Assembly: GCA_044892525.1 (NCBI GenBank)
Contig: CM097888.1
Location: forward strand, 90,644,001 to 90,708,000
DNA: 64,000 nt
Source of the DNA: Schmidtea polychroa
Taxonomy: Eukaryota
Direction: 5' to 3'
Every line of letters starts with the position of its first letter. Positions within the stretch are counted from its first letter, which is position 1. Positions 1 through 64,000 of the stretch are shown here, piece by piece. The notes beneath the pieces are model-generated. The model worked only from the letters and a program-made list of their open reading frames with translations. It was not told the DNA's origin and did no database searches. The translations under genes were made by a program, and so were the position numbers.

Positions 1-1039
1 TAGGGTCGTATGGTAGGTAATATTGGGGGATTTGAGCTCTCAATTCATTAATTTCGTCTCTTAGAGCTCGAGTGATGTTCAATTCCTCGTCGAGCAGATA
101 GGTGAGATACCTTGTCTCTTCGTCTTTCGCCTCTATCTGTTTGTCTAGGGCCTTGATTTTCTCGTCGCCCTTCCATTTTTCAATTTCTATTTCTAAGTTT
201 TTAATATTTTCGGTGTACATTTTCCTTTCGTTTTCTAATTTTCTGTTTTTTCCCGCTAGGACCATGTTTCTTTGTTCCAGCGATCCTTGTAATCCATTAA
301 GGTCTCTTTTCATCTCTTCTACCTGATTTACTAATTCCACAACCCGTCCTGCTTGTTGGGTTATCATCTCTTCCATTGCGGCATTCTCGTGCTCTCTTAT
401 GTCGCACTTCATTGCCAAATGTCGCTCAAACTCCATAGCCTTTGTTTGCCAGGTTTGGCTTCGGGCGGCGACCTTTCTCAACCTTTTCAATTCTTCCTTT
501 ATTATTAAATTCTCCTCCCATTTACCTTGTTCGCTTTCATATCCGAGTCTCATGGGCAATTCTTTCATCTCTTTTTTCATTTCTCTGTTTTGTCTTTTCC
601 ATTTTCTCGCTTCTGCCACTAAGTGCATCATTTTCCTGTCTTCTATTTGTTTTTCCGCTTCGCGCTTGGTGTTCTCATCGGTAAGTCTTTTTCTCGCTTC
701 CTGCACTAGCTGCTTTAAGTAGTGGCTGTGTGCTTCTTGGCGGGTATTTTCTAGTGACGCCCATTTTGATGCTCTTTTGCATGCTTCTGCTTCCGCTCTT
801 AAGTTGTGTATTAACCATTGGTATTGACTATTCTCATCTTCTCTAGTTTCTTCGATGTGATTTCGGGTGAGATTAGTTAGTTGGAACATTACTTTGTTCC
901 ATTTTTTATTATGTTCTCGGGGAATTTGTGTCTTGTTGACATTGGTTGGGGCTATCGCAGTTTCGGTTATTTTCTCTTGTGTCATCTCTAAATCATAGAC
1001 ATCGATTAATCTTTTTATTATGAAAAGGAATTTATTCAT
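1..1039 (-). CDS. Long coiled-coil accessory ORF (MNKFLFIIKRLIDVYDLEMTQEK...), open at the window edge
   Basis: Manual translation gives ~346 stop-free codons from ATG at 1039 to the edge. It is E/K/R-rich and heptad-like, and is absent from the ORF track because it has no stop in the window. Confidence 0.8.
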   Translation of the reverse strand, partial: MNKFLFIIKRLIDVYDLEMTQEKITETAIAPTNVNKTQIPREHNKKWNKVMFQLTNLTRNHIEETREDENSQYQWLIHNLRAEAEACKRASKWASLENTRQEAHSHYLKQLVQEARKRLTDENTKREAEKQIEDRKMMHLVAEARKWKRQNREMKKEMKELPMRLGYESEQGKWEENLIIKEELKRLRKVAARSQTWQTKAMEFERHLAMKCDIREHENAAMEEMITQQAGRVVELVNQVEEMKRDLNGLQGSLEQRNMVLAGKNRKLENERKMYTENIKNLEIEIEKWKGDEKIKALDKQIEAKDEETRYLTYLLDEELNITRALRDEINELRAQIPQYYLPYDP

Positions 1040-1177
1040 TATTTACTGTTTCTTGGGAAATTTTCGCATCATTTTTGGGTTTTCGTATTTAGGGTTTTCA
1101 TACTATTATTATATAATATTTTATTGGTTATATACACCGATATATACAGATTATTATATACAACATTATTCGATTGG

Positions 1178-2566
1178 TTACTCCGTTCTACCCTTCTCCT
1201 CTTTCCTCACGGTCATCTTGATATATATGGTATCATTTCTCGCCATATCTTCTACTCTTTGTTGTGAGATGAACGTAGGTGCTCCTGTTGCTGATCCTTC
1301 TTCGTTGAGGGGCCTCTGGTAAGCTATTTGATTCCCCGTTGTTTTGAAGCTTTGCTCATGTATACTTTGGTTGTTCATCAGAGTAATATCGATTTTTGCC
1401 TGGAACGGCCATTCTAATATTTCGTCGTATTCTCCTTTACATAACAGAAAGAAAATCGAAAAGTGCGTATCCAATCCGGTTCCGTCCCCGTTGGGATATA
1501 CCTTCATTTTCATTTTGTACCCATTTTTCCAAGAATGGAATGTAGGACTTGTTATTCTTGTCTCTTCTCCGGTTTTTGCTTTTCGTATTCTTTCTTTTAC
1601 TCCCGTTATTTTCCATATGTAGGGTGCTGTTGGGGTTATCTCATTTAGATTTATTTCCCGTATTTTCTGATGTAGCTCCTTGGCCTGATTATTACTGATT
1701 TCTGTTCGGTTTATTTGCATCTTTATGTTTGCTCGGGCTTCTTCGAACGCTTCCCTTTCTTCTAGTAGTTCTTTGACTAACACTTTCAACGATGTTATCT
1801 CTATCTCCATTTGTTTTACTTTCTCTTCGCTTTCTTGTAGCGCAGTCGACCACATTTCTGCGTGAGTTGAAGCATTTTCTACTAAATGATGTGGTAACTC
1901 ACCTCGGTGTAGTAGTTTCTGACAACCCCATCTACCTAGTACACATGTCATTCTTTTCTTTGCGCATTCCCTTAGATGCTGTGCCACCTTCATTATTTCC
2001 CCTTGGTTACATCCGTTTGGGCATTCCCCACTGAACTCTGCACATACTCTCTCCTCTTGGACATTGTGATGTTTGAGGGTGAGATTTATCCACGTATCTA
2101 TTTCTCCACAGTGTTCACATCTTTCCAATCTCTCTTCACACTGCCTTTGATGTTCTTTTTCTTCGCTTGCTCGAATGGTTTTATGGCACCTTTCACACTG
2201 GCCAATTCTGTACATACATTCTCCCATATGTTGTACTACCTTCCATATTACTCCTTTCCATTCGCATGGGGCATTTTTGCATCCCAGGTTGGTGTTTAAC
2301 ATGTCTTTCACTGCGGCTTTATCCTCGTTAGTGTCTTCTAAACTCGATATTAGTGTCTCTTTACACACCGGGCACCTCTGTGGTCTATTCTTTATTGCTT
2401 CACTGATACATTCTTTACATACTCTGCATCCACATTGCGTTTGGTGAGGTTCCTTTAACAACTTTTCACATATTCCGCACATAACATGTTTGTGTATTCT
2501 GATCGTTGTAGATTTTCGGACTTGCTCGACAATCTCTCTGAACTCTTCTCTTTGTCGTTTATCCAT
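1178..2566 (-). CDS. TRAF-family protein (RING, TRAF zinc fingers, coiled coil, MATH)
   Basis: CGIC...CGCRVCKEC...CPVC RING, CxxC/H zinc fingers, and MATH motifs WKI, GYKMKMKVYPNGDG, HFSIFF, WPF. Intronless and inside the retroelement. Confidence 0.92.
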   Translation of the reverse strand: MDKRQREEFREIVEQVRKSTTIRIHKHVMCGICEKLLKEPHQTQCGCRVCKECISEAIKNRPQRCPVCKETLISSLEDTNEDKAAVKDMLNTNLGCKNAPCEWKGVIWKVVQHMGECMYRIGQCERCHKTIRASEEKEHQRQCEERLERCEHCGEIDTWINLTLKHHNVQEERVCAEFSGECPNGCNQGEIMKVAQHLRECAKKRMTCVLGRWGCQKLLHRGELPHHLVENASTHAEMWSTALQESEEKVKQMEIEITSLKVLVKELLEEREAFEEARANIKMQINRTEISNNQAKELHQKIREINLNEITPTAPYIWKITGVKERIRKAKTGEETRITSPTFHSWKNGYKMKMKVYPNGDGTGLDTHFSIFFLLCKGEYDEILEWPFQAKIDITLMNNQSIHEQSFKTTGNQIAYQRPLNEEGSATGAPTFISQQRVEDMARNDTIYIKMTVRKEEKGRTE

Positions 2567-2651
2567 TCTATAATTATATGTACAAATAGTTCTTATCGAT
2601 ACAGGTTCGATATTTTATTTACAATTATTTACATTTTAAGCTAGGTTTGGT

Positions 2652-3035
2652 TTAGGGTTCGGAAGAGTCGGCTTCGTGCCCGCTCTCCTCTCTATTCATT
2701 AGCCATTCCGACCAGTCTTCTATTTCTGTCTGTTCTGCTTCCTCCCTCATTCGGTCTATTTCAATTTCCTGTCGACGGCTATATTGGGTTATCCTCTCTA
2801 TCTCTCTTTGCATTTGTTCGATTTTTAACCTCTGGTCTTCAATTATCTTCAAATAACTAAATCCTCTGTTCATACTCTCGATCAGGTTTCTGTGCATCGT
2901 CAGTCCTTGTTCTTGCAAATTGGACACTAATTGTGCTAATACGGCACATTGTTGCTTCCATAATTCTTCAGTTACTGTATTGTGGTTCATTTCGTTATTT
3001 CCTTGATCCATTCCTAATTTATATACACTTTTCAA
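2652..3035 (-). CDS. Small coiled-coil accessory protein with acidic tail (first ATG near 3011)
   Basis: Intact ORF co-oriented with its neighbours, bounded by short AT-rich spacers. No recognisable family. Confidence 0.65.
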   Translation of the reverse strand: MKSVYKLGMDQGNNEMNHNTVTEELWKQQCAVLAQLVSNLQEQGLTMHRNLIESMNRGFSYLKIIEDQRLKIEQMQREIERITQYSRRQEIEIDRMREEAEQTEIEDWSEWLMNREESGHEADSSEP

Positions 3036-3171
3036 CTCTTATGTAAATTTAATTTTATTTTATGATTCCCGTTATTGTATAATATTGATACCGCGCTTAT
3101 ATAGAGATATGGTACTGTTATATACATAAGATATACTTACTTTTTACAATTATATACAGTCATATTCCTTT

Positions 3172-4700
3172 CTATATACGTGAGTTTGGAGGGCGCTGAA
3201 CGTTCCAGGCCTCCACCCACTGTCCTTGTTTGATATCACTTGGTCGTTTCACTCGATGTTGGAAGTTTCTGATTCGGGTCATTTCTAGTTCTCCGCGATG
3301 TCGTTTATCTTTAATTATTTTTATTGTTCCCCCCGTTATGATTAGGAATGCCCCTGTTATTATTATCCCACTGATCCACATCATCTGCTTCACGCTTATA
3401 CTCTCTGGTTTTTCCTTGTTTGTTAATGTTGATATCGCTTCTGTACTTTTCTCGTTTCCTCTTTTGCCATTTCCTTTCATCATTTCCCGTATTCTTGCTA
3501 TTTCCTCGTTCATACCCTCCTTTGCCATCTTTTGTATTTTTTCCATCTCTTCCTCCGAAACATAGTTGTCCTGAGCTTCCTCACCAGTTTTCTTGTGCTT
3601 TCCTCCTTCGTTCTTTTCGTCGTGGTTTTTTCTTTTCTTTCCTCTTTTCCCCGGGTATCGTCGGCATTCTCTTTTTGATTCAATCCTCCAGATACAAACC
3701 GTGTATTCTTTCGGCGGCTGCTGCTGCGTCACATATTGATGGCATCTCTCACCTGGTCCTAATCTTGAAATACAGACTTTGTGCTCTTTTCTAGGTTGGA
3801 TCTGCGTTATTACTACTTCACCACCTTTTCCTAGGTGTACCTCTTTTCCTTTGACGTTCGTTATTCTCTTCCCGTCTCGATTTCTCACATCCCGGCTGAG
3901 CCCCCAAAAATCATGTTGGGGTCACACCTCGGCTGACCATTCTACCATGTTGGCGGGTCTAAGGGTTGATTGTCCATCTCGAATAAAAGGTGCCACCGAT
4001 TTGTCAACCTGGAGTGAAACCCCACATAACTTTCTTCCAACATAGTGCCCGTGAATCACTTCACGTTGGTACTGCACTATGCAGGCGAGACGCCAGCAAG
4101 CAGGTGAGCTTCTGCCTTAAAACTACTCCTTGCTGAGGCTTCGACTTCCCATTCACGACTGCCGATAGAAGGGCTTACGTCCATTTCCTTACACAACCAC
4201 CTATCAGGATTCGCTGAATGCAAATTGGGAAATTCTCACTAGATCTTGCGGGTTCTCTACTCAACCCACTTAATTAAAGTCTAATTATTCATGAACGAAA
4301 ACGTGTAAGACAACAAGATTTATTAATTTCAACGTTATGACACAAGGATTCAGCTGTACACTTTACTAATGTTTGTCGAAAGAAGAGAAAACATCATAAT
4401 CAACATAGATCGGATCCTTGTTCCTCATCCTGACCGCCACTGGGGTTTTATTGTTTCTCCCATTCAGTGTCGGCGAATAATTCGTCGAGGTTGAAAAACT
4501 CGGAAGCGTTCTCTTCCCACCTTGATTTCGGTATGCTTCTTGTATTCTTACTTCTGTTATTGGTTCTGTGTCCTCATTTATCAGTACTAATTTCTGATAC
4601 GCTCTAGACATGCATCTTCCTAGTATGCACTTTTCCTTTAAGTCCCATTCTTCCTTTAAATCCCACTGCTGCTCTTGTGCTTGCTTTCTCTTTTCTTGTT
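3172..4700 (-). pseudogene. Single-pass membrane protein ORF split by a 639-bp insertion and 5'-truncated by deletion
   Basis: Removing 3885-4523 plus one GAAATC copy rejoins ...IQEAYRN|RDGKRITNVKG in frame. There is a hydrophobic segment MWISGIIITGAFLIITGG near the C-terminus. Confidence 0.8.
3885..4523 (-). mobile_element. Inserted copy of LTR 3' end + PBS (strong-stop-like cDNA) with 6-bp target duplication
   Basis: 3889-4523 matches 16530-17164 (635 bp, one mismatch seen, 4140 vs 16781). gatttc is present at both 3879-3884 and 4524-4529. Confidence 0.88.
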
Positions 4701-7700
4701 TTTGCAATTCCTGCATAATTTTTGATAAATTTGCGATAGTATCCGCATAATCCTAGAAATTCCTGAACTTGGGTGACAGTTTTCGGTGCTGGACATGTTT
4801 TTATTTTCTCAATGTTTCTTGGATCTGGCTCCTTTCCTTTAGCTGACACTATGTGTCCTAAAAACGTGACTTTTTCCTTTGCCCAATCGCATTTTGATGG
4901 TTTGAGTTTGAGTTTCCACTGTCTTAATCTAATAAATACGTTTCGGATATCTTCTAGATGTTGTTCAAATGTCGCTGAATAGATTAGTAAATCATCAATA
5001 TATACCATACATTGTTTGATTCCATGGGTGACAAAGTTCATACACCGTTGAAATGATGCTGGTGCGTTAGTCAGTCCAAATGGCATTTTCCTGAATTGAT
5101 ATAGATCTCGTCCCAACGTGAAAGCTGTTTTCTCTTTGTCCTCATCTTTGACTTTAATCTGCCAGTATCCACTTTTTAGATCTAAAGAAGTAAAATATGC
5201 TGCCCCTTGCAACATCAATAACATCTCATTGATGTCTGGCAATGGATAGGTATCTCTCTTGGTCACTGCGTTTAACTTCCGATAATCGATACAGAATCGT
5301 TGGGTGCCATCTTTCTTTTTCACCATGACCACTGGGAATTGCCAGGGTGAGCAACTTGGTTCGATTACTTTTGCGTCTAGCATCTTTTGTACTTCTGTTT
5401 CGGCTATTTCTTTCTGCATTTCTGCTAGCTTGTATGGTCTCAATGCAATTGGGGTTTCGTCTATGAGTGGTATTGCATGTAAGGTAACATCACATGTACC
5501 CAAGTCTAAATCTGAGATGGCGAATATATCTTTATATTCTACCAACAATCGGTGCAATTTTTTCTTTTCGTCATTCGTCAACAACATACTATCTATTGTC
5601 CATAATTCATCATCTTTGATCATCTCGTTGGTCACTTTCGGTAATTCTATGTCCATCATTGGGGTCAATCTTCCCAATTTTTCGTTCTCATAAATGATTT
5701 TGTCTTCCTCTTCGAAATTCGTGATGTTGAGCGGTATCACTCCTTCTTGGTTTATTGTGATTATTTCTCTTGCGAGTGGTAATTCTCGTCGCTTTTCAAA
5801 TGACTTGCTTGGTTCAAAGATAACTTCTCCTTCCATACCCGTATCCACTTTTATCTGACAAATCATCTGTGATTTTGCTGGTACTATTATTTTTTCTGGA
5901 CATCTGATGACTGAATTCATTTTGCATATTCTACCGGTTTTGTCTTTTAAGCACATGGTTGTTAAGTCAATTACGACTTCCTTTAACAATTCTGGCATCA
6001 AATCCGTTCCGATTATGCATGGTACGCTAAGTTTTGGTATTACTGCCAAATACGTTTCAATTTCGTTGTCCTGGTATCTCAATGTAGTCCACCATCTTCC
6101 GACCACGTCCACTGTTTCTTTACTACATGCTATGATGTGAATTGTTGTTGATTCGATATCCTTCCAGTGTTTACTGGGGATTTGATTAATCGCTATCGCT
6201 GATACATTAGCTCCGGTGTCTATCATAGCATTGGTTTCTTTACCATTGATTTGAATCATAACTGTTACTGCTGGACCTCCAGGTAAACTCATCGCTGCTA
6301 TTGTTCTTACGTCATCTGCTTGATCTACACTTTTGGTACGTCGTGTTGGCATATAATGCATACCGGGTTGACTCGGTAATTGCGGATACATATTTTGTGT
6401 CATGGTCAAAGCTGTTTGTGGTCCCACGATATCCGGTGGTATATAGCTTCCATTGGCGATCGAGGTGTTTGTCTTTTCCTTTTCCCAATATGGTGCCGTT
6501 TCCATTGGTTTTTCGTTTGGGTTTCTGTTTGGATAAAGACATTTATCGTTCCCGTTATCATCGTCGTCACTATCGCTGTTAGATGATTGGCTTCTAAATC
6601 GGTCCAAGAATTTTGGCTTATTCTTTTTCAATTGTCGTCTTGTTGCTTCATCGTACATTACTTTCCGGAATCGTCTGCCTACTTCCTCGTCGGTTCCTTT
6701 AATCTTTGTTAATATTTTAATCAATCGCTTTATCCGATGAATGTCTTTTGAGTGGCCATGTAATACCATGGTCTTAGCTAAAAATGGTAAGAAACCTACT
6801 ATCATTTTCCAATTAACTTTCTTTTCCCGCTTGTATATATCGAAACAAGCTAACATTTGTGTTAGTATTACTCTGACTATCTGAATTATGAGTATGATCC
6901 CTAATATCCCGGCCATCATTTGTCCAAAAACTAAGAATCTTCCCCACATTGCTTTCATCATGTTTGACGTAGCTTGTTGAAAATGGTCTGGCGATAATAG
7001 CAGCTCGTAATTCGGGCCTGATTGATAGTTTGTGCCCCCAGTTATTGTTACCATATTAGACAAAATGGATTCTCGTCTGGCTGGGAAGAGTACGTTAAGT
7101 CGTGCTGTTTCTAGATCTTCTGGGGAATACATACCACCGTTTGACACGTCTATAGGTTTGAAATCCAGCTCTGTGGCGAGTTCTATTAATCCAAATTTCT
7201 TGGGCTCCTCGGATATGGTTTTTCCCGGTAACATCATCCATTTCCCATCGGGCCTTTCATATAAAGGTCCGTATGCATTAGAACAGTTAAAGAGATTTGG
7301 GTAGAAACCCACTGGATTCATAATTCTAGTGACTGGTTGGACGAATCGATTTTGTCCTTTATAACGGATTTCTAATTCATTTGCACATCTCTTTTCGGGT
7401 AGTATGGATTTTTCTGGCATTCGTGCATACGTCTTGGTACACTGGTATGTGTACATCACTTCTCCTACCATTCTACCAAAGTGTCCATCTGGTAATGGGA
7501 GTGATGGCATCGTGTTATCTGGGTGCGTTATCGCAATAGCTAGCTTTGTTTTCAATATTTCTTTATTCAATGAACAATCGTTTTGTATTAGATCGTAATA
7601 TACTTTTTGCAAGGTCGTTTGTCCGCGATGAAATAGAAAATCCATTTTATTATTTGCATATAAGTATAGTTTTACGTCCTCCGTTGCTATCTTTCCCACT

Positions 7701-10700
7701 GCTCTATCGATTATTTGTCTCGACATATAGATACCTGCGTAGTTGGTTTTATATACTATACTGTCACATTTGGTGGTTTCTTTCTCTTTGATAAATCTCA
7801 TACCTAGATCTGGATCGTCTGTGATTAATGCTGTTGGTGTCTTCTGCGTTGAAAGTCTCTTTTCTCTGGGAGATGGTGGCATTGGTTTTCCATTTCGCAT
7901 TCTCACTCTGTCGTTTCCATCCTCGTCGTTCTCGTTCTCATATATTTCTCCTTTTACTTCATTGAACAAAGCACTTTTTAACAGTTGGAGTCGGCATTTT
8001 TGGGTATTAGCTTCATAGATTATAGTTGATACTCCTGTCCTGCATACGTTTTCTGTAGCTCTACACGTTGGGTTGGTCTTCATTTGGTAATTATTTGCGT
8101 CAAATTGCGCTTCGTATTCTTTTAATTCGACCGTGTAAGACTCGATCACTACAACTCCCGATATTACCTCGCCTCGGATCGTATACGTACCTCCGTTACA
8201 TGACCCATCTGATGATTTTACTTTTCCGGATACGTAAACACTTTCGGTTTTAATCATTCCAGTTTGTCCGTGAATTGTCACTCCGTTATGCATTTTTAGC
8301 GCTCCGGTTCTAAATAGCTCTTTACAATCCTCTCGTTGTATTGATACGATTTCTTTATCCAGACCGGGTAGTATAAGAGTCGAATACGAATATTGTCCAC
8401 AGTAATATGCGAGTACCTTTTTTGATACTACGCATTCCCTTGCTTGCGTTCTGATGAAATCTGATTCTTGATATACATGGTAAGTAACTTTTGTTCTCAC
8501 GATGTCCAATTTGTTGGGTGAGGCTTGTCTGCATTCTTCTATGTCTCTCAATGAGTATTTATCTCTCATTATCATGTTATCACAATCGTAGATGGTGAAA
8601 CCTGTTGCTCCACTTGTGCACAACATCCATATCATCATAGTCATCATTAACGAATTTATTGATGCTTTTCTGCTTGCGGGATCTTTCATCGGTAGTTCCC
8701 ATTCTAGTTCATTTAACAGTTTTTTCAATCTAACTTGCATCGACCTTTCTTGCTCATTTTTCCGTGGCGCTTGTATCAGTCTTTTCCATCCTCCTGCACG
8801 AATAATGTGTGGTTCAATAGTATTCTCTATGATTGAAACGGTCATTTCTACATGATTTGCAAACTGTTTATTTGGTATTTTCCTCGCAGCTAGTCCCATC
8901 AAATTATACATCAAATAAGTGATTACCACTAGGTGATGCTCGTCATCATTTGCATTTGTCGTGAGCTGCTCAATCACTCTCTTTGTTTCGTCCCAATCCG
9001 TTTTGGTGGTTTTCGTTTTCTCTTTGATTAACTTTGGGATTATCCCCGAAATGGTGTGCCATAATTGTCTAGCTTCCGTACTGGCTACTTTCCGTTGCCA
9101 CAGACGTCTAAGTTGTGGGTTTGTTATTATTAACATATCTTTTAACAATTCTCGTATCCATTTTTCTCCTCTTTCGATCGTTGGTTGGGCTTCCTTTAGA
9201 TCCCATACTATTTTATCCAATTTTTCTAATCGAACTTGCCCTTGTTCTTGCTTTAATTGTTCTTTGGTTTTGAACTCAGACTTTTCTCCTTGTTTCTTGG
9301 GTCTTCCTTTTGCCCGTTTTTCCATCATCGTTCCTGCTTCTCTGGTATTTTCGTAATTCGGATTTCTTTCGTTATCCGTTCTGGGTAATGAGCTATCGTT
9401 ATTTCTTAGCCACTCATTCCATTCGTCTATTATTTTGTCGGTTTGACTTTCTGGTGTTACTTTCGTTGGTTCTCTTTGCTTCTGGAATTGTTCATCCGTT
9501 TCGGTTTCCGTAGTATTGTCGATGATTTCTTCGATGTTCAGTTTCGTTGGTTGTTGATAACTCGTTGATGGCTGGTTATTAGTCCACATTTCGGCTCCTG
9601 TCGGCCATCTCACTAATAGCGGTGATCTTTCTCCTGGTTCATCGTCACTATCTTCCAGGATTATCTCTTCAACTTCTTCAGTTTCATTAGATTTACTTGG
9701 TGCTTTGTTCGGACTTGGAGTACTCAAACTGCCTTTTGTTGGTTTAATAATTTTACTTTTCCTTTTTAACGGTTTTCCCAACGTTTCTGCCATTGTTAAT
9801 ACATTTGTCTCTTCCAATCTCATGGGGGTTATCCCGACGTCTGCATTATCGTCTAGTGATTTTCCGAACAGTTGCAGATGGAATGGAGTTTCATATGCTA
9901 ATTTCTTTTTTAATTCTCTAATTTTTGTTGTTGGATGCACCTCTAGTTCCTCGATGCTCTTGTCTGGATACTTGATTCGGATGTGATACCTCTCCTGGGT
10001 GTCTTGTGCCCATTCCTGATTTCTCCATTTTCGAATAATTTGTTCTAGCTGTTCTGGATACCATTCATTATATTGCCGGTATTCCTCTATTGCCTTTGCC
10101 ATTCCTCTCAGATTGTGGATGTCCTCTGATGTCTTTAAGATGATGTTAGCCAACGCTACTACTTGGCGTCTTTGATTTTTCGCTCCCATTGCTAAGATAT
10201 CGCCTAATTGTTTATATCTTTCTTTCTCTTCTCGTTCTCTTGCTTCCGTCGCTTCCTCGCCGTCCATATCAGCATATTCACGTTCCTTTTTCCTCATTGC
10301 ATGAATATGTCTCGCTTCATTTTCGCTTTCTGATGTGACATCCGTCTCGCCTTCGTCATCTGATGTCTGTTCCCTTGCTTCCTCTTCATATTTTGGAGGT
10401 TCCTCTTCTTCTTCCTCCGATTCACTTTCTGTCTCACCAATGTCTGTTTCCACGAAGGTTCCTTTCCGGATTTCCCATTCCTTACTTTCTGCATTCCACA
10501 CTCTTTCCCATGGGGTTCGTCTGCAGGATCTGGTGCTTAATTTCGTGATTTTTCCTTGTAGTTCTTTTTCTTTTAACCATTGTTGGTGGATTTTAATTAT
10601 TTCCGTAGATTTTTGATATAACGTTTTCATCCGGTCTCGTATTTCTTTTTGATAGGTTACATCTCTTGTTCGAAATTCATCCATTGGTACTATCCTGATT

Positions 10701-13450
10701 ATCTGGTGATTGTCCCACATACCCATTTCGCTTAACGAGGTGTCGTCCTCCGCTCGTAATATTATCTTATCGTACATCATGACTACATCATCCACCATAC
10801 CATCACTACTTTCGCTACGTACCTTTTCCGTTATCTCTTGGTTTATTTTTGATACCAAGTCATCCACTGTACTCTGATTGCTCATTTTTATTCGTCGTTT
10901 TTCTTCGTTCGGTAACCATATGGTTATTTCCAACCTCTGTGGCTGGGTTTCTTTTAACCTTCCATATTTGTGGATCAAATTTATGGTTCTCCAATCACTC
11001 ATTCGGAGCATTTCTGTATCTCGCAACCGGCTCATTAGTTCGTACATGGCTGGGGCTCGTCTGGTGATGAGTAAATCCCAGTTGTCTTCTACTTGTTCTT
11101 GAATTTGTTTGATCAGCTTATCCAGGTTTCGTCTCAGAGTACATTGTTTTATTTGTTCTAATTTCAATTTGATATTAAAATCATATTCGGCCTTGGCATC
11201 TTTAGCCCAATCGTAAAGGTTGGCTGGTTGTTTTTCTTTATGCAACTTCAGTATTTGCGTTTCCCCTGGCCATATTAGTGCATCTACTAAGTGCATATCT
11301 GGTTTGATCTGTTCTCCTTGGTATTGATACAGATATTCTTTCTTTCTCGAACTTCCCAAATGCTCTCGTATCCAATCGAAAAGTTCGTCGGTGACTGTAT
11401 TTTTTATCCACATTCTTTCAAGTCCTCTACTCGTTCCGATTTTTATTACATACCGCGTGGTATCGGCCTGCTTCATTTTTTCCATATAATTTTTTATAAT
11501 TGATTTTTCCTCGTTTGGTATTAAATCTTTCTCGTTTCTTTCCAATTTCATCACTTTTTGCACGAATCGCCTGAATGGTATTACGTCAATGAACTCTTGG
11601 TTCCTCACTACTACTGGGAGTATTTCCGCTACTTGTTTTATCGCTTCCTCCTTCCCTTTTCTCAACTTTATTTCGATATCCTCGTCTTCACTTTCGCTGG
11701 TTATCTCGCTTTCGCCTTCTTCCTCTTTGATTTCCCCTTTTGGAGGTTCGCTTATTTCATTCAGCTGTAGTATTTCTCCACCCAAACTACTTACATAGTC
11801 TTCTTCCTCGTCTGACGATGCTACATCTTTTGTCCTTTTCATCATATTGATTTGCAAGTTTCTCATCCTTGGTACTCTCTTTAGTTTCTTTCTTTCGAAT
11901 ATCGTTGTTTCTTCTGATTCTAATTCCTGTAGCATTTGGTGGTTTAGTTGACTGGTTTGTTCCTTGCTCTTGTTATTTTCATCTTCTGTCTCGGCTTTCG
12001 CTTTATTATGTTCTTTTTCGATTTTATCTTTTATCTTTTTCCAGAATATTTTCTGAATTCTCTGGTTTCCTTTTAAAATCGTGGTTGAATTCTCTGTTTT
12101 CATTTCCGTTGTTATTTCTTTTACCTTTTCTGGTTCAGTCATGGGTACTACCCTTGGGCTTTTCCCGTAATTGTAGCAATACTGGCTCTTCATGTCTTTT
12201 ACTAACTTCATCATATTTATTCGCAATGGTTGTTCTTGTCGTTGTTGGTTGCGTTCTTGTTTTATCCTCTCTTCCTCGGCCTGTAGCCTTTGCCATTCTT
12301 GTACATGTTGATGCACTTCATAATTGTTGAGATTTTCGGTACTCCTCATCATACGTATATTCTGGGTTTGTTGTGGTGCTGATTCTTGTCTTGGTCTCAT
12401 CATTTGTTGCATCATCTGTTTCATCTGCGAAATTTCCTGCATAACGTTCATTTGTTTTCCTTCGTTAGGGTTACTTTGTCGTTGCGGATTCGCTATATAA
12501 TTATTATTTCGCTGTGGTGGTCGTTGTTGTTGGCCCCTTTCTCGGCAATCTCTGGAGATGTGACCTGGCTGACCACAGTCAAAACAGCCTCGCAATTGGC
12601 ATACATTTTCGGTATGTCCACGCCGTCCGCAACGATTACAATTTGAATTTCTATAACAATCTCTGTCCCAGTGTCCTGGTTTACCGCATGTTCGGCACTG
12701 CTTGTTATCGTTCATATTTCGTCGATTATTGAAATTGTTCTCATTATTCGGGTTGTTACGATTACCATTATTCCCGTTTGATCGTCCTTGTGGTGGTTTG
12801 AAAATTTGGTGCGCTCCTGGTATAAATTGATTCATTTTCGGTTCTTGATTGTTGTTATCTCCGTTATCCGCTTTCGCTATTGCTGTCGCTATCCTTCCCT
12901 CCTCTTGCATAATATTCATTTGAGCTGGAAGGTGGAGCTCGCATCTTGTAGCCCAATCTATGGCTTCCTCTAATGTTTTGCACATTTGACAACCTACTGA
13001 GGCTCTTACTTCTTCTCGGCGTAATCCCTCTATGAAATAACCGATCAGATTTTCTTCGGGTAATTTTCCATTCATTGCTTTCTTCGCTAATCTCCGCAAT
13101 TCACTGGCATATAATGTTATCGATTCGTTTGCTCTTTGTTTCCTATTTGCTAGTTCGCCCAACGCCTGGTTGATTGGCTTACTGGCTCCGAAGGTTTTCT
13201 TCAGGAATGTTTTAATATCTTCCCACTTTTCTAATTTCGTGTCTCTCTCTTTAGCTTCTAAATATACCTCTAATGCACTATCGCACAAAAACAACGGCAT
13301 CCTTTTACTAATGGCTTCGGGTGTCCATCCACACACAGTGATATAAACTTCAAAATTAGTTATGAACGATGCTAGCTTGTTTGCGTTTCCGTTGAAAGGT
13401 TCTCCTCTGAACTTCTCTTTATACTCGTCGGTTTTTACGACATTCGTCAT
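4604..13450 (-). CDS. 2948-aa polyprotein Gag-Ubl x3-Bcl2-like-glycoprotein-PR-RT (RT truncated near 4700; last ~32 aa are junction read-through)
   Basis: Single ORF. CCHC x3 at ~12545-12700, DTGA at 6209-6220, YIDD at 4991-5002. RT similarity stops at KNYAGIAK. Confidence 0.93.
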   Translation of the reverse strand: MTNVVKTDEYKEKFRGEPFNGNANKLASFITNFEVYITVCGWTPEAISKRMPLFLCDSALEVYLEAKERDTKLEKWEDIKTFLKKTFGASKPINQALGELANRKQRANESITLYASELRRLAKKAMNGKLPEENLIGYFIEGLRREEVRASVGCQMCKTLEEAIDWATRCELHLPAQMNIMQEEGRIATAIAKADNGDNNNQEPKMNQFIPGAHQIFKPPQGRSNGNNGNRNNPNNENNFNNRRNMNDNKQCRTCGKPGHWDRDCYRNSNCNRCGRRGHTENVCQLRGCFDCGQPGHISRDCRERGQQQRPPQRNNNYIANPQRQSNPNEGKQMNVMQEISQMKQMMQQMMRPRQESAPQQTQNIRMMRSTENLNNYEVHQHVQEWQRLQAEEERIKQERNQQRQEQPLRINMMKLVKDMKSQYCYNYGKSPRVVPMTEPEKVKEITTEMKTENSTTILKGNQRIQKIFWKKIKDKIEKEHNKAKAETEDENNKSKEQTSQLNHQMLQELESEETTIFERKKLKRVPRMRNLQINMMKRTKDVASSDEEEDYVSSLGGEILQLNEISEPPKGEIKEEEGESEITSESEDEDIEIKLRKGKEEAIKQVAEILPVVVRNQEFIDVIPFRRFVQKVMKLERNEKDLIPNEEKSIIKNYMEKMKQADTTRYVIKIGTSRGLERMWIKNTVTDELFDWIREHLGSSRKKEYLYQYQGEQIKPDMHLVDALIWPGETQILKLHKEKQPANLYDWAKDAKAEYDFNIKLKLEQIKQCTLRRNLDKLIKQIQEQVEDNWDLLITRRAPAMYELMSRLRDTEMLRMSDWRTINLIHKYGRLKETQPQRLEITIWLPNEEKRRIKMSNQSTVDDLVSKINQEITEKVRSESSDGMVDDVVMMYDKIILRAEDDTSLSEMGMWDNHQIIRIVPMDEFRTRDVTYQKEIRDRMKTLYQKSTEIIKIHQQWLKEKELQGKITKLSTRSCRRTPWERVWNAESKEWEIRKGTFVETDIGETESESEEEEEEPPKYEEEAREQTSDDEGETDVTSESENEARHIHAMRKKEREYADMDGEEATEAREREEKERYKQLGDILAMGAKNQRRQVVALANIILKTSEDIHNLRGMAKAIEEYRQYNEWYPEQLEQIIRKWRNQEWAQDTQERYHIRIKYPDKSIEELEVHPTTKIRELKKKLAYETPFHLQLFGKSLDDNADVGITPMRLEETNVLTMAETLGKPLKRKSKIIKPTKGSLSTPSPNKAPSKSNETEEVEEIILEDSDDEPGERSPLLVRWPTGAEMWTNNQPSTSYQQPTKLNIEEIIDNTTETETDEQFQKQREPTKVTPESQTDKIIDEWNEWLRNNDSSLPRTDNERNPNYENTREAGTMMEKRAKGRPKKQGEKSEFKTKEQLKQEQGQVRLEKLDKIVWDLKEAQPTIERGEKWIRELLKDMLIITNPQLRRLWQRKVASTEARQLWHTISGIIPKLIKEKTKTTKTDWDETKRVIEQLTTNANDDEHHLVVITYLMYNLMGLAARKIPNKQFANHVEMTVSIIENTIEPHIIRAGGWKRLIQAPRKNEQERSMQVRLKKLLNELEWELPMKDPASRKASINSLMMTMMIWMLCTSGATGFTIYDCDNMIMRDKYSLRDIEECRQASPNKLDIVRTKVTYHVYQESDFIRTQARECVVSKKVLAYYCGQYSYSTLILPGLDKEIVSIQREDCKELFRTGALKMHNGVTIHGQTGMIKTESVYVSGKVKSSDGSCNGGTYTIRGEVISGVVVIESYTVELKEYEAQFDANNYQMKTNPTCRATENVCRTGVSTIIYEANTQKCRLQLLKSALFNEVKGEIYENENDEDGNDRVRMRNGKPMPPSPREKRLSTQKTPTALITDDPDLGMRFIKEKETTKCDSIVYKTNYAGIYMSRQIIDRAVGKIATEDVKLYLYANNKMDFLFHRGQTTLQKVYYDLIQNDCSLNKEILKTKLAIAITHPDNTMPSLPLPDGHFGRMVGEVMYTYQCTKTYARMPEKSILPEKRCANELEIRYKGQNRFVQPVTRIMNPVGFYPNLFNCSNAYGPLYERPDGKWMMLPGKTISEEPKKFGLIELATELDFKPIDVSNGGMYSPEDLETARLNVLFPARRESILSNMVTITGGTNYQSGPNYELLLSPDHFQQATSNMMKAMWGRFLVFGQMMAGILGIILIIQIVRVILTQMLACFDIYKREKKVNWKMIVGFLPFLAKTMVLHGHSKDIHRIKRLIKILTKIKGTDEEVGRRFRKVMYDEATRRQLKKNKPKFLDRFRSQSSNSDSDDDDNGNDKCLYPNRNPNEKPMETAPYWEKEKTNTSIANGSYIPPDIVGPQTALTMTQNMYPQLPSQPGMHYMPTRRTKSVDQADDVRTIAAMSLPGGPAVTVMIQINGKETNAMIDTGANVSAIAINQIPSKHWKDIESTTIHIIACSKETVDVVGRWWTTLRYQDNEIETYLAVIPKLSVPCIIGTDLMPELLKEVVIDLTTMCLKDKTGRICKMNSVIRCPEKIIVPAKSQMICQIKVDTGMEGEVIFEPSKSFEKRRELPLAREIITINQEGVIPLNITNFEEEDKIIYENEKLGRLTPMMDIELPKVTNEMIKDDELWTIDSMLLTNDEKKKLHRLLVEYKDIFAISDLDLGTCDVTLHAIPLIDETPIALRPYKLAEMQKEIAETEVQKMLDAKVIEPSCSPWQFPVVMVKKKDGTQRFCIDYRKLNAVTKRDTYPLPDINEMLLMLQGAAYFTSLDLKSGYWQIKVKDEDKEKTAFTLGRDLYQFRKMPFGLTNAPASFQRCMNFVTHGIKQCMVYIDDLLIYSATFEQHLEDIRNVFIRLRQWKLKLKPSKCDWAKEKVTFLGHIVSAKGKEPDPRNIEKIKTCPAPKTVTQVQEFLGLCGYYRKFIKNYAGIAKTRKEKASTRAAVGFKGRMGLKGKVHTRKMHV
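4700..6290 (-). other. Aspartic protease and reverse transcriptase
   Basis: AMIDTGANVS; PWQFPVVMVKKKDG, RFCIDYRKLN, LDLKSGYWQI, MPFGLTNAPASFQR, VYIDDLLIYS. Confidence 0.95.
6760..8660 (-). other. Chuvirus-like envelope glycoprotein with internal signal peptide and C-terminal TM
   Basis: Hydrophobic MMTMMIWMLCTSGATG then FTIYDC...SL...EC, YCG.YS, C..L..TG, DGSC.GG.Y and WGRF..FG..MAGILG TM. This cysteine/motif spacing is typical of chuviral G proteins as I recall them. Confidence 0.8.
8770..9200 (-). other. Bcl-2-like helical domain
   Basis: Ends in a BH2-like motif IENTIEPHIIRAGGWKRL (compare L..WI...GGW..F). The BH1 region is divergent (no NWGR). Confidence 0.6.
9785..11460 (-). other. Three dispersed ubiquitin-like (beta-grasp) domains in the polyprotein
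   Basis: Three ~75-85-aa blocks (~11460-11240, ~10935-10685, ~9990-9785) with a Ubl pattern (alternating hydrophobic strands, TV/IxxLxxKI helix, L.y/f.G..L.D...L). Pattern recognition only. Confidence 0.6.
12540..13450 (-). other. Gag capsid + three CCHC zinc knuckles
   Basis: CRTCGKPGHWDRDC, CNRCGRRGHTENVC and CFDCGQPGHISRDC, preceded by a retrotransposon-Gag-like region (QRANESITLYASELRRLAKKA). Confidence 0.9.
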
Positions 13451-14716
13451 GATTGGTGTTCTAGGTTCGTCTGTTTCTTTTAAATTGTCTAACGATGTGA
13501 CTAAACTTTGGGCTGATAACTCCTCGGTTGACGTTGCTAAACTATTAGTGATATCGGACAGACTTTCTCTACTTCGAGATCGACTAGGGGTATATCCGAG
13601 ATTTTCTTGGTCAAATATGGGTACTTGATTGGTTCTTCTGGATCCTTGTGATATTCCTCTTTGATGTTTAATGGATCGTCCTCTTTTGAGTTGTTGTAAT
13701 TCGTCTCCTGAAAATAATACGTCTCCTGGCTTACTAGAAGATCTAAGATTGGGTTTATCCGTGATTCCTTTCTTACGCTTCTTGGTAATTAGCGGCTATT
13801 GAATTGGACGCGTTCGGTTCTGATTGTGTTTCCTTCGATAAATATTCTGTATGAATCTGCTACTGAGATCTTCTTCCGTTCTGGAGTCTTCCGGTTGCTG
13901 TGTCTCTCGGTGCGGGTTCTGAATGGATTTATCCTTGGTTGATTGTCGATTTCTTCGAATTCCTTTTGTGCAGGTTCTGGATTGTCTTGGTTGGCTGGAT
14001 TGGCTTGATATCTAAAATGAAAAAATGATCTCGTGTTGCATTTGCTTACACGACTTCATCATTCTTTCTACAACATTCAAAAACAGACGCCTTTTAGGTT
14101 TCTGTTTGTGCTTCCCCTATCTTTTTGTGAAATCCTTTCTGCGGGTTATAATATCCCATCAGCCCGTATTTTCCGTCGATTTTAAATTATCTATCTGGGG
14201 TAGTAACAATTATCTATAAAGTCGTAGTAATTATCTATTCGTTATCAATTATAGTAAAAATAGGTCGTTGTCAGTCTCTGCTTATTACCCCCCTTCGTTT
14301 TCTTATTCCTTTGCGCTGTTGTCGCTGTTTTACTTTTCGTATTTACTATTATCCCACTCGGTTCTACTCTGGAACCGGTACAAATACATTTTCCCGGTTT
14401 ACCCCAAAAAAAATTCCGTAGAGTTTCTCTACTTCACTGGGATCCCTTTAATTAGTTAGTTACTTTCCTCTTTACTCATTATCATCATTTCATCTATTCT
14501 TTATTTTCTATTATCTCTTTAATTCGTTTCCTTCTTCCCTTTCCTTTTTCATTATAATCTTATTTTCTTTTCCACGAGCTCGTTTATTTCCTCTCTAAAC
14601 TCGAATTTTCAAAATTACATTCAATTTGTTCTAGCTAGCTTTAATATTCCATATCACTAGTAATTTAAATATTATCTCATTGTAGCTTAACTGCTATCTC
14701 TCGCTTTTCTAGGCCT

Positions 14717-15123
14717 TTACGACTGGCTGGCACTATTCAACAGCTCAATCTTCCTCCTTCCTGATCGGTTGGACTTTTCACAACTCGACCTTACGACTGG
14801 CTGGCACTATTCAACAGCTCAATCTTCTTCCTTCTGATCGGTTGGACTATTCAACAACTCGATCTTACGACTGGCTGGCACTATTCAACAGCTCAATCTT
14901 CCTCCTTCCTGATCGGTTGGACTTTTCACAACTCGACCTTACGACTGGCTGGCACTATTCAACAGCTCAATCTTCTTCCTTCTGATCGGTTGGACTATTC
15001 AACAACTCGATCTTACGACTGGCTGGCACTATTCAACAGCTCAATCTTCCTCCTTCCTGATCGGTTGGACTTTTCACAACTCGACCTTACGACTGGCTGG
15101 CACTATTCAACAGCTCAATCTTC
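14717..15123. repeat. 74-bp tandem array, 5.5 units, alternating A/B variants
   Basis: ttacgactggctggcactattcaacagctcaatcttc recurs at 14717, 14791, 14865, 14939, 15013 and 15087. Confidence 0.97.
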
Positions 15124-15495
15124 AATATTCCTCGCTCTGCATGCTTCTATTTCTCTTTTCTTCTTTTACTCTAGTTTACCATTTTCTCTGTCTACTTTTA
15201 ATTTGTCGACTTAATCTTTACCGCTTGGGAGTGTTTCCCCTTTCCCCCCTTGCTCAAAACGCACGACGATCGCGATGATCCATTTCTACCTTGGCATGGT
15301 GATCAGTCATGTCGCAAAAACTTCTCATCATATGCGATGGTACCCCGCCCTACGCTTCTTACTTGGGTTGATCAGTTATCCCCTCCCAACGGGTTCTTGC
15401 AATAAGACGTACCGCTCGAAGGTGGCTCGGTTTGTACCCCTGCAGTCTATATTGGGACTAATTCCACGTTATTCAACCCTCTCTTCATTTGATTC

Positions 15496-15496
<1 letters not shown>

Positions 15497-15532
<36 letters not shown>
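15497..15532. repeat. A36 homopolymer (U36 in element sense), flanked by attcc/ggaat
   Basis: Directly visible in the sequence. Confidence 0.9.
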
Positions 15533-15534
<2 letters not shown>

Positions 15535-15726
15535 AATAAAACAAAACAAACACGCAAATATTCATTCGTCATGCAAATTTTATTAGTCCTAATCATCAAA
15601 ACTTTTTAAAGACGAATTTATTTATCATAAACATAAAGATTGAATCATTAACAGTACGTGTTACTTCAACAATTTCATGCATTCTTGTTCAAACATCGTA
15701 TACTTGCCGTTACATCGCCGGCCGTT

Positions 15727-16212
15727 TCATTCGCCATAATAGACCATATGGGTCTCTTTTATTTCATATTTGCACATCGTGCATCTTTTTAGGTCTTTTA
15801 CACACTCTTCACAGTGACTGAGGTGTCCACACGGCAAGAATAATACGCGAATAGGACGGAGTTTGCAGGCTATACAAGTTCGTAATTGGTTAACTTTTTC
15901 CTGTATTTTTTGTTCGATTGCATCTGGTATTGTATTTAGTGAGTCTTTTAGACGCTGATAATCTAGATTTAATGTTGGGTGGTTCAATCTCTCTTGATAC
16001 CACTGATATACGGTTTCGGGGTTTATTTTTCCATCTGGGCGACTTAGGCCTGTGGCTAATATCATATGATTAGGTACGACTGGTGTTTGTCCGATTGCTT
16101 GCAGTAATATCGCGTTGATTTTTTCTCTTTTATGCGTCAGTGTTGTTAGGGAGTCGTTTTCTATATCGATAAACTTGAGCAGTTGTTGCATTTGGTTCGC
16201 GAATTCTGTCAT
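15727..16212 (-). CDS. C-terminal C3HC4 RING protein (IAP/MDM2-type RING), no BIR domain seen
   Basis: CIAC...IRVLFLPCGHLSHCEEC...LKRCTMCKYEI at the extreme C-terminus. First ORF after the PBS. Confidence 0.85.
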   Translation of the reverse strand: MTEFANQMQQLLKFIDIENDSLTTLTHKREKINAILLQAIGQTPVVPNHMILATGLSRPDGKINPETVYQWYQERLNHPTLNLDYQRLKDSLNTIPDAIEQKIQEKVNQLRTCIACKLRPIRVLFLPCGHLSHCEECVKDLKRCTMCKYEIKETHMVYYGE

Positions 16213-16529
16213 AGCTGTTGGAAAAGTAATGTTTTAATAATATGTAGTAAATTAATAGTTAATTCGTTAATTGGTTTCTTTAACCATTGTTAATTATTTA
16301 ATTTGACTACTTTATCTCCTTTATTTATATATATCCTTAATTTTTCTATTATCTACATTTTGATTTTCTCTACTTAGTTCCTAATATAATTTAATAATCA
16401 ATAGTCACTTTGCATTCGTCAAGCAATGGTCGGTTGAAAATAGAAAATCGATGTGATAAATCCCTTTAATTTTGTATGAAACTCCCGGTGAATTTCGCAT
16501 TCGTTAATAGAAATTTCGATCGACTGTAG

Positions 16530-16547
16530 ATCCCGGCTGAGCCCCCA
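16530..16547 (-). promoter_or_regulatory. Primer-binding site complementary to tRNA-Pro 3' end
   Basis: TGGGGGCTCAGCCGGGAT vs canonical Pro PBS TGGGGGCTCGTCCGGGAT (16/18), located 7 nt after the LTR-terminal AACA. Confidence 0.88.
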
Positions 16548-17088
16548 AAAATCATGTTGGGGTCACACCTCGGCTGACCATTCTACCATGTTGGCGGGTC
16601 TAAGGGTTGATTGTCCATCTCGAATAAAAGGTGCCACCGATTTGTCAACCTGGAGTGAAACCCCACATAACTTTCTTCCAACATAGTGCCCGTGAATCAC
16701 TTCACGTTGGTACTGCACTATGCAGGCGAGACGCCAGCAAGCAGGTGAGCTTCTGCCTTAAAACTACTCCTTGCTGAGGCCTCGACTTCCCATTCACGAC
16801 TGCCGATAGAAGGGCTTACGTCCATTTCCTTACACAACCACCTATCAGGATTCGCTGAATGCAAATTGGGAAATTCTCACTAGATCTTGCGGGTTCTCTA
16901 CTCAACCCACTTAATTAAAGTCTAATTATTCATGAACGAAAACGTGTAAGACAACAAGATTTATTAATTTCAACGTTATGACACAAGGATTCAGCTGTAC
17001 ACTTTACTAATGTTTGTCGAAAGAAGAGAAAACATCATAATCAACATAGATCGGATCCTTGTTCCTCATCCTGACCGCCACTGGGGTT

Positions 17089-17877
17089 TTATTGTTTCTC
17101 CCATTCAGTGTCGGCGAATAATTCGTCGAGGTTGAAAAACTCGGAAGCGTTCTCTTCCCACCTTACGCCAGCGGCTGATATGATTCGCGCTGAGGGTCCC
17201 GTTGTTAGGTCGATGGACACGTGAGAGTTGCCACCGTTGGTTGAGTCCTCTATTGATGGGATGTTTGGCTTTGCAGTAGCGCGCTCGCGCTGTCTCTTCT
17301 TGCGCTCTGCACGAGAGAGTTGTTTGCGCTTGGGTTTGCTTGAAGATGCCACTTGCAGACGGGTGACTGATACAGATGGACTAGCAGTGGGGGGCTTACT
17401 GGTACCCGTGATGACAACATCTGGACGCTTGGGGGACCATTCGGTTTCGACGCAGTCTCGGCACGGTCTCTTGAACGGTGGAGATGGATTCGAGGAAAGG
17501 TTGTGATGAGGCGGAAAGATGTCATCGGCCTCTCGGATGGGAATCTGCACGATTTTTCGGGTTGTAGCCGCCTGCACGTAAACCTTATGCAGTGCCTCGG
17601 ATTGTTCTCTGATTAGACTTCTTTGGGCACGGCTCTCAGATATTAGCGCGTCCCGGCAATGCTCGCTACGATCGAGCTTCTTTTGGATCTCTTTCATCCG
17701 AGCGGGACTAAACCATGTCCCTTCCAGCTCGTCTATCTTCCTCTTGTAACGTCCAATCTGAGTTTGTAGGTCCTTTATCACCGTATTTTTATCCGCGCAC
17801 GAGAAGCACGGCCGTAATGCTGATTTAGTGGTTGGTAGCATGCTTGCTATAAATAATACTAATGAAATGGGGAACAT
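17089..17877 (-). CDS. LTR-encoded 262-aa protein of unknown function (CxxC, coiled coil, basic arm, acidic tail)
   Basis: Intact ORF clearly paralogous to 39165-39923 (LRPC.SCADKN, EGTWFSP..MKE, EHCRD.L..ESR.QR, QSEALHKVY). Confidence 0.85.
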   Translation of the reverse strand: MFPISLVLFIASMLPTTKSALRPCFSCADKNTVIKDLQTQIGRYKRKIDELEGTWFSPARMKEIQKKLDRSEHCRDALISESRAQRSLIREQSEALHKVYVQAATTRKIVQIPIREADDIFPPHHNLSSNPSPPFKRPCRDCVETEWSPKRPDVVITGTSKPPTASPSVSVTRLQVASSSKPKRKQLSRAERKKRQRERATAKPNIPSIEDSTNGGNSHVSIDLTTGPSARIISAAGVRWEENASEFFNLDELFADTEWEKQ

Positions 17878-17959
17878 ACGATTTTAGAATAAATTAGATA
17901 CGACCCGCGTCCATTCGTGGATACTTGACCGTCGAAAAGAAGGAAAACTTATTCTACAA

Positions 17960-19545
17960 TCCGGTTTTACTACGGATCTTAGTTGTTAAAACAGTTTATT
18001 TAACCAAATGCCATCGGTTTGACGCATGTTATGAACTTTGACTATCTATTGATCTAACTGTATGCATGAGGGACGTAATAATTGATAGGGTGTAAATATA
18101 ATATTGGTGAAACAATATAATAATGCTTTAGTAGAGGGACATTATAGTATGCGACCAAACCTTGCTATATGTTATCTATTTTAATTTATTAAAAACAAAT
18201 TACTATCGCTCTCAACATATTTTTGATTCGAAATTTGTTATTGGAAGTGCACTTTTAATTCGGTAGTGAATGTGATTATCTATGTTGTCTACCATTGGTC
18301 TGAAAATATGTGATGAGTTTACATCAGCCATTACTTTAACACCCTCATGGAAAATCCCATCGGTCATAACATATCCAAATTTACGGATACTGCTGTCGAC
18401 TGGTTGATTACATTATCGACCTATTGTGAATGTCACGTGTCGCGACTACTATGTATGCTAGTCTGATATTCTGTGCTCTCACCGCATGGATTCGTGTATG
18501 GCTACTATCTTATCTCACTCACTTGGTGTATGCCATTTTCACGGTGATTTTATCGATCCTGCTGTCGTATGATTTTCTCTGCACAGTGATTTATTTGAGT
18601 TATGATTTATGCTACCGCCAGTTCTCATCGCGGAATTTTACCCTTATCAACTTGTGTGAATGATCACCATCGTTTGGAAATTTATTGGATCTTTTCAGTG
18701 ATCGTCGAGGGAATAATTCTACCAAATACTGGAGCATATTACTACTCTCGTCATTCTACTCGGATTTTCCTATTCAGATGTAATGCCGTCTCGATGAAAC
18801 CTGTCCTTTTCTCTCAGGTTCAATAATTTGGATATATACAGTGACGACCTGGCTCTTATTGTAGAAATAAATGTTATTAATTAAATTTGGTGATATTTTA
18901 CCTGTTTATAATTTTTGAAATAACTAAGTCCATAAAAACTTTCTGATTATAATACTAGAGAGGTTTTCGTAGAATCTCGCATTTTATAGTTTCGAGTTAG
19001 TTAAAGTTTTTAGAATACTTTCGTAACCTGACATACAATCTGGACAGGTTAGATGACATTGGGTCTATGATAATGGAATTTCATACGAATTTAGTTCTAC
19101 TGAGTCCGGCAAATAGACGTTGTCGCAATTAATTTGATAAAACCATGTTTCCAGATGAAGCGTACTATGAGATGTTGTTATTTTTGACGAAGTTCACTAA
19201 ATCGTGGTCTGGATCTCTTTTTTCAATAGGGGTAAGACTTACGAAAAACGACTTGACGAAAGAAGAATGCGACGCCCTCAATCACTGTGCAAATCCTTGA
19301 AAATCCCTTCATTCGTATGACTATCTTTGTGAAATCATTGTCTACCGGTTATTTTTTATCCATACCCCATTGTGATAGTTTAGTCGCATCTTCAGCGATA
19401 GGACCCGTGAAGAAGCCTTCACATTCCGGCCCAATCTAGCTGCGCGATTGAAATACTCCATGTCCACCGGCTGAGCTCCCGAAGGCACCTCATACCATGA
19501 CATGGAGTATCTCAACTCCACGTTACTCGTTAAATGAAAATTCAT
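17960..19545 (-). pseudogene. Possible decayed upstream ORF within the LTR
   Basis: Coding-like stretches interrupted by stops and frameshifts; no family recognised. A similar slot exists at ~40450-41800. Confidence 0.3.
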
Positions 19546-31600: not shown

Positions 31601-31980
31601 GTGCGTCCACGGCAATCGACGAGTAGTTCGTTAGCGCTTAAAAAATCAGATCCTAATATGGGGATAATAACCTCTGCTATATAAAATTTCCACTCAAATA
31701 ATTGGTCGGACAGAAATGGCAACGAGAAAGCAATTGTCTTTGAACCTAAAGTCTCAACAACACTACCGTTTGCGGCCTTCAAAGAAATATCGACAGTGTT
31801 GAGGTCTGGAAGGTACTCTTTAGGTAAGATCGACAAGCTGGAACCAGTGTCGACAAGGAATTTTAGTCTGTTGGAAGGAGACGACAATATATTAAAAGCG
31901 TTTGACTCTGCTTCTATTAAAAATAAATCTGATTTTGATGAAATTTTGCCTCCCACCTCTGCCGCTAGAAGTGGTGGCAT
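28615..31980 (-). CDS. Pol: protease, RT, RNase H, integrase
   Basis: FLVDTGSS; PWSSPLHLVPKK, YIDD; TDASNVAIGA, DRELL, TDHKPL; HHPG...CIGC, HIDLVGP, ITDRGSQF, IERFH. Confidence 0.96.
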   Translation of the reverse strand: MPPLLAAEVGGKISSKSDLFLIEAESNAFNILSSPSNRLKFLVDTGSSLSILPKEYLPDLNTVDISLKAANGSVVETLGSKTIAFSLPFLSDQLFEWKFYIAEVIIPILGSDFLSANELLVDCRGRTLRINNQLNCSTIPSNIFEDPQRIGTDDINTTPSKTVITIEHPKIAVDIINRCFNTPISDVSKPLYCHTIDTTSSLPVRCKIRPLSNEKLEFVRSEFTNLLHEGTIRRSKSPWSSPLHLVPKKDGTFRPCGDYRNLNAITVHDSYSMPLVSDILHRLSKAKIFSTIDLVKAYHQIPVRESDIEKTAVITPIGLFEYVHMPFGLRNSAQTFQRYIDQVLMDLPFAVPYIDDILIGSPDLETHITHLTRTLTALRQYNLKVNVDKCTFFQHETRFLGHLISADGIRPPPDRLDTIAKFPLPKTVSQLRSFLGTINYCHRFIPGVSDILSPLSGLVSKPKKSLVSWSDTTLSAFENAKSALSKIQTLHFPNADLPWSLTTDASNVAIGAVLHQLHNDISEPLEFFSKKLSSAQRKYSAFDRELLGIYLSIKHFKHLLEGRPFVIYTDHKPLTYLFGMKDPSPRQQRQISYISEFSCEIRHIAGKENVIADCLSRSTNAILHDPIFPVQCLRDNPPSAKDLAAFGDKLEIVDGVHFDSSLSGVLRPILHDSLRKLAFHSIHDLHHPGLSATFNLLHSHVVWPAMRHDIKLWVSQCIGCQQHKITRHTKPQMIHYPTGNRFEILHIDLVGPLPSDRGFSYLLTMIDRKTRWFEVIPLKNISAEIVANSILQHWISRYGVPKSIITDRGSQFESQLFQQLTEKLGIQHLRSTAYHPQTNGMIERFHRTLKTSLGILSSRLNWTKALPFVLLGWRNTPSRTTGTTPAQLLFGSSTSLPNELVDFDNAPTFEELDMARDHFLSIDSNPQFSYASSYTPYVPKSFKDATHVYLRNITDSGLKPRYSGPYKLIDIKDNNAHIVINGVTQNINLCRLKPAFMISDDVDEDKLHSDLEKVSVEPISTTSNENLSVEPATDSNEIARTMITNYQRDENLATENTHSATTNPLNLRSIVSKPDKQRTAKNVKHSDKIWVRQIGEDISKPPRLARVYSNENLTHLMLKFT

Positions 31981-31992
31981 TATAAGTTTTTT
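31950..31992 (-). promoter_or_regulatory. Predicted -1 ribosomal frameshift signal (A AAA AAC + pseudoknot)
   Basis: The heptamer is in Gag phase and -1 gives the Pol frame. After a 6-nt spacer come TGCC/GGCA and CCACTTCT/AGAGGTGG stems. Confidence 0.75.
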
Positions 31993-34721
31993 TGATTGTT
32001 TGCTTTAGGTTTTGTGTAATTGGAGCAGCCTTCGAAGCATTTTAAGGCTTTATCTCCAAACCTGTCGTGGTATATACACTTGTCAAGTATCTGACAGGAT
32101 GGTGCTTTATCTCGCCAATTGCAACCTAAATGGCAGAACCGTGCCTTGTTACGAAACTTAAAATGGAAACGGCACAGGTTCCTGGTTGCAGGTGAAGGTG
32201 AACGTTGACGAGTATTTTGCACCAAGTGTGATTTTTGGGCATATTGCCTGTCGTCATTTGTCCGCCTGGTGGACATGCTATTCTCAAGCTCGCTGATGCG
32301 TTTAGTGAGGCCTGTAATAGCGCAAAGTAAAGCTTCTTCGGTCGAAGGTTTTAAAGAAGAAGAAGGTAAAATTTCGGGGTTAGTGCTGCTACTTAACTGC
32401 ACAGAGCAAGTTGGTTGCGGACCAAGTGGCACGACTTCGTTAATCTTGTCGGCCATCTTTGCTAGCTCTACCACGTCTGCTGTTGACGAAAGCGCTAAAA
32501 TTTGTTGTGCGTGTGGCGGTAAAGCAGACAGAAAAAATTGCCTCAAGAGTTTTTGATCCGCCGCAGCCTCCGGGTGTATTTGCGTTAGTTCCGCCATAGC
32601 GTGTTGCAAGAACTGTGATGGTTTTCTGCTGCCCAAAGTTTGCGTCTTGAAGTATTTAGTGAAGACGGCAGCTGTAGGTTCCTTAAAAATATCGAGGATT
32701 GCCGTACGCAATTCTTCATATGGGTTTTTTACGCTAGTAGGCGAAGTGCGAAGGATCACGGACGAAAGTTTACTTAATATCGTCGGCGGAATCAACGGCA
32801 AGATGCGACAGTATTTGTCTCGTGAACTGGTTACCTCGATTCCCTCGAGTACTAGTTCGGTAGCTATCAGCCAAGTAATTGGAGAGTTATTCTCATCCAA
32901 AAAATATTGACATAAGTACGTTGATCGCTGGTTGTTGGACCTACGCTTATGTTTTGCCTGTTTGGGGTTGCTGCCTGAGTCATTCTCCGAATCGGAGGAA
33001 CCGCCAGAAAGTGGCAACAAACAATGAATGACGCTGTATGGTGTCACTCCATAGTCGCCCAAGGTACGACTGTCGGAAAGGATGTTGCCGTTATACGACA
33101 AGAGAAAACGGCATTTGTGATTAGTCAATGTGCTGTAATTTTTAGAAAGACCTTTAATTGTAGTGTCTGTGTCAACTGAAACGGTTTGTGTCTTATTTGT
33201 TCCAGGGTTTTCTATTAATATTTGGAACTTTTTGGGCCCCGGTGCGGCGCTACCCTCTCGTGTGGGCTGATGCTTATTTAAATAATTTTTTATAATTTTA
33301 TATATGATATCAATAATAATATAAATCAATAATAATATAGTATAATTTAATAATAATATAATAATATAATTTAGAGGTAATCGATCTAAGGTACCTGGCG
33401 GTGCTGACACGGGCATTGCTTGATTGAGTCTCGATTCGCTGGGAGACGGTTTATTATCGTGAATAAATGGCTGTCCCGGTGCACGAGAGTTTAATGTGAA
33501 AAAATCATTATTCTGTTGCATTAAGAATTCATTTGGATTTGGTCGAAGCATGATGCGTTGTGGGGCTGTGTGTAAGACATCACTCGTTAGCAATTTGTTA
33601 TTTGGTATATAATTATTGATCGGAGTCATTTTTTGACGATTTTCAACGGCAATCATCTCAGCCAATGCTTGCCGGGAAACATTAATCGAATCAAAATCTA
33701 TATCGGCTGTATCTTTATATTTCTGATCGTAATGTGAGTTCGGTTTCTCCGAGCCAAATATGCGATTTATATCCATTTCGTTTCGATACTGATACTGACC
33801 GTAGTTAAGCACACCGTTGTTGTTTGCCTGTTGATTGATGTTGTGATCGTATGACTGATTATTATTGTTGTTATTGTTGATTGCGGCGTGGTTTTGAGAA
33901 TTTAACTGGTAGAAACTTTCCAGCAGAGAATTCGACGAACCAACTGAATTCAAACTGTTCATAAATGATTTCTGATCTGAAAGCCGTGACAGGGGAGATG
34001 TAGAATTCAGTGTACTGTGGAATTCAGTAATATCATTACCAGCTGAGCTATTGAAAGCACTGAATAGGGGAAATTCGGATTTAGTATCCGATGATTCAGA
34101 TTGTAATTGAATACTTTTCTTGATAAATTTGAAAGACGATTTATTTATCGGGTCAGCAATTTGAAATTGACCATTTGGAATATGATTATTATCTGTGATA
34201 TTTGCAGGGGTCGAAATGGAATCACCTAGAACGACTACGGGATCCAAAGAATCACGATCTGGAATTGTCTGAGTTAATTTGATATACTCTTCTCGATTCG
34301 ATGACAAAAAACAGGAATGAGCAATTATCAATTGATCTATCAGCCTATCAATATCATGGGATATAGGATTAAATTTTGATGAAAGTTTTAATTCAGAAAA
34401 TATTTTGGAAAGCATATGGAACATATGTTGACGTAATTCCGCTGTTCGTTTATGAGAAACTAACATAGATTGTATTTCCTGTAATCTGGATTTAGCAATG
34501 ATATTAGATAAATAAGTTTCTAATTGTTCAAATCTTGAACATTGTTCTGGCACTTCTGACACCAATGTTGTGGTTGGCGTAGTCCTTTCTGGTAATTTGG
34601 CAATCGCACGATGATAGGTTTCGCGAGTAATCCAAAATCTGGGATCAAGATTTTTTAGATTTTCTGTGTCTTCTTGAAAACTTCCGAGAATCATGAAAAT
34701 TGATTTAGAAAACGGGAACAT
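31980..34721 (-). CDS. Chimeric ORF1: host-like N-terminal region + ubiquitin-like domain (LPLSGG) + CsRn1-type Gag
   Basis: Starts inside the 5' LTR and reads through the PBS (TTLVSEV). Gag motifs KPSQFL, FLSALP, CRFHFKF..KARFC...C. Confidence 0.88.
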   Translation of the reverse strand: MFPFSKSIFMILGSFQEDTENLKNLDPRFWITRETYHRAIAKLPERTTPTTTLVSEVPEQCSRFEQLETYLSNIIAKSRLQEIQSMLVSHKRTAELRQHMFHMLSKIFSELKLSSKFNPISHDIDRLIDQLIIAHSCFLSSNREEYIKLTQTIPDRDSLDPVVVLGDSISTPANITDNNHIPNGQFQIADPINKSSFKFIKKSIQLQSESSDTKSEFPLFSAFNSSAGNDITEFHSTLNSTSPLSRLSDQKSFMNSLNSVGSSNSLLESFYQLNSQNHAAINNNNNNNQSYDHNINQQANNNGVLNYGQYQYRNEMDINRIFGSEKPNSHYDQKYKDTADIDFDSINVSRQALAEMIAVENRQKMTPINNYIPNNKLLTSDVLHTAPQRIMLRPNPNEFLMQQNNDFFTLNSRAPGQPFIHDNKPSPSESRLNQAMPVSAPPGTLDRLPLNYIIILLLNYTILLLIYIIIDIIYKIIKNYLNKHQPTREGSAAPGPKKFQILIENPGTNKTQTVSVDTDTTIKGLSKNYSTLTNHKCRFLLSYNGNILSDSRTLGDYGVTPYSVIHCLLPLSGGSSDSENDSGSNPKQAKHKRRSNNQRSTYLCQYFLDENNSPITWLIATELVLEGIEVTSSRDKYCRILPLIPPTILSKLSSVILRTSPTSVKNPYEELRTAILDIFKEPTAAVFTKYFKTQTLGSRKPSQFLQHAMAELTQIHPEAAADQKLLRQFFLSALPPHAQQILALSSTADVVELAKMADKINEVVPLGPQPTCSVQLSSSTNPEILPSSSLKPSTEEALLCAITGLTKRISELENSMSTRRTNDDRQYAQKSHLVQNTRQRSPSPATRNLCRFHFKFRNKARFCHLGCNWRDKAPSCQILDKCIYHDRFGDKALKCFEGCSNYTKPKANNQKNL
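34551..34564 (-). promoter_or_regulatory. PBS complementary to tRNA-Leu (14-nt match)
   Basis: TGGTGTCAGAAGTG directly after the 5' LTR; canonical Leu PBS is TGGTGTCAGAAGTGGGAT. Confidence 0.85.
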
Positions 34722-35908
34722 GTCCGATTATACAATTTCAATAAGCTGTTATTAATACGATCAGGATAAGTATATTATTTCAAAATCAAAATCCAAATAT
34801 AGCGATCAAGATTGAAAACGAATTATAATTCTCAAAAAACAACTACAATTGTAATATTTTAAAACACCCAGTTTATTCATTTAACTAAAACAAAAGAGAT
34901 TTAAATCAATTGTGTATAAATTTTAGAAAAGTAATTAAAACTGGAACAACTGAATTGGCAGTAATTAATATAGAAATAATTTTCTAGGTAAGCAATCAAA
35001 TGTAGGAAAGCGAAAATTATTACTAGAATTTCATGAAAGATTGCGGTATTAAAATGAAGTAAAATAAGAACAGACTAAATAACTGGTTTAGATTTATTAA
35101 TTTCTTCTTTTATATCTAATTCATTGATAGGGAGCGACCAATAGTTGACATCGATATAATCCTCCAAAGCATAATCAATACCCAAATTTGCCGAGTATTG
35201 ATTGGAATTGAAAGAATTGGTCGGCGACATCGAAAAGATTTCCATAACTCGTTGACCACTTTTGACAGTATTCGTTTTTCAATGAACCTTCAGGATTGAC
35301 AGTAAATATCCGTTTCGGATCTATTCCGACAGCTTGGTAAGCAATGACGTCGTTGATACTGTTACCGAAACCGGCATACAGAGGATGGACACAATCGGAA
35401 AAAAGTGATCGAACATCATTTAGACATTGGATTTTGAAATATTCCGGTTTCTTTTCAATGACTTCTCGATGCAATGATTGGAAAAGCGATGTTGGCGAAA
35501 GAAGAATCGGGTCTTCTGGAAGTTTATCGGAAAACTCCTGGACGATATCCTGGAGAAACGTTCGAGTAATTCCTGCTTGTCCGACAGCTCGTGCGGATAA
35601 ATAAATGAATCGATAGTTGTTTTGAAAGATTTTGTTTTACAGTTTCACTACTCCAGCTTGCGTCCAATCACGGCCTGGTATTGGTAGAACATGGCATCGA
35701 ATTTTCTTTACTCGTCTGAGATTGATCAATAGAGCCTGATTGATAAGTAGAAGTATTAGCTGATCGCACGAATTTTGATTGACTATAATTGTGCTCTGAT
35801 TGGTCCTTATTCGTTGGTGACCGCGCATTTATATATATAATATAATATAATATAATATAGTATAATAGGTATATAGATATTGTGAAGGCCGTGTAACGGC
35901 TCACTACA
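34566..35908 (-). repeat. 5' LTR (1343 bp)
   Basis: Direct repeat of 27103-28445, followed after 1 nt by the PBS. Confidence 0.95.
35175..35703 (-). pseudogene. Captured lipin fragment, copy in the 5' LTR
   Basis: Same sequence as 27712-28240. Confidence 0.88.
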
Positions 35909-36850
35909 CTAACCACTTCGAAATAGAATTAGGAAAAACTGCTATTTACCAAATTTCAAATGTTAAAAATTTTGTTTCTAATAATAATAGATTACTGTTA
36001 ATATATAAGTAGTATATCGATAAATAAAATGAAAGAAATTTAAGTCAATTTTAATTTAAATTCAACAATTACCACATAAAGATTTTTTGAAGGTATGATA
36101 GACAAGAATTACCATTAATTTTGAACATCATTAATGTAGATTATTGTTAGATCGAAAAGTTTTATAAAGGTTTTATTGGGTAAATCTTGGACTAATTCGT
36201 TGAGATAAGGACAAACCAATCGACAATTTAGTCATCGCGTCTACTTTAAATGCACCGATTGACTTTCAAACATCACAAATGTCATGAAGGAATGTAACAA
36301 GTTTATCCTTTTTTCATTAACACCCCAAGTTTCGTAACATTCCTACTAATAAAGTTCACAAGAAATAATAGCATAAATTTTATAAATAGATTTTCAAATC
36401 TGCTATTCTCAGAATTGTTTGGGTAGGCACATTTCCGGTAAACATCAGCAAGTTAAGAGGGGAAAAAATATTAGAACACTTCAAAGTTTAATATTTTTTA
36501 AATGCGTCCATCAAAGTTAATTTATAAAAATGCAACAGGAAGCGAAATTTTTCACAAAATATAAATATGAATCTTAACGCTAATTATTTCTTTNNNNNNN
36601 NNNNNNNNNNNNNNNNNNNNNNNNNNNNNNNNNNNNNNNNNNNNNNNNNNNNNNNNNNNNNNNNNNNNNNNNNNNNNNNNNNNNNNNNNNNNNNNNNNNN
36701 NNNNNNNNNNNNNNNNNNNNNNNNNNNNNNNNNNNNNNNNNNNNNNNNGCAATGATAAAATATTTACCGTTGGGGATTTAGTCGTCAACTTTAAATATAT
36801 TACTGCAAAAAAAAGAATGAAAAAATTTTTTATGATTAGTTCCTAATTGC

Positions 36851-36915
<65 letters not shown>

Positions 36916-38611
36916 TCATGAAAAATCATGAAACGTAATATAATGATAAAAATTGTAGGGAAACATTATGGAATCTGAGTCCTATTTATTTGACTCATTT
37001 GAGGAAACTCGTATAGAAATGAGGAATACATTAAAATCTCAGCAGACTGCGACTGCTTTTGTTTTCTCTCTCCCAGTTCCGCTTGACGTGTTAATTACTC
37101 CATTGTAGCCAGCCGGCGAGCGGCGCACAGAGTTACCCTAGCTCCCAACCTTTAATGGAACAATAACTCAATTAGCAAACGCGTTGTCATTTATCTGAAA
37201 AAACAAAAAAAAATACAACTTTCTATCCGAAGCATTTGAAAGGCAACAAAAATGAAATTGTTATTTAAGCCGGTATTGCTGGTTGTCAACGCTCGAATTT
37301 CCTACTGGAATATCGTCATAAAATCTGCCTTATTTTGCCGACTATCTCGCATGATCACGTTTGAGCTTGTATTATGAGTATTAATTATCCTTTCGATATT
37401 AATCTACCGATGAGATCGGTTTACATCTCGGCTGAAATAATTTTGTACACATTTCTCCCTCAATGGCAAAACTCAATGTCAAATCTCCTCATCCTGCCGA
37501 ATGGGAACAATGATTTGCACTCGCCTCGTACTCTCTACCGTCGACAGGTACTAATGATTCTTGTCTCTTTCAGACCGAGATGACAACAGAAAAAATAGTC
37601 GTTGTCGTATATTGAAACCGGTCTTGATGTTCTCGTCGATGAAAATGGGCTAATTAAAATCGAAATTGAGTTTTCCATCTCATTTACCGACCAACGAAGA
37701 AAAGACATATTTTCCTCCCGCGCTTCTCGACTGGGAATGAATAATTGTTGCATATTTGATGATAATTGGGAATAATGGTAATTAACCTTTGACTCGTTTC
37801 TAATGCTGCAAACTTACCGACCAGTTTGAGCGGAGGGGGGGGGGGCAATAATGTTTCATGAAATTCGCAAATGACACAATCGATGAAATGTGCCTCCCCA
37901 TCGAATTGCAGAAATTAGGAAATAATTTATATTAAGAGAAAAATACTCAATTAATTGCCTCATATGTTTTTTGTCGGGAAATCATTTAGCTAGAAGGTTT
38001 ATGAATTATAAAAACACTTTTAAGGGTTCACAACTTATTTATTGAAAGATTGCAAGGAAAGGGAGAGGGGAGAATTCATTTGAGGAGATAAATATAAAAC
38101 AAAAGAAAAATTGCAAGTGATTTTCATAATTAACTCTTTCGCACCGACTTTCCGCTAATGACACTATGCTAAATTTATATATTGGAACTTGTTAATATTG
38201 ACCTAAATATGAAATATTCTCATTTTTGTAATCGTGGCGCTTCTGAATATCCTAGAAAGTCCTGGGATAATAAGTCCCAATAGGCTTTATGGACCATTTG
38301 AAAATATCCCAGTAGGATCATGATGAAAGTTTCTGGGACGTATTGTCCCAATAGGGGCGAAAGGGTTAAAGTGCTTTGAATGGTTTGTGAATTTACAAAT
38401 ATAATCACATGGAAAATGCTTGGGACAAAATATGCTTAGGACATTTGGGAACTATTGTCAAGTAACTCTAAAACAGAATATAAAACCTTATCATGCTCTC
38501 CATTATTGAAAACTCCTCTGATAAAACAATATATTTTGAAATAAAATATTTAAAATATTAACACAACTTAGTTGAATAACCCTAGGGTCCGCCATTTTGA
38601 TTTGTGAAATA

Positions 38612-41600
38612 TGTTGGCGTATGAGGGAGAAGAAAACTGTACATACATAACCGTCGTACATGCAAGACCTCATCGTTTAGCTCAAACACTTCCCATGCAT
38701 ACTCCAAATGATCATCCGAATATTCCCACGCATGAGCCCGTGGTGATGTTCCACGTTGGTACTGCCCACACGGGTTGGAGTTGGCTAACAGGTGAGCCCC
38801 TACCTTAGGACTACTGATAACCCACTCGCGGTTCAGGTTCTAAGGTGCCTCAGAAGGACTTACCCGTATTCCCATAGGTAACTTGGTTCGATCCTGGTCC
38901 AAGGGAACGACCATCGATAAGATTTATCTGCACTCCCCATCACATTCATCATCTACTCACATCACTCCGTCATACCTGTCGACAACTATCAAACAAAGAA
39001 AATCACCTAATTATATTAAACTCAACACAAAACGATATTCTACAATCATAAATTGTCAGCATGCAAGTCAATTACACATATATGAAGGTAAAATCAGTGA
39101 GTCTAAATGTACAGGTGGGTTTGTCATTTGATCTAAAGAGTCGGAATCGATGCAAGCCGCGTTATTAGAAAACGTCTCCTTCCGCGAATATTTCATCGAT
39201 GTCTACCGGTAGGCGGTGGTCCGAGACGAATTTGATACCTTCGGCCGGTACCACTCGAAAAACTTCCTTGGAGGGAACAGTATGAGTGGAAGAGATTTCC
39301 TGGATCGTCGACTTCGCCGCCGATAGCGACGCTTCTAGGGCTGCCATCGCCTCTCTGCGCTTTTGGTTCTTTGCCGCTCGAGTTGGGCGTTTCCGTTTCC
39401 GGGATGGCTGATTAGCCTCCACTACCGGGGTATTGCCCGAGGCCACAAGAACTGGGGCCAGAATAGGATCAGACGAGCCGCCGGACATTGGAAGATAACC
39501 TGACAAGATTGGGGCTGGTACGGGTGGTAAATGAGAGCTATGTCCTTGGCAACTCGTGGCAGATGGTCGGGATAACTGGTGGTGGAGTGGGAAAACGTTT
39601 GTCCCATCCACGACGGGAAATTCCCGTACCCGCTTGGCTAATTCTGCCTCCGTATAGACCTTGTGGAGGGCTTCTGACTGGGCTTTGATTGTGAGCCGTT
39701 GGCAACGACTTTCCTCCAACAGGCTATCCCTGCAATGCTCTAGTCGCAGTATTTTACTACGCTCCTCCTTCATTTGTGGCGGGGAGAACCACGTACCTTC
39801 GTAAAGGTCAATTCTCTTTTTCAGTGCCCCGATGTAGAGTTGAAGCTGCGCGATGTCAGCATTTTTATCAGCGCAGGAAAGACAAGGGCGAAGAGCATTT
39901 CCAGATTGGATGGGTGTAGTCATTCTAGAATTTTAATCAATAGTTTATGTTTATATCATTCCCTCATATTCACAATTATTTAGTTACAACACATTCAGAC
40001 AAATTTTACTCAGTCTAGAGACTTTGAAAAGAAAACGGGGAAATGCTTGAAAATTAATTCATTTGGCCTAAAATCACCATTTAATTTAGGGTGGATGGTT
40101 CCCACCTATTACTCCCTTTTGATTATTAGTAATTATGAATTCTATATCTTTACTTTTCGAGAAAATAATAATTGAACAATCCAACTCTTAGCATCGTGGA
40201 TAGTTGATTTGGGTATGCCCCCTGTTGTAGGGTTAGAAAATCAGTAGCATTTATATTTATTTGGGTGGAATCAGTCCTGATGAATGAAAATATTGCGAAC
40301 TATATTAATATATTTAAGAATTAAAATATAATATTTTCCAAAAACGCGCCATGCTCGTTGTCGTGGTGACACCTACGCGTGTGTGTTTGTATGTCGCGTT
40401 TCGTCTCTACGACGCGGCTTATCATGCTTACTGGATCAGTCTAGACTCTAGACTCATGCCCTTCAAGCAAATTCATCTATCCACTCTCTCGCCCTTACAC
40501 ACCGTTCTACTATACTGAGCAATTCCGATTACGCAATGATGACGTCACAATGTAATTTAACATCCAGATTGATTATCATCCTACTGAGATGCATTCTATT
40601 TTAAGGCGTGATAATGTGTGAATTTCCGAGACACAGTCGATTTAGATTTCTATTAGAAGTTTGATGAGTAACAACATTCTAGATGGTAGACGACCAATTC
40701 GGGGAATAATGGGTGAACTGGTGTTGGCAACCTAAGTTTTATCGTGCGGACGACTCAAGATAATCACTCGTCAGTGCATCAAGTGAATAAGTCAGTACGG
40801 AAATTGGTATCTTATCATTCCTACCAGATTCCCGTCGGTCGTTTAATTCTATTAGCCACAGTCTGACTGAAATTCATTTATCAATTATCTGACAACCTCG
40901 ACCGCGGCTTCCCAATGCAATTAACAATTTGCCGATAACACTGTCAGTAGTTGCCCACATCTCTATCGTCGATAGTCAGATAATTGCTCATAATTTATTT
41001 ACCTTATTTGCAGAAAACGGTACTTATCAGCAATCCGAATGTCAACAATCAAGGCTAAAAGTACATCCCCTATGGATTTCATCGCTAACGTGCTGGCGAT
41101 CCAAATCAGACGATATCTTATGAATTTACTATGCTGCAGAAAAACAGTTGGATTTAATCGCAAACGGTGATCATCGAGATTCTTTCTTAGCTACTCTGAT
41201 CGTCAGGCTGATTTTCCTGAAAGATTCTCCTCAATCTATGTGAAGTTTCGTTGGATCTAGCTAAATGCTTATATCGATCTAATCCGGATTAACCTCTGTT
41301 GGTAATTCAAGCTTCCTATACGAATATCAGAAATCTCGATACAAAAGAACGAAATGATAGAATATCCTCCTAACGATCGCGCTGAGTGAAGGCAAATTTT
41401 TACTCCGCAACTGGATTTTTCATCTACCGAGTCTCATCACCCCTCATGACACACCCAAGAAGGCATTCATTTCTGCCGCCATTCTTGCACCGTCATGAGG
41501 GACCAATCAACTCCTTTACATTCAAAAATTTAACGTTCGTATATAAATATAATAATGATAGAATAAATGATGAGCAAAATAAACAAATCGAAATATCCGG

Positions 41601-42745
41601 CGACCATATCGTCTGGGCTCCAAGTATGATGCTTTTCCCTTTTTCGATCATATAGTCAATTTCAGCATTAGCAAACATCTTATTGATTATTATCACCTTC
41701 TCCAGTTCCAATATCTTCGCAACATCTCCTAGATGCGTGTCATAAAAACTCCTCGTGGCTACTTCCTCCATTTGGCATCATACTTGAAATCACCAGGGGG
41801 TATAGTCGTCGGCACCATGAAGAAAGGCAGTTTTTATTTTCAAATAAATTTATTAAATGAAATTATTCTTATTATTTACAAAAAATTTATTAAAGTCAAT
41901 CATAAATATCTATTAAATTCAATCATATAAAACTAATCCATAAATAACTTAACATACTTCGAGGTTTGAAAAACTGGAGTTAATCGGTTAACGCGAAGGT
42001 TTTCGTGAGTAAGTTTACTGAGCTTCTTCCTAAAATCGATTTGGTTGTTTTTGAAATTAGTCCTTCGTAGTAGTTCGTAAGTCAAGTTCTGTAATCGTGA
42101 AAATTAAAGTGGTTCCTGAATGTCGTCCTGTAGAGTTTGGTTAAAAGTGGTGGTGAACAAATTAACAAATTTTACCTGTAGAGTTTGGTTAAAAGTGGTA
42201 CTCTACTAATTTTTCGCGTTTCTTATATACTATTTTTCGTCCAATCAGGACTCAGTTAGGTTGTAATTTTTAATATTTATTATTATTTTATGTTTTTATT
42301 ATAATATATTAGCTTTTAATAACTTAACTTATTTGTTATTATTATTTTATTTATTTTCTTATTTTTCTTATTTTTCTCCTATTTTTTCTGCGGGTTCACT
42401 GCTACTTTATCGTAATACAATTTTTTGTTTTAATTAAACTTAAAGATATTTTTATTTTTTATTTATTGTTTTAATTTCTCGTTTATTTTCTCTCGCTTTT
42501 TTGCTTATTCTATTTCTACTTTATCTATTGTGCTTTAACTCATATCTCTTATGTCCTATTTCTAATTCTTAAGGGTTTTATTTATTTATTACTTATTCTT
42601 ATTTCTTTTTATGGGTATTTTATTGTTTCCTTATTTACTATTGAGGTTTGATGGTAATTTATTTTTTATTATATTTCGTTTATTTTTTTGAGGTTCGTTT
42701 CCCGATTCAGCCCAGTTTTTCTCTACTTCAAAATTTAGCCCAACA
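38612..42745 (-). mobile_element. Solo giant LTR (4134 bp) of a related family
   Basis: TGTTGG...CCAACA ends, AATA 4-bp TSD (38608-38611, 42746-42749), no PBS, and the same promoter/mini-intron/ORF/U5 layout as 16555-20399. Confidence 0.82.
39165..39923 (-). CDS. LTR-encoded 252-aa protein, paralog of 17089-17877
   Basis: Intact ORF with a conserved N-terminal ~100 aa, a basic arm and an IDEIFAE tail. Confidence 0.85.
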   Translation of the reverse strand: MTTPIQSGNALRPCLSCADKNADIAQLQLYIGALKKRIDLYEGTWFSPPQMKEERSKILRLEHCRDSLLEESRCQRLTIKAQSEALHKVYTEAELAKRVREFPVVDGTNVFPLHHQLSRPSATSCQGHSSHLPPVPAPILSGYLPMSGGSSDPILAPVLVASGNTPVVEANQPSRKRKRPTRAAKNQKRREAMAALEASLSAAKSTIQEISSTHTVPSKEVFRVVPAEGIKFVSDHRLPVDIDEIFAEGDVF

Positions 42746-43336
42746 AATAAATGAAAATATCATATTTATCTTTTAGATTTTTTTTAATTCAATAATTTTC
42801 ATATTAATATTTGTAAGACATTAATTCAAAATAATATAATATATAATGATTTATACACACAGCATTTTTCAAGGAAATACACACATGATAAAGGCTGTGT
42901 TGAAATATTGATTATTTTATGTATTGTTTTGATCAACTCTTACAAATATTAATATGGAAATTATAGAAATGAAACTATTTAGTGATAAAATATAAATTAA
43001 TTGTCATAATTAGTCTAAGTAAAGAGAAAATATTCTAACTCATTATGTAATATCAGTCTAGCAAATATGGTGTACAGCACGAATTCTGATGGCTTTATAC
43101 TTGCCATTTACTAGAAATATCTCAATTCGGTTCCTGCCAGATATATGGCTACTACACGCTTTGTGAGGCTTCAAGATGAAAAGGTAACAAAAAGGTAAAA
43201 CTAACACATTGACCAAAGTTAAACAAGAATTAATTGTATCATTAACAAAATTAATTAATAAAATGAATGGCCTTGTAATTTAGTTACTTAGAATAGTAAT
43301 TATTTCAAAACGTCATCATAATTTTCTGAAATTGAA

Positions 43337-43383
<47 letters not shown>

Positions 43384-43613
43384 TAATAATGATGATGTAA
43401 GTGTTGTTTCATCAAATAATCGTAAAAATATATGAGCTGTTAAAAAATATCAAGTTTTAGAAACGCGGTCAAAATAGTGTTTCCTTGATGTCTAATTTCT
43501 TTGTTAAACTTTTCGGATATAGAGATTTCATAGAAAGTTTACAAAACATAGACGAAAAATATAATTCCAGATGTACTATTAAATGTACCAAACACTTTTC
43601 TTAATGTCTTAAT

Positions 43614-43748
43614 GAATATTGGGCCGGGTAGGCCCACAGGAATATTGGGTCGGTAGGCCCTCAGGAATATTGGGCCGGGAAGGCCCACAGGAATATTGGG
43701 CCGGGAAGGCCCACAGGAATATTGGGGCGGGTAGGCCCACAGGAATAT
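43614..43748. repeat. ~26-bp minisatellite, 5 units, each with a GGGCC-N-GGCCC hairpin
   Basis: gaatattgggccgg(g)(t/a)aggcccacag repeated. Confidence 0.92.
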
Positions 43749-44264
43749 AGTTTGAAAAGATATAAAGATAAAAGAAAGTGAAAAAGAATTATCAAATATC
43801 AAAGCTGTTTTTATTTTCAAATTAAATTCTAATAAGTAATAAAAAATGCAATTCAATTAATAATATTTTATTTTTTTAATTCCTTTTGATGAAATATTCA
43901 GATGAAATTCTCCTCTCAACTCGCTACCAAACGGAAAATCCAGAATTTTATAAAAATAATTTCCTAAATCAACAATTCAATTTAGGCTATCAGAATTGCA
44001 TCTTAGAGAGATTAATTCATTATTAATAAAAAATTCCTCAGAAATCACAAAATCCGCAATAATTTCTTATTTGTTCGAATACCGGATCAAGAGTTCGTTA
44101 GGTAAATTTTGTGACTTTTTATTTGGTTTTTGATAAGTTCATAATTTTCCCTAATTTTAGCAACATATTTTTGGGTCCCATTCGACAGTAGGCAGGTAAT
44201 TATCTATAAATTATCCTCTTATCAATACGCCATTGACTATTCACAACTATCGAAAGATATATTG

Positions 44265-44622
44265 AAATCGCCATTCGTACATCTTTTTCACTCTATGTTT
44301 CGATAGCATCACAATCATCATCATCAGGATACCTACATTTACATCGGATTTAGTTATGTTAAATAATTAAAAAAAATAATTAAAATAATATTTTTTAAAT
44401 AATTTTTAAAAGTTTAAATATAATTGATTATTGAAAATTATTTTTAAAAAAATAATTGTTTAAAAATTTTTATTTATAATTTAAAATTTATAGATTTTAT
44501 AATTTATTTATATATTATCAATATAATATAGTTATTCATCCCTGGTGAATGTAGGTAACCTGATGATGATGATTGTGATGCTATCGAAATATATAGTGAA
44601 AAAGATGTACGAATGGCGATTT
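44265..44622. repeat. Foldback element with ~75-bp arms carrying degenerate hammerhead motifs
   Basis: 44265-44339 is the reverse complement of 44548-44622; the arms contain CCTGATGATGA...ATCGAAA.ATA..GTGAAAA. Confidence 0.75.
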
Positions 44623-44886
44623 TTATTAATAAAATCTTTACCGTGTTTATTTAAGATATATTGAAAATTTATTGATATTACAATTAAAATTGATTGGACA
44701 TTTAATATGCCGCATGATTGGTTTAAATTAAATTAATAAAATATAAAAATATATAAAAATTTATTGTAACAAATTTTTAAAATAAGATTTAAAAAACAAA
44801 AATATCACTGAGTTTGGTTTGTGATTTAGTTATTATTGTAATTTGTTTTGTTTTAATATTCAAATATATCAAATAATGATTACAAT

Positions 44887-45170
44887 ATGGCGTCAAGATA
44901 ACGAATATTGGATTTATCAAATCTAGAATCGGTAACTGTTTGGGTAATTCCACTCAAGACTCAGGCGCGCATAATACAAAGTCAGAGGTCACCTCGACTC
45001 GACAAGAAATGGGAGAAACTTTTATCCCAACTCGTTGAATTTCAGAATTAAAGAAAATTATATCAAATGTTTCTCAAACATCATTCAAGGAGAAAGTGAA
45101 GAGATCATCAAATATTAAGGACCTCACAGAAAGCTCATTCATTGCTAAGCGTACCAACTTATATAGGAAA
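44887..45170 (+). pseudogene. Possible degraded Gypsy Gag N-terminus
   Basis: Broken frame with LDLSNLESVTVW and DLTESSFIAKRTNLY, preceded by TACA-ATA-TGGCGTC (LTR-end/PBS-like). Confidence 0.35.
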
Positions 45171-48100
45171 AAATAAAAACTTAAAAAATGACTACAGAAT
45201 TTGTGGCTCGTCTATGACAATATGGTAAAGAAATGATTAAAATGTCAACGATTGCTGGTATGTATGAAAATATCTTCAAGGTCAATTATTAGAATAATCC
45301 TAATCCAATGAAATCACTACTCAATAATTGATTGAATTTCTCCACCAATTAGAACAAGTTTCAGCCTTGACCTCATTCAATAGCAATGATAATATATCGT
45401 TGGTTTACAAACAAAATTCACTAAGTACATTTTCCAAGATTTTGATTTTTTGTACTAAATTAAATCATTATAATGCCAACTTTATATGGGCAAAATCTTA
45501 TAAGTCGTAAATTGATATTGTTGAGGTTTTTAGGCGGACATTTATTGCACTAAGTCAATCGTGCTATTATAATACAATCAGAAATTCCTAAGTTGATTTT
45601 TGACTTAGTGATTTCTGCTTTTAAACCGACGATATATCAAATGAAATTCATCATATTCATTAGAAATTCGATGCATTCAATGAAACCGTTTAATATACCA
45701 CCTATACCAACTTGGTCTCAACATCTAAATCCAAATCATGGTCAAGGGCCAAGGTTGAATATTACATTACCACCGTGCAAATAAATACAATTATATTATT
45801 GATAAACATGATTATGTTGATATCTATTCTATTTCTGATCACATAATCAGTACAAATGTAGGAGAGATCTTAGTAATCTTAGATAAAAACGAGTTCAATG
45901 GTTAAATGCAAAAGCAACTACTATCCGTCATAGAGAAGATCATGATGAGGACTAACAAAATGAGTTACATTCCCAAGAAGAACCTATAAAAAAAAATATT
46001 GGGCTGGCTGCCCGTGGATTTATTAGCTGTGGCCGTTAAGTGAAAATTTGGTTTGGACTTATTTTTACTGAAACTCAACAGCAATTAAAAAACTTTGTTT
46101 TCTTTAGTTTTTTACATTTTCCCTTTTCTCCTGATTTTGCGCTTCTTGGTAAAAGGACATTCTGAACATATATGACCATTAACTTCTTGGGATACAAAAG
46201 TTGCTTTCCTTTAGTTGTAACTTTCGAAACTCATTTGAAGGTGTTTACGACGATGAGGCTGCCACCAAGCTACAGAAATTGCAGGTATGGATATTGGAAC
46301 GTTGACAATGCAAAACATTTCACCAGAAAAATTCACATAAATGAAGTTTTAAAGAATCCGAAAGGAAAAAAAATTAAAATAAATATAAATTTTATAATAG
46401 ATTTTTTTCATAAAAATTATTATTTGTTTTAATGCAATGAATTAAAATGTTATAATTTGTAACTAAAATGAATCGGGATTGTTTTGTTGAAATAAATGCT
46501 TTTTGTAAGAAATAATTAATATATTTTATCACTCATCTCTCGAGGGGTCCCCAATTTTCATTCCGTGCCGGCTTCCTTCATGGCCTCTACTATTTATAAT
46601 TATTAATGTCATTTAAATATCTAACTAAACTTGCATGATTCTAATATAAATAATTTTATTTGCTCCCAAACTAAATAGTTTCGTCAGTAAGCAAATGGCA
46701 ATTCTTCGACATTTTCAATAGTAAGAGTAAAAATGGGGAAATATTATTTGTTTGAATGACAAAAATTGATGCATTATTCCAGTTGAGTTCTCATTGACAA
46801 ATGATTCAATTGACTCTCTTCATCTAGGTAATGAATCAAATGATTGATGGTCTCAATAAATGGGTCGAGGGGGAGGGGAGGGAGGGAGGTTGACGCATCG
46901 CGTTCCTCACTGTGACATTTCTACTTACCAATCTTTCCATTAACTTTCCATTACATTTCTTACATAATGTCATTGTGACATTTCTGGAGCTTTGAAAGGT
47001 CTTAGGATAGAATCGCCTTCGTTACATAATATGCCATTAATATGCAAGAATAGCGTTAAAATTAGAAATATAAGAATTTTCTAAAGTAGCANNNNNNNNN
47101 NNNNNNNNNNNNNNNNNNNNNNNNNNNNNNNNNNNNNNNNNNNNNNNNNNNNNNNNNNNNNNNNNNNNNNNNNNNNNNNNNNNNNNNNNNNNNNNNNNNN
47201 NNNNNNNNNNNNNNNNNNNNAATAATAAATGTCAAAATTTAAAAATGAAATATATAAATGGTTGTATAGATAGTCAAATGAAAAATATGAAAATGATGTC
47301 ATTTCCCAATATCTCATTCAGGGAAAGAATAATTATATAAAATATTAGATTGGATTAACTCTATTGAAACTATTTCTCCATGGAAATGCGAATAATTTCC
47401 TTCATAATTGCAAATTCAAATGGGATAATTTTTATAAGGAAATTTAGTTTTTACCTATTTCAGTTTTGATAAAAATGTGAATTAGCCGCAATGGCTCTGT
47501 AAGGAGATTTCAATTGTTATATGGCGAGATAATCGTCAGGCACTGAAGCATTCCCAGATTGGCCTCAATGACATTCGAGACAGTTGTAAAATTTCCTTAA
47601 GAAATGAAATTTTCAAAATTGAATGCTAGATAATATTTGTAGCAATTAAATTTGTATATTTGACAATTGGATCTTCATTAACGTAGTTGCGGGCCTGAGA
47701 CCTTTCCCTGACCCATTCCAATCCTATCCGCTTTTATAGGATGACTGGATTTGTTTGGTGAATATAAAGGTAACCATAGGGTTTCATCTACCCTTATCAC
47801 CGGTTACGTTTTACTTGAAATAAAAAATATTAAGTGAAAAAAAAATCCAATAAGAGCGGAAGAGAGAAGGAGAAAGATTTGTTAAATTCTATATTGGAAT
47901 GAGCAGGACCNNNNNNNNNNNNNNNNNNNNNNNNNNNNNNNNNNNNNNNNNNNNNNNNNNNNNNNNNNNNNNNNNNNNNNNNNNNNNNNNNNNNNNNNNN
48001 NNNNNNNNNNNNNNNNNNNNNNNNNNNNNNNNNNNNNNNNNNNNNNNNNNNNNNNNNNNNNNNNNNNNNNNNNNNNNNNNNNNNNNNNNNNNNNNNNNNN

Positions 48101-51100
48101 NNCTGACAATATACAAAGAAATTAAAAAAATAAGAATAAATTAAAAAGTAATAATTAGAATAATATAGAAAAAAAATTTTAAAAAATAGGGTTTGAAAAT
48201 CAAAATTGACACATTTATTGAAATATTTAAATAGCATATATAAGTAGTTATTGGAGGCTTTATTTAAAATATTTTCAAATATTTTATTAGGCTTCTAGAA
48301 GCTAATTATAGAAGCTGTAAAAAATTTAAAAATTTTAGTTTGTGTCATTTTGAAATTTTAAATGTAAAAATTATAAAAAAATTTTAAAAGTTTTTAGTAA
48401 AACAATTCATTATATTTACAACCAATGAGAATTAAGAGAAAGGAAATAAAAGAAAGATTGAAGGGTATTTTGAAGAAGAACATTGCTAAATTCCAGGAGA
48501 TTGACAAGGACTATCGTATAGTCGAAAATTCTTTCATTAAATACATTATTTGCAGCAAAAGGCTTAAATTATCATTTTATTGTTTTAAATAATAAATGCT
48601 GCNNNNNNNNNNNNNNNNNNNNNNNNNNNNNNNNNNNNNNNNNNNNNNNNNNNNNNNNNNNNNNNNNNNNNNNNNNNNNNNNNNNNNNNNNNNNNNNNNN
48701 NNNNNNNNNNNNNNNNNNNNNNNNNNNNNNNNNNNNNNNNNNNNNNNNNNNNNNNNNNNNNNNNCTTTTTTTAAATTACATAATTGGAGAAAATTGTTAA
48801 TTTATAATAAAATAACCACTTCTTGATTTATGTCCAAAGGAAGCCATTAAAAGACATCAAAAGACAGGAAAGTATTCATTAGGGAGTCCGTCGATCACCG
48901 AGGAATAAAGATTCAACATTATTGCATATATAAGATTCTAATTGAGGATGAGATAAATATAGATAAGGGAAACATACATTTCTACTTCATATTTCAACAA
49001 AAGTTGAGATTTATGTGAAATCTAAGGGAAATGGAATTCATTCATCTGCTGGATATAGTAGCAGATTTGATCAACCCCCCCTGTCAATATTCTGTGACCC
49101 CTACAGTTATGTTTGCCTCAACATCATTAATTATTTCTATATGCCCGATATCCAGATTGAATTCAAAGAAAATATATAATGAAAATGTCATTGTAAGTTT
49201 TGTTTTCTATTGTAGAATGATAATTACAAATCATTCCGAGTTTTCATTCCGTATAAAAGTACCGAAATATATTCCGCAATTTCTTATTGAATTACTAAAT
49301 AATTTCTCGCCATTTAATTGCTCGGTTTAAACTGTTTAACTTTACTTTTCTCAGGTTTTTAGTTCTAGCGAGTTTTAAGATACCAAACGGGCGTAATAGG
49401 CATATTTGAAACACAAGAATACACTATTTATGTATCCAATTTGCTATAAGCAGGCAAATGTGCATAATACTCGAGACATATAGGTTATGCCGGATTTACC
49501 GATTAGCAGTGAGGTGCTTTCCTCCGGACTGCCAATGGCTAAATCCGAGCACGCATGCACACACATGTATGACACAAAGTGCATTATACACACATGCATG
49601 ACACACACTTGCAGCTTAGTGGCATGTTGTCAAAGTGCGGACAATTTATCAAAAACGAATATTAATTGTGGATCAAGTTTTTTTTTCAACTTTCATTCTC
49701 GATACTATCACTAAATGCCTTCTTTCTCCAGAAATAGTTTCCATTAGAAATACATAATCGAGCTCCAGCAGTTAGTTTCCTCCATTGGTTCGCCTCCATT
49801 ACGATGCTCTTAGTTCATATCACCATTTTCTTTCGATTTTTTTCTTTGAATAAATATAATCTGGTTCCTTGACCGGTTGCTTTTAATCCCAGAACTTCCA
49901 TATATGCTTTGAGCTGTCTCAGTTGAAAGGTTTCTACAGACTTGTGAAAGAGATGGGAAAGGTACGTGTTAATACTGATAGAATAAGGTCAAGAATTTCA
50001 GATTATATGATTGGTTAAAATATTAAAAAAAAGATTTCAATACAATTTTTCAACAAATCTAAAGAAAAATGTGAATTTTTTTTATTCTCATTTCTTCATT
50101 TTTATTATTGAGTAAAATGAAATTCTGTTGGAAGATTTTATCAAGACAATTAAGAAAGGAAGCAATCAAATTTTAGATTCCAAGGAAAATTGTTTCGAAA
50201 TCTAGCTGAAATTTTGCGTTGATAAATAAATAAATTTCAATCAAAATTTTTCTTTGGTCATTGGAAATAAATGAAAATTTGATAAATAATTTATTGTGAA
50301 TTTATTATAATATTCACTCTCTCATTTCCCCATTTCCCCATTTCACGAGACCCAAATATTTATTGGATTATTTTTTTATATTTTAAGCACTACCAACTGG
50401 CTGGTTTCGGGGTACCCTGAGTGTTATTGTAACTGATATTTACTAGATCTTTAAATCTGGAACCTTGAATATGTTGAGGACACCTAAATAGCAAATCATA
50501 TAATAAATAAACTTGTACGATCTATGGTGAATATTAATAAAGGTTTATCTTGTTCTGGATTGTTAATTTGGGAATTAATAAAACACGCTTTAGAGTCAGA
50601 ATGAAAATTTCAAATATTTCAAGGCTAGTTGTTTTAATTTATTGAGAATACCCATATACGCCTCAGAGGAATATTGCAGTCGAAATGATAACAAAGTAAC
50701 AGTCAGGTTAATAATTATTTATCATGCCAGCTTTAACCTGTGAAAAAATCAATTAATATACAAACAGAATTTATAAAAGCAGTTGTCATGAGAATGTTGA
50801 TTTACAACTTGGTTATACCCATATACACCAAACACCACTGAGATACGTTCTCTATAGTGGTGGTTGGCGTGTAAAGCTATTCACTCACCAATATTCATTA
50901 CAACTAGAGATCAGATTATTTTTTACTACAGATTTGTTATCGCATTGTTAGATTTTGTTTTTTCCTATACTTCTTGATAACCTTTTGTTGTATAACCCCT
51001 ATTCTTCTTATTATGAATAGTTATGAATATTCAAATTTATTTAAAATCGATATCGGGCATTATACAATTATACATATTTTTTGATTAATTTTTTTTTATC

Positions 51101-51711
51101 TTGGGTTTTTCCAACATTGTTTGAGCACATCCATTAAAAATGTGTTTAAATTACTTGCCAACCCTTACGGACGCTCATGTTTGTTAACCAATCTTAGATT
51201 AATTATTATAATAAATTAATTTCTTCATAGTGACTGTTTTTGTCGATCTTGGTTCACCTTTTCTTGTTTATAATAAATCATTTTATAAATTGATTTGCTA
51301 AAGATGTGGCGCAAAGTACACGCTGGAAATGCCTAGAGCTTTCCGTATTCGACTCAATGAACACATTAAATACAAAATCAGCAATTACTGTCAACAATGA
51401 GAAATAGAACATAAAATGGCCTCATACATTTACAAGACTAAATTCCAATGAAATTCCCTTACAAAGCTAGCGATAAAATTGCGATTTTTTCTTTTCATTT
51501 CAAGCCTCCGCAATTTCTGATGAATTATTATTTTAATTTTGATGATCTTGCATAGGGTACCTATTTGGATGAACTTAGCAACTGTTATTGCATGAAATTT
51601 CTATGAATAAATTTAATTTATTTTTCATTTTCAGATGTGTTAAAGCTTGGTCAGACCAAGTACTACATCTCACTCCCATTGTATGACCCCTCTAACACCA
51701 TATAGCCTATT

Positions 51712-53340
51712 ATGAATCAAACCTTAAATTCAGGATTAGTTGATTCACCAATGTCGTTTTTTGAAACCTCCGTTATTCTATTCTTTTCAATAATTTTGAG
51801 CATCGTAACTATTGGAGGAAATTTGTTAGTGTTGTGTTCCTTTTATTTGGAGCCTGGTTTGAGGGTCTCGTCCAATTACTTCATTGCTTCTTTGGCAGTT
51901 ACAGACTTATTAATTGGATTGTTTTCGATGAACCTTTATACCGTCTATATCGTTCTTAAATCGTGGCCACTAAGTCAACTCATGTGTGATTTGTGGCTGT
52001 CAATGGACTATACGGCCTGCCTGACCTCCCAATATACGGTATTCCTGATTACAGTTGACCGATTTTGCTCCATCAAGATGCCAATGCGATACAATAAATG
52101 GAGAAGTGATCGGATTATATTTTTCATGATATTTTTAACGTGGTTCATTCCGTCTGTTATGTTCTATTCAATTATAATGAGTTGGCCTTACGTTGTTGGC
52201 CGGCAAAGAGGTACAAATGAATGCTATGCAGAATTCTCAATTAAACCTGTCTTTATTACTATTCTTACAGTCTGTTACTTTTGGATAACTCTCGTCGTTA
52301 TGATCGGGCTTTACATTGGAATATATCAAGTTGCTCTGACTCTCCAAAGAAGATCTGACGCAAGAAAAGCAAAAGTTAATAAATATTTTCTTCTATCTTT
52401 GACAAATCGGCAAACGAATCAAATAATCAAAAATGAGAAAGAAATTGGGTCGGATTCGAGCAAGGATGATGAAATTGATACAAGTTCATGCAAAACTAAT
52501 GACTACGACTCGGAGAGTTTGAGGCATTCTCATTCAAGCTGCTTCATTTTATACTCGGGCCAACTTCCAAATATCGAATCCCCTCTTTTATGTGAAGATA
52601 ATCCCAAACACTCTAGAAACAATTCTCCAGTTTATCAGTGCAATAATTTCCTTAGCCGAACAATTTCATTCCAAACTCAGGTGAAGTATGGATCTGAGGA
52701 GATTCATCATCATTGTCATTGTAACATTCATCACAACAACTCGACCTTATTTTGTCTTCATCACAACAATTGTACCAAAATACCTGGTTACCAATTCATT
52801 GACGTGGAAAACCTCAAGTCTTCATTTAACATAAATTTAACGGACCTTGAAAATTCAGGAAAAACTCTAAAACTTTGCTCCTCACCGATTTGGAAGCAGC
52901 AGCATCCAGTGGAATCGAATTGCAAAAATGACACCAAATATCTCTCCAATGAAATAGATGATAAAGCAACCTCTTTTACTTTGAAGTCGCCATTGCAAAA
53001 GGTTGCGAAAAAGTTCTATGGAGCTCTGCAGAAAACGAAAGGGGTGCAAAGTACGATTACTCAAAATCGAAATCGTGCTAAAAAAGCTCTGAAAACGATC
53101 AGTTTTATTTTGGGAGCTTTTATAATTTGCTGGACCCCTTTTCATGTGGTCATCCTTATCAAGGCTGCTTGTGATGATCACTCTTTGAACCGTTCATGCA
53201 TGAATGAGCACATTTATCGTCTTGCTTATTGGTTGTGCTATATTAACAGTCCTATCAATCCATTTTGCTATGCTTTGGCAAACACTCAAATTAAAGAAGC
53301 ATTTTTTAGAATTCTTTCTTGTAAAAAGCACCAAAGATAA
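51712..53340 (+). CDS. Muscarinic acetylcholine receptor, invertebrate B-type/GAR-2-like (class A GPCR)
   Basis: 7 TM; SNYFIASLAVTDLLIG, CDLWLSMDYTACLTSQYTVFLITVDRF, long ICL3, CWTPFH, YWLCYINSPINPFCYAL. Splice acceptor at 51634 upstream. Confidence 0.92.
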   Translation: MNQTLNSGLVDSPMSFFETSVILFFSIILSIVTIGGNLLVLCSFYLEPGLRVSSNYFIASLAVTDLLIGLFSMNLYTVYIVLKSWPLSQLMCDLWLSMDYTACLTSQYTVFLITVDRFCSIKMPMRYNKWRSDRIIFFMIFLTWFIPSVMFYSIIMSWPYVVGRQRGTNECYAEFSIKPVFITILTVCYFWITLVVMIGLYIGIYQVALTLQRRSDARKAKVNKYFLLSLTNRQTNQIIKNEKEIGSDSSKDDEIDTSSCKTNDYDSESLRHSHSSCFILYSGQLPNIESPLLCEDNPKHSRNNSPVYQCNNFLSRTISFQTQVKYGSEEIHHHCHCNIHHNNSTLFCLHHNNCTKIPGYQFIDVENLKSSFNINLTDLENSGKTLKLCSSPIWKQQHPVESNCKNDTKYLSNEIDDKATSFTLKSPLQKVAKKFYGALQKTKGVQSTITQNRNRAKKALKTISFILGAFIICWTPFHVVILIKAACDDHSLNRSCMNEHIYRLAYWLCYINSPINPFCYALANTQIKEAFFRILSCKKHQR

Positions 53341-54007
53341 TTATAAAATAAAAAGTAACAAAGTTGTTTATTTGTGAATGGACCTTATTCTTTTACAGCC
53401 GTTTGTTTTCAATGATCATTGAATTTTTATGCAATGATGCCGTGGGAGCCTTGTAAATTGGAGGTCAACGAATTCCACATTAGAAAGGTTACACATTTCT
53501 CTATTTTTTATGTCTTTCCAGGAGAACTGGAAAGATTATCATTACAAACTCTTATCAATGTCTAGAGTAGAAATTCAAATCATTTTCCGTTATTTCTTCA
53601 TCACAGTCATGTAAACAGTGGGATGCACTTGATACACAGCCTTTTGATTCCCAATTTCTCATAAGAAAACGATACTGTTTCTTTGTAAGTGTTGGGTTGT
53701 ACTGAAGACAAAATCAAAGTCAGATCATAGGAAATTATAGAAACGATCTATTTCCAAGACGACACCATGATTAAGTAGACTAACCCCATGTATACTCATG
53801 GTGACAGACCATGTCTGTTCTGTATATAGTAGCTGGATGTGACCAGACAAGCGAGCTTCGTTACCAAAAGTACTCTTTACTTGATTCCCATTGGTGACAC
53901 TGGACAGCCGATAAAAGGTTTTATATCTATTGAAGAAAATACTATCGATGTGACCCTCGAATTATTTTACAAACCAATAAGTGCAGGAGACCATTTAGTC
54001 AACAACC

Positions 54008-54040
<33 letters not shown>

Positions 54041-54751
54041 CATTATTATCCAAGTTGAATTTGCTTAAGCATAGACCAGGAGATTGTTGAGATCAAAGAA
54101 AATCTCATTGTCAGAATGGGCGTTGAAGATGATATCCCCTATTGCAAACACCAGCTCAGCTTTAAGGGCGTGAACAGGTCGTTCCAAGGCAGCGGCTTCT
54201 TTGCATTATCTATTCTTACGATTTCTTTGAGATTGGCAAAGGTTTTTATTGGAGCGGAATATAAGGTGGGTTTTACGCTGTCGATGACTGACGAAGGAAA
54301 AGAGTGTGGTCGAGGATCGAGAGGGCCCGGTGTTTTGACGGTTGAAGCGACAATAGGTGAGGCCTCAGTTCCTGTCAGGGGGTGTACATGAATTACATTG
54401 ACTAGTTCGACCAATGGCAGGAGCGGCTTTTGGGGTAGTAACTCTGCTTGAGTTTGAACTTTACTTTATTTTTGAATTAAGCTCCTTTCACTCCGTTTTT
54501 AGTGATTAATCTATCATCACAACATTCCAGGCGCAGTACCTCCTTTTACATTTGAGGGTTAAGCTAAGAAACGTTCTGTTTCACTTGTTGCCAATTAAAT
54601 AAAGAAATATATTAACCACTTAAGGGTCCAAATTTTTATAATAAAATTTTTATCAAACCAGCAGTTACAAAAACATAAATCTCTGATAGAACGCTTGATC
54701 CAGATTCAAAATATTAAGGTTGGACCAATACCATCAGATGAGCACGTTTGC

Positions 54752-54854
54752 ATCAGTAAGGCTAGATCAGTAAGGCTGGATCAGTAAGGCTAGATCAGTA
54801 AGGCTGGATCAGTAAGGCTGGATCAGTAATGCTAGATCAGTAAGGCTGGATCAG
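54752..54854. repeat. 14-bp minisatellite atcagtaaggct(a/g)g, ~7.4 units
   Basis: Directly visible in the sequence. Confidence 0.95.
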
Positions 54855-55966
54855 AAAGGTTGGATTAGAGAATGGCCAGTACAAATATGAACCCTATATA
54901 ACCCAATCCCAATGACATGAATGCCACATATTCCTCGTTGATAAATTGAACAACAAAATGGGAAATAAATGGTTTCACGATTGCCAATGTTAGAATAAAT
55001 TATTGCCATTGTATTGTCCCGTTCAATTAATGAATACGGCCATTGTTTGCGCAATATTTCACTTGAAATTTGATTTTACATCGGATTTCCTGTTCAATAT
55101 TTTCTGTTTCCAATTATTCTGTCTTTTATATTCCTGCATCTCTCCGACCGGTTTCCAGGCAGCGTCAACTTTTGAGCCAGCCAGCCAAATGAAATAGGGT
55201 TAATTTCTCAGAGATAGATTGATAATCTTATTAAAACATTTTGTTGAGTATATGAAAGGGCAATAAAGGTCACATGAAGCTCCTGTCATTTGAAGGACTG
55301 ATTAGGTTTTATTCAATAGACAAGTTTCTTCAGCACTGCAAAATGTAATTATTTTATAAACATTACTTTTATCTTAGATTTTAATAGACAATAGAAATCC
55401 TAGAAGATATTTATTTGGCAGTTCAGCGAAGGGTTGACTTATCCATTTATCAAGAAATAACCCGTTAACAGGGACCAGTGAATAAAAGGAGATGGAGCTA
55501 ATTGAATGTCAATGTCATTTTCAAGAATAGAAACAATGGAATAATAATAGAGCGTGGTATTATTTACAGATCACGCCTATTGCAATCCACATCATTGGTT
55601 ACTTGATCCTATTGAATTCAACCCAGGAGGGAGAAGGTATCTAATATGCGCATATACCTATATATCTATCTCAAATTTAATGATGAATTATCTACCAATT
55701 ACCCCCCCCCTCCGTTCCTCCTTCATACTGACCGATGTAGGGTTTCCTGTGGTATAAAGTGGCTGTCAAATGTCTCCTTGACATCAGTTAATAGAGACAA
55801 CTATCAAGCCCAACCAAAGAACAAACGAGAAAATCTGATTTATTAACAACAAATAGAAATGGAACAATAAATATTTATAAAACATGATAATAATCAATTG
55901 GAACAAATAAAAACTAGGAAATCCACAAAATACCGGTGGAAAGCCTCCGACGCGTCATCCAATCAA

Positions 55967-56310
55967 CTAGAGCTCCATTTTCTCATTGGCAACGCCCGAT
56001 TGGAAGCTGTGCAATATATTCAACCGAGTTTTTATTTCAAGCTTTTTGTTGTCAGACACATTTCCATCGCTCAATTTCCTCAATCGTTCTCGCTCGCTTT
56101 TCACAAAATCCACTCCGTTGTTACGGATCTTTGTTGCAATCTTTAAATATTTCTCGGCCGATGAATGTTTGGCTTTGTCGGGTTTCAGATCTTTTACTTT
56201 ATTGGTCATTAGATCTATAATTTTATCCTGAACTTCGGCATTGCTATTGACGAATTCCTTGGCGATTTGATCAAACTCTTCAAGGCATCCGTTCAAACCG
56301 ATGTAAGCCC
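55967..56310 (-). CDS. ERP29: Last exon of ERp29/Windbeutel-like ER protein (helical D domain, KMEL ER-retention signal)
   Basis: GAYIGLNGCLEEFD..AKEF...YLKI..KI...G..FV..E.ERL..L...KK.E...RLNIL..F and a C-terminal KMEL, with a tttcag acceptor at 56311. Upstream exons not located. Confidence 0.78.
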
Positions 56311-57661
56311 CTGAAATTAGTCACTTGTACAATGCCGCCACTCGCAAGTTTTTAATATTAGCCAATTTGAAATGTTTTGAAAATGTTGTTGAAAAATATT
56401 TAAATGATTATTTGTAATAAATTACCATAGTTACCGTATAGCTCGGTCTAAATACGCCATTTCAAGATAGGCCAATGAAGGCCTACTTCAACCAAAGATA
56501 AATAGCGGCTAATGATAATAATCAAAGTATAATAACGTTTGAACGCGGCCCCGGTTATTTGCGTACATTGTAAACGTGTTGAGTTTGCATCACTGGATCT
56601 TTCATTTCCAAAGATTTCAAACAGATAAATTCCTTCACTTATTACAAAATATGTCAGTCCATTGTTTATTATCCCAGTCACAGAACAGTTTCAATTAAAA
56701 AAATGAATGTGGCTTACAAATAGTAAGTAATTGAATAATGAAGTTGAAACCTTTTGTGAGACATATATTGTTAATCAGAAGGATTAAACAGTCCGAGAGT
56801 GAATAAACCTTACAAATATATGAAATGTTGATACAAAAATAGAAAGATCAAAGTTAGAAATGAAACGGAAGATATCCACAGAGATATGTGATATGGAGCG
56901 TGAGAATTGTATTGCATGATTCAGTTACAGTTGATGAATAGATGAAAATAAATAATTATATAAATAAATAATTTAGTAATAATAACAAAATATTAAACAA
57001 ACAATGCTTTGATGAAATATATAATAAACAATTTCTATCAAGTTGGGATTATTAAATTTCACGGACTAATAACTATGGAAATGATGCATAAAATGGATAA
57101 TTATTCATTGTAAGGATAATTTGTTAATAAATGTTTCCTTGCAATTCCTGACCGCTACTCAGCAATAAGTTTTTACTGGGGGCTACTGATAATATTAGAT
57201 GGAAAATGACAAATTTTATAAATGAAAATTCCTTTCCACTCCAATTATAAGGAAATTCTTATATAAAAATATATTCACTGATCGGTATATATTTCAAACG
57301 GTTCAATCAGATAAATGCAGGTGACGGATTTGAGGTATTCCGCAAAAGATCAGCCAATGAAATGCAAGTTGGTAGATATTGGCCCTCTGCAGTCACCCCC
57401 TGCTGGAAAATGTCACTGGGTTTTCTTTGCTGTAGATGACCAATGGGGTTTTATGCTCTAAAGGAACTACAGTTCATTGTTTCTTAAAATATGTTACCAT
57501 AAATTTTAAGAATTTACTTTGATTTACTATAATTAGTTTATTTTTTAATGATTACCCTAATTCTCAGAATCCAACGAATATTCAAAATATGTATTGAATA
57601 AATAGTTAAACATACATGGCAATGATTTAATTATAAGAAAGCGCAAATCAAACATTCTTTT

Positions 57662-57700
57662 CACGATATATTTCGATAGTTTTCCTGTCATCATCAGGTG
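57662..57700 (-). ncRNA. Minimal hammerhead motif (intact core, one stem II mismatch)
   Basis: CAC CTGATGA T GACAG GAAAA CTATC GAAA TATAT C GTG. Confidence 0.6.
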
Positions 57701-57783
57701 GGATATAATAACTCATTAAATTAAGGATTTTAAACAAATTTATTAATTATATAAAATCCTTAATTTCCATAGTTATTATATCC

Positions 57784-57822
57784 CACCTGATGATGACAGG
57801 AAAACTGTCAAAATATATCGTG
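57784..57822 (+). ncRNA. Minimal hammerhead motif (perfect stem II, G12->A)
   Basis: CAC CTGATGA T GACAG GAAAA CTGTC AAAA TATAT C GTG. Confidence 0.55.
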
Positions 57823-60321
57823 AAAAGAATGTTTGATTTGCGCTTTCTTATAATTTTAATTATTACTTAAATTTACCCTATTTTTAAAATTATTACCTTA
57901 ATTTCTCACAAGTCATTGATTCTTCAAAATAGTTTACCATAGATTCGAATATAAAAATGTTGGAATCAATAAAAACAAAATAAAATCAAAACCTTTTACA
58001 AAAAATCCCTGAGACCTAAAAAATACTTGTGATTTTTTAACGAGAGGCTAAATCTAGTACAAGAAATCCTTGGACCTAAAATACCTGTATACTATGGTAT
58101 GATATTCACATAACCATGATAGGCCACATGAGCGCAGGCTTTTTAACAAGATCTTAATTCTAGTTCATTTTTACCTGAAAAATATTTAGTCAAAAAACCC
58201 ATTGGTCCTCTACAGCAGTGCCGAAAGGGAGGTTGCAGTAGAGGGCCAATATCTACCTAATAATGCATAATAACCCTTTCCACTCACATTAATTTTCCCA
58301 AATGTGTTTCTTCAACTTATATATAATTTAGAGAATTTTGTGGAATTTCAAGAACCTATGTGAGAATTTGTAATGATATGGTCCACCTATCTCAGGAATT
58401 ACAAGCCGTGGGGAGTGGTAGAAACAGTTTTCAAGAATGTGGCAAACAAATGGAAATGGTTAAAATGTTAGAAATTTGTGAGCAAATACTTTGTGAAAAT
58501 ATTAATTCTACTACGTAAGATTATCAGAAAGAATTTTTCTGTTGAGCTTAATTTCATTTGAGGAGTTAAAATATTTTCCTAATAAATAATGTAAATAGTG
58601 TTTTGTGTTTGGTGCTTTCATTTTTAATTTACAAATATTTTTGTTAATATCGATTGATGTAAAATGCAACTTTTTAAACTTTTAATATTTTGCAGGAAAC
58701 TAGATGAAAATATAAATAGCAAAGATTTTCAATTATAAAGATGCAAAATCTACACATCTTTAAAATGAAATTCGCAAAAGTATGTGGCCTCCTCACATTG
58801 CAATCGACACGTCACTTACTTGTAGTGAAACCAACAAAAACAAGTCCCTTACTAGATTAGAGGTCAAGTTCGAAGTATTTTTCTATCAACGTTTCACACC
58901 TTCGTAATTATTATGATAAAAGAAACTCCTTGTGTGACACTACATGTTAGTAATGTGAATCGGAAACAGGTTGGGATTAACAAGTAATGGAGCACCAACG
59001 GTCTCGCACGGGCCTTAGTTTGACCACCCTTACATTATAAGAGTAAGTTTAAAAATGAAGGTTAATTCAGAGAATGCTCAACCTTTACGTTTGCCAAAAT
59101 TTGTCAACATAGAATTTAATGTCAAATAAAAAACAGCCATTTCCTAAGCGTTTCAAAGATTTCCTCTCTAATTAATGAATATTAGTATAAAAAAATATTT
59201 TATTATATAAAATTTGTTTGTTTAAATAATCAAATTCAAAACGCCAATTTTTCACAATTTTCATCGACGATGAAAACAAGTTTGGGGAGACCTGTAAATT
59301 GTGCAATTCTAGACACAGACCTTTATAGGTTCCATTGACTGATATCTTTCTTCACAGCGCAATGAACGGTGATACGTTGACCAACACTATAAGGCTTTGG
59401 AAATTTTGATCGTTTTCAATACAACCTTCAGAGATTATCCTCGATTATTTGTTTACATGATGTGGTGAAACCTTTACTTACTGATAACTTGCAACAGGTT
59501 GAGATTATATAGAAATTCACGATGTAAAATGAACGAACTGACTGCTATAGCTATCCGCTTACAGTACCATTTGGAAAGTATGTGATGGAGACATCCGTCA
59601 TGTCACTGCATTTGCAATTTTTGATGACGATTATAACCATTTTGGCCCTCGACGTTTTCAAATTTGTAATAAAATTTAATTAACATTATTTATTCATTCA
59701 TAATTCAATAGATGAATATTAAATTGTGAAAGCATTTTTGTGTTTTTAATATTAGATTAGCAAATGTCCACTTAGGTTCGCAGCTATAATACTTTGTGAA
59801 ATGATCTTTTCTGTCATAATATCTTCTGAATCTGGTGTAGACTACCTAGTTTCTCCACTATTCCAGGGGTTTCTTTCAATAAGATCCTCACCTGGAAGCC
59901 CATATTTACGAGAGCTTAATTGTAACCATGGTAATTATATTCTAATGACTGGTTTTTATAAGCTCAAGGGCCACATGAGAAACAATATGAAGTTATTTTC
60001 TGTGTTTCTATTGTTAAATATTCTTCTTATTTTAACCAAGATGAAACTTTTCTATGAAGAATGGCTCCAGTAAATGTCATGCTGCCCTGGTTCCAAAAAA
60101 TGATTTCAATATTAAGAGTAACCAAAAGTACCTCTAACTACAATGAAAAATACTCTTTTCTATCTTTCTGAAATTAAAAAAATCAATATAAAACAAAATC
60201 AATATAAAACAACAAAGATAAAGCACTATCAAATTTATTAGTTAATAAAAGTTATAAAATAAATGGAAATATAGAAAGATATAAAAAGTATGCAAAATAT
60301 ACGCGAGTTGCAATAATAGGA

Positions 60322-60868
60322 TTAATCCAATGGAGGCCTCTCAAACACCATTGACAACGTATCCACCAAGGGTGTCAGACTGGATGTCAAGCTGCCATCT
60401 ATTCTATCAAGAGTTATCCTAGCTCCATCGACTCCAATAACACTCTGCAAATACATTTCCAAATGCTGTGAATTCCATTTCTCTAGACGATCCGACATAA
60501 TCGATATTGGGTTTCCTCGTGGATTCCCCACAATTTCTATGTTTGAGCTGCCAGTTCCTTTATTATCAACTATTTCAATCACGATCGATTTCAAAAGCTC
60601 CTCTGATGGACGGAGCTCTTCCACTTTATAAATTGAATCAAAGTTTGATTGGCTCCAGACAATCAATTGTGCCAACTGATCTCGAATCTCTTTTATTAAA
60701 CTATTTTTCTCGATCAGACTCATTTCACCAAGAAAATCTTTCAACATCTTTTCGTTAACAATGATTGAGACTGGACTCGAGATTTCCTCACAAAGGATAC
60801 CAGCCAACACAGCAGTAATTGCATTCATTGTAAATAGAGGAAATTGCAAACTTTCAACCGATGCAAAT
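60322..60868 (-). CDS. Probable terminal coding exon of an unknown host protein
   Basis: ~180 open codons after a tttttacag acceptor, with protein-like composition; duplicated downstream. Confidence 0.55.
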
Positions 60869-63614
60869 CTGTAAAAAGTGAAAATCGGAAAATAGAGGTT
60901 TCCTTAACTTGATAATCTCGCAATCATCGAGATACCCTTCAAAAGGAATGTGGACGTTAAAATCAATCATTTGTGAAATTGCTGTTAGGATCACGCCAAA
61001 TTAATATTCAATTAAAATAATTTCATGAGCAAACAACAATAAATAAATAGATAGGATATCAAATTGAATATTGCAACTTTGTAAATAACCAAAGTAAAAT
61101 GAAAATCATTAACAAATGCAAGAAGTATTACAAGAAATAAATGCAAACATTATAAATATGAATAACGCAATAAAAGCAAATTCAAAATAATAAGAAATTA
61201 CGAATACAAAATAAAAGATTTAATCGAAAAAATAAGTGAAAATTCCCTCCAAAAATGATTAAAATTAAATCAAGAAATAACTCGAAAAAAAATTATTTCA
61301 ATTGTTTTAATGAATCAATGTATCCACTCCAAATTCAAATATTTTTCCAAGTTTTTATGTCCAATTGGCCAATTCGTACTTAATTGATAATTGTACTTTA
61401 TTATTGTTATAAGGTAATTGCATTTCTGTTTATGTTATCTATGCTTTTTATTTTGTTTTAATCTATCATTGTATATTTTGTGTGTAAGAGCTAGTTTGTC
61501 TAAATAATCAATTTATCTTAGATCGATATTTCGAATTTTCTATTGTTTTTCGAATCCGGCAGCGTAATTCCAGTTCAGGATCGATGACTCAACCAAGGTT
61601 ATAAACCATAGAACCAGAAAGTGGTAGATCAAGATACAGGCGATGAACAACAACGTAAAGTTTCTCGATATCGATCACGCTTCATGATATCCCATGAAGT
61701 ACAACGCGTGACTGACTCAATTACGTCCTCAAACTTCTTATTTTCTTAAAGATATTTATAATTTTACAACCTCAATAATTGCTCTCACAGACCATAATAA
61801 AGTGTTGGAATCATAGTTACCATAAGCATTATATTTTTGAGCATGGGATGAAATGTTAAAAATAAGTTAAAAACAGTAAAATGATTCTAAAAAATCGCGA
61901 TTATCAACCTAAGCGGAATTGGAAACATCATTATAAGTCACAGAAAAGTGGAGAATGAAGCAAGCATTTGAAGAAGGAGAAATGAAAGAAAGTCAATTAA
62001 AATAGAATAAAGGGTTAGTAATAATTAATAAGTAGAAATTTAGAGAAAAGAACAAAACAAATTTTTTGAGCTGAATCAAAAATACAGAATAAATGTTTAT
62101 TAAAACTAAATTTTTCACGGACAGAAAAATAAAGTAGGTCACTGAAAACAAACAAGCTAAGCATGCCACCACAATACACATATGGAAATGCATATCATAT
62201 GGTTAAAAGTGCTGCATAATGAGGATAGGCTCATTGACATATTCACTCTCAATGAATATAAAACACGCCAAAGCAAATACAAGGTAAACGTATTTTCAGA
62301 AAATCAACCATAAAGATATAATAATCGCCAAGAACAACAACAACAATCCAGATGATTTCTTCAACCAACTTGATTCGGTGAATAATAAATTCATTAAAAG
62401 AAATTTCATAAACAGTTTAATTCATCTATTGAACAGAGCATATAATTAGTTATATTTCATGGATATTGTTAGGGATAGGTCTGGGGCCTTGATTGTAAAA
62501 TAAATAAAAAATTACTATAATTAGAAATAGAGTAAATAAAAATAATAAATAATTACTGAAAATAAAAGATAGGTTTAATTATTTACTATAAATAGAAATA
62601 AGTTGTATATAGTATTATTTAATTATACTGTTACTATAAATGGTAATTATAATATTACTAATAATATATTAAATAAATAATATTTATTATAAATACTGGT
62701 TCAAAACGAGAACCAGGGGGGGGGGAATAATTTAGAACGGAATAATTTAGGATCTAATAACTTAGAAAGGAATTAGAGACGCAAAAAAAATTGCAAATGG
62801 AAAACAAATTCATCAGGAAAATTATAAATAGGAGAAACGTGACAACGAAACTAATTAATTATTATCGAAGATTAAATCGGGATTATTATCAGTAGAATCG
62901 ACTATATAAAGCGAGATATTTCATTATATCGAGAGAAGAGATTTTGGAGAAAATTGAAATTTCGTTCAAGGAAGGAGAGATTGAAATATCTGTTGTTTGA
63001 AGAACTGTCTTGAATGAAGTAAAATTATTGACTTGAGGGATAAAATATTATCCTGGTGCGATTAAAATAATTTAAGCGAGTACAAAGTAGTGTCAGCTTA
63101 CTTTCGTATTCTCTGGATGCCCCAAAATAATTCCCACTTGCTTACCCAACTCTTTCATCGACTTTGCGATCGTTGTACTACACAGGAGCCATCGATCTCT
63201 TGCAGGCTGAGATAAACAGCAGGGATTAACAAATCCAATGTCTTATATCTATACAATAGTTGTAAATTATTGTTTTGTAAATTGTTAAAAGTTTCATAAA
63301 GAGAAAGGAGTTTGTTCTTTATTCGTTCTATTTAATTTATTACGCACAACCACATTAAATATATTACATTTATACCTATTTTTATTTATAAGAGTCATTG
63401 TGTTGAGATCAGTAATCCCCGTTTTTCGATCTTAACAATATTATAATTTTATCATTGATGTGTAATCCTTTTAATCAATTAATTAATTAATAAAAAATAA
63501 GAATCAATAAAAATATTAATCAATAACAAAATCAATAAAAATTAATAAAATCAATAACTACAGAATGTCAGAATAAAATATGGTTTCCATAATAGGATTA
63601 ACCAAAAATAACTT

Positions 63615-64000
63615 ATCTTTCTGAAATTAAAATATCAATAAATAGTAAAATCAATATAAAACAAAATCAATATAAAACAAAATCAATATAAAACAACAAA
63701 GATAAAGCACTATCAAATTTATTAGTTAATAAAAGTTATAAAATAAATGGAAATATAGAAAGATATAAAAAGTATGCAAAATATACGCGAGTTGCAATAA
63801 TAGGATTAATCCAATGGAGGCCTCTCAAACACCATTGACAACGTATCCACCAAGGGTGTCAGACTGGATGTCAAGCTGCCATCTATTCTATCAAGAGTTA
63901 TCCTAGCTCCATCGACTCCAATAACACTCTGCAAATACATTTCCAAATGCTGTGAATTCCATTTCTCTAGACGATCCGACATAATCGATATTGGGATTCC
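63615..64000 (-). repeat. Near-identical duplicate of ~60160-60516 (3' end of the same exon and UTR), cut by the window edge
   Basis: Offset 3484 bp; one coding-region difference seen (gggtttcc vs gggattcc). Confidence 0.9.

Follow-up and report, generated by a model that had tools for sequence, protein, structure and literature searches.

The spacers between the reading frames of a giant planarian retroelement raise the question of whether the UGUAHAUA motifs that they carry are sites at which a host RNA-binding protein would act on the element's RNA. The locus lies at the left end of a 64,000-nt stretch of Schmidtea polychroa DNA (GCA_044892525.1, contig CM097888.1, positions 90,644,001 to 90,708,000 of the forward strand), referred to here as the window. 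A preliminary description of this DNA had reported nine UGUAHAUA motifs, three in each of three spacers between accessory open reading frames (ORFs), and had proposed that they place the accessory cistrons under host Pumilio/Nanos control. All nine were confirmed at the coordinates listed below, and all lie on the minus strand, which is the sense strand of the element. That description had recognised the motif itself; it had missed the fixed distance of the motif from the stop codon, as well as the rival reading in which the motif serves poly(A) site choice through CFIm.

A Burro-type element and its reading frames

The element that carries the spacers is a Burro-type giant Ty3/gypsy LTR element, as seen from its multi-kb LTRs, its single polyprotein with env between gag and pol, and its MATH, RING and ankyrin cargo. 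When traced through the window and its left flank, it extends on the minus strand from position 20399 of the window to approximately 5.7 kb left of base 1. Its features within the window are as follows.

16555..20399, minus strand: 5' LTR of 3845 bp with TG...CA ends; the partner LTR, left of the window, is 99.9% identical
15727..16212, minus strand: upstream RING ORF, with a pyrimidine-tract AG directly before its start
4604..13450, minus strand: polyprotein with Gag, zinc knuckles, fusion glycoprotein, protease and RT, stopping after RT in the window copy
3889..4524, minus strand: duplicate, 635 nt, of the LTR end and primer-binding region, private to the window copy
3172..3884, minus strand: C-terminal tail of the giant polyprotein (apparent 124-aa ORF at 3172-3546)
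2652..3011, minus strand: accessory ORF of 119 aa without a Pfam match
1178..2566, minus strand: accessory ORF of 462 aa, TRAF-like (RING plus MATH)
2..1039, minus strand: accessory ORF rich in charged residues, running on left of the window

Five accessory ORFs follow the polyprotein (119 aa, TRAF, 369, 250 and 222 aa), and the TRAF ORF was found at 95-100% identity in at least 92 copies. For the charged-residue ORF, the start held in common with the sister family described below is probably the ATG at 985. The residues that end the apparent 124-aa ORF also end the 4617-aa frame of another copy, and RNase H, integrase and ankyrin repeats follow in the polyprotein of another copy. Because the window copy is without the RNase H/integrase part and carries the 635-nt duplicate, which is present in none of 49 other copies, the tail of its polyprotein looks like a separate ORF. 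Spacer 1 therefore comes after the polyprotein and not after an accessory ORF, so the reported arrangement of three sites in each of three accessory spacers needs amendment; the count itself holds for the window family only. The rearrangement (3889-4740) is likely to be the product of a template switch during the element's own reverse transcription, since the RNase H/integrase part is gone and the duplicate is private, yet the LTRs are 99.9% identical and the copy has a 4-bp target duplication, TTAT.

Several minor features of the element were also recorded. The leader between the RING ORF and gag holds a 74-nt tandem repeat in about six copies (14717-15160). The primer-binding-like stretch at 16530-16554, which we take to resemble a tRNA-Pro site, begins 7 nt past the CA end of the LTR, farther than usual. 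There is no polypurine tract before the 3' LTR. All three families considered here have instead kept, just upstream of that LTR, a GGG.CCCC.GAGTG motif together with a short inverted repeat, and these may substitute for the usual plus-strand primer. Within the LTR is an ORF of 262 aa with a basic tail (17089-17877), which has a sister-family relative at 39165-39923 and a further fragment at 21433-21493.

Placement and conservation of the UGUAHAUA sites

Two further families were used for comparison with the window family. The sister family, to which an LTR ORF at another place in the window led, shares 69% identity in the TRAF protein with the window family; of nine stretches fetched beside sister-family LTR matches, five had no full cassette and were left out. 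The distant family has a MATH domain in its polyprotein and a BIR-RING ORF, and its TRAF protein is 30% identical. It was first met through a motif search (15 loci fetched around twin-motif matches gave one locus of this family, one TRAF fragment of a related family and 13 unrelated loci) and was for this reason sampled again by a motif-blind BIR search, in which 18 of 20 fetched loci belonged to the distant family and two were not Burro. One distant-family stretch that had been taken in the wrong orientation was left out. The sites of the three spacers in the window, with their fate in these families, are listed here.

3151..3158, minus strand: spacer 1, UGUAUAUA nearest the polyprotein stop (13 nt behind it), an offset shared by 8 of 8 sister-family matches
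3141..3148, minus strand: spacer 1, second site AUUGUAAAAA with a relaxed 3' half, additional to the nine; kept in the sister family
3119..3126, minus strand: spacer 1, middle UGUAUAUA; window family only (20 of 20 copies), no 8-mer in the sister family
3020..3027, minus strand: spacer 1, ATG-proximal UGUAUAUA, 8 nt before the start and adjoining AG; variable in the sister family, no 8-mer in the distant family
2626..2633, minus strand: spacer 2, stop-proximal UGUAAAUA, 18 nt behind the stop; kept in 9 of 9 sister-family and 17 of 17 distant-family matches
2616..2623, minus strand: spacer 2, second site AAUUGUAAAUA, overlapping AAUAAA
2577..2584, minus strand: spacer 2, ATG-proximal UGUACAUA, ahead of YAG; UGUAUAUA in the sister family
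1155..1162, minus strand: spacer 3, stop-proximal UGUAUAUA, 15 nt behind the TRAF stop; kept in 9 of 9 sister-family and 19 of 20 distant-family matches
1141..1148, minus strand: spacer 3, second site UGUAUAUA; UGUAAAUA in the sister family
1129..1136, minus strand: spacer 3, third site; mostly lost in the sister family

Spacers 4 and 5, left of the window, hold one further site each, and the last spacer holds none. The nine sites fall within 383 nt of the three spacers, for which 5000 dinucleotide shuffles gave a mean of 0.44 and a maximum of 5, with none reaching 9. Only four one-mismatch neighbours occur in the same three spacers, and none has G at position 5. Across the whole window TGTAHATA was found 27 times against 11.8 expected, an enrichment of about 2.3-fold, which is far too small to account for the spacer cluster. 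When all spacers were taken together, the window, sister and distant families showed 11 sites in 686 nt, 10 in 703 nt and 7 in 684 nt, respectively; shuffle means were 0.56-0.70, and the observed count was reached in 0 of 3000 shuffles for each family. The spacers of the three families contain 28 sense matches and a single antisense one, and the 13.9-kb polyprotein frame has no 8-mer in the two families examined. At position 5 the 28 sites have A in 16 cases, U in 10 and C in 2. No RNA fold above shuffles was detected in the three spacers (z of 1.59, -0.76 and 0.28, spacer 1 being folded without its first 10 nt).

The most regular property of the sites is how far they lie from the stop codon: of the 16 internal spacers in the three families, 13 have their first site 13 to 22 nt behind the stop, with offsets of 13, 18, 15 and 22 nt in the window family, 13, 18, 15 and 18 nt in the sister family, and 16, 17, 16, 16 and 17 nt in the distant family. 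This rule is followed by 4 of 5, 4 of 5 and 5 of 5 motif-bearing spacers, respectively, and random placement would give P values of 0.002, 0.0016 and 1e-5 for a 13-22 interval that was picked post hoc. The distance from the first site to the next ATG varies between 25 and 195 nt and is not fixed. No stop-proximal site was found in spacer 4 of the window or sister family. The HAUA extension is present in 13 of 14 first sites, and a second UGUA, often with a relaxed 3' half, follows the first after 9-14 nt in 12 of 14 spacers. Sites of the ATG-proximal kind, to which 3 of the 11 in the window family belong, stand directly before AG and are represented by UGUA cores only in the distant family; they likely form a weaker, younger class tied to the acceptor region.

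Conservation across copies was among the checks that the preliminary description had named, and the motif was found to be kept both within the window family and in the two further families. Near-identical copies (n = 29) retain 258 of 261 sites, and copies at 85-98% identity (n = 20) retain 178 of 180 and have gained one; within-family conservation of this kind is weak evidence by itself, since the spacers vary little overall. Between families, the exact 8-mer is the first site of five distant-family spacers in 17/17, 17/17, 19/20, 16/17 and 19/19 matches, and the stop-proximal site of spacer 1 lies at +13 to +16 in 17 of 17 matches. Spacer 4 of this family has UGUAUAAA, not an exact 8-mer, at +17 in 19 of 19 matches. 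A compact relative, of which 13 loci were examined, keeps a UGUA at +20 without the 8-mer (UGUAUAAA in 8 and UGUAGAAA in 2 of the 10 copies showing that stop).

Variants common to at least two copies affect 5 of 196 core columns and 263 of 1693 other spacer columns in the three families (Fisher p = 9e-9, columns and copies not being independent). The earlier statement that only the degenerate position varies agrees with this: core columns rarely change, and position 5 swaps among U, A and C at matching sites, with the exception of a G in one sister-family match. As judged from these comparisons the motif is under selection; spacers and copies are akin, so the tests overstate their independence. 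Two other features of the spacers were observed. A block in spacer 1, TATAAGCGCGGTATCAATATTATA (3060-3105), is near-unchanged in the sister family and better kept than the adjoining middle 8-mer, and spacer 4 holds a TATAAG-GC motif similar to it. Spacer 4 also has a variable-length A-tract behind the stop in all three families, which in the two closer families occupies the place of the missing stop-proximal site.

Candidate Pumilio sites and rival explanations

On balance, we consider it probable that the UGUAHAUA motifs are Pumilio sites that would act on translated RNA and damp the mRNA of the upstream gene. From miRNA studies, terminating ribosomes are known to sweep roughly 15 nt of RNA past a stop codon, and the anchoring of the sites to the stop therefore suggests that their partner encounters RNA under translation. 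Conservation of the whole 8-mer, with only its fifth base free, argues for Pumilio rather than CFIm, for which UGUA suffices. The host genome encodes a Pumilio whose eight recognition triplets (SRQ, NYQ, CRQ, NHQ, CRQ, NYQ, SNE and NYQ) are those of what we take to be the canonical code of fly and human Pumilio. For nanos, a single zf-nanos match exceeds the cut-off, and this match is interrupted by a stop. The proposal of Pumilio/Nanos wiring thus draws support from the conserved sense-strand motif, the canonical Pumilio and the nanos gene, and would have to be narrowed at the ATG-proximal 8-mers, which are not kept in the distant family. A Nanos-type context, which had been noted for some of the sites, applies to a part of them, with U at -1 in 10 of 28 sites across the three families (p = 0.22), and was enriched at the second site of pairs only, where U precedes the motif at -1 in 9 of 12 cases (p = 0.001, for a split made post hoc). 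This U at second sites matches the Nanos-Pumilio pattern of an upstream A/U with a relaxed 3' half, as given in the accessible text of PMC4995099.

A plausible course of events can be proposed on the basis of site placement. Each ORF would be read from its own mRNA, probably spliced to the AG before its start, and the spacer behind the ORF would form the beginning of its 3' UTR. Pumilio would sit just past the terminating ribosome, unaided on the first site; at the second, an AUUGUA site that is often relaxed, it would bind perhaps together with Nanos. Bound Pumilio would recruit CCR4-NOT, a recruitment described in the available parts of PMC3868585 and PMC9418443, leading to a shorter tail and lower output. 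In stem and germ cells rich in Pumilio, this would curb proteins of virus-like or signalling character, namely the polyprotein, TRAF and IAP. Several observations run counter to the Pumilio reading: the compact relative and spacer 4 of the distant family are without the 8-mer, spacer 4 of the closer families has no stop-proximal site, and the twin spacing is compatible with CFIm.

A bolder extension, which we regard as doubtful, makes the stop-anchored Pumilio/Nanos code a cistron insulator. A protein would be placed behind each terminating ribosome and, in some families, also before the next start, such that downstream genes would stay silent and each gene's output would be set for as long as the sites are not spliced out by use of the acceptor; the last gene has no such site and would need none. 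The element could in addition titrate Pumilio in stem cells in the manner of NORAD, a possibility suggested by the 7-11 sites per RNA and the many young copies.

The main rival explanation is that the motifs are 3'-end signals. The twin UGUA would recruit CFIm, and nearby AAUAAA or its variants would direct cleavage of the RNA in each spacer, giving a short polyadenylated mRNA for each ORF. The late transcripts of adenovirus offer a comparison for such an arrangement. We grant this explanation an appreciable minority chance, noting that it is compatible with Pumilio binding, and it leads the alternatives because the compact relative keeps only the UGUA at +20, without its 3' half. The 9-14 nt between the twin UGUA of 12 of 14 spacers would suit a CFIm dimer, AAUAAA stands at +32/33 in spacer 2 of all three families, and the genome encodes CFIm25, with RNA-contact residues that are presumably those of the known protein. 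Twin UGUA directs CFIm-dependent site choice in mammals, but with a spacing of 1 nt (PMC10476966, accessible part).

Other properties of the spacers speak against 3'-end formation. AAUAAA is not enriched (3 observed against 3.4 expected in the three spacers), is conserved in some spacers only and overlaps just 2 of 13 first sites. The HAUA extension is unnecessary for CFIm, yet all but one of the 14 first sites have it. A U/GU-rich downstream element is missing from the internal spacers (48% A, 28% U), and only the last spacer, which has no 8-mer, is U-rich (35-43%). Cleavage in the nucleus would not explain why the distance to the stop codon is fixed, and planarian 3P-seq, in the available text of PMC5068929, found no UGUA upstream of poly(A) signals and no CFIm59/68. 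The CFIm25 gene is present in the genome in spite of this reported lack of a UGUA signal and of CFIm59/68. Two pattern searches for genomic spacer-plus-poly(A) junctions, covering some positions only, returned 0 matches. A compact-family copy ending in A24 at +51 was considered as a processed mRNA and rejected, as it has kept both LTRs and the A-run adjoins a repeat that starts with A9 elsewhere; A-tails near the LTR start were likewise set aside as poly(A) evidence in view of the A-rich DNA there.

Splicing, or another RNA-binding protein, was weighed as a further explanation, in which UGUA-rich tracts would stand in for a missing pyrimidine tract. In 14 of 16 spacers the start does have a YAG 0-5 nt ahead of it (AAG in the other two), TAG and CAG interchange between copies, and the ATG-proximal sites, which fit this explanation best, precede the AG by a few nt as 8-mers, with UGUA cores only at that place in the distant family. 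We consider it improbable for the motif as a whole: the best-conserved sites come after the upstream stop, 25-195 nt from the start, and no spliced joint onto the acceptor was found among the matches listed to contigs of presumed RNA runs, for the window and distant families. Nor did these contigs have a poly(A) end in a spacer among the matches listed (14 of 64 loose ends, distant family), although contigs cannot show ends. They bridge spacers 2, 4 and 6 of the distant family, as is in any case expected of full-length RNA. Among the runs recorded as RNA, none contained the stretch.

That the motifs are DNA elements, either TATA boxes or forkhead sites of internal promoters with one per accessory ORF, is very hard to sustain. 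GTAAATA resembles a forkhead site, and TATATAA occurs seven times in the three spacers against 1.4 expected, with five occurrences inside the motifs. All seven distant-family sites are TGTAAATA, however, which contains no TATA box, and TGTACATA is neither TATA nor forkhead; T, A and C swap at matching sites, the distance to the ATG is not fixed, and sense matches outnumber antisense ones 28 to 1. TATA boxes in particular, which the preliminary description had named as the case that would undo its proposal, were rejected as incompatible with the TGTAAATA and TGTACATA sites: TATAWAW is not kept at matching sites and has no fixed distance from the gene start. Finally, and least probable of all, an origin by slippage in AT-rich DNA, followed by copying with a young element, would account for the 2.3-fold window-wide enrichment, for a twin pattern about 2.9-fold above the reversed control genome-wide and for the common ancestry of close copies, but is largely refuted by the same offset across families with 30% protein identity and by core columns that vary far less than their neighbours.

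Relation to known systems

Pumilio response elements (PREs), viral RNAs that bear them and Burro elements are already known. The Burro/GYPSM1 gypsy-like elements of planarians, as described in the accessible part of PMC6431247, share with the present element the multi-kb LTRs, the huge polyprotein in which Gag and protease are separated by a fusion glycoprotein, the ankyrin repeats, the MATH/TRAF and RING cargo and the accessory ORFs. Burro1 in that account resembles the distant family in the MATH domain of the polyprotein and the BIR-RING ORF, and differs from the window family, whose cassette has no BIR ORF. The same part of the account is silent on spacer motifs and on the regulation of accessory ORFs.

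The PRE and NRE of Drosophila hunchback and CycB (PMC5855632 and PMC4995099, both in part) have in common with our sites the UGUAHAUA core, the pairing and a second AUUGUA with a relaxed 3' half. In contrast, the candidate sites reported here belong to a polycistronic mobile element, in which they would recur with each cistron and keep a set distance from its stop. Conserved PREs that bind host Pumilio on viral or non-coding RNA are described in the available text on herpesvirus saimiri HSUR1/2 (PMC12687793), SARS-CoV-2 (PMC12441121) and NORAD, with 15 PREs (10.1101/2025.01.03.631239). According to these sources, as far as available, HSURs are non-coding decoys, as is NORAD, and for SARS-CoV-2 the sites had no effect on progeny; stop-anchored sites in retroelements do not appear in the accessible HSUR and SARS-CoV-2 accounts. 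The CFIm poly(A) enhancer is similar in having two adjoining UGUA upstream of a possible AAUAAA, but its motif, in the part of PMC10476966 available, is UGUANUGUA, whereas here the cores are 9-14 nt apart, the first has HAUA and no U/GU-rich element follows. The literature searched yielded no account of Pumilio sites in Burro elements or of stop anchoring in any retroelement; it stopped short of the Burro1 paper in Dev Cell (2026) and the genome paper of 2018, either of which could contain one.

Burro1 is reported to support planarian stem cells through its BIR-RING protein (as cited in the accessible part of PMC13465017), and planarian Pumilio reportedly is essential for these same cells (as cited in that of PMC5855632). 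A conserved Pumilio code on the element's RNA, if true, would link these two roles, and would mean that a retroelement has built host translational control into every cistron. In an animal amenable to RNAi this would offer a cheap test of how polycistronic retroelements set their protein ratios and restrain themselves in stem cells. Titration of Pumilio, if true, would tie transposon load to stem-cell fate.

Two other features of the window were noted. A second, ordinary gypsy element with identical 1343-bp LTRs lies at 27103-35908, and its pol stop has no 8-mer behind it. An intronless 542-aa ORF at 51712-53340 resembles, by eye, a G-protein-coupled receptor of the amine or acetylcholine type.

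Follow-up and report, generated by a model that had tools for sequence, protein, structure and literature searches.

A strong-stop-like LTR fragment inserted in a giant flatworm LTR element, probably by reverse transcriptase template switching

Introduction

Retroviral plus-strand strong-stop DNA extends into the primer tRNA. According to PMC8599865, which covers HIV-1, MLV, and HTLV-1 in vitro and in cells, synthesis stops first before m1A58, after 18 nt, and on read-through a second time one base before position 54, at 22 nt. Strong-stop ends made by such read-through fail in normal transfer unless the genome matches them, as described in the available text of PMC8599865 and PMC11251516. Here, we describe an insert in window G000:C4:90644001-90708000, the whole 64,000-nucleotide stretch of Schmidtea polychroa DNA that was analyzed, to which all positions below without a contig label refer. 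Its end resembles the retroviral one in both respects, with an 18-nt boundary before A58 and a length of 22 nt in total. However, the flatworm case is read from one genomic junction, and its primer is tRNA-Pro, whereas the retroviral second stop was demonstrated on tRNA-Lys3 (m5Um54).

Retroviral template switching yields deletions, insertions, and duplications (PMC3187697). As in the nonhomologous switches presented there, short and imperfect junction homology is found at this locus, with an insertion, a duplication, and a deletion in one genome. Unlike in retroviral switching, the strong-stop DNA end itself apparently served as the template, and the event is seen in a natural element copy of 26 kb. 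Capture of Ty1 cDNA at double-strand breaks, as reported in PMC11372161, likewise features an LTR-end fragment, extra bases found only in cDNA, and no integrase. There, however, the break was induced and repaired by nonhomologous end joining, while the target here is an element of the same lineage with homology behind the duplication. Integrase-independent insertion of Tf1, in the account of PMC11042837, shares the single-stranded PBS end and an aberrant and truncated product, frequently placed at elements already present. Tf1, however, either pairs its PBS with PBS-like targets or forms tandems at LTRs, and the present target has no PBS homology.

The element carrying the insert resembles Burro/GYPSM1, planarian giant gypsy-like elements of ~30 kb with a ~4,700-codon polyprotein and an env-like part between gag and pol, as outlined in PMC6431247. 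The ankyrin repeats and MATH/TRAF gene given there also occur in the element described here, although its TRAF/MATH domain is encoded by a separate downstream ORF, unlike in the available description of Burro/GYPSM1.

Results

The insert sits in a minus-strand LTR element whose 5' LTR (16555..20399, minus strand; 3845 bp, TG...CA) lies in the window and whose 3' LTR (window positions -5741 to -1897, minus strand) lies outside it. The element ends carry a 4-bp target site duplication (TSD), as do the ends of all family elements checked (9/9). Its two LTRs differ at a single one of 3845 positions, in agreement with the first-pass annotation of this DNA, which had called the event recent. The normal PBS (16530..16547, minus strand) is followed by the normal leader. 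A polyprotein frame of 3063 codons remains (4604..13795, minus strand), with Pfam matches to gag, zinc knuckles, a viral fusion domain, protease, and RT. The C-terminal tail of this polyprotein (3172..3878, minus strand) is cut off in the present copy and has no Pfam match; it is this tail, and not a host gene, that the first-pass annotation had taken for an interrupted host ORF.

Sibling elements are ~30 kb long and contain a single frame of ~4,730 codons. The sibling part corresponding to the segment deleted here matches RNase H, integrase, and ankyrin in Pfam; in the present copy, a downstream ORF matches RING/MATH (TRAF-like). The layout thus comprises ~30 kb, a giant gag-env-PR-RT-RH-IN frame, ankyrin, and MATH/TRAF, and the element may be called Burro-like by architecture, a name taken from this layout rather than from alignment with named Burro elements. 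No BIR or BCL2-like domain was matched by Pfam in the frames scanned, which cover part of the downstream ORFs. Accessory frames in the window encode a TRAF-like RING/MATH protein (1178-2614) and, within the leader, a RING finger (15727-16233). A 264-codon frame inside the LTR (17089-17883) has no Pfam match, and Rfam gave no match over 13800-20500. The leader also contains a 74-bp tandem repeat (14717-15123) and a long A run (about 15497-15532). A purine run is absent before the 3' LTR (window about -1896 to -1870), so that the plus-strand primer site looks atypical.

The insert spans 3885-4523 (639 nt, minus strand) of this young element. Read along the element strand, it consists of the last 610 nt of the 3845-nt LTR (3914..4523, minus strand), the 7-nt spacer TGATTTT between LTR end and PBS (3907..3913, minus strand), the 18-nt PBS complementary to tRNA-Pro positions 76-59 (3889..3906, minus strand), and the four bases GTGA (3885..3888, minus strand), which are foreign to both the target and the normal leader. 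The first-pass annotation had recognized this anatomy, giving the LTR part as 609 nt, one short. Positions 3889-4523 are identical to the normal 5' region of the element (16530-17164) at 634 of 635 bases, and this identity ends exactly at PBS base 18, consistent with the plus-strand strong-stop type of end proposed earlier. The LTR part carries one private substitution, a T at 4140, where all other LTR ends with the anchor have C (89/89). The insert thus finishes with the LTR 3' end, the spacer, and exactly 18 tRNA-complementary bases, as plus-strand strong-stop DNA does, but it does not start at the LTR 5' end; with only the last 610 of 3845 nt, it is a partial copy. The same 7-nt spacer (3907-3913, 16548-16554) is common to several otherwise unrelated LTR families and is longer than the 0 to 3 nt usual between LTR end and PBS.

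The insert is flanked by an upstream (4524..4529, minus strand) and a downstream (3879..3884, minus strand) copy of GAAATC. Three sibling loci align across the position without an insert, and the two inspected at sequence level have GAAATC once, which makes the 6 bp a genuine duplication, as the first-pass annotation held. Its further observation that excision restores the frame is uninformative, since any insert with a duplication reverts in this way; the natural siblings were compared instead. The ends of the insert are AAGGT and GTGA rather than TG...CA, and the 6-bp duplication differs from the 4-bp TSD of the family. Both features show that integrase did not place the insert, and the earlier reading of a nonintegrase insertion stands.

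An exact genome-wide search, which misses copies with a mutated PBS or spacer, returned 83 copies of the LTR end plus PBS. All run on into the leader (82) except the insert. In addition, 97 sites with PBS plus NTGA were classified, 81 by direct inspection and 15 through overlap with the leader pattern, the remaining one being the insert; the other 96 are all ordinary leaders. The further inserts of this kind that the first-pass annotation had suggested looking for were therefore found neither among the 82 other copies nor among these 96 sites. PBS sites of other families gave 445 matches, 30 of which were inspected. The insert is confirmed as real as assembled, and it is the single case found.

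The primer tRNA bears on the origin of GTGA. The tRNA-Pro(TGG) gene reads G53 T54 T55 C56 A57 A58, followed by 18 nt matching the PBS. Since positions 58-55 are A58 A57 C56 T55, the predicted continuation past the PBS is TTGA. GTGA deviates from it only opposite position 58, and the match stops before position 54, which would add A where the genome has G. The earlier prediction that host tRNA-Pro positions 55-57 specify TGA is thus borne out. The length of GTGA also fits the published second stop, but the match comprises three bases only (tRNA 57-55), a 1 in 64 chance. The first-pass annotation placed this stop near Psi55; PMC8599865 instead ascribes the 22-nt end to the modified U54 (m5Um54). 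The modification m1A58 is present on human tRNA-Pro (PMC11251516). On a rough weighing, GTGA likely derives from the tRNA by read-through of a putative m1A58. The earlier claim of such read-through is upheld to this extent, with the fit of TGA on one side and, on the other, the three-base match, a G that is the rarest base, and the alternative template discussed below.

A pattern search for the tRNA T-arm and PBS gave 1582 genome matches, and four matches in L046 were identified by ARAGORN as tRNA-Pro(TGG). A tRNA gene variant at position 58 was rejected as the source of G: the pattern search returned no tRNA gene with a base other than A at 58, and A is present in all of the first 100 of the 1582 tRNA-like matches listed. 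At G000:C1:130.90-130.95 Mb (L046-L056), tRNA-Pro(TGG) genes recur every 475 bp in a long tandem array.

The four bases could also have arisen by the same template-switch route without the tRNA, either templated from an 18-nt end by a leader 13-mer or added without template. This reading bears on no more than the four bases and partly coincides with the other models. The 13-mer (16450..16462, plus strand; 68-80 nt past the normal PBS) is an inverted match at 12 of 13 positions to the PBS-GTGA-GAAATC junction (GAT-GTGA-GAAATC). It would supply G directly along with a 5-nt overlap with the target, and 65 of the 82 family loci share its 13-nt probe region unchanged. Over the 300 nt next to the PBS, a range picked after the match had been seen, 3 of 256 four-mers score as well as GTGA, as do 20 of 3000 random trials. 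Element-wide, the match is not significant (91/256 four-mers, 80/400 random trials), and templating would require priming on 3 bp plus a terminal mismatch. For untemplated addition, PMC11042837 reports that Tf1 reverse transcriptase puts nontemplated bases on most cDNA ends. Either way, it would be by chance that TGA fits the tRNA and that the match ends before 54, and we regard a non-tRNA origin as rather unlikely. The two sources can be combined: a read-through end with G would pair 7/7 with the 13-mer site, which could explain the capture of this rare base. Other exact templates for GTGA in the element were rejected, with matches reaching 7-8 nt only, and a GTGA just before the 3' LTR was judged a chance match. 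A 14-mer inside the LTR (19467-19480) shows, by eye, 13/14 identity to the PBS core; it falls in LTR block 834-1010, which is ~91% identical between subfamilies amid unalignable surroundings.

The PBS border was also compared across copies. In 68 close copies (of 82, with 14 diverged ones left out), nine show a change no more than two bases from the end of the PBS, and this border accounts for seven of the eight indel events found over the first 100 bases of the leader. In most cases, the nearest neighbor of a changed copy is without the change. A sister family with a leader starting TTGA has T in 54, C in 5, A in 3, and G in 1 of 63 copies at the first base, in a set that includes every non-T match, leaves out 15 T matches, and was filtered on fixed positions 2-4 and 13-25. 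The single G occurs in L176. By hand count, the first 100 of the 202 sister junctions listed have T57, A34, C9, and G0, with an A class that is probably in large part one lineage. Changes thus concentrate at the base opposite tRNA position 58, which is what read-through predicts. Among sister-family copies, G is the least frequent change at this base, in line with the low C signal given for the m1A-A context in PMC4787781.

The junction opposite the PBS shows homology. The first 15 nt of the insert (4509..4523, minus strand) match the 15 nt just 3' of the duplication (3864..3878, minus strand; 14/15 purines on the element strand), the presumed re-entry site, at 12 of 15 positions in register, ten of them consecutive. 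This is the best value among 3831 LTR positions. Random pairs of site and truncation reach such homology in 0.16% of 200,000 trials (registers -20 to +20), and 4 of 22,249 internal positions, the target among them, qualify as such sites. Since ~4 distinct LTR places give 12/15 to the target at some register, the homology tells where the jump landed and not which polymerase made it. The only strand able to use it is a nascent one of minus polarity that re-enters immediately behind the point it left, and such a return copies GAAATC twice.

The insert is accompanied by a second private lesion, a deletion of ~4.2 kb with short microhomology at its junction (4696..4702, minus strand), ~170 nt from the insert. 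The genome contains this junction a single time; the full spacing of 25.9-26.2 kb (by subtraction) is retained in 12 other top-scoring copies. The LTR haplotype nearest the insert is present at 6 of 93 LTR-end loci, representing this element and two others. The exact search would have detected an insert with this end at any genomic site. Although the family covers an estimated ~0.3% of 781 Mb, the sole PBS-ended insert lies in a member of it.

Discussion

The boundary at PBS base 18 exists in a replication intermediate and not in chromosomal DNA, which points to such an intermediate as the source of the insert. The 12/15 homology on the nascent-strand side, in register and of minus polarity, the nearby private deletion, and the same-lineage target favor template switching before integration. 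We consider it probable that the insert was made by reverse transcriptase switching templates during minus-strand synthesis, inside the particle. What the sequences show directly is how the insert is built, that its site is empty in siblings, the match to the tRNA, the homology, and the private nature of both lesions; the order of events that we infer is as follows. Plus-strand synthesis would have run through the LTR and the spacer into primer tRNA-Pro for 18 nt, probably gone past m1A58 by misincorporation, and halted before position 54, with an end mismatched to the family leader (CTAC). The minus strand, having copied GAAATC, would then have jumped to the free 3' end of the strong-stop DNA and copied 639 nt, a premature, nonhomologous second-strand transfer in which the leader 13-mer possibly helped. 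Re-entry into the RNA would have occurred where the new 3' end matched the purine-rich 15-mer, with GAAATC copied a second time. Another jump ~170 nt further on may have removed the 4.2 kb, and the finished DNA would have integrated normally, in keeping with the 4-bp TSD and the near-identical LTRs. Against this sequence of events, it is seen once only, and without recourse to the leader 13-mer there is no homology at the PBS-side junction.

A second explanation is capture after integration, in which host repair patched strong-stop cDNA into a break or stalled fork and the 6 bp came from a staggered break or from recopying. The duplication is not of the integrase type, and a break could account for the neighboring deletion as well. 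Moreover, in the Ty1 data of PMC11372161, 40 of 56 inserts of the 3' LTR at breaks in yeast carry cDNA-only extra nucleotides, and Tf1 insertion without integrase prefers existing elements according to PMC11042837. However, plain end joining could not exploit the homology, given its location 3' of the duplication. The Tf1 route makes use of PBS-like sequence, and the target has none. In addition, the only PBS-ended insert of the genome is located in a same-lineage element rather than in a target unrelated to its donor, as capture at a chromosomal break would have it. We therefore consider capture improbable, and the earlier reading of it, with an ordinary target site duplication, is not favored. 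Host synthesis-dependent repair could nevertheless give the same geometry.

Somewhat less probable still is a two-primer model, in which minus-strand strong-stop DNA linked to its tRNA was mistransferred to the 12/15 site, copied into the tRNA, and joined to a second minus strand. It uses the same homology, makes both insert ends natural stops, and predicts that the insert begins at the transcription start, which would be 17164. AATAAA motifs 71 and 199 nt beyond this position would give a plausible R. Yet 17164 falls within the 264-codon LTR frame, the TATA-like motifs lie at 18838, 18988, and 20033 with none near it, and more steps are required.

An assembly artefact is very improbable. Among the contigs listed for four public sequencing runs, none bridges either junction or has T at 4140, and these contigs, which drop rare variants, carry only the empty-site, normal-LTR, and undeleted forms of this high-copy repeat region. 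However, no exact repeat is present at either junction, four bases are foreign to both sides, the 6 bp are duplicated without a mismatch, and the outer ends of the element and their TSD are consistent.

Template switching at a strong-stop end would be built from steps that are all known from retrovirus and yeast experiments and would belong to a known class of error, of which a natural genome here likely holds an example; no natural genomic case was found in the literature searched, with most older subscription papers outside the search. The affected copy, without integrase, is a dead end. Taken as a snapshot from nature, it suggests that the 18-nt and 22-nt stops of retroviruses are also used, on tRNA-Pro, by a giant element of flatworm type, and that the element polymerase can take a strong-stop end as acceptor in the middle of its genome.

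The ragged PBS border of the whole family is the more general lead and is testable in any genome with many young LTR copies. Tentatively, the base after the PBS could represent, across hundreds of copies, an in vivo spectrum of misincorporation at m1A58, with the insert as a frozen 22-nt read-through end; sister families, like lentiviruses, may have come to tolerate read-through by extending their complementarity to the tRNA as far as position 55. PMC8599865 describes the same extension of tRNA complementarity for HIV. If true, LTR elements record the modifications of their primer tRNAs, and modification stops would be readable from assemblies alone.

Several minor observations were made on related elements. 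Other families primed by tRNA-Pro (L087-L116, L176-L189, L198-L234) have leaders beginning with xTGA, with complementarity to position 55 and a variable first base. The leaders of L230 (G000:C4:19918233-19919633) and L199 start with TTGA while those of their relatives start with other bases, possibly as read-through ends fixed at normal strand transfer. At G000:C4:12787492-12813594, a tandem LTR-internal-LTR-internal-LTR array with an 11.1-kb unit and large internal deletions has a 4-bp TSD at its outer ends. PBS-bearing LTR ends are paired 26 kb apart in the same direction at G000:C1:156821342/156847349 and C2:177681385/177707597, each followed by the leader; these pairs are probably tandem elements with a common LTR. 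Finally, the window contains a second element (27103-35908), which has direct repeats of 1343 bp, identical to each other, and two long frames on the minus strand.

Follow-up and report, generated by a model that had tools for sequence, protein, structure and literature searches.

The 64,000-nucleotide stretch analysed here (the window; Schmidtea polychroa, contig CM097888.1, positions 90,644,001 to 90,708,000) carries a Burro-type Ty3/gypsy element of about 30 kb with multi-kb LTRs, which is young and present in many copies. Its 3' LTR lies to the left of the window (G000:C4:90638259-90642103) and is 99.92% identical to the 5' LTR, and the element is flanked by a 4-bp target duplication, ATAA. 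The features are listed below along the direction of the element, with residue numbers counted along the polyprotein frame.

16555..20399, minus strand: 5' LTR, 3,845 bp, with ends TGTTGGG...CCCAACA, from comparison of the LTR pair
17089..17883, minus strand: 264-codon frame within the LTR, without a family match
16530..16547, minus strand: primer-binding-site-like 18-mer just inside the LTR, which we take to resemble a tRNA-Pro site
15727..16233, minus strand: accessory frame with a RING finger at its C-terminus (PF13920, E 4e-11)
14717..15160, no strand assigned: 74-bp tandem repeats in the leader, differing in copy number among element copies
4604..13795, minus strand: polyprotein frame
12545..13297, minus strand: Gag, with a capsid domain (13297-13016) and three CCHC knuckles (12697-12545)
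9791..11458, minus strand: up to three ubiquitin-like domains, from weak matches (ubiquitin E 0.13, RA_2 E 0.03, PI3K_rbd E 0.07) with boundaries set by eye
8771..9148, minus strand: Bcl-2-like domain (E 0.03) with a BH2-like GGW motif, directly upstream of the Env signal
8600..8650, minus strand: internal signal peptide (aa 1716-1732), predicted to be cut after A-T-G and before FTIYDC
6950..8599, minus strand: class III fusion ectodomain (aa 1733-2282) of chuvirus/Monjiviricetes type with an HSV-gB fold, from Pfam and a structure model
6863..6949, minus strand: membrane-proximal helix and transmembrane anchor (anchor aa 2293-2311, 6919-6863)
6761..6817, minus strand: second hydrophobic stretch (aa 2327-2345), family-wide, broken by Gly/Pro and here flanked by basic residues
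6377..6391, minus strand: MYPQL in the Env tail, which can be read as a YPxL late-domain-like motif or as YxxL for sorting; it is over-represented among the tails of the family
5987..6262, minus strand: aspartic protease (DTG)
4847..5323, minus strand: reverse transcriptase core (YIDD)
4690..4700, minus strand: junction of a deletion of about 4.2 kb, from comparison with other copies
3889..4523, minus strand: inserted 635-bp copy of the LTR 3' end and primer-binding site, 99.8% identical to 16530-17164
3172..3921, minus strand: remnant of the last polyprotein module, with a transmembrane segment at 3381-3316
1178..2614, minus strand: TRAF-like accessory frame (RING, coiled coil, MATH; MATH E 2e-27)
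2..1042, minus strand: coiled-coil-rich accessory frame of 370 codons, continuing beyond the window; two further frames sit between it and the 3' LTR

The polyprotein frame comprises 3,063 codons counted from stop to stop, with the first Met at codon 116, the residue from which the sequence-only reading had numbered its glycoprotein (aa ~1600-2230). Along it follow Gag, ubiquitin-like and Bcl-2-like cargo, an internal signal peptide, the glycoprotein, one anchor, protease and RT, with some 1,300 residues of cargo separating Gag from the signal and no stop between Gag (aa 167-260), Env, protease (2512-2603) and RT (2825-2983). The stop-free run of a signal-like stretch, a Cys-rich ectodomain and a transmembrane segment upstream of PR-RT, as originally described, is thereby confirmed on the minus-strand frame. 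This copy ends just past RT because about 4.2 kb, encoding RNase H, integrase, ankyrin repeats (Ank_2 E 8e-18 in undeleted copies, downstream of integrase) and a second signal peptide, has been deleted at ~4696. The deletion is private to the window copy (1 of 40 scored matches shows it); an undeleted copy is about 29.8 kb long. Among 121 scored copies, 60 have a frame of exactly 4,732 codons and 64 one of at least 4,700, and a stop falls within the matched Env stretch in four. Most copies thus lack any stop or frameshift that would separate Env from Gag and Pol, and a 9,192-base open frame common to so many copies is not due to chance.

The proposal that the embedded glycoprotein is a chuvirus-like class III fusogen is supported by both profile and structure searches. 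The ectodomain, bounded by the signal and a transmembrane segment according to hydropathy and motif counts, contains 14 Cys and matches Pfam PF24664 (Monjiviricetes_fusion) with E 3e-70. Its model, a monomer with pLDDT 88, has chuvirus-like glycoproteins as its best matches in BFVD (E 7e-42, TM 0.53-0.65), and all matches listed from the PDB are herpesvirus gB (best E 7e-14), to which the sequence profile itself gives a weak match (E 9e-4). Across nine copies the ectodomain shows five synonymous variants and one replacement, and on these few variants (six sites) pN/pS is 0.06, the same as for PR-RT; Env is thus under purifying selection as strong as that on PR-RT. A virus insertion of Chuviridae was considered and rejected, as the neighbours are Gag, PR, RT, RH, IN and LTRs rather than nucleoprotein or L polymerase, and the glycoprotein is the only part related to Chuviridae.

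Glycoproteins of Chuviridae/Jingchuvirales, of other Monjiviricetes (PF24664) and of the BEL-Pao "Anakin" elements (PMC7642597) share with the window Env the family, the fold, the xxAYDC-type start, the anchor with the second hydrophobic stretch, and a YPxL-rich tail. They are products of stand-alone genes with an N-terminal signal, 17-21% identical to it in the top structure alignments, whereas the signal of the window Env is internal. Capture of such glycoproteins is known mainly from arthropod BEL-Pao elements, but it is not confined to that group, since chuvirus-type glycoproteins adjoin gypsy pol in 114 arthropod elements (PMC13524379). Within the same genome, three other families (4,791; 3,053-3,058; and 3,334 codons), together with further relatives, carry Env in frame before the protease. 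These embedded Envs are 28-56% identical and fall in one old, deep clade that broadly tracks RT, and they give no support to the independent env acquisition initially suggested.

Nor is the layout itself new. An Env encoded in frame after gag and before pol was published for Burro elements in 2019 (PMC6431247), and GAG-ENV-POL elements with gB-type glycoproteins are described from flatworms, nematodes and bryozoans (PMC13524379). Like the window element, Burro1/GYPSM1 and Burro-2 to -4 of Schmidtea mediterranea are about 30 kb long with multi-kb LTRs and one huge ORF, of 4,873 codons compared with 4,732 in the window family. They share with it a Gag with three CCHC knuckles, BCL-2, PR-RT-RH-IN and ankyrin repeats, RING and MATH in accessory genes, and an in-frame Env, there recognized by mononegavirus-type matches, between BCL-2 and protease (PMC6431247). 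Burro elements also have Ubl/SUMO-like and dUTPase-like domains; the window family gave weak Ubl matches (E 0.03-0.13) and, in the interval from protease to RT, no Pfam match. Identity with Burro1/GYPSM1 was nevertheless rejected: the main ORF of the window family lacks the MATH domain found inside Burro1 ORF1, a TRAF-like gene lies downstream, and the frames scanned gave neither a BIR match nor a BIR-RING (B-IAP) gene. The 4,791-codon sister family, with MATH in ORF1 and a BIR-RING gene, and 57% identical to the window family over aa 1190-3899, fits Burro1 better. The HSV/gB-type errantiviruses of PMC13524379 (Smed_errantivirus_1 to _6) likewise combine a Ty3/gypsy pol with a gB-type Env between Gag and Pol and are multi-copy in a flatworm host; none of their six printed Env domains is identical to the window Env, number 5 being nearest by eye. 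The Schmidtea Envs of this kind are assigned to cysteine-bridge class C1a, and the main text of that paper does not mention a polyprotein, Burro, Bcl-2, a late domain or fibronectin.

How such a chain might be processed is suggested by the segments on either side of the ectodomain. Of 21 polyprotein-type sequences, 19 have small residues at -3/-1 ahead of xxAYDC, against 2.4 expected, and in stand-alone G proteins the same motif starts directly after the N-terminal signal. On the other side, the anchor is the most hydrophobic window in the whole protein. The second hydrophobic stretch, which the sequence-only reading had flagged as needing an explanation, is found in all 12 polyproteins scored and is costly to insert: when insertion costs are simply added up along the segment, rather than modelled by SignalP or DeepTMHMM, it scores +7.3 against -0.1 for the anchor in the window copy, with means of +6.4 against +0.6 in the 12 polyproteins and +5.2 against +1.6 in 31 others, although some stand-alone relatives go down to +1.4. 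The net charge is +2 before and +5 after it, and model confidence is low there (pLDDT 79 dropping to 43). Anchor and second stretch are together 93% identical between two families whose synonymous sites are saturated, a conservation like that of RT. The stretch is probably an interfacial cytosolic helix and not a second anchor. Further along the tail, YPxL occurs in 24 of 93 Env tails (2.9 expected); the strict motif is missing from the other 69 and from all three sister families.

Alphavirus and flavivirus structural polyproteins carry internal signals, and cuts by signal peptidase and a viral protease release their glycoproteins from one chain; they offer an analogy only, their fusogens being of class II and without homology to the window Env. 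In a comparable manner, we consider it likely (roughly three chances in four) that the polyprotein, with Env in one frame between Gag and protease, threads the ER and is cut by signal peptidase and the element protease, and the conserved site and probably interfacial second stretch support the cytosol-lumen-cytosol path first proposed. Gag-Ubl-Bcl-2 would be synthesised in the cytosol, after which the internal signal would start translocation and be cut at A-T-G/FTIYDC, so that mature Env would begin just as stand-alone chuvirus-type G proteins do, while the signal stub would perhaps keep the upstream precursor tethered. The anchor would then halt transfer and the second stretch would sit in the cytosolic leaflet, so that the tail and PR-RT-RH-IN would remain cytosolic. 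Cleavage by the protease would separate Pol from the tail of Env, and the YPxL motif in that tail may recruit ALIX/ESCRT or sorting adaptors. Undeleted copies would in addition send another protein to the surface by means of the second signal and anchor downstream of integrase. The proposed product is an enveloped particle or vesicle able to fuse with other cells. The window copy, lacking RNase H and integrase, would need both in trans. Equimolar synthesis of Gag, Env and Pol would follow from the single frame.

Perhaps, alternatively, Env no longer builds infectious particles and persists for a role at the cell surface or on vesicles, in interference, cell fusion or assembly anchoring, while the element moves inside cells only. 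Burro1 is reported, at second hand, to aid stem-cell survival, the element has host-modulating cargo, and the available passages of PMC6431247 and PMC13524379 contain no particle or transmission data. However, the ectodomain is complete, has 14 Cys and is modelled with confidence as class III, selection on it equals that on PR-RT, and the tail has a late-domain-like motif, so we regard this as unlikely; it is in any case compatible with ER threading, and both can hold together.

More doubtful still is that, despite the continuous DNA frame, most Env is translated from a shortened transcript, produced by splicing or from an internal start, or that early polyadenylation or frameshifting holds Pol down; in either case synthesis would not be equimolar. 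Other gypsy envs are made from spliced RNA, and the window signal is only moderately hydrophobic and rich in Met codons (aa 1717, 1718, 1720, 1721 and 1724), so that a shorter Env mRNA could take it as leader; in addition, the A-rich frame holds many AATAAA/ATTAAA hexamers, and two poly(T) loose ends, from one possible RNA run, fall at 9922 and 11490. Yet 10 of 14 relatives, read by eye, lack a Met upstream of the signal's hydrophobic core and would therefore be unable to use it in this way, the Env-to-protease interval has no slippery heptamer common to two families, and the 800 bases before the signal contain no pyrimidine-rich acceptor (weak evidence where introns are AT-rich). Four contig runs, none on record as RNA, gave no joints, which is a weak test.

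That the second stretch instead spans the membrane in part of the chains, on the model of the alphavirus E2-6K junction, sending Pol to the lumen or to degradation and lowering it relative to Env, is very unlikely: its RT-like conservation and presence in every polyprotein scored would suit such a role, as would gB-type ectodomains between two flanking transmembrane domains in some elements (PMC13524379; these may mean an N-terminal signal anchor), but its insertion cost, central Gly/Pro and following basic residues argue against it, a third span to return Pol before the protease is missing, and the same stretch occurs in stand-alone G proteins with no Pol to regulate.

Env-like genes of retroelements are usually separate, less abundant, 3' genes, and the in-frame Gag-Env-Pol layout departs from that rule, although its surprise is spent because it was published in 2019 and has since been extended to three phyla. 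What is still useful is a testable topology, with a conserved internal cleavage site, an RT-constrained interfacial tail helix, YPxL and a post-integrase second membrane protein, in a family that gives dozens of young copies in a likely tractable model animal. If borne out, this topology would show how a one-ORF retroelement assembles an enveloped particle. Neither YPxL in Env tails nor the second signal-plus-anchor protein after integrase is mentioned in the available passages of PMC6431247 and PMC13524379. It is tempting to speculate, albeit very tentatively, that the Burro-type elements of planarians are infectious retroviruses, with one polyprotein that crosses the ER four times and supplies two surface proteins at a fixed ratio: a fusogen like gB with an ESCRT late domain in its tail and, after integrase, a rapidly evolving FN3-like protein for attachment or as a decoy. 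If true, the two would form a two-protein entry system undescribed for retroelements.

Among the cargo, the Bcl-2-like domain was also compared with the PDB as a four-family profile, and all 60 matches listed are Bcl-2/Bcl-xL (best E 0.005).

The glycoprotein lies within a single minus-strand frame of 3,063 codons (window 4604-13795), in which Pfam places Retrotrans_gag (aa 167-260), CCHC knuckles, Monjiviricetes_fusion (PF24664, E 3e-70), a retroviral protease (PR) and a reverse transcriptase (RT), in that order. By hydropathy, aa 1716-1732 resemble a signal, aa 2293-2311 form the strongest hydrophobic segment (here called the anchor) and aa 2327-2345 a weaker one. The sequence-only reading had described a signal, ectodomain and transmembrane segment inside one ORF upstream of PR-RT, and both its description and its coordinates are correct.

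The glycoprotein (Env) had also been proposed to be chuvirus-like and of class III, and the family and structure searches bear this out. A HMMER search of 1.8 billion representatives returned 892 matches, the best of which were long polyproteins (28-40% identity), followed by stand-alone proteins of ~650 aa (~25%); all 24 of the matches scanned carried PF24664, and 10 also had a protease or RT match downstream. The AlphaFold2 model (mean pLDDT 88, alignment of 132 sequences) combines a long beta fusion module with a 48-residue central helix. In Foldseek searches, the top ranks in BFVD were chuvirus-like, qinvirus-like and xinmovirus glycoproteins (E 7e-42, TM 0.53-0.65 for the top four), and the top rank in PDB was herpesvirus gB (E 7e-14, TM ~0.4). 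By family and predicted fold, Env belongs with the class III fusogens of chuvirus/Monjiviricetes type; that it fuses membranes is a prediction. Among the related proteins, immunoglobulin domains precede a chuvirus-type glycoprotein in P0137, which is 1,000 aa long; five polyproteins (P0002, P0005, P0018, P0158 and P0161) have two or three aspartic-protease-like domains each, one of them after integrase; and P0008, a Gag-Env-Pol polyprotein filed under a Flavobacteriaceae bin, is probably misplaced animal DNA.

The arrangement is shared by other copies in the genome. Using the N-terminal half of Env as query, we scored 121 of 2,349 candidates (97-100% identity), the top-scoring ones and thus biased towards intact copies. 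The frame was exactly 4,732 codons in 60, at least 4,700 in 64 and at least 2,500 in 103; four have a stop within the matched Env stretch. Each of the four further copies that were read over long stretches has the 4,732-codon frame, which runs on past RT through RNase H (RH), integrase (IN) and ankyrin repeats, with TRAF-like and other accessory frames downstream; the full span is ~29.8 kb in one copy with both LTRs visible. Three further families (4,791, 3,053-3,058 and 3,334 codons) all encode, in one frame, Gag, a GGW-bearing Bcl-2-like domain, signal, Env, anchor and PR-RT-RH-IN. Copy pairs ~26 kb apart (G000:C2:177689696 and 177715908; C4:46246679 and 46272860, on two genome contigs) are spaced as expected of tandem elements with one common LTR.

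How would such a chain be threaded through the membrane? Signal peptidase favours small residues at -3 and -1. Stand-alone relatives have an N-terminal signal peptide followed directly by xxAYDC, so this motif likely marks the mature Env start; in polyproteins it follows the internal hydrophobic core, with small residues at -3 and -1 in 19 of 21 (2.4 expected; P0158, missed by the motif pattern, is excluded). By eye, Met is absent before the core in 10 of 14 relatives, so in these the signal must work internally. The second hydrophobic stretch follows the anchor in 12 of 12 polyproteins and nearly all of 31 other relatives scored, all of them relatives matching the anchor pattern, and is not peculiar to the window element, where basic residues flank it on both sides. 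On a membrane-insertion scale, a crude test, its cost exceeds that of the anchor by ~6 units in polyproteins and ~3.6 in other relatives. Hydropathy of the 3,063-codon frame gave no third span before the protease. Because the chain also contains RT and integrase, and the family is spreading, a single membrane span with an interfacial helix is the simplest interpretation. What speaks against it is the crudeness of the test, the low score of the second stretch in some stand-alone relatives, low enough for insertion, and the low confidence of the AlphaFold2 model at this stretch.

A second membrane protein seems to follow integrase:

L014:1133-1924, minus strand: second signal-plus-anchor module, found also at L041, L037 and L033 (other loci read)
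window 3316-3381: remnant of this module, of which the window copy keeps only the end

Ten of 12 polyproteins examined reach past integrase. Nine of these have another signal-like segment, followed by 200-400 residues and, close to the C-terminus, a segment that resembles an anchor (two were missed by the search pattern and read separately, one being only moderately hydrophobic); the tenth has the signal and an unclear anchor. The lumenal parts are barely alignable between polyproteins; an FN3 lead was confined to the sister families, and the 4,732-codon family gave no domain match. One sister-family tail ends in a PPxY-like motif. The last accessory frame (L011:8328-8996, minus strand, 222 codons) resembles a signal plus one anchor, found no family match, and is possibly a third membrane protein.

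Across nine copies, the Env ectodomain shows five synonymous variants and one replacement (pN/pS 0.06, small counts), and PR-RT shows 27 and six, giving the same ratio; the linker after the tail helix has one and five (small counts). Between the 4,732- and 4,791-codon families, identity is 56% in the ectodomain, 93-94% in the anchor and second stretch and 91% in RT, with equal synonymous divergence throughout. YPxL occurs in 24 of 93 Env tails (2.9 expected from shuffles, the sequences being related and not independent). The window element has MYPQL at aa 2469-2473; the strict motif was not found in the tails of the three sister families. We take it to be compatible with either an ALIX-type late domain or a sorting signal of the YxxL type.

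An independent acquisition of Env, as the sequence-only reading proposed, is not supported. In a midpoint-rooted 74-sequence tree (using 60 of the other sequences; four polyproteins removed by a length filter), embedded Envs and fragments form one clade apart from stand-alone proteins (FastTree support 0.997). For 12 elements, the Env tree and the RT tree agree on the well-supported pairs; where they disagree, the deep branches are weak. These trees, which do not address the donor, fit an old association of Env and element rather than a fresh capture.

One report describes gB-type elements of GAG-ENV-POL order from flatworms (six elements in S. mediterranea), nematodes and bryozoans, as well as chuvirus-like glycoproteins in 114 arthropod gypsy elements; its main text mentions neither late domains nor fibronectin (PMC13524379). 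Two others give a second-hand account of the role of Burro1's B-IAP and place Burro1 expression under PIWI control (PMC13465017, PMC8532177). One family of this genome matches the published Burro1 description, one pointer to a dugesiid planarian host, most likely Schmidtea. The window element is a real and well-supported Burro-type element, of a known kind, sister to Burro1 and possibly one of Burro-2 to -4. We found no publication on signal-peptidase processing of in-frame gypsy env and, for chuvirus late domains, only late domains of other viruses, a thin basis for absence from print. One chain would supply not only capsid and enzymes but also the fusogen and a further surface protein.

The window copy itself (26.1 kb, 4-bp target duplication) has 3,845-bp LTRs that, with neighbouring DNA examined, are 99.92% identical. 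It has lost ~4.2 kb after RT, a deletion whose junction is present in one of 40 scored matches. A 635-bp piece comprising an LTR end and primer site is inserted in pol at window 3889-4523, at GGGAAGAGAA microhomology, as would be expected if strong-stop DNA had undergone a template switch; the piece begins near 17164, a position that may mark where transcription of the element starts. Other features of the window are:

27103-35908, minus strand: second, unrelated gypsy element with identical 1,343-bp LTRs
31980-34727: its first ORF, with a clear ubiquitin domain (E 4e-9) followed by a capsid-like domain, DUF7041
28615-32004: its pol
51706-53340, plus strand: rhodopsin-family GPCR, a host gene in one open frame
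44265-44622, 57629-57855, 60176-60516 and 63660-64000: MITE-like pieces with inverted repeats, together with a duplication of 341 bp (99%) that extends past the window edge

What the first reader, a model, noticed from the sequence alone, without database searches (positions are those of the whole stretch)
16555..42745. LTRs that are self-contained genes: a ~4-kb coding LTR family proven by a solo LTR
Seen: two diverged ~4-kb units share the same order on the minus strand: TGTTGGGCT start, purine-rich tract, ATTGG, TATA, mini-intron, decayed slot, intact 250-260-aa ORF, conserved 3' block, CCAACA end. One abuts a PBS, the other has a 4-bp TSD, and a third ORF fragment lies at 21382-21640. The protein has a conserved CxxC/HC coiled-coil N-terminus, an Arg/Lys arm and an acidic LDELFAD/IDEIFAE tail. 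Known: LTR-borne ORFs exist (e.g. MMTV sag) but are rare in Ty3/Gypsy. Inference: a transactivator- or Rev-like regulator that every solo LTR can keep expressing, with ORF integrity despite strong divergence suggesting selection.
Basis: partly seen in the sequence, partly recalled or inferred. Interest (0 to 1): 0.82.

Follow-up and report, generated by a model that had tools for sequence, protein, structure and literature searches.

The report
Flatworm retroelement LTRs carrying a gene
Two diverged 4-kb terminal repeats of a flatworm retrovirus-like element each contain what looks like a complete small gene for a previously undescribed protein, a rare arrangement that could let even orphaned repeats keep making that protein.

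Summary
Two minus-strand units, 20399..16555 (3845 bp) and 42745..38612 (4134 bp), share their termini (TGTTGGGCT ... CCAACA). They also share a CCAAT/TATA block, a short leader with a consensus splice donor, a homologous intact ORF (262 and 252 aa, 37% identity, E 3e-46) and a conserved 3' block.

Unit A is followed, after 7 nt, by an 18-nt primer-binding site that matches the 3' end of tRNA-Pro, and then by a gag-env-PR-RT reading frame. Unit B stands alone between TATT/TATT flanks. Reading them as 4-kb LTRs that carry a gene is the best explanation (about 0.8).

It is not proven. The only second LTR copy of element A is a 610-bp tail that ends in a repeated primer-binding site. No polypurine tract can be checked, and no other genomic copies could be reached.

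The protein has a confident helical hairpin, an Arg-rich arm and an acidic tail. It matches no Pfam, PDB or fold-library entry. Its 15 distant relatives are all mis-fused gene models with no organism named, each joined to a different unrelated gene, which fits a dispersed mobile gene.

A regulatory role (transactivator or RNA-export adaptor) is plausible but untested. The "decayed slot" is unsupported. Both assembly gaps lie outside the units.

The parts
16555..20399 (-). Unit A: 3845-bp LTR (5' LTR of element A), TGTTGGGCT ... CCAACA
   Evidence: it directly precedes the primer-binding site and the gag reading frame
17089..17877 (-). ORF pA, 262 aa (probable start at the second Met, 17841, giving 250 aa)
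   Evidence: GC3 53% against 37-44% for other ORFs
20026..20062 (-). CCAAT-type box (CTGATTGG) and TATA of unit A
19927..20005 (-). Leader of unit A: a 29-nt segment, a GTAAG donor, and the same 29 nt repeated perfectly 50 nt later, ending in AG (putative mini-intron)
16703..16768 (-). Conserved 3' block of unit A (counterpart 38752-38815)
16530..16547 (-). 18-nt primer-binding site complementary to the tRNA-Pro 3' end, 7 nt after the LTR end
15727..16212 (-). RING-finger ORF (161 aa) in the 3.1-kb leader of element A
   Evidence: zf-C3HC4_3, E 3e-11
4604..13450 (-). Element A polyprotein ORF (2948 aa): gag, CCHC, a charged stretch, class III-type fusion glycoprotein, protease, RT. pol is broken once by a deletion; RNase H and integrase are absent.
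3889..4523 (-). Second, partial LTR copy (last 610 bp of the LTR, the 7-nt spacer and the 18-nt primer-binding site), 99.8% identical to 16530-17164
38612..42745 (-). Unit B: 4134-bp solo LTR of the same family
   Evidence: no gag/pol similarity next to it
39165..39923 (-). ORF pB, 252 aa
42127..42248 (-). Unit B CCAAT-type box, TATA, and 25-nt leader repeated perfectly 48 nt later (GTAAA ... AG)
42746..42749 (-). TATT, upstream copy of the 4-bp flank duplication of unit B
38608..38611 (-). TATT, downstream copy of the flank duplication of unit B
21421..21694 (-). Decayed fragment of a third pA-like ORF (both ends missing, at least one frameshift)

Best explanation
Units A and B are two old, diverged members of one family of about 4-kb long terminal repeats. 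They belong to a flatworm Ty3/gypsy-type, envelope-carrying (gag-env-pol) retrovirus-like element primed by tRNA-Pro.

Each LTR houses what looks like a whole small gene:
- a CCAAT/TATA promoter 0.35-0.5 kb from the LTR start;
- a 25-29-nt first exon that ends in a consensus splice donor;
- about 2.1 kb further on, a 250-aa ORF with a YAG acceptor-like site 1-5 nt before its start codon;
- a poly(A) hexamer about 405-410 nt before the LTR end.

The product belongs to a previously undescribed protein family. From the N-terminus it has a helical hairpin (likely an oligomerisation domain), a conserved Pro/His motif, an arginine-rich arm and a short acidic-hydrophobic tail.

The most likely role is an element-encoded nuclear regulator that binds nucleic acid. 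It would either activate the LTR promoter or help the element's RNA through splicing and export control. Because all the signals sit inside the LTR, both LTRs of an integrated copy and any solo LTR would be potential expression units.

Shown: the units, termini, primer-binding site, ORF homology, selection signature and domain layout.
Inferred: the transcription start, the splicing, the poly(A) site, the U3/R/U5 borders, and the protein's location and activity.

My sub-probabilities:
- the units are LTRs: 0.8;
- the ORF encodes a functional protein: 0.8;
- it is expressed from the LTR's own promoter: 0.45;
- it acts as a nuclear regulator: 0.3.
For: - Shared termini and collinear layout.
- Unit A is followed after 7 nt by an 18-nt site. 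The reverse complement of its 15 template-encoded bases is the exact 3' end of 72-nt tRNA-Pro genes in five unrelated loci. gag-CCHC, glycoprotein, PR and RT follow on the same strand.
- The last 610 bp of unit A, with the spacer and primer-binding site, recur at 99.8% identity at the other end of the internal region.
- Unit B has no adjacent gag or pol and has TATT/TATT flanks.
- Head and tail of each unit share no repeat, so the units are not small elements with LTRs of their own.
- pA versus pB: E 3e-46. Codon-position differences are 110/99/171, with pN 0.44 against a saturated pS of 0.83. No open run longer than 184 codons appeared in 2000 shuffles.
- Fifteen distant relatives (best E 6e-13) share the same module order. 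Each of the 12 that carry a Pfam domain is fused to a different unrelated gene, as expected for a dispersed mobile gene.
- AlphaFold2 gives a helical hairpin (residues 30-51 and 58-111, pLDDT above 90) and helices at the basic arm and the acidic tail.
- Gag-env-pol order is the arrangement reported for flatworm errantivirus-like elements (PMC13524379).
Against: - Only one unit adjoins an internal region, and its partner copy is a truncated tail that ends with a second primer-binding site instead of host flank. The defining 'same repeat at both ends' is therefore not seen intact.
- No polypurine tract can be checked.
- Element A has no target-site duplication.
- Unit B's duplication is 4 bp of A/T only, with a 6.8% chance among all-A/T flanks.
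- No other genomic copy of the family could be fetched.
- There are 41-45 ATGs between the mini-intron and the ORF, so expression needs a distal splice or an inner promoter, neither of which is shown.
- If the TATA is the element's only promoter, R plus U5 would be about 3.4 kb, which has no precedent that I know of.
- No similarity to any known regulator.
Confidence: 0.6

Rival explanations
1. The true LTR is short (about 0.5-0.6 kb, the part duplicated at 3889-4523). The ORF with its upstream 3 kb is then internal 3' sequence of a neighbouring or tandem element, like the 3' accessory ORFs of other Ty3/gypsy elements.
For: Only the last 610 bp of unit A is seen twice. 3' accessory ORFs are common in LTR retrotransposons (PMC10309623; PMC7264820).
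Against: The left edge of the duplicated piece falls inside the ORF, without a TG terminus or inverted repeat. The duplicated piece also includes the spacer and primer-binding site, which a 3' LTR should not. Unit B keeps the whole 4.1 kb collinear up to the same TGTTGGGCT terminus, with matching flanks. No pol or env lies upstream of either unit.
Confidence: 0.1
2. The units are LTRs, but the ORF does nothing for the element. It is a captured host sequence or a chance-preserved frame, and any transcripts are by-products.
For: No known domain. GC3 of 52-53% differs from both the element's genes and the host genes at 37-44%, which could mark a foreign origin. No expression data.
Against: The ORF is intact in two LTRs so diverged that their DNA barely aligns, with third-position excess and pN well below pS. 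The module order is kept in distant relatives. Promoter, donor and acceptor-like sites are kept at matching positions.
Confidence: 0.12
3. The 4-kb units are an independent non-autonomous mobile unit, not an LTR. One copy merely sits next to a truncated retroelement.
For: One copy stands alone with a 4-bp duplication. Relatives of the ORF sit beside many unrelated genes and are never fused to gag or pol in the gene models.
Against: The unit ends 7 nt before a perfect tRNA-Pro primer-binding site. Its tail is co-duplicated with that site. TG...CA ends with a 6-bp inverted repeat and a 4-bp duplication are the LTR and integrase signature. The units have no terminal repeats of their own.
Confidence: 0.08
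4. The odd 3' end of element A (LTR tail plus a second primer-binding site, then unrelated DNA) is an assembly mis-join through a repeat, so it says nothing about the biology.
For: The window is a gapped scaffold with five N runs. The repeat is 635 bp at 99.8% identity. The sequence after the second primer-binding site is unrelated to element A's leader.
Against: Identity stops exactly after primer-binding-site nucleotide 18, the natural end of plus-strand strong-stop DNA. This also fits a real aberrant or recombinant reverse-transcription product. This rival bears only on the second copy, not on units A and B.
Confidence: 0.3

Closest known systems
MMTV sag (superantigen ORF inside the LTR of a betaretrovirus)
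   Same: A complete protein-coding ORF lies inside the LTR, so it is present in both LTRs of an integrated copy and in endogenous copies (my own knowledge; the papers found for 'LTR ORF' are mostly about this case).
   Different: There is no sequence or fold similarity (no Pfam family hit). The host is a flatworm and the element is Ty3/gypsy-type. The LTR is three times longer. The ORF lies downstream of the LTR's own TATA and leader, so it may sit in R/U5 rather than U3. The protein looks nuclear and regulatory, not like a membrane superantigen.
CERV of Cer1 (C. elegans Ty3/gypsy)
   Same: It is a novel accessory protein of an invertebrate Ty3/gypsy element, made from a spliced mRNA and needed for nuclear export of genomic RNA (PMC10309623). 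Cer1 groups next to a flatworm env-carrying element in a pol tree (PMC13524379).
   Different: CERV is encoded in the internal region (gag exons plus a 3' exon), not in the LTR. No homology was detected: CERV was not among the hits of the profile search over 1.84 billion proteins.
Rev/Rex/Rem and Tat/Tax-type regulators of complex retroviruses
   Same: They are small proteins with an oligomerising helical region, an arginine-rich arm and a short hydrophobic or acidic effector motif (my own knowledge; layout).
   Different: No Pfam, PDB-sequence or Foldseek match. No export-signal consensus was established. RNA or DNA binding is untested.
Giant non-coding LTRs (plant Ogre, LARD) and additional ORFs of LTR retrotransposons
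   Same: They have LTRs of 4-6 kb, and extra ORFs beside gag and pol (my own knowledge; PMC7264820 and PMC5408684, listed).
   Different: In those elements the extra ORFs lie in the internal region and the giant LTRs are non-coding. Here the extra ORF is within the LTR.
Gag-env-pol errantivirus-like Ty3/gypsy elements of flatworms, nematodes and bryozoans
   Same: Same gene order and a class III-type fusion glycoprotein (PMC13524379; Pfam PF24664, E 3e-70).
   Different: That survey looked for LTRs only within 3 kb of gag and pol, and in the passages I read it mentions neither coding LTRs nor 4-kb LTRs. Here gag, env, PR and RT are in one 2948-aa frame, and RNase H and integrase are missing from this copy.

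Membership tests
LTR of an LTR retrotransposon | TG...CA termini with a short inverted repeat | tested here: met
   TGTTGG...CCAACA in both units
LTR of an LTR retrotransposon | The same repeat, intact, at both ends of a gag-pol internal region | tested here: inconclusive
   Only a 610-bp tail of the second copy is present, 99.8% identical. The rest was lost together with RNase H and integrase.
LTR of an LTR retrotransposon | 5' LTR followed by a primer-binding site complementary to a tRNA 3' end | tested here: met
   The 18-nt site lies 7 nt after the LTR. Its complement equals the 3' end of tRNA-Pro(UGG/CGG) genes plus CCA.
LTR of an LTR retrotransposon | Polypurine tract immediately before the 3' LTR | not testable with these tools
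   The start of the 3' LTR is absent from this copy, and unit B is solo.
LTR of an LTR retrotransposon | Target-site duplication of 4-6 bp | tested here: inconclusive
   Unit B has TATT/TATT (chance 0.6% overall, 6.8% for all-A/T flanks). Element A has none.
Ty3/gypsy (Metaviridae) | gag with CCHC, then PR-RT-RNase H-IN order; RT grouping with Ty3/gypsy | tested here: inconclusive
   Retrotrans_gag, zf-CCHC, RVP and RVT_1 are in the right order. The RT is 37% identical to that of the neighbouring complete Ty3/gypsy. RNase H and IN are missing, and no phylogeny was made.
MMTV Sag family | Sequence membership of the superantigen family; ORF located in U3 | tested here: not met
   No Pfam family at E up to 1 apart from sub-threshold noise. 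The U3 border is not mapped.
Rev/Rex/Tat/Tax-type retroviral regulators | Sequence or fold membership of one of these families | tested here: not met
   No Pfam hit, no PDB sequence hit, and no Foldseek hit at E up to 0.001 in the PDB or BFVD.
Rev/Rex/Tat/Tax-type retroviral regulators | Nuclear location and binding to the element's own RNA or promoter | not testable with these tools
   Needs expression and localisation data.
bZIP-type transcription factors | Basic region directly N-terminal to a leucine zipper | tested here: not met
   No bZIP Pfam hit (only HALZ, E about 0.03, in relatives). The basic arm lies about 80 residues C-terminal to the helices.

The most novel reading that the evidence does not exclude
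The LTR is a free-standing gene. Its own promoter, a 25-29-nt first exon and a long-range splice deliver a 250-aa nuclear regulator. The ORF lies downstream of the element's transcription start, in R/U5 and not in U3 as in MMTV, which implies a strong-stop region of over 3 kb. Solo LTRs scattered through flatworm genomes then persist as expressed copies of a regulator gene that can act in trans on the family or on host genes. The perfectly repeated leader segment would be part of a splice or strand-transfer switch between the regulator mRNA and genomic RNA.
Probability: 0.2. Interest if true: 0.85.

Novelty: new variant of a known kind. Interest (0 to 1): 0.6.

Why it matters
In the textbook view, LTRs are non-coding control regions. 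The one classic exception is a mammalian retrovirus.

A conserved gene inside the 4-kb LTRs of an invertebrate env-carrying Ty3/gypsy element would have three consequences:
- The gene is duplicated at every integration.
- It survives the recombination that reduces elements to solo LTRs.
- It can seed many regulator-gene copies next to host genes. The distant relatives are indeed found fused to a dozen different host genes by gene predictors.

It also points to a blind spot in surveys that look for LTRs only within about 3 kb of gag and pol. Finally, it adds an uncharacterised protein family, whose relatives could not be assigned to an organism here.

Tried and rejected
- **Word-indexed homologue search.** pA alone gave no hit. 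A ten-sequence alignment gave only four hits, three already known and one new UniParc-only model, with no genomic context.
- **Exact-protein contig look-ups.** pA, pB, relative P0002 and the TRAF-like ORF are not on record (one search was not sent).
- **Rfam.** Nothing over the whole window.
- **Structure comparisons.** The PDB sequence profile found nothing. Foldseek returned only generic helical hairpins, E at least 0.02.
- **'Decayed slot'.** tblastx between the units finds no conserved coding signal outside the ORF and the low-complexity purine tract.
- **Units as small elements with LTRs of their own.** Head-versus-tail comparison found nothing.
- **Units A and B as the two LTRs of one giant element.** Rejected: their DNA is almost unalignable, the primer-binding site follows A and not B, and B has its own flank duplication.
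- **DNA after the second primer-binding site as a diverged copy of element A's leader.** No similarity even at protein level.
- **Bacterial-type promoter/terminator scan.** Not applicable to a eukaryote; ignored.
- **dN/dS.** Synonymous sites are saturated (pS 0.83-0.89), so only pN well below pS can be stated.
- **Giant-ORF segments against the PDB.** No hits.

Full report
**Layout and gaps**

The window has 35% G+C and five N runs. The two runs inside the finding's range, 24006-24571 and 36594-36748, lie between the units described below. They touch none of the units, their ORFs or the nested element, so nothing here depends on continuity across a gap. The 'ORFs' at 23987-24605 are translated N.

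A self-comparison shows three near-identical repeat pairs:
- 3889-4523 = 16530-17164 (635 bp, 99.8%);
- 27103-28445 = 34566-35908 (1343 bp, 100%);
- 60176-60516 = 63660-64000 (99.4%).

The middle pair are the LTRs of a complete, recently inserted Ty3/gypsy element with a 5-bp duplication, GTTAG.

**The observation**

Every element discussed here is on the minus strand. Unit A runs 20399..16555 (3845 bp) and unit B runs 42745..38612 (4134 bp).

- The 9-mer TGTTGGGCT occurs only twice in the window, at the two unit starts (0.3 expected). Both units end in CCAACA.
- Each unit opens with about 300 nt of purine-rich sequence.
- A single CTGATTGG follows, then TATATA 19-29 nt later. The start of a short leader lies 28-30 nt after that.
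- The leader ends in AG|GTAAG (A) or AG|GTAAA (B).
- About 2.1 kb further on lie the ORFs pA (17877..17089, 262 aa) and pB (39923..39165, 252 aa). They are clearly homologous: 37% identity, E 3e-46.
- A further conserved block lies 150-215 nt before the unit end.

Elsewhere the DNA of the two units hardly aligns.

The third ORF fragment is marginal. It consists of two short tblastn pieces in different frames within 21421-21694, joint E 7e-5.

**Are the units LTRs?**

Unit A ends 7 nt before an 18-nt sequence (16547..16530) that starts with TGG. I searched public metagenome contigs for the reverse complement of its 15 template-encoded bases. In five unrelated loci it is the exact 3' end of a 72-nt tRNA-Pro gene with anticodon UGG or CGG. 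With CCA added, the site is a perfect 18-nt tRNA-Pro primer-binding site.

Downstream on the same strand come:
- a 3.1-kb leader with a RING-finger ORF;
- a 74-bp tandem array;
- one 2948-aa reading frame containing gag, a CCHC knuckle, about 1270 highly charged residues, a class III-type fusion glycoprotein (PF24664, E 3e-70), protease and reverse transcriptase.

Gag-env-pol is the gene order recently reported for env-carrying Ty3/gypsy elements of flatworms, nematodes and bryozoans (PMC13524379). The host here is a flatworm: the best named relatives of the neighbouring GPCR gene are all platyhelminth.

Unit B has no gag or pol next to it and is flanked by TATT on both sides. A 4-nt match at that spacing occurs at 0.6% of window positions, but at 6.8% when both flanks are all A/T. 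This is supportive, not decisive. Neither unit has terminal repeats of its own.

Four points make '4-kb LTR' the best reading, at about 0.8:
- the shared termini;
- collinearity across the whole 4 kb;
- the direct abutment to a primer-binding site;
- the solo copy.

**What keeps it from being proven**

Element A has no intact 3' LTR. Its pol gene is broken once, by a deletion that leaves protease and RT but removes RNase H, integrase and most of the downstream LTR. What remains of that LTR is its last 610 bp (3889-4523 includes it).

That copy continues through the 7-nt spacer and exactly the 18 nt of the primer-binding site. It then switches to DNA unrelated to element A's leader. A normal 3' LTR is followed by host flank, not by a primer-binding site.

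The stop exactly after nucleotide 18 is the natural end of plus-strand strong-stop DNA (established retroviral replication scheme). I see four explanations that the window cannot separate:
- a cDNA that kept the tRNA-copied tail and entered the genome without normal integrase processing, which fits the missing target duplication;
- a recombinant formed by plus-strand transfer onto a different element that uses the same tRNA;
- a tandem array with deletions;
- a short-read mis-join through the 635-bp repeat.

The left edge of the partial copy falls inside the pA ORF, with no TG terminus. It is therefore a truncation and not the start of a shorter LTR. No polypurine tract can be examined.

**The ORF is a real gene**

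- Between pA and pB, differences at codon positions 1/2/3 number 110/99/171.
- The synonymous proportion is saturated (0.83). The non-synonymous proportion is 0.44 overall and 0.35 in the N-terminal domain.
- No shuffle of unit A gave an open run above 184 codons, against 264 observed. None of 5000 shuffles of the ORF stayed open.
- The ORFs have GC3 of 52-53%, against 37-44% for every other ORF in the window, whether element or host. I cannot explain this.

**The protein family**

A profile of pA and pB, scored against 1.84 billion representative proteins, found 15 relatives (best E 6e-13). All are UniParc-only gene models with no organism given. The conserved module is the same throughout.

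In 12 of the 15 relatives the module is fused to a different unrelated domain:
- a sodium symporter;
- glycine-cleavage P protein;
- CRAL-TRIO;
- ribosomal L21;
- actin;
- subtilase;
- an ABC transporter;
- a hAT transposase;
- DAD;
- a tyrosine phosphatase;
- peptidase M1;
- an ion channel.

P0008 has no Pfam domain at all, and two relatives (P0003 and P0013) were not scanned. This is what gene predictors produce when a dispersed mobile ORF lies beside host genes. None of these relatives could be placed on a contig, so their relation to LTR termini is unknown.

**What the protein looks like**

AlphaFold2, run with the 17-sequence alignment, gives:
- a confident helical hairpin, residues 30-51 and 58-111, pLDDT above 90;
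- a disordered middle;
- a helix over the Arg/Lys arm, residues 189-201;
- a short helix over the acidic LDELFAD tail.

The nearly invariant residues sit in the loop (GTW..P) and the second helix. The CxxC pair is shared only by pA and pB.

There is no Pfam family, no PDB sequence match and no Foldseek match at E up to 0.001 in the PDB or BFVD.

An oligomerising helical domain, an arginine-rich arm and an acidic-hydrophobic tail is the layout of small nuclear regulators. These include transactivators and RNA-export adaptors such as Rev or the nematode CERV (PMC10309623). That is a resemblance in design only. Membership in any such family was tested and not met.

**How it may be expressed (inference)**

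The spacing from the CCAAT box to the TATA to the leader fits a Pol II core promoter, with the start at the first base of the leader segment.

The mini-intron (50 and 48 nt) is of flatworm mini-intron size (my own knowledge). Removing it alone still leaves 41-45 ATGs before the ORF. In both units a YAG preceded by pyrimidines lies 1-5 nt before the probable start codon. Splicing the leader donor to this distal acceptor would give an mRNA with a 5' UTR of about 30 nt.

Poly(A) hexamers align 405-410 nt before the LTR end. If the TATA also drives genomic RNA, the ORF lies in R/U5 and the strong-stop region exceeds 3 kb. If a second start lies after the ORF, the ORF is in U3, as in MMTV. Only transcript mapping can tell which holds.

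**An unexplained detail**

The 29-nt (A) or 25-nt (B) leader segment is repeated perfectly, 50 or 48 nt downstream, and the repeat ends in the AG of the mini-intron. The repeated sequence itself differs between the units, so the duplication is maintained rather than merely inherited. Reverse-transcriptase slippage between the copies, use of both as acceptors, or a role in choosing between regulator mRNA and genomic RNA are all open possibilities.

**Comparison and novelty**

The classic LTR-borne gene is MMTV sag. My literature search for LTR ORFs returned mostly that case. Extra ORFs of LTR retrotransposons are otherwise internal (the PMC7264820 and PMC5408684 abstracts, and my own knowledge). 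The giant LTRs of plant elements are non-coding (my own knowledge).

The recent survey of env-carrying Ty3/gypsy elements searched for LTRs only within 3 kb of gag and pol. It would have missed 4-kb LTRs lying behind a 3-kb leader.

I file this as a new variant of a known kind: an LTR retroelement whose accessory gene, from a new protein family, lies within a giant LTR.

In this report that position appears only as the bound of the partial LTR copy.
- I worked out by arithmetic alone whether the frames on either side of that copy would match (they would not).
- Nothing has been deleted.

Noticed in passing
window 4604-13450 (-): gag, a CCHC knuckle, about 1270 highly charged residues with no match, a class III-type viral fusion glycoprotein (PF24664, E 3e-70, one transmembrane segment near its end), protease and RT all lie in one uninterrupted 2948-aa frame. 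How a membrane glycoprotein could be made from the middle of a gag-pol frame is unclear. No 2A-type NPGP motif was found.
   Followed up: partly
window 15727-16212 (-): A 161-aa ORF with a C-terminal RING finger (zf-C3HC4_3, E 3e-11) lies in the 3.1-kb leader between the primer-binding site and gag of element A. It may be a second accessory gene. A 74-bp tandem array lies at 14717-15160.
   Followed up: no
window 3889-4523 and 1-3888 (-): The partial LTR copy ends exactly after nucleotide 18 of a second tRNA-Pro primer-binding site, the natural end of plus-strand strong-stop DNA. The unrelated DNA beyond it holds a 238-aa charged ORF with one hydrophobic segment (3888..3172) and an intronless TRAF-like RING+MATH ORF (2566..1178).
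   Followed up: partly
window 27103-35908 (-): A complete young Ty3/gypsy element lies between the two units, with 1343-bp LTRs 100% identical and a GTTAG duplication. Its 913-aa gag ORF starts inside the 5' LTR and carries a ubiquitin-like domain (PF00240) and DUF7041.
   Followed up: partly
window 19927-20005 and 42127-42199 (-): The leader segment between the inferred start and the splice donor is repeated perfectly 48-50 nt downstream in both units, although its sequence differs between them. This suggests concerted evolution or selection on the pair.
   Followed up: partly
window 17089-17877 and 39165-39923 (-): Both LTR ORFs have GC3 of 52-53%, while every other ORF in the window, element or host, has 37-44%. 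The cause is unknown.
   Followed up: partly
window 16660-16830 and 38705-38880 (-): RNAalifold on the conserved 3' block predicts stem-loops in which 5 of 22 pairs are kept through changes on both sides. With only two sequences this carries no statistical weight.
   Followed up: partly
window 60176-60516 and 63660-64000: Another repeat pair (99.4%), about 3.5 kb apart, runs off the window end. It is probably the LTRs of a small or non-autonomous element.
   Followed up: no
window 51712-53340 (+): An intronless 542-aa muscarinic-type GPCR gene. Its best named relatives are platyhelminth. A 94%-identical protein exists only as an unnamed UniParc entry.
   Followed up: partly
window 22359-22623 (+): A weak RNase H-like fragment of another decayed retroelement lies on the opposite strand (tblastn E 4e-5).
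   Followed up: no
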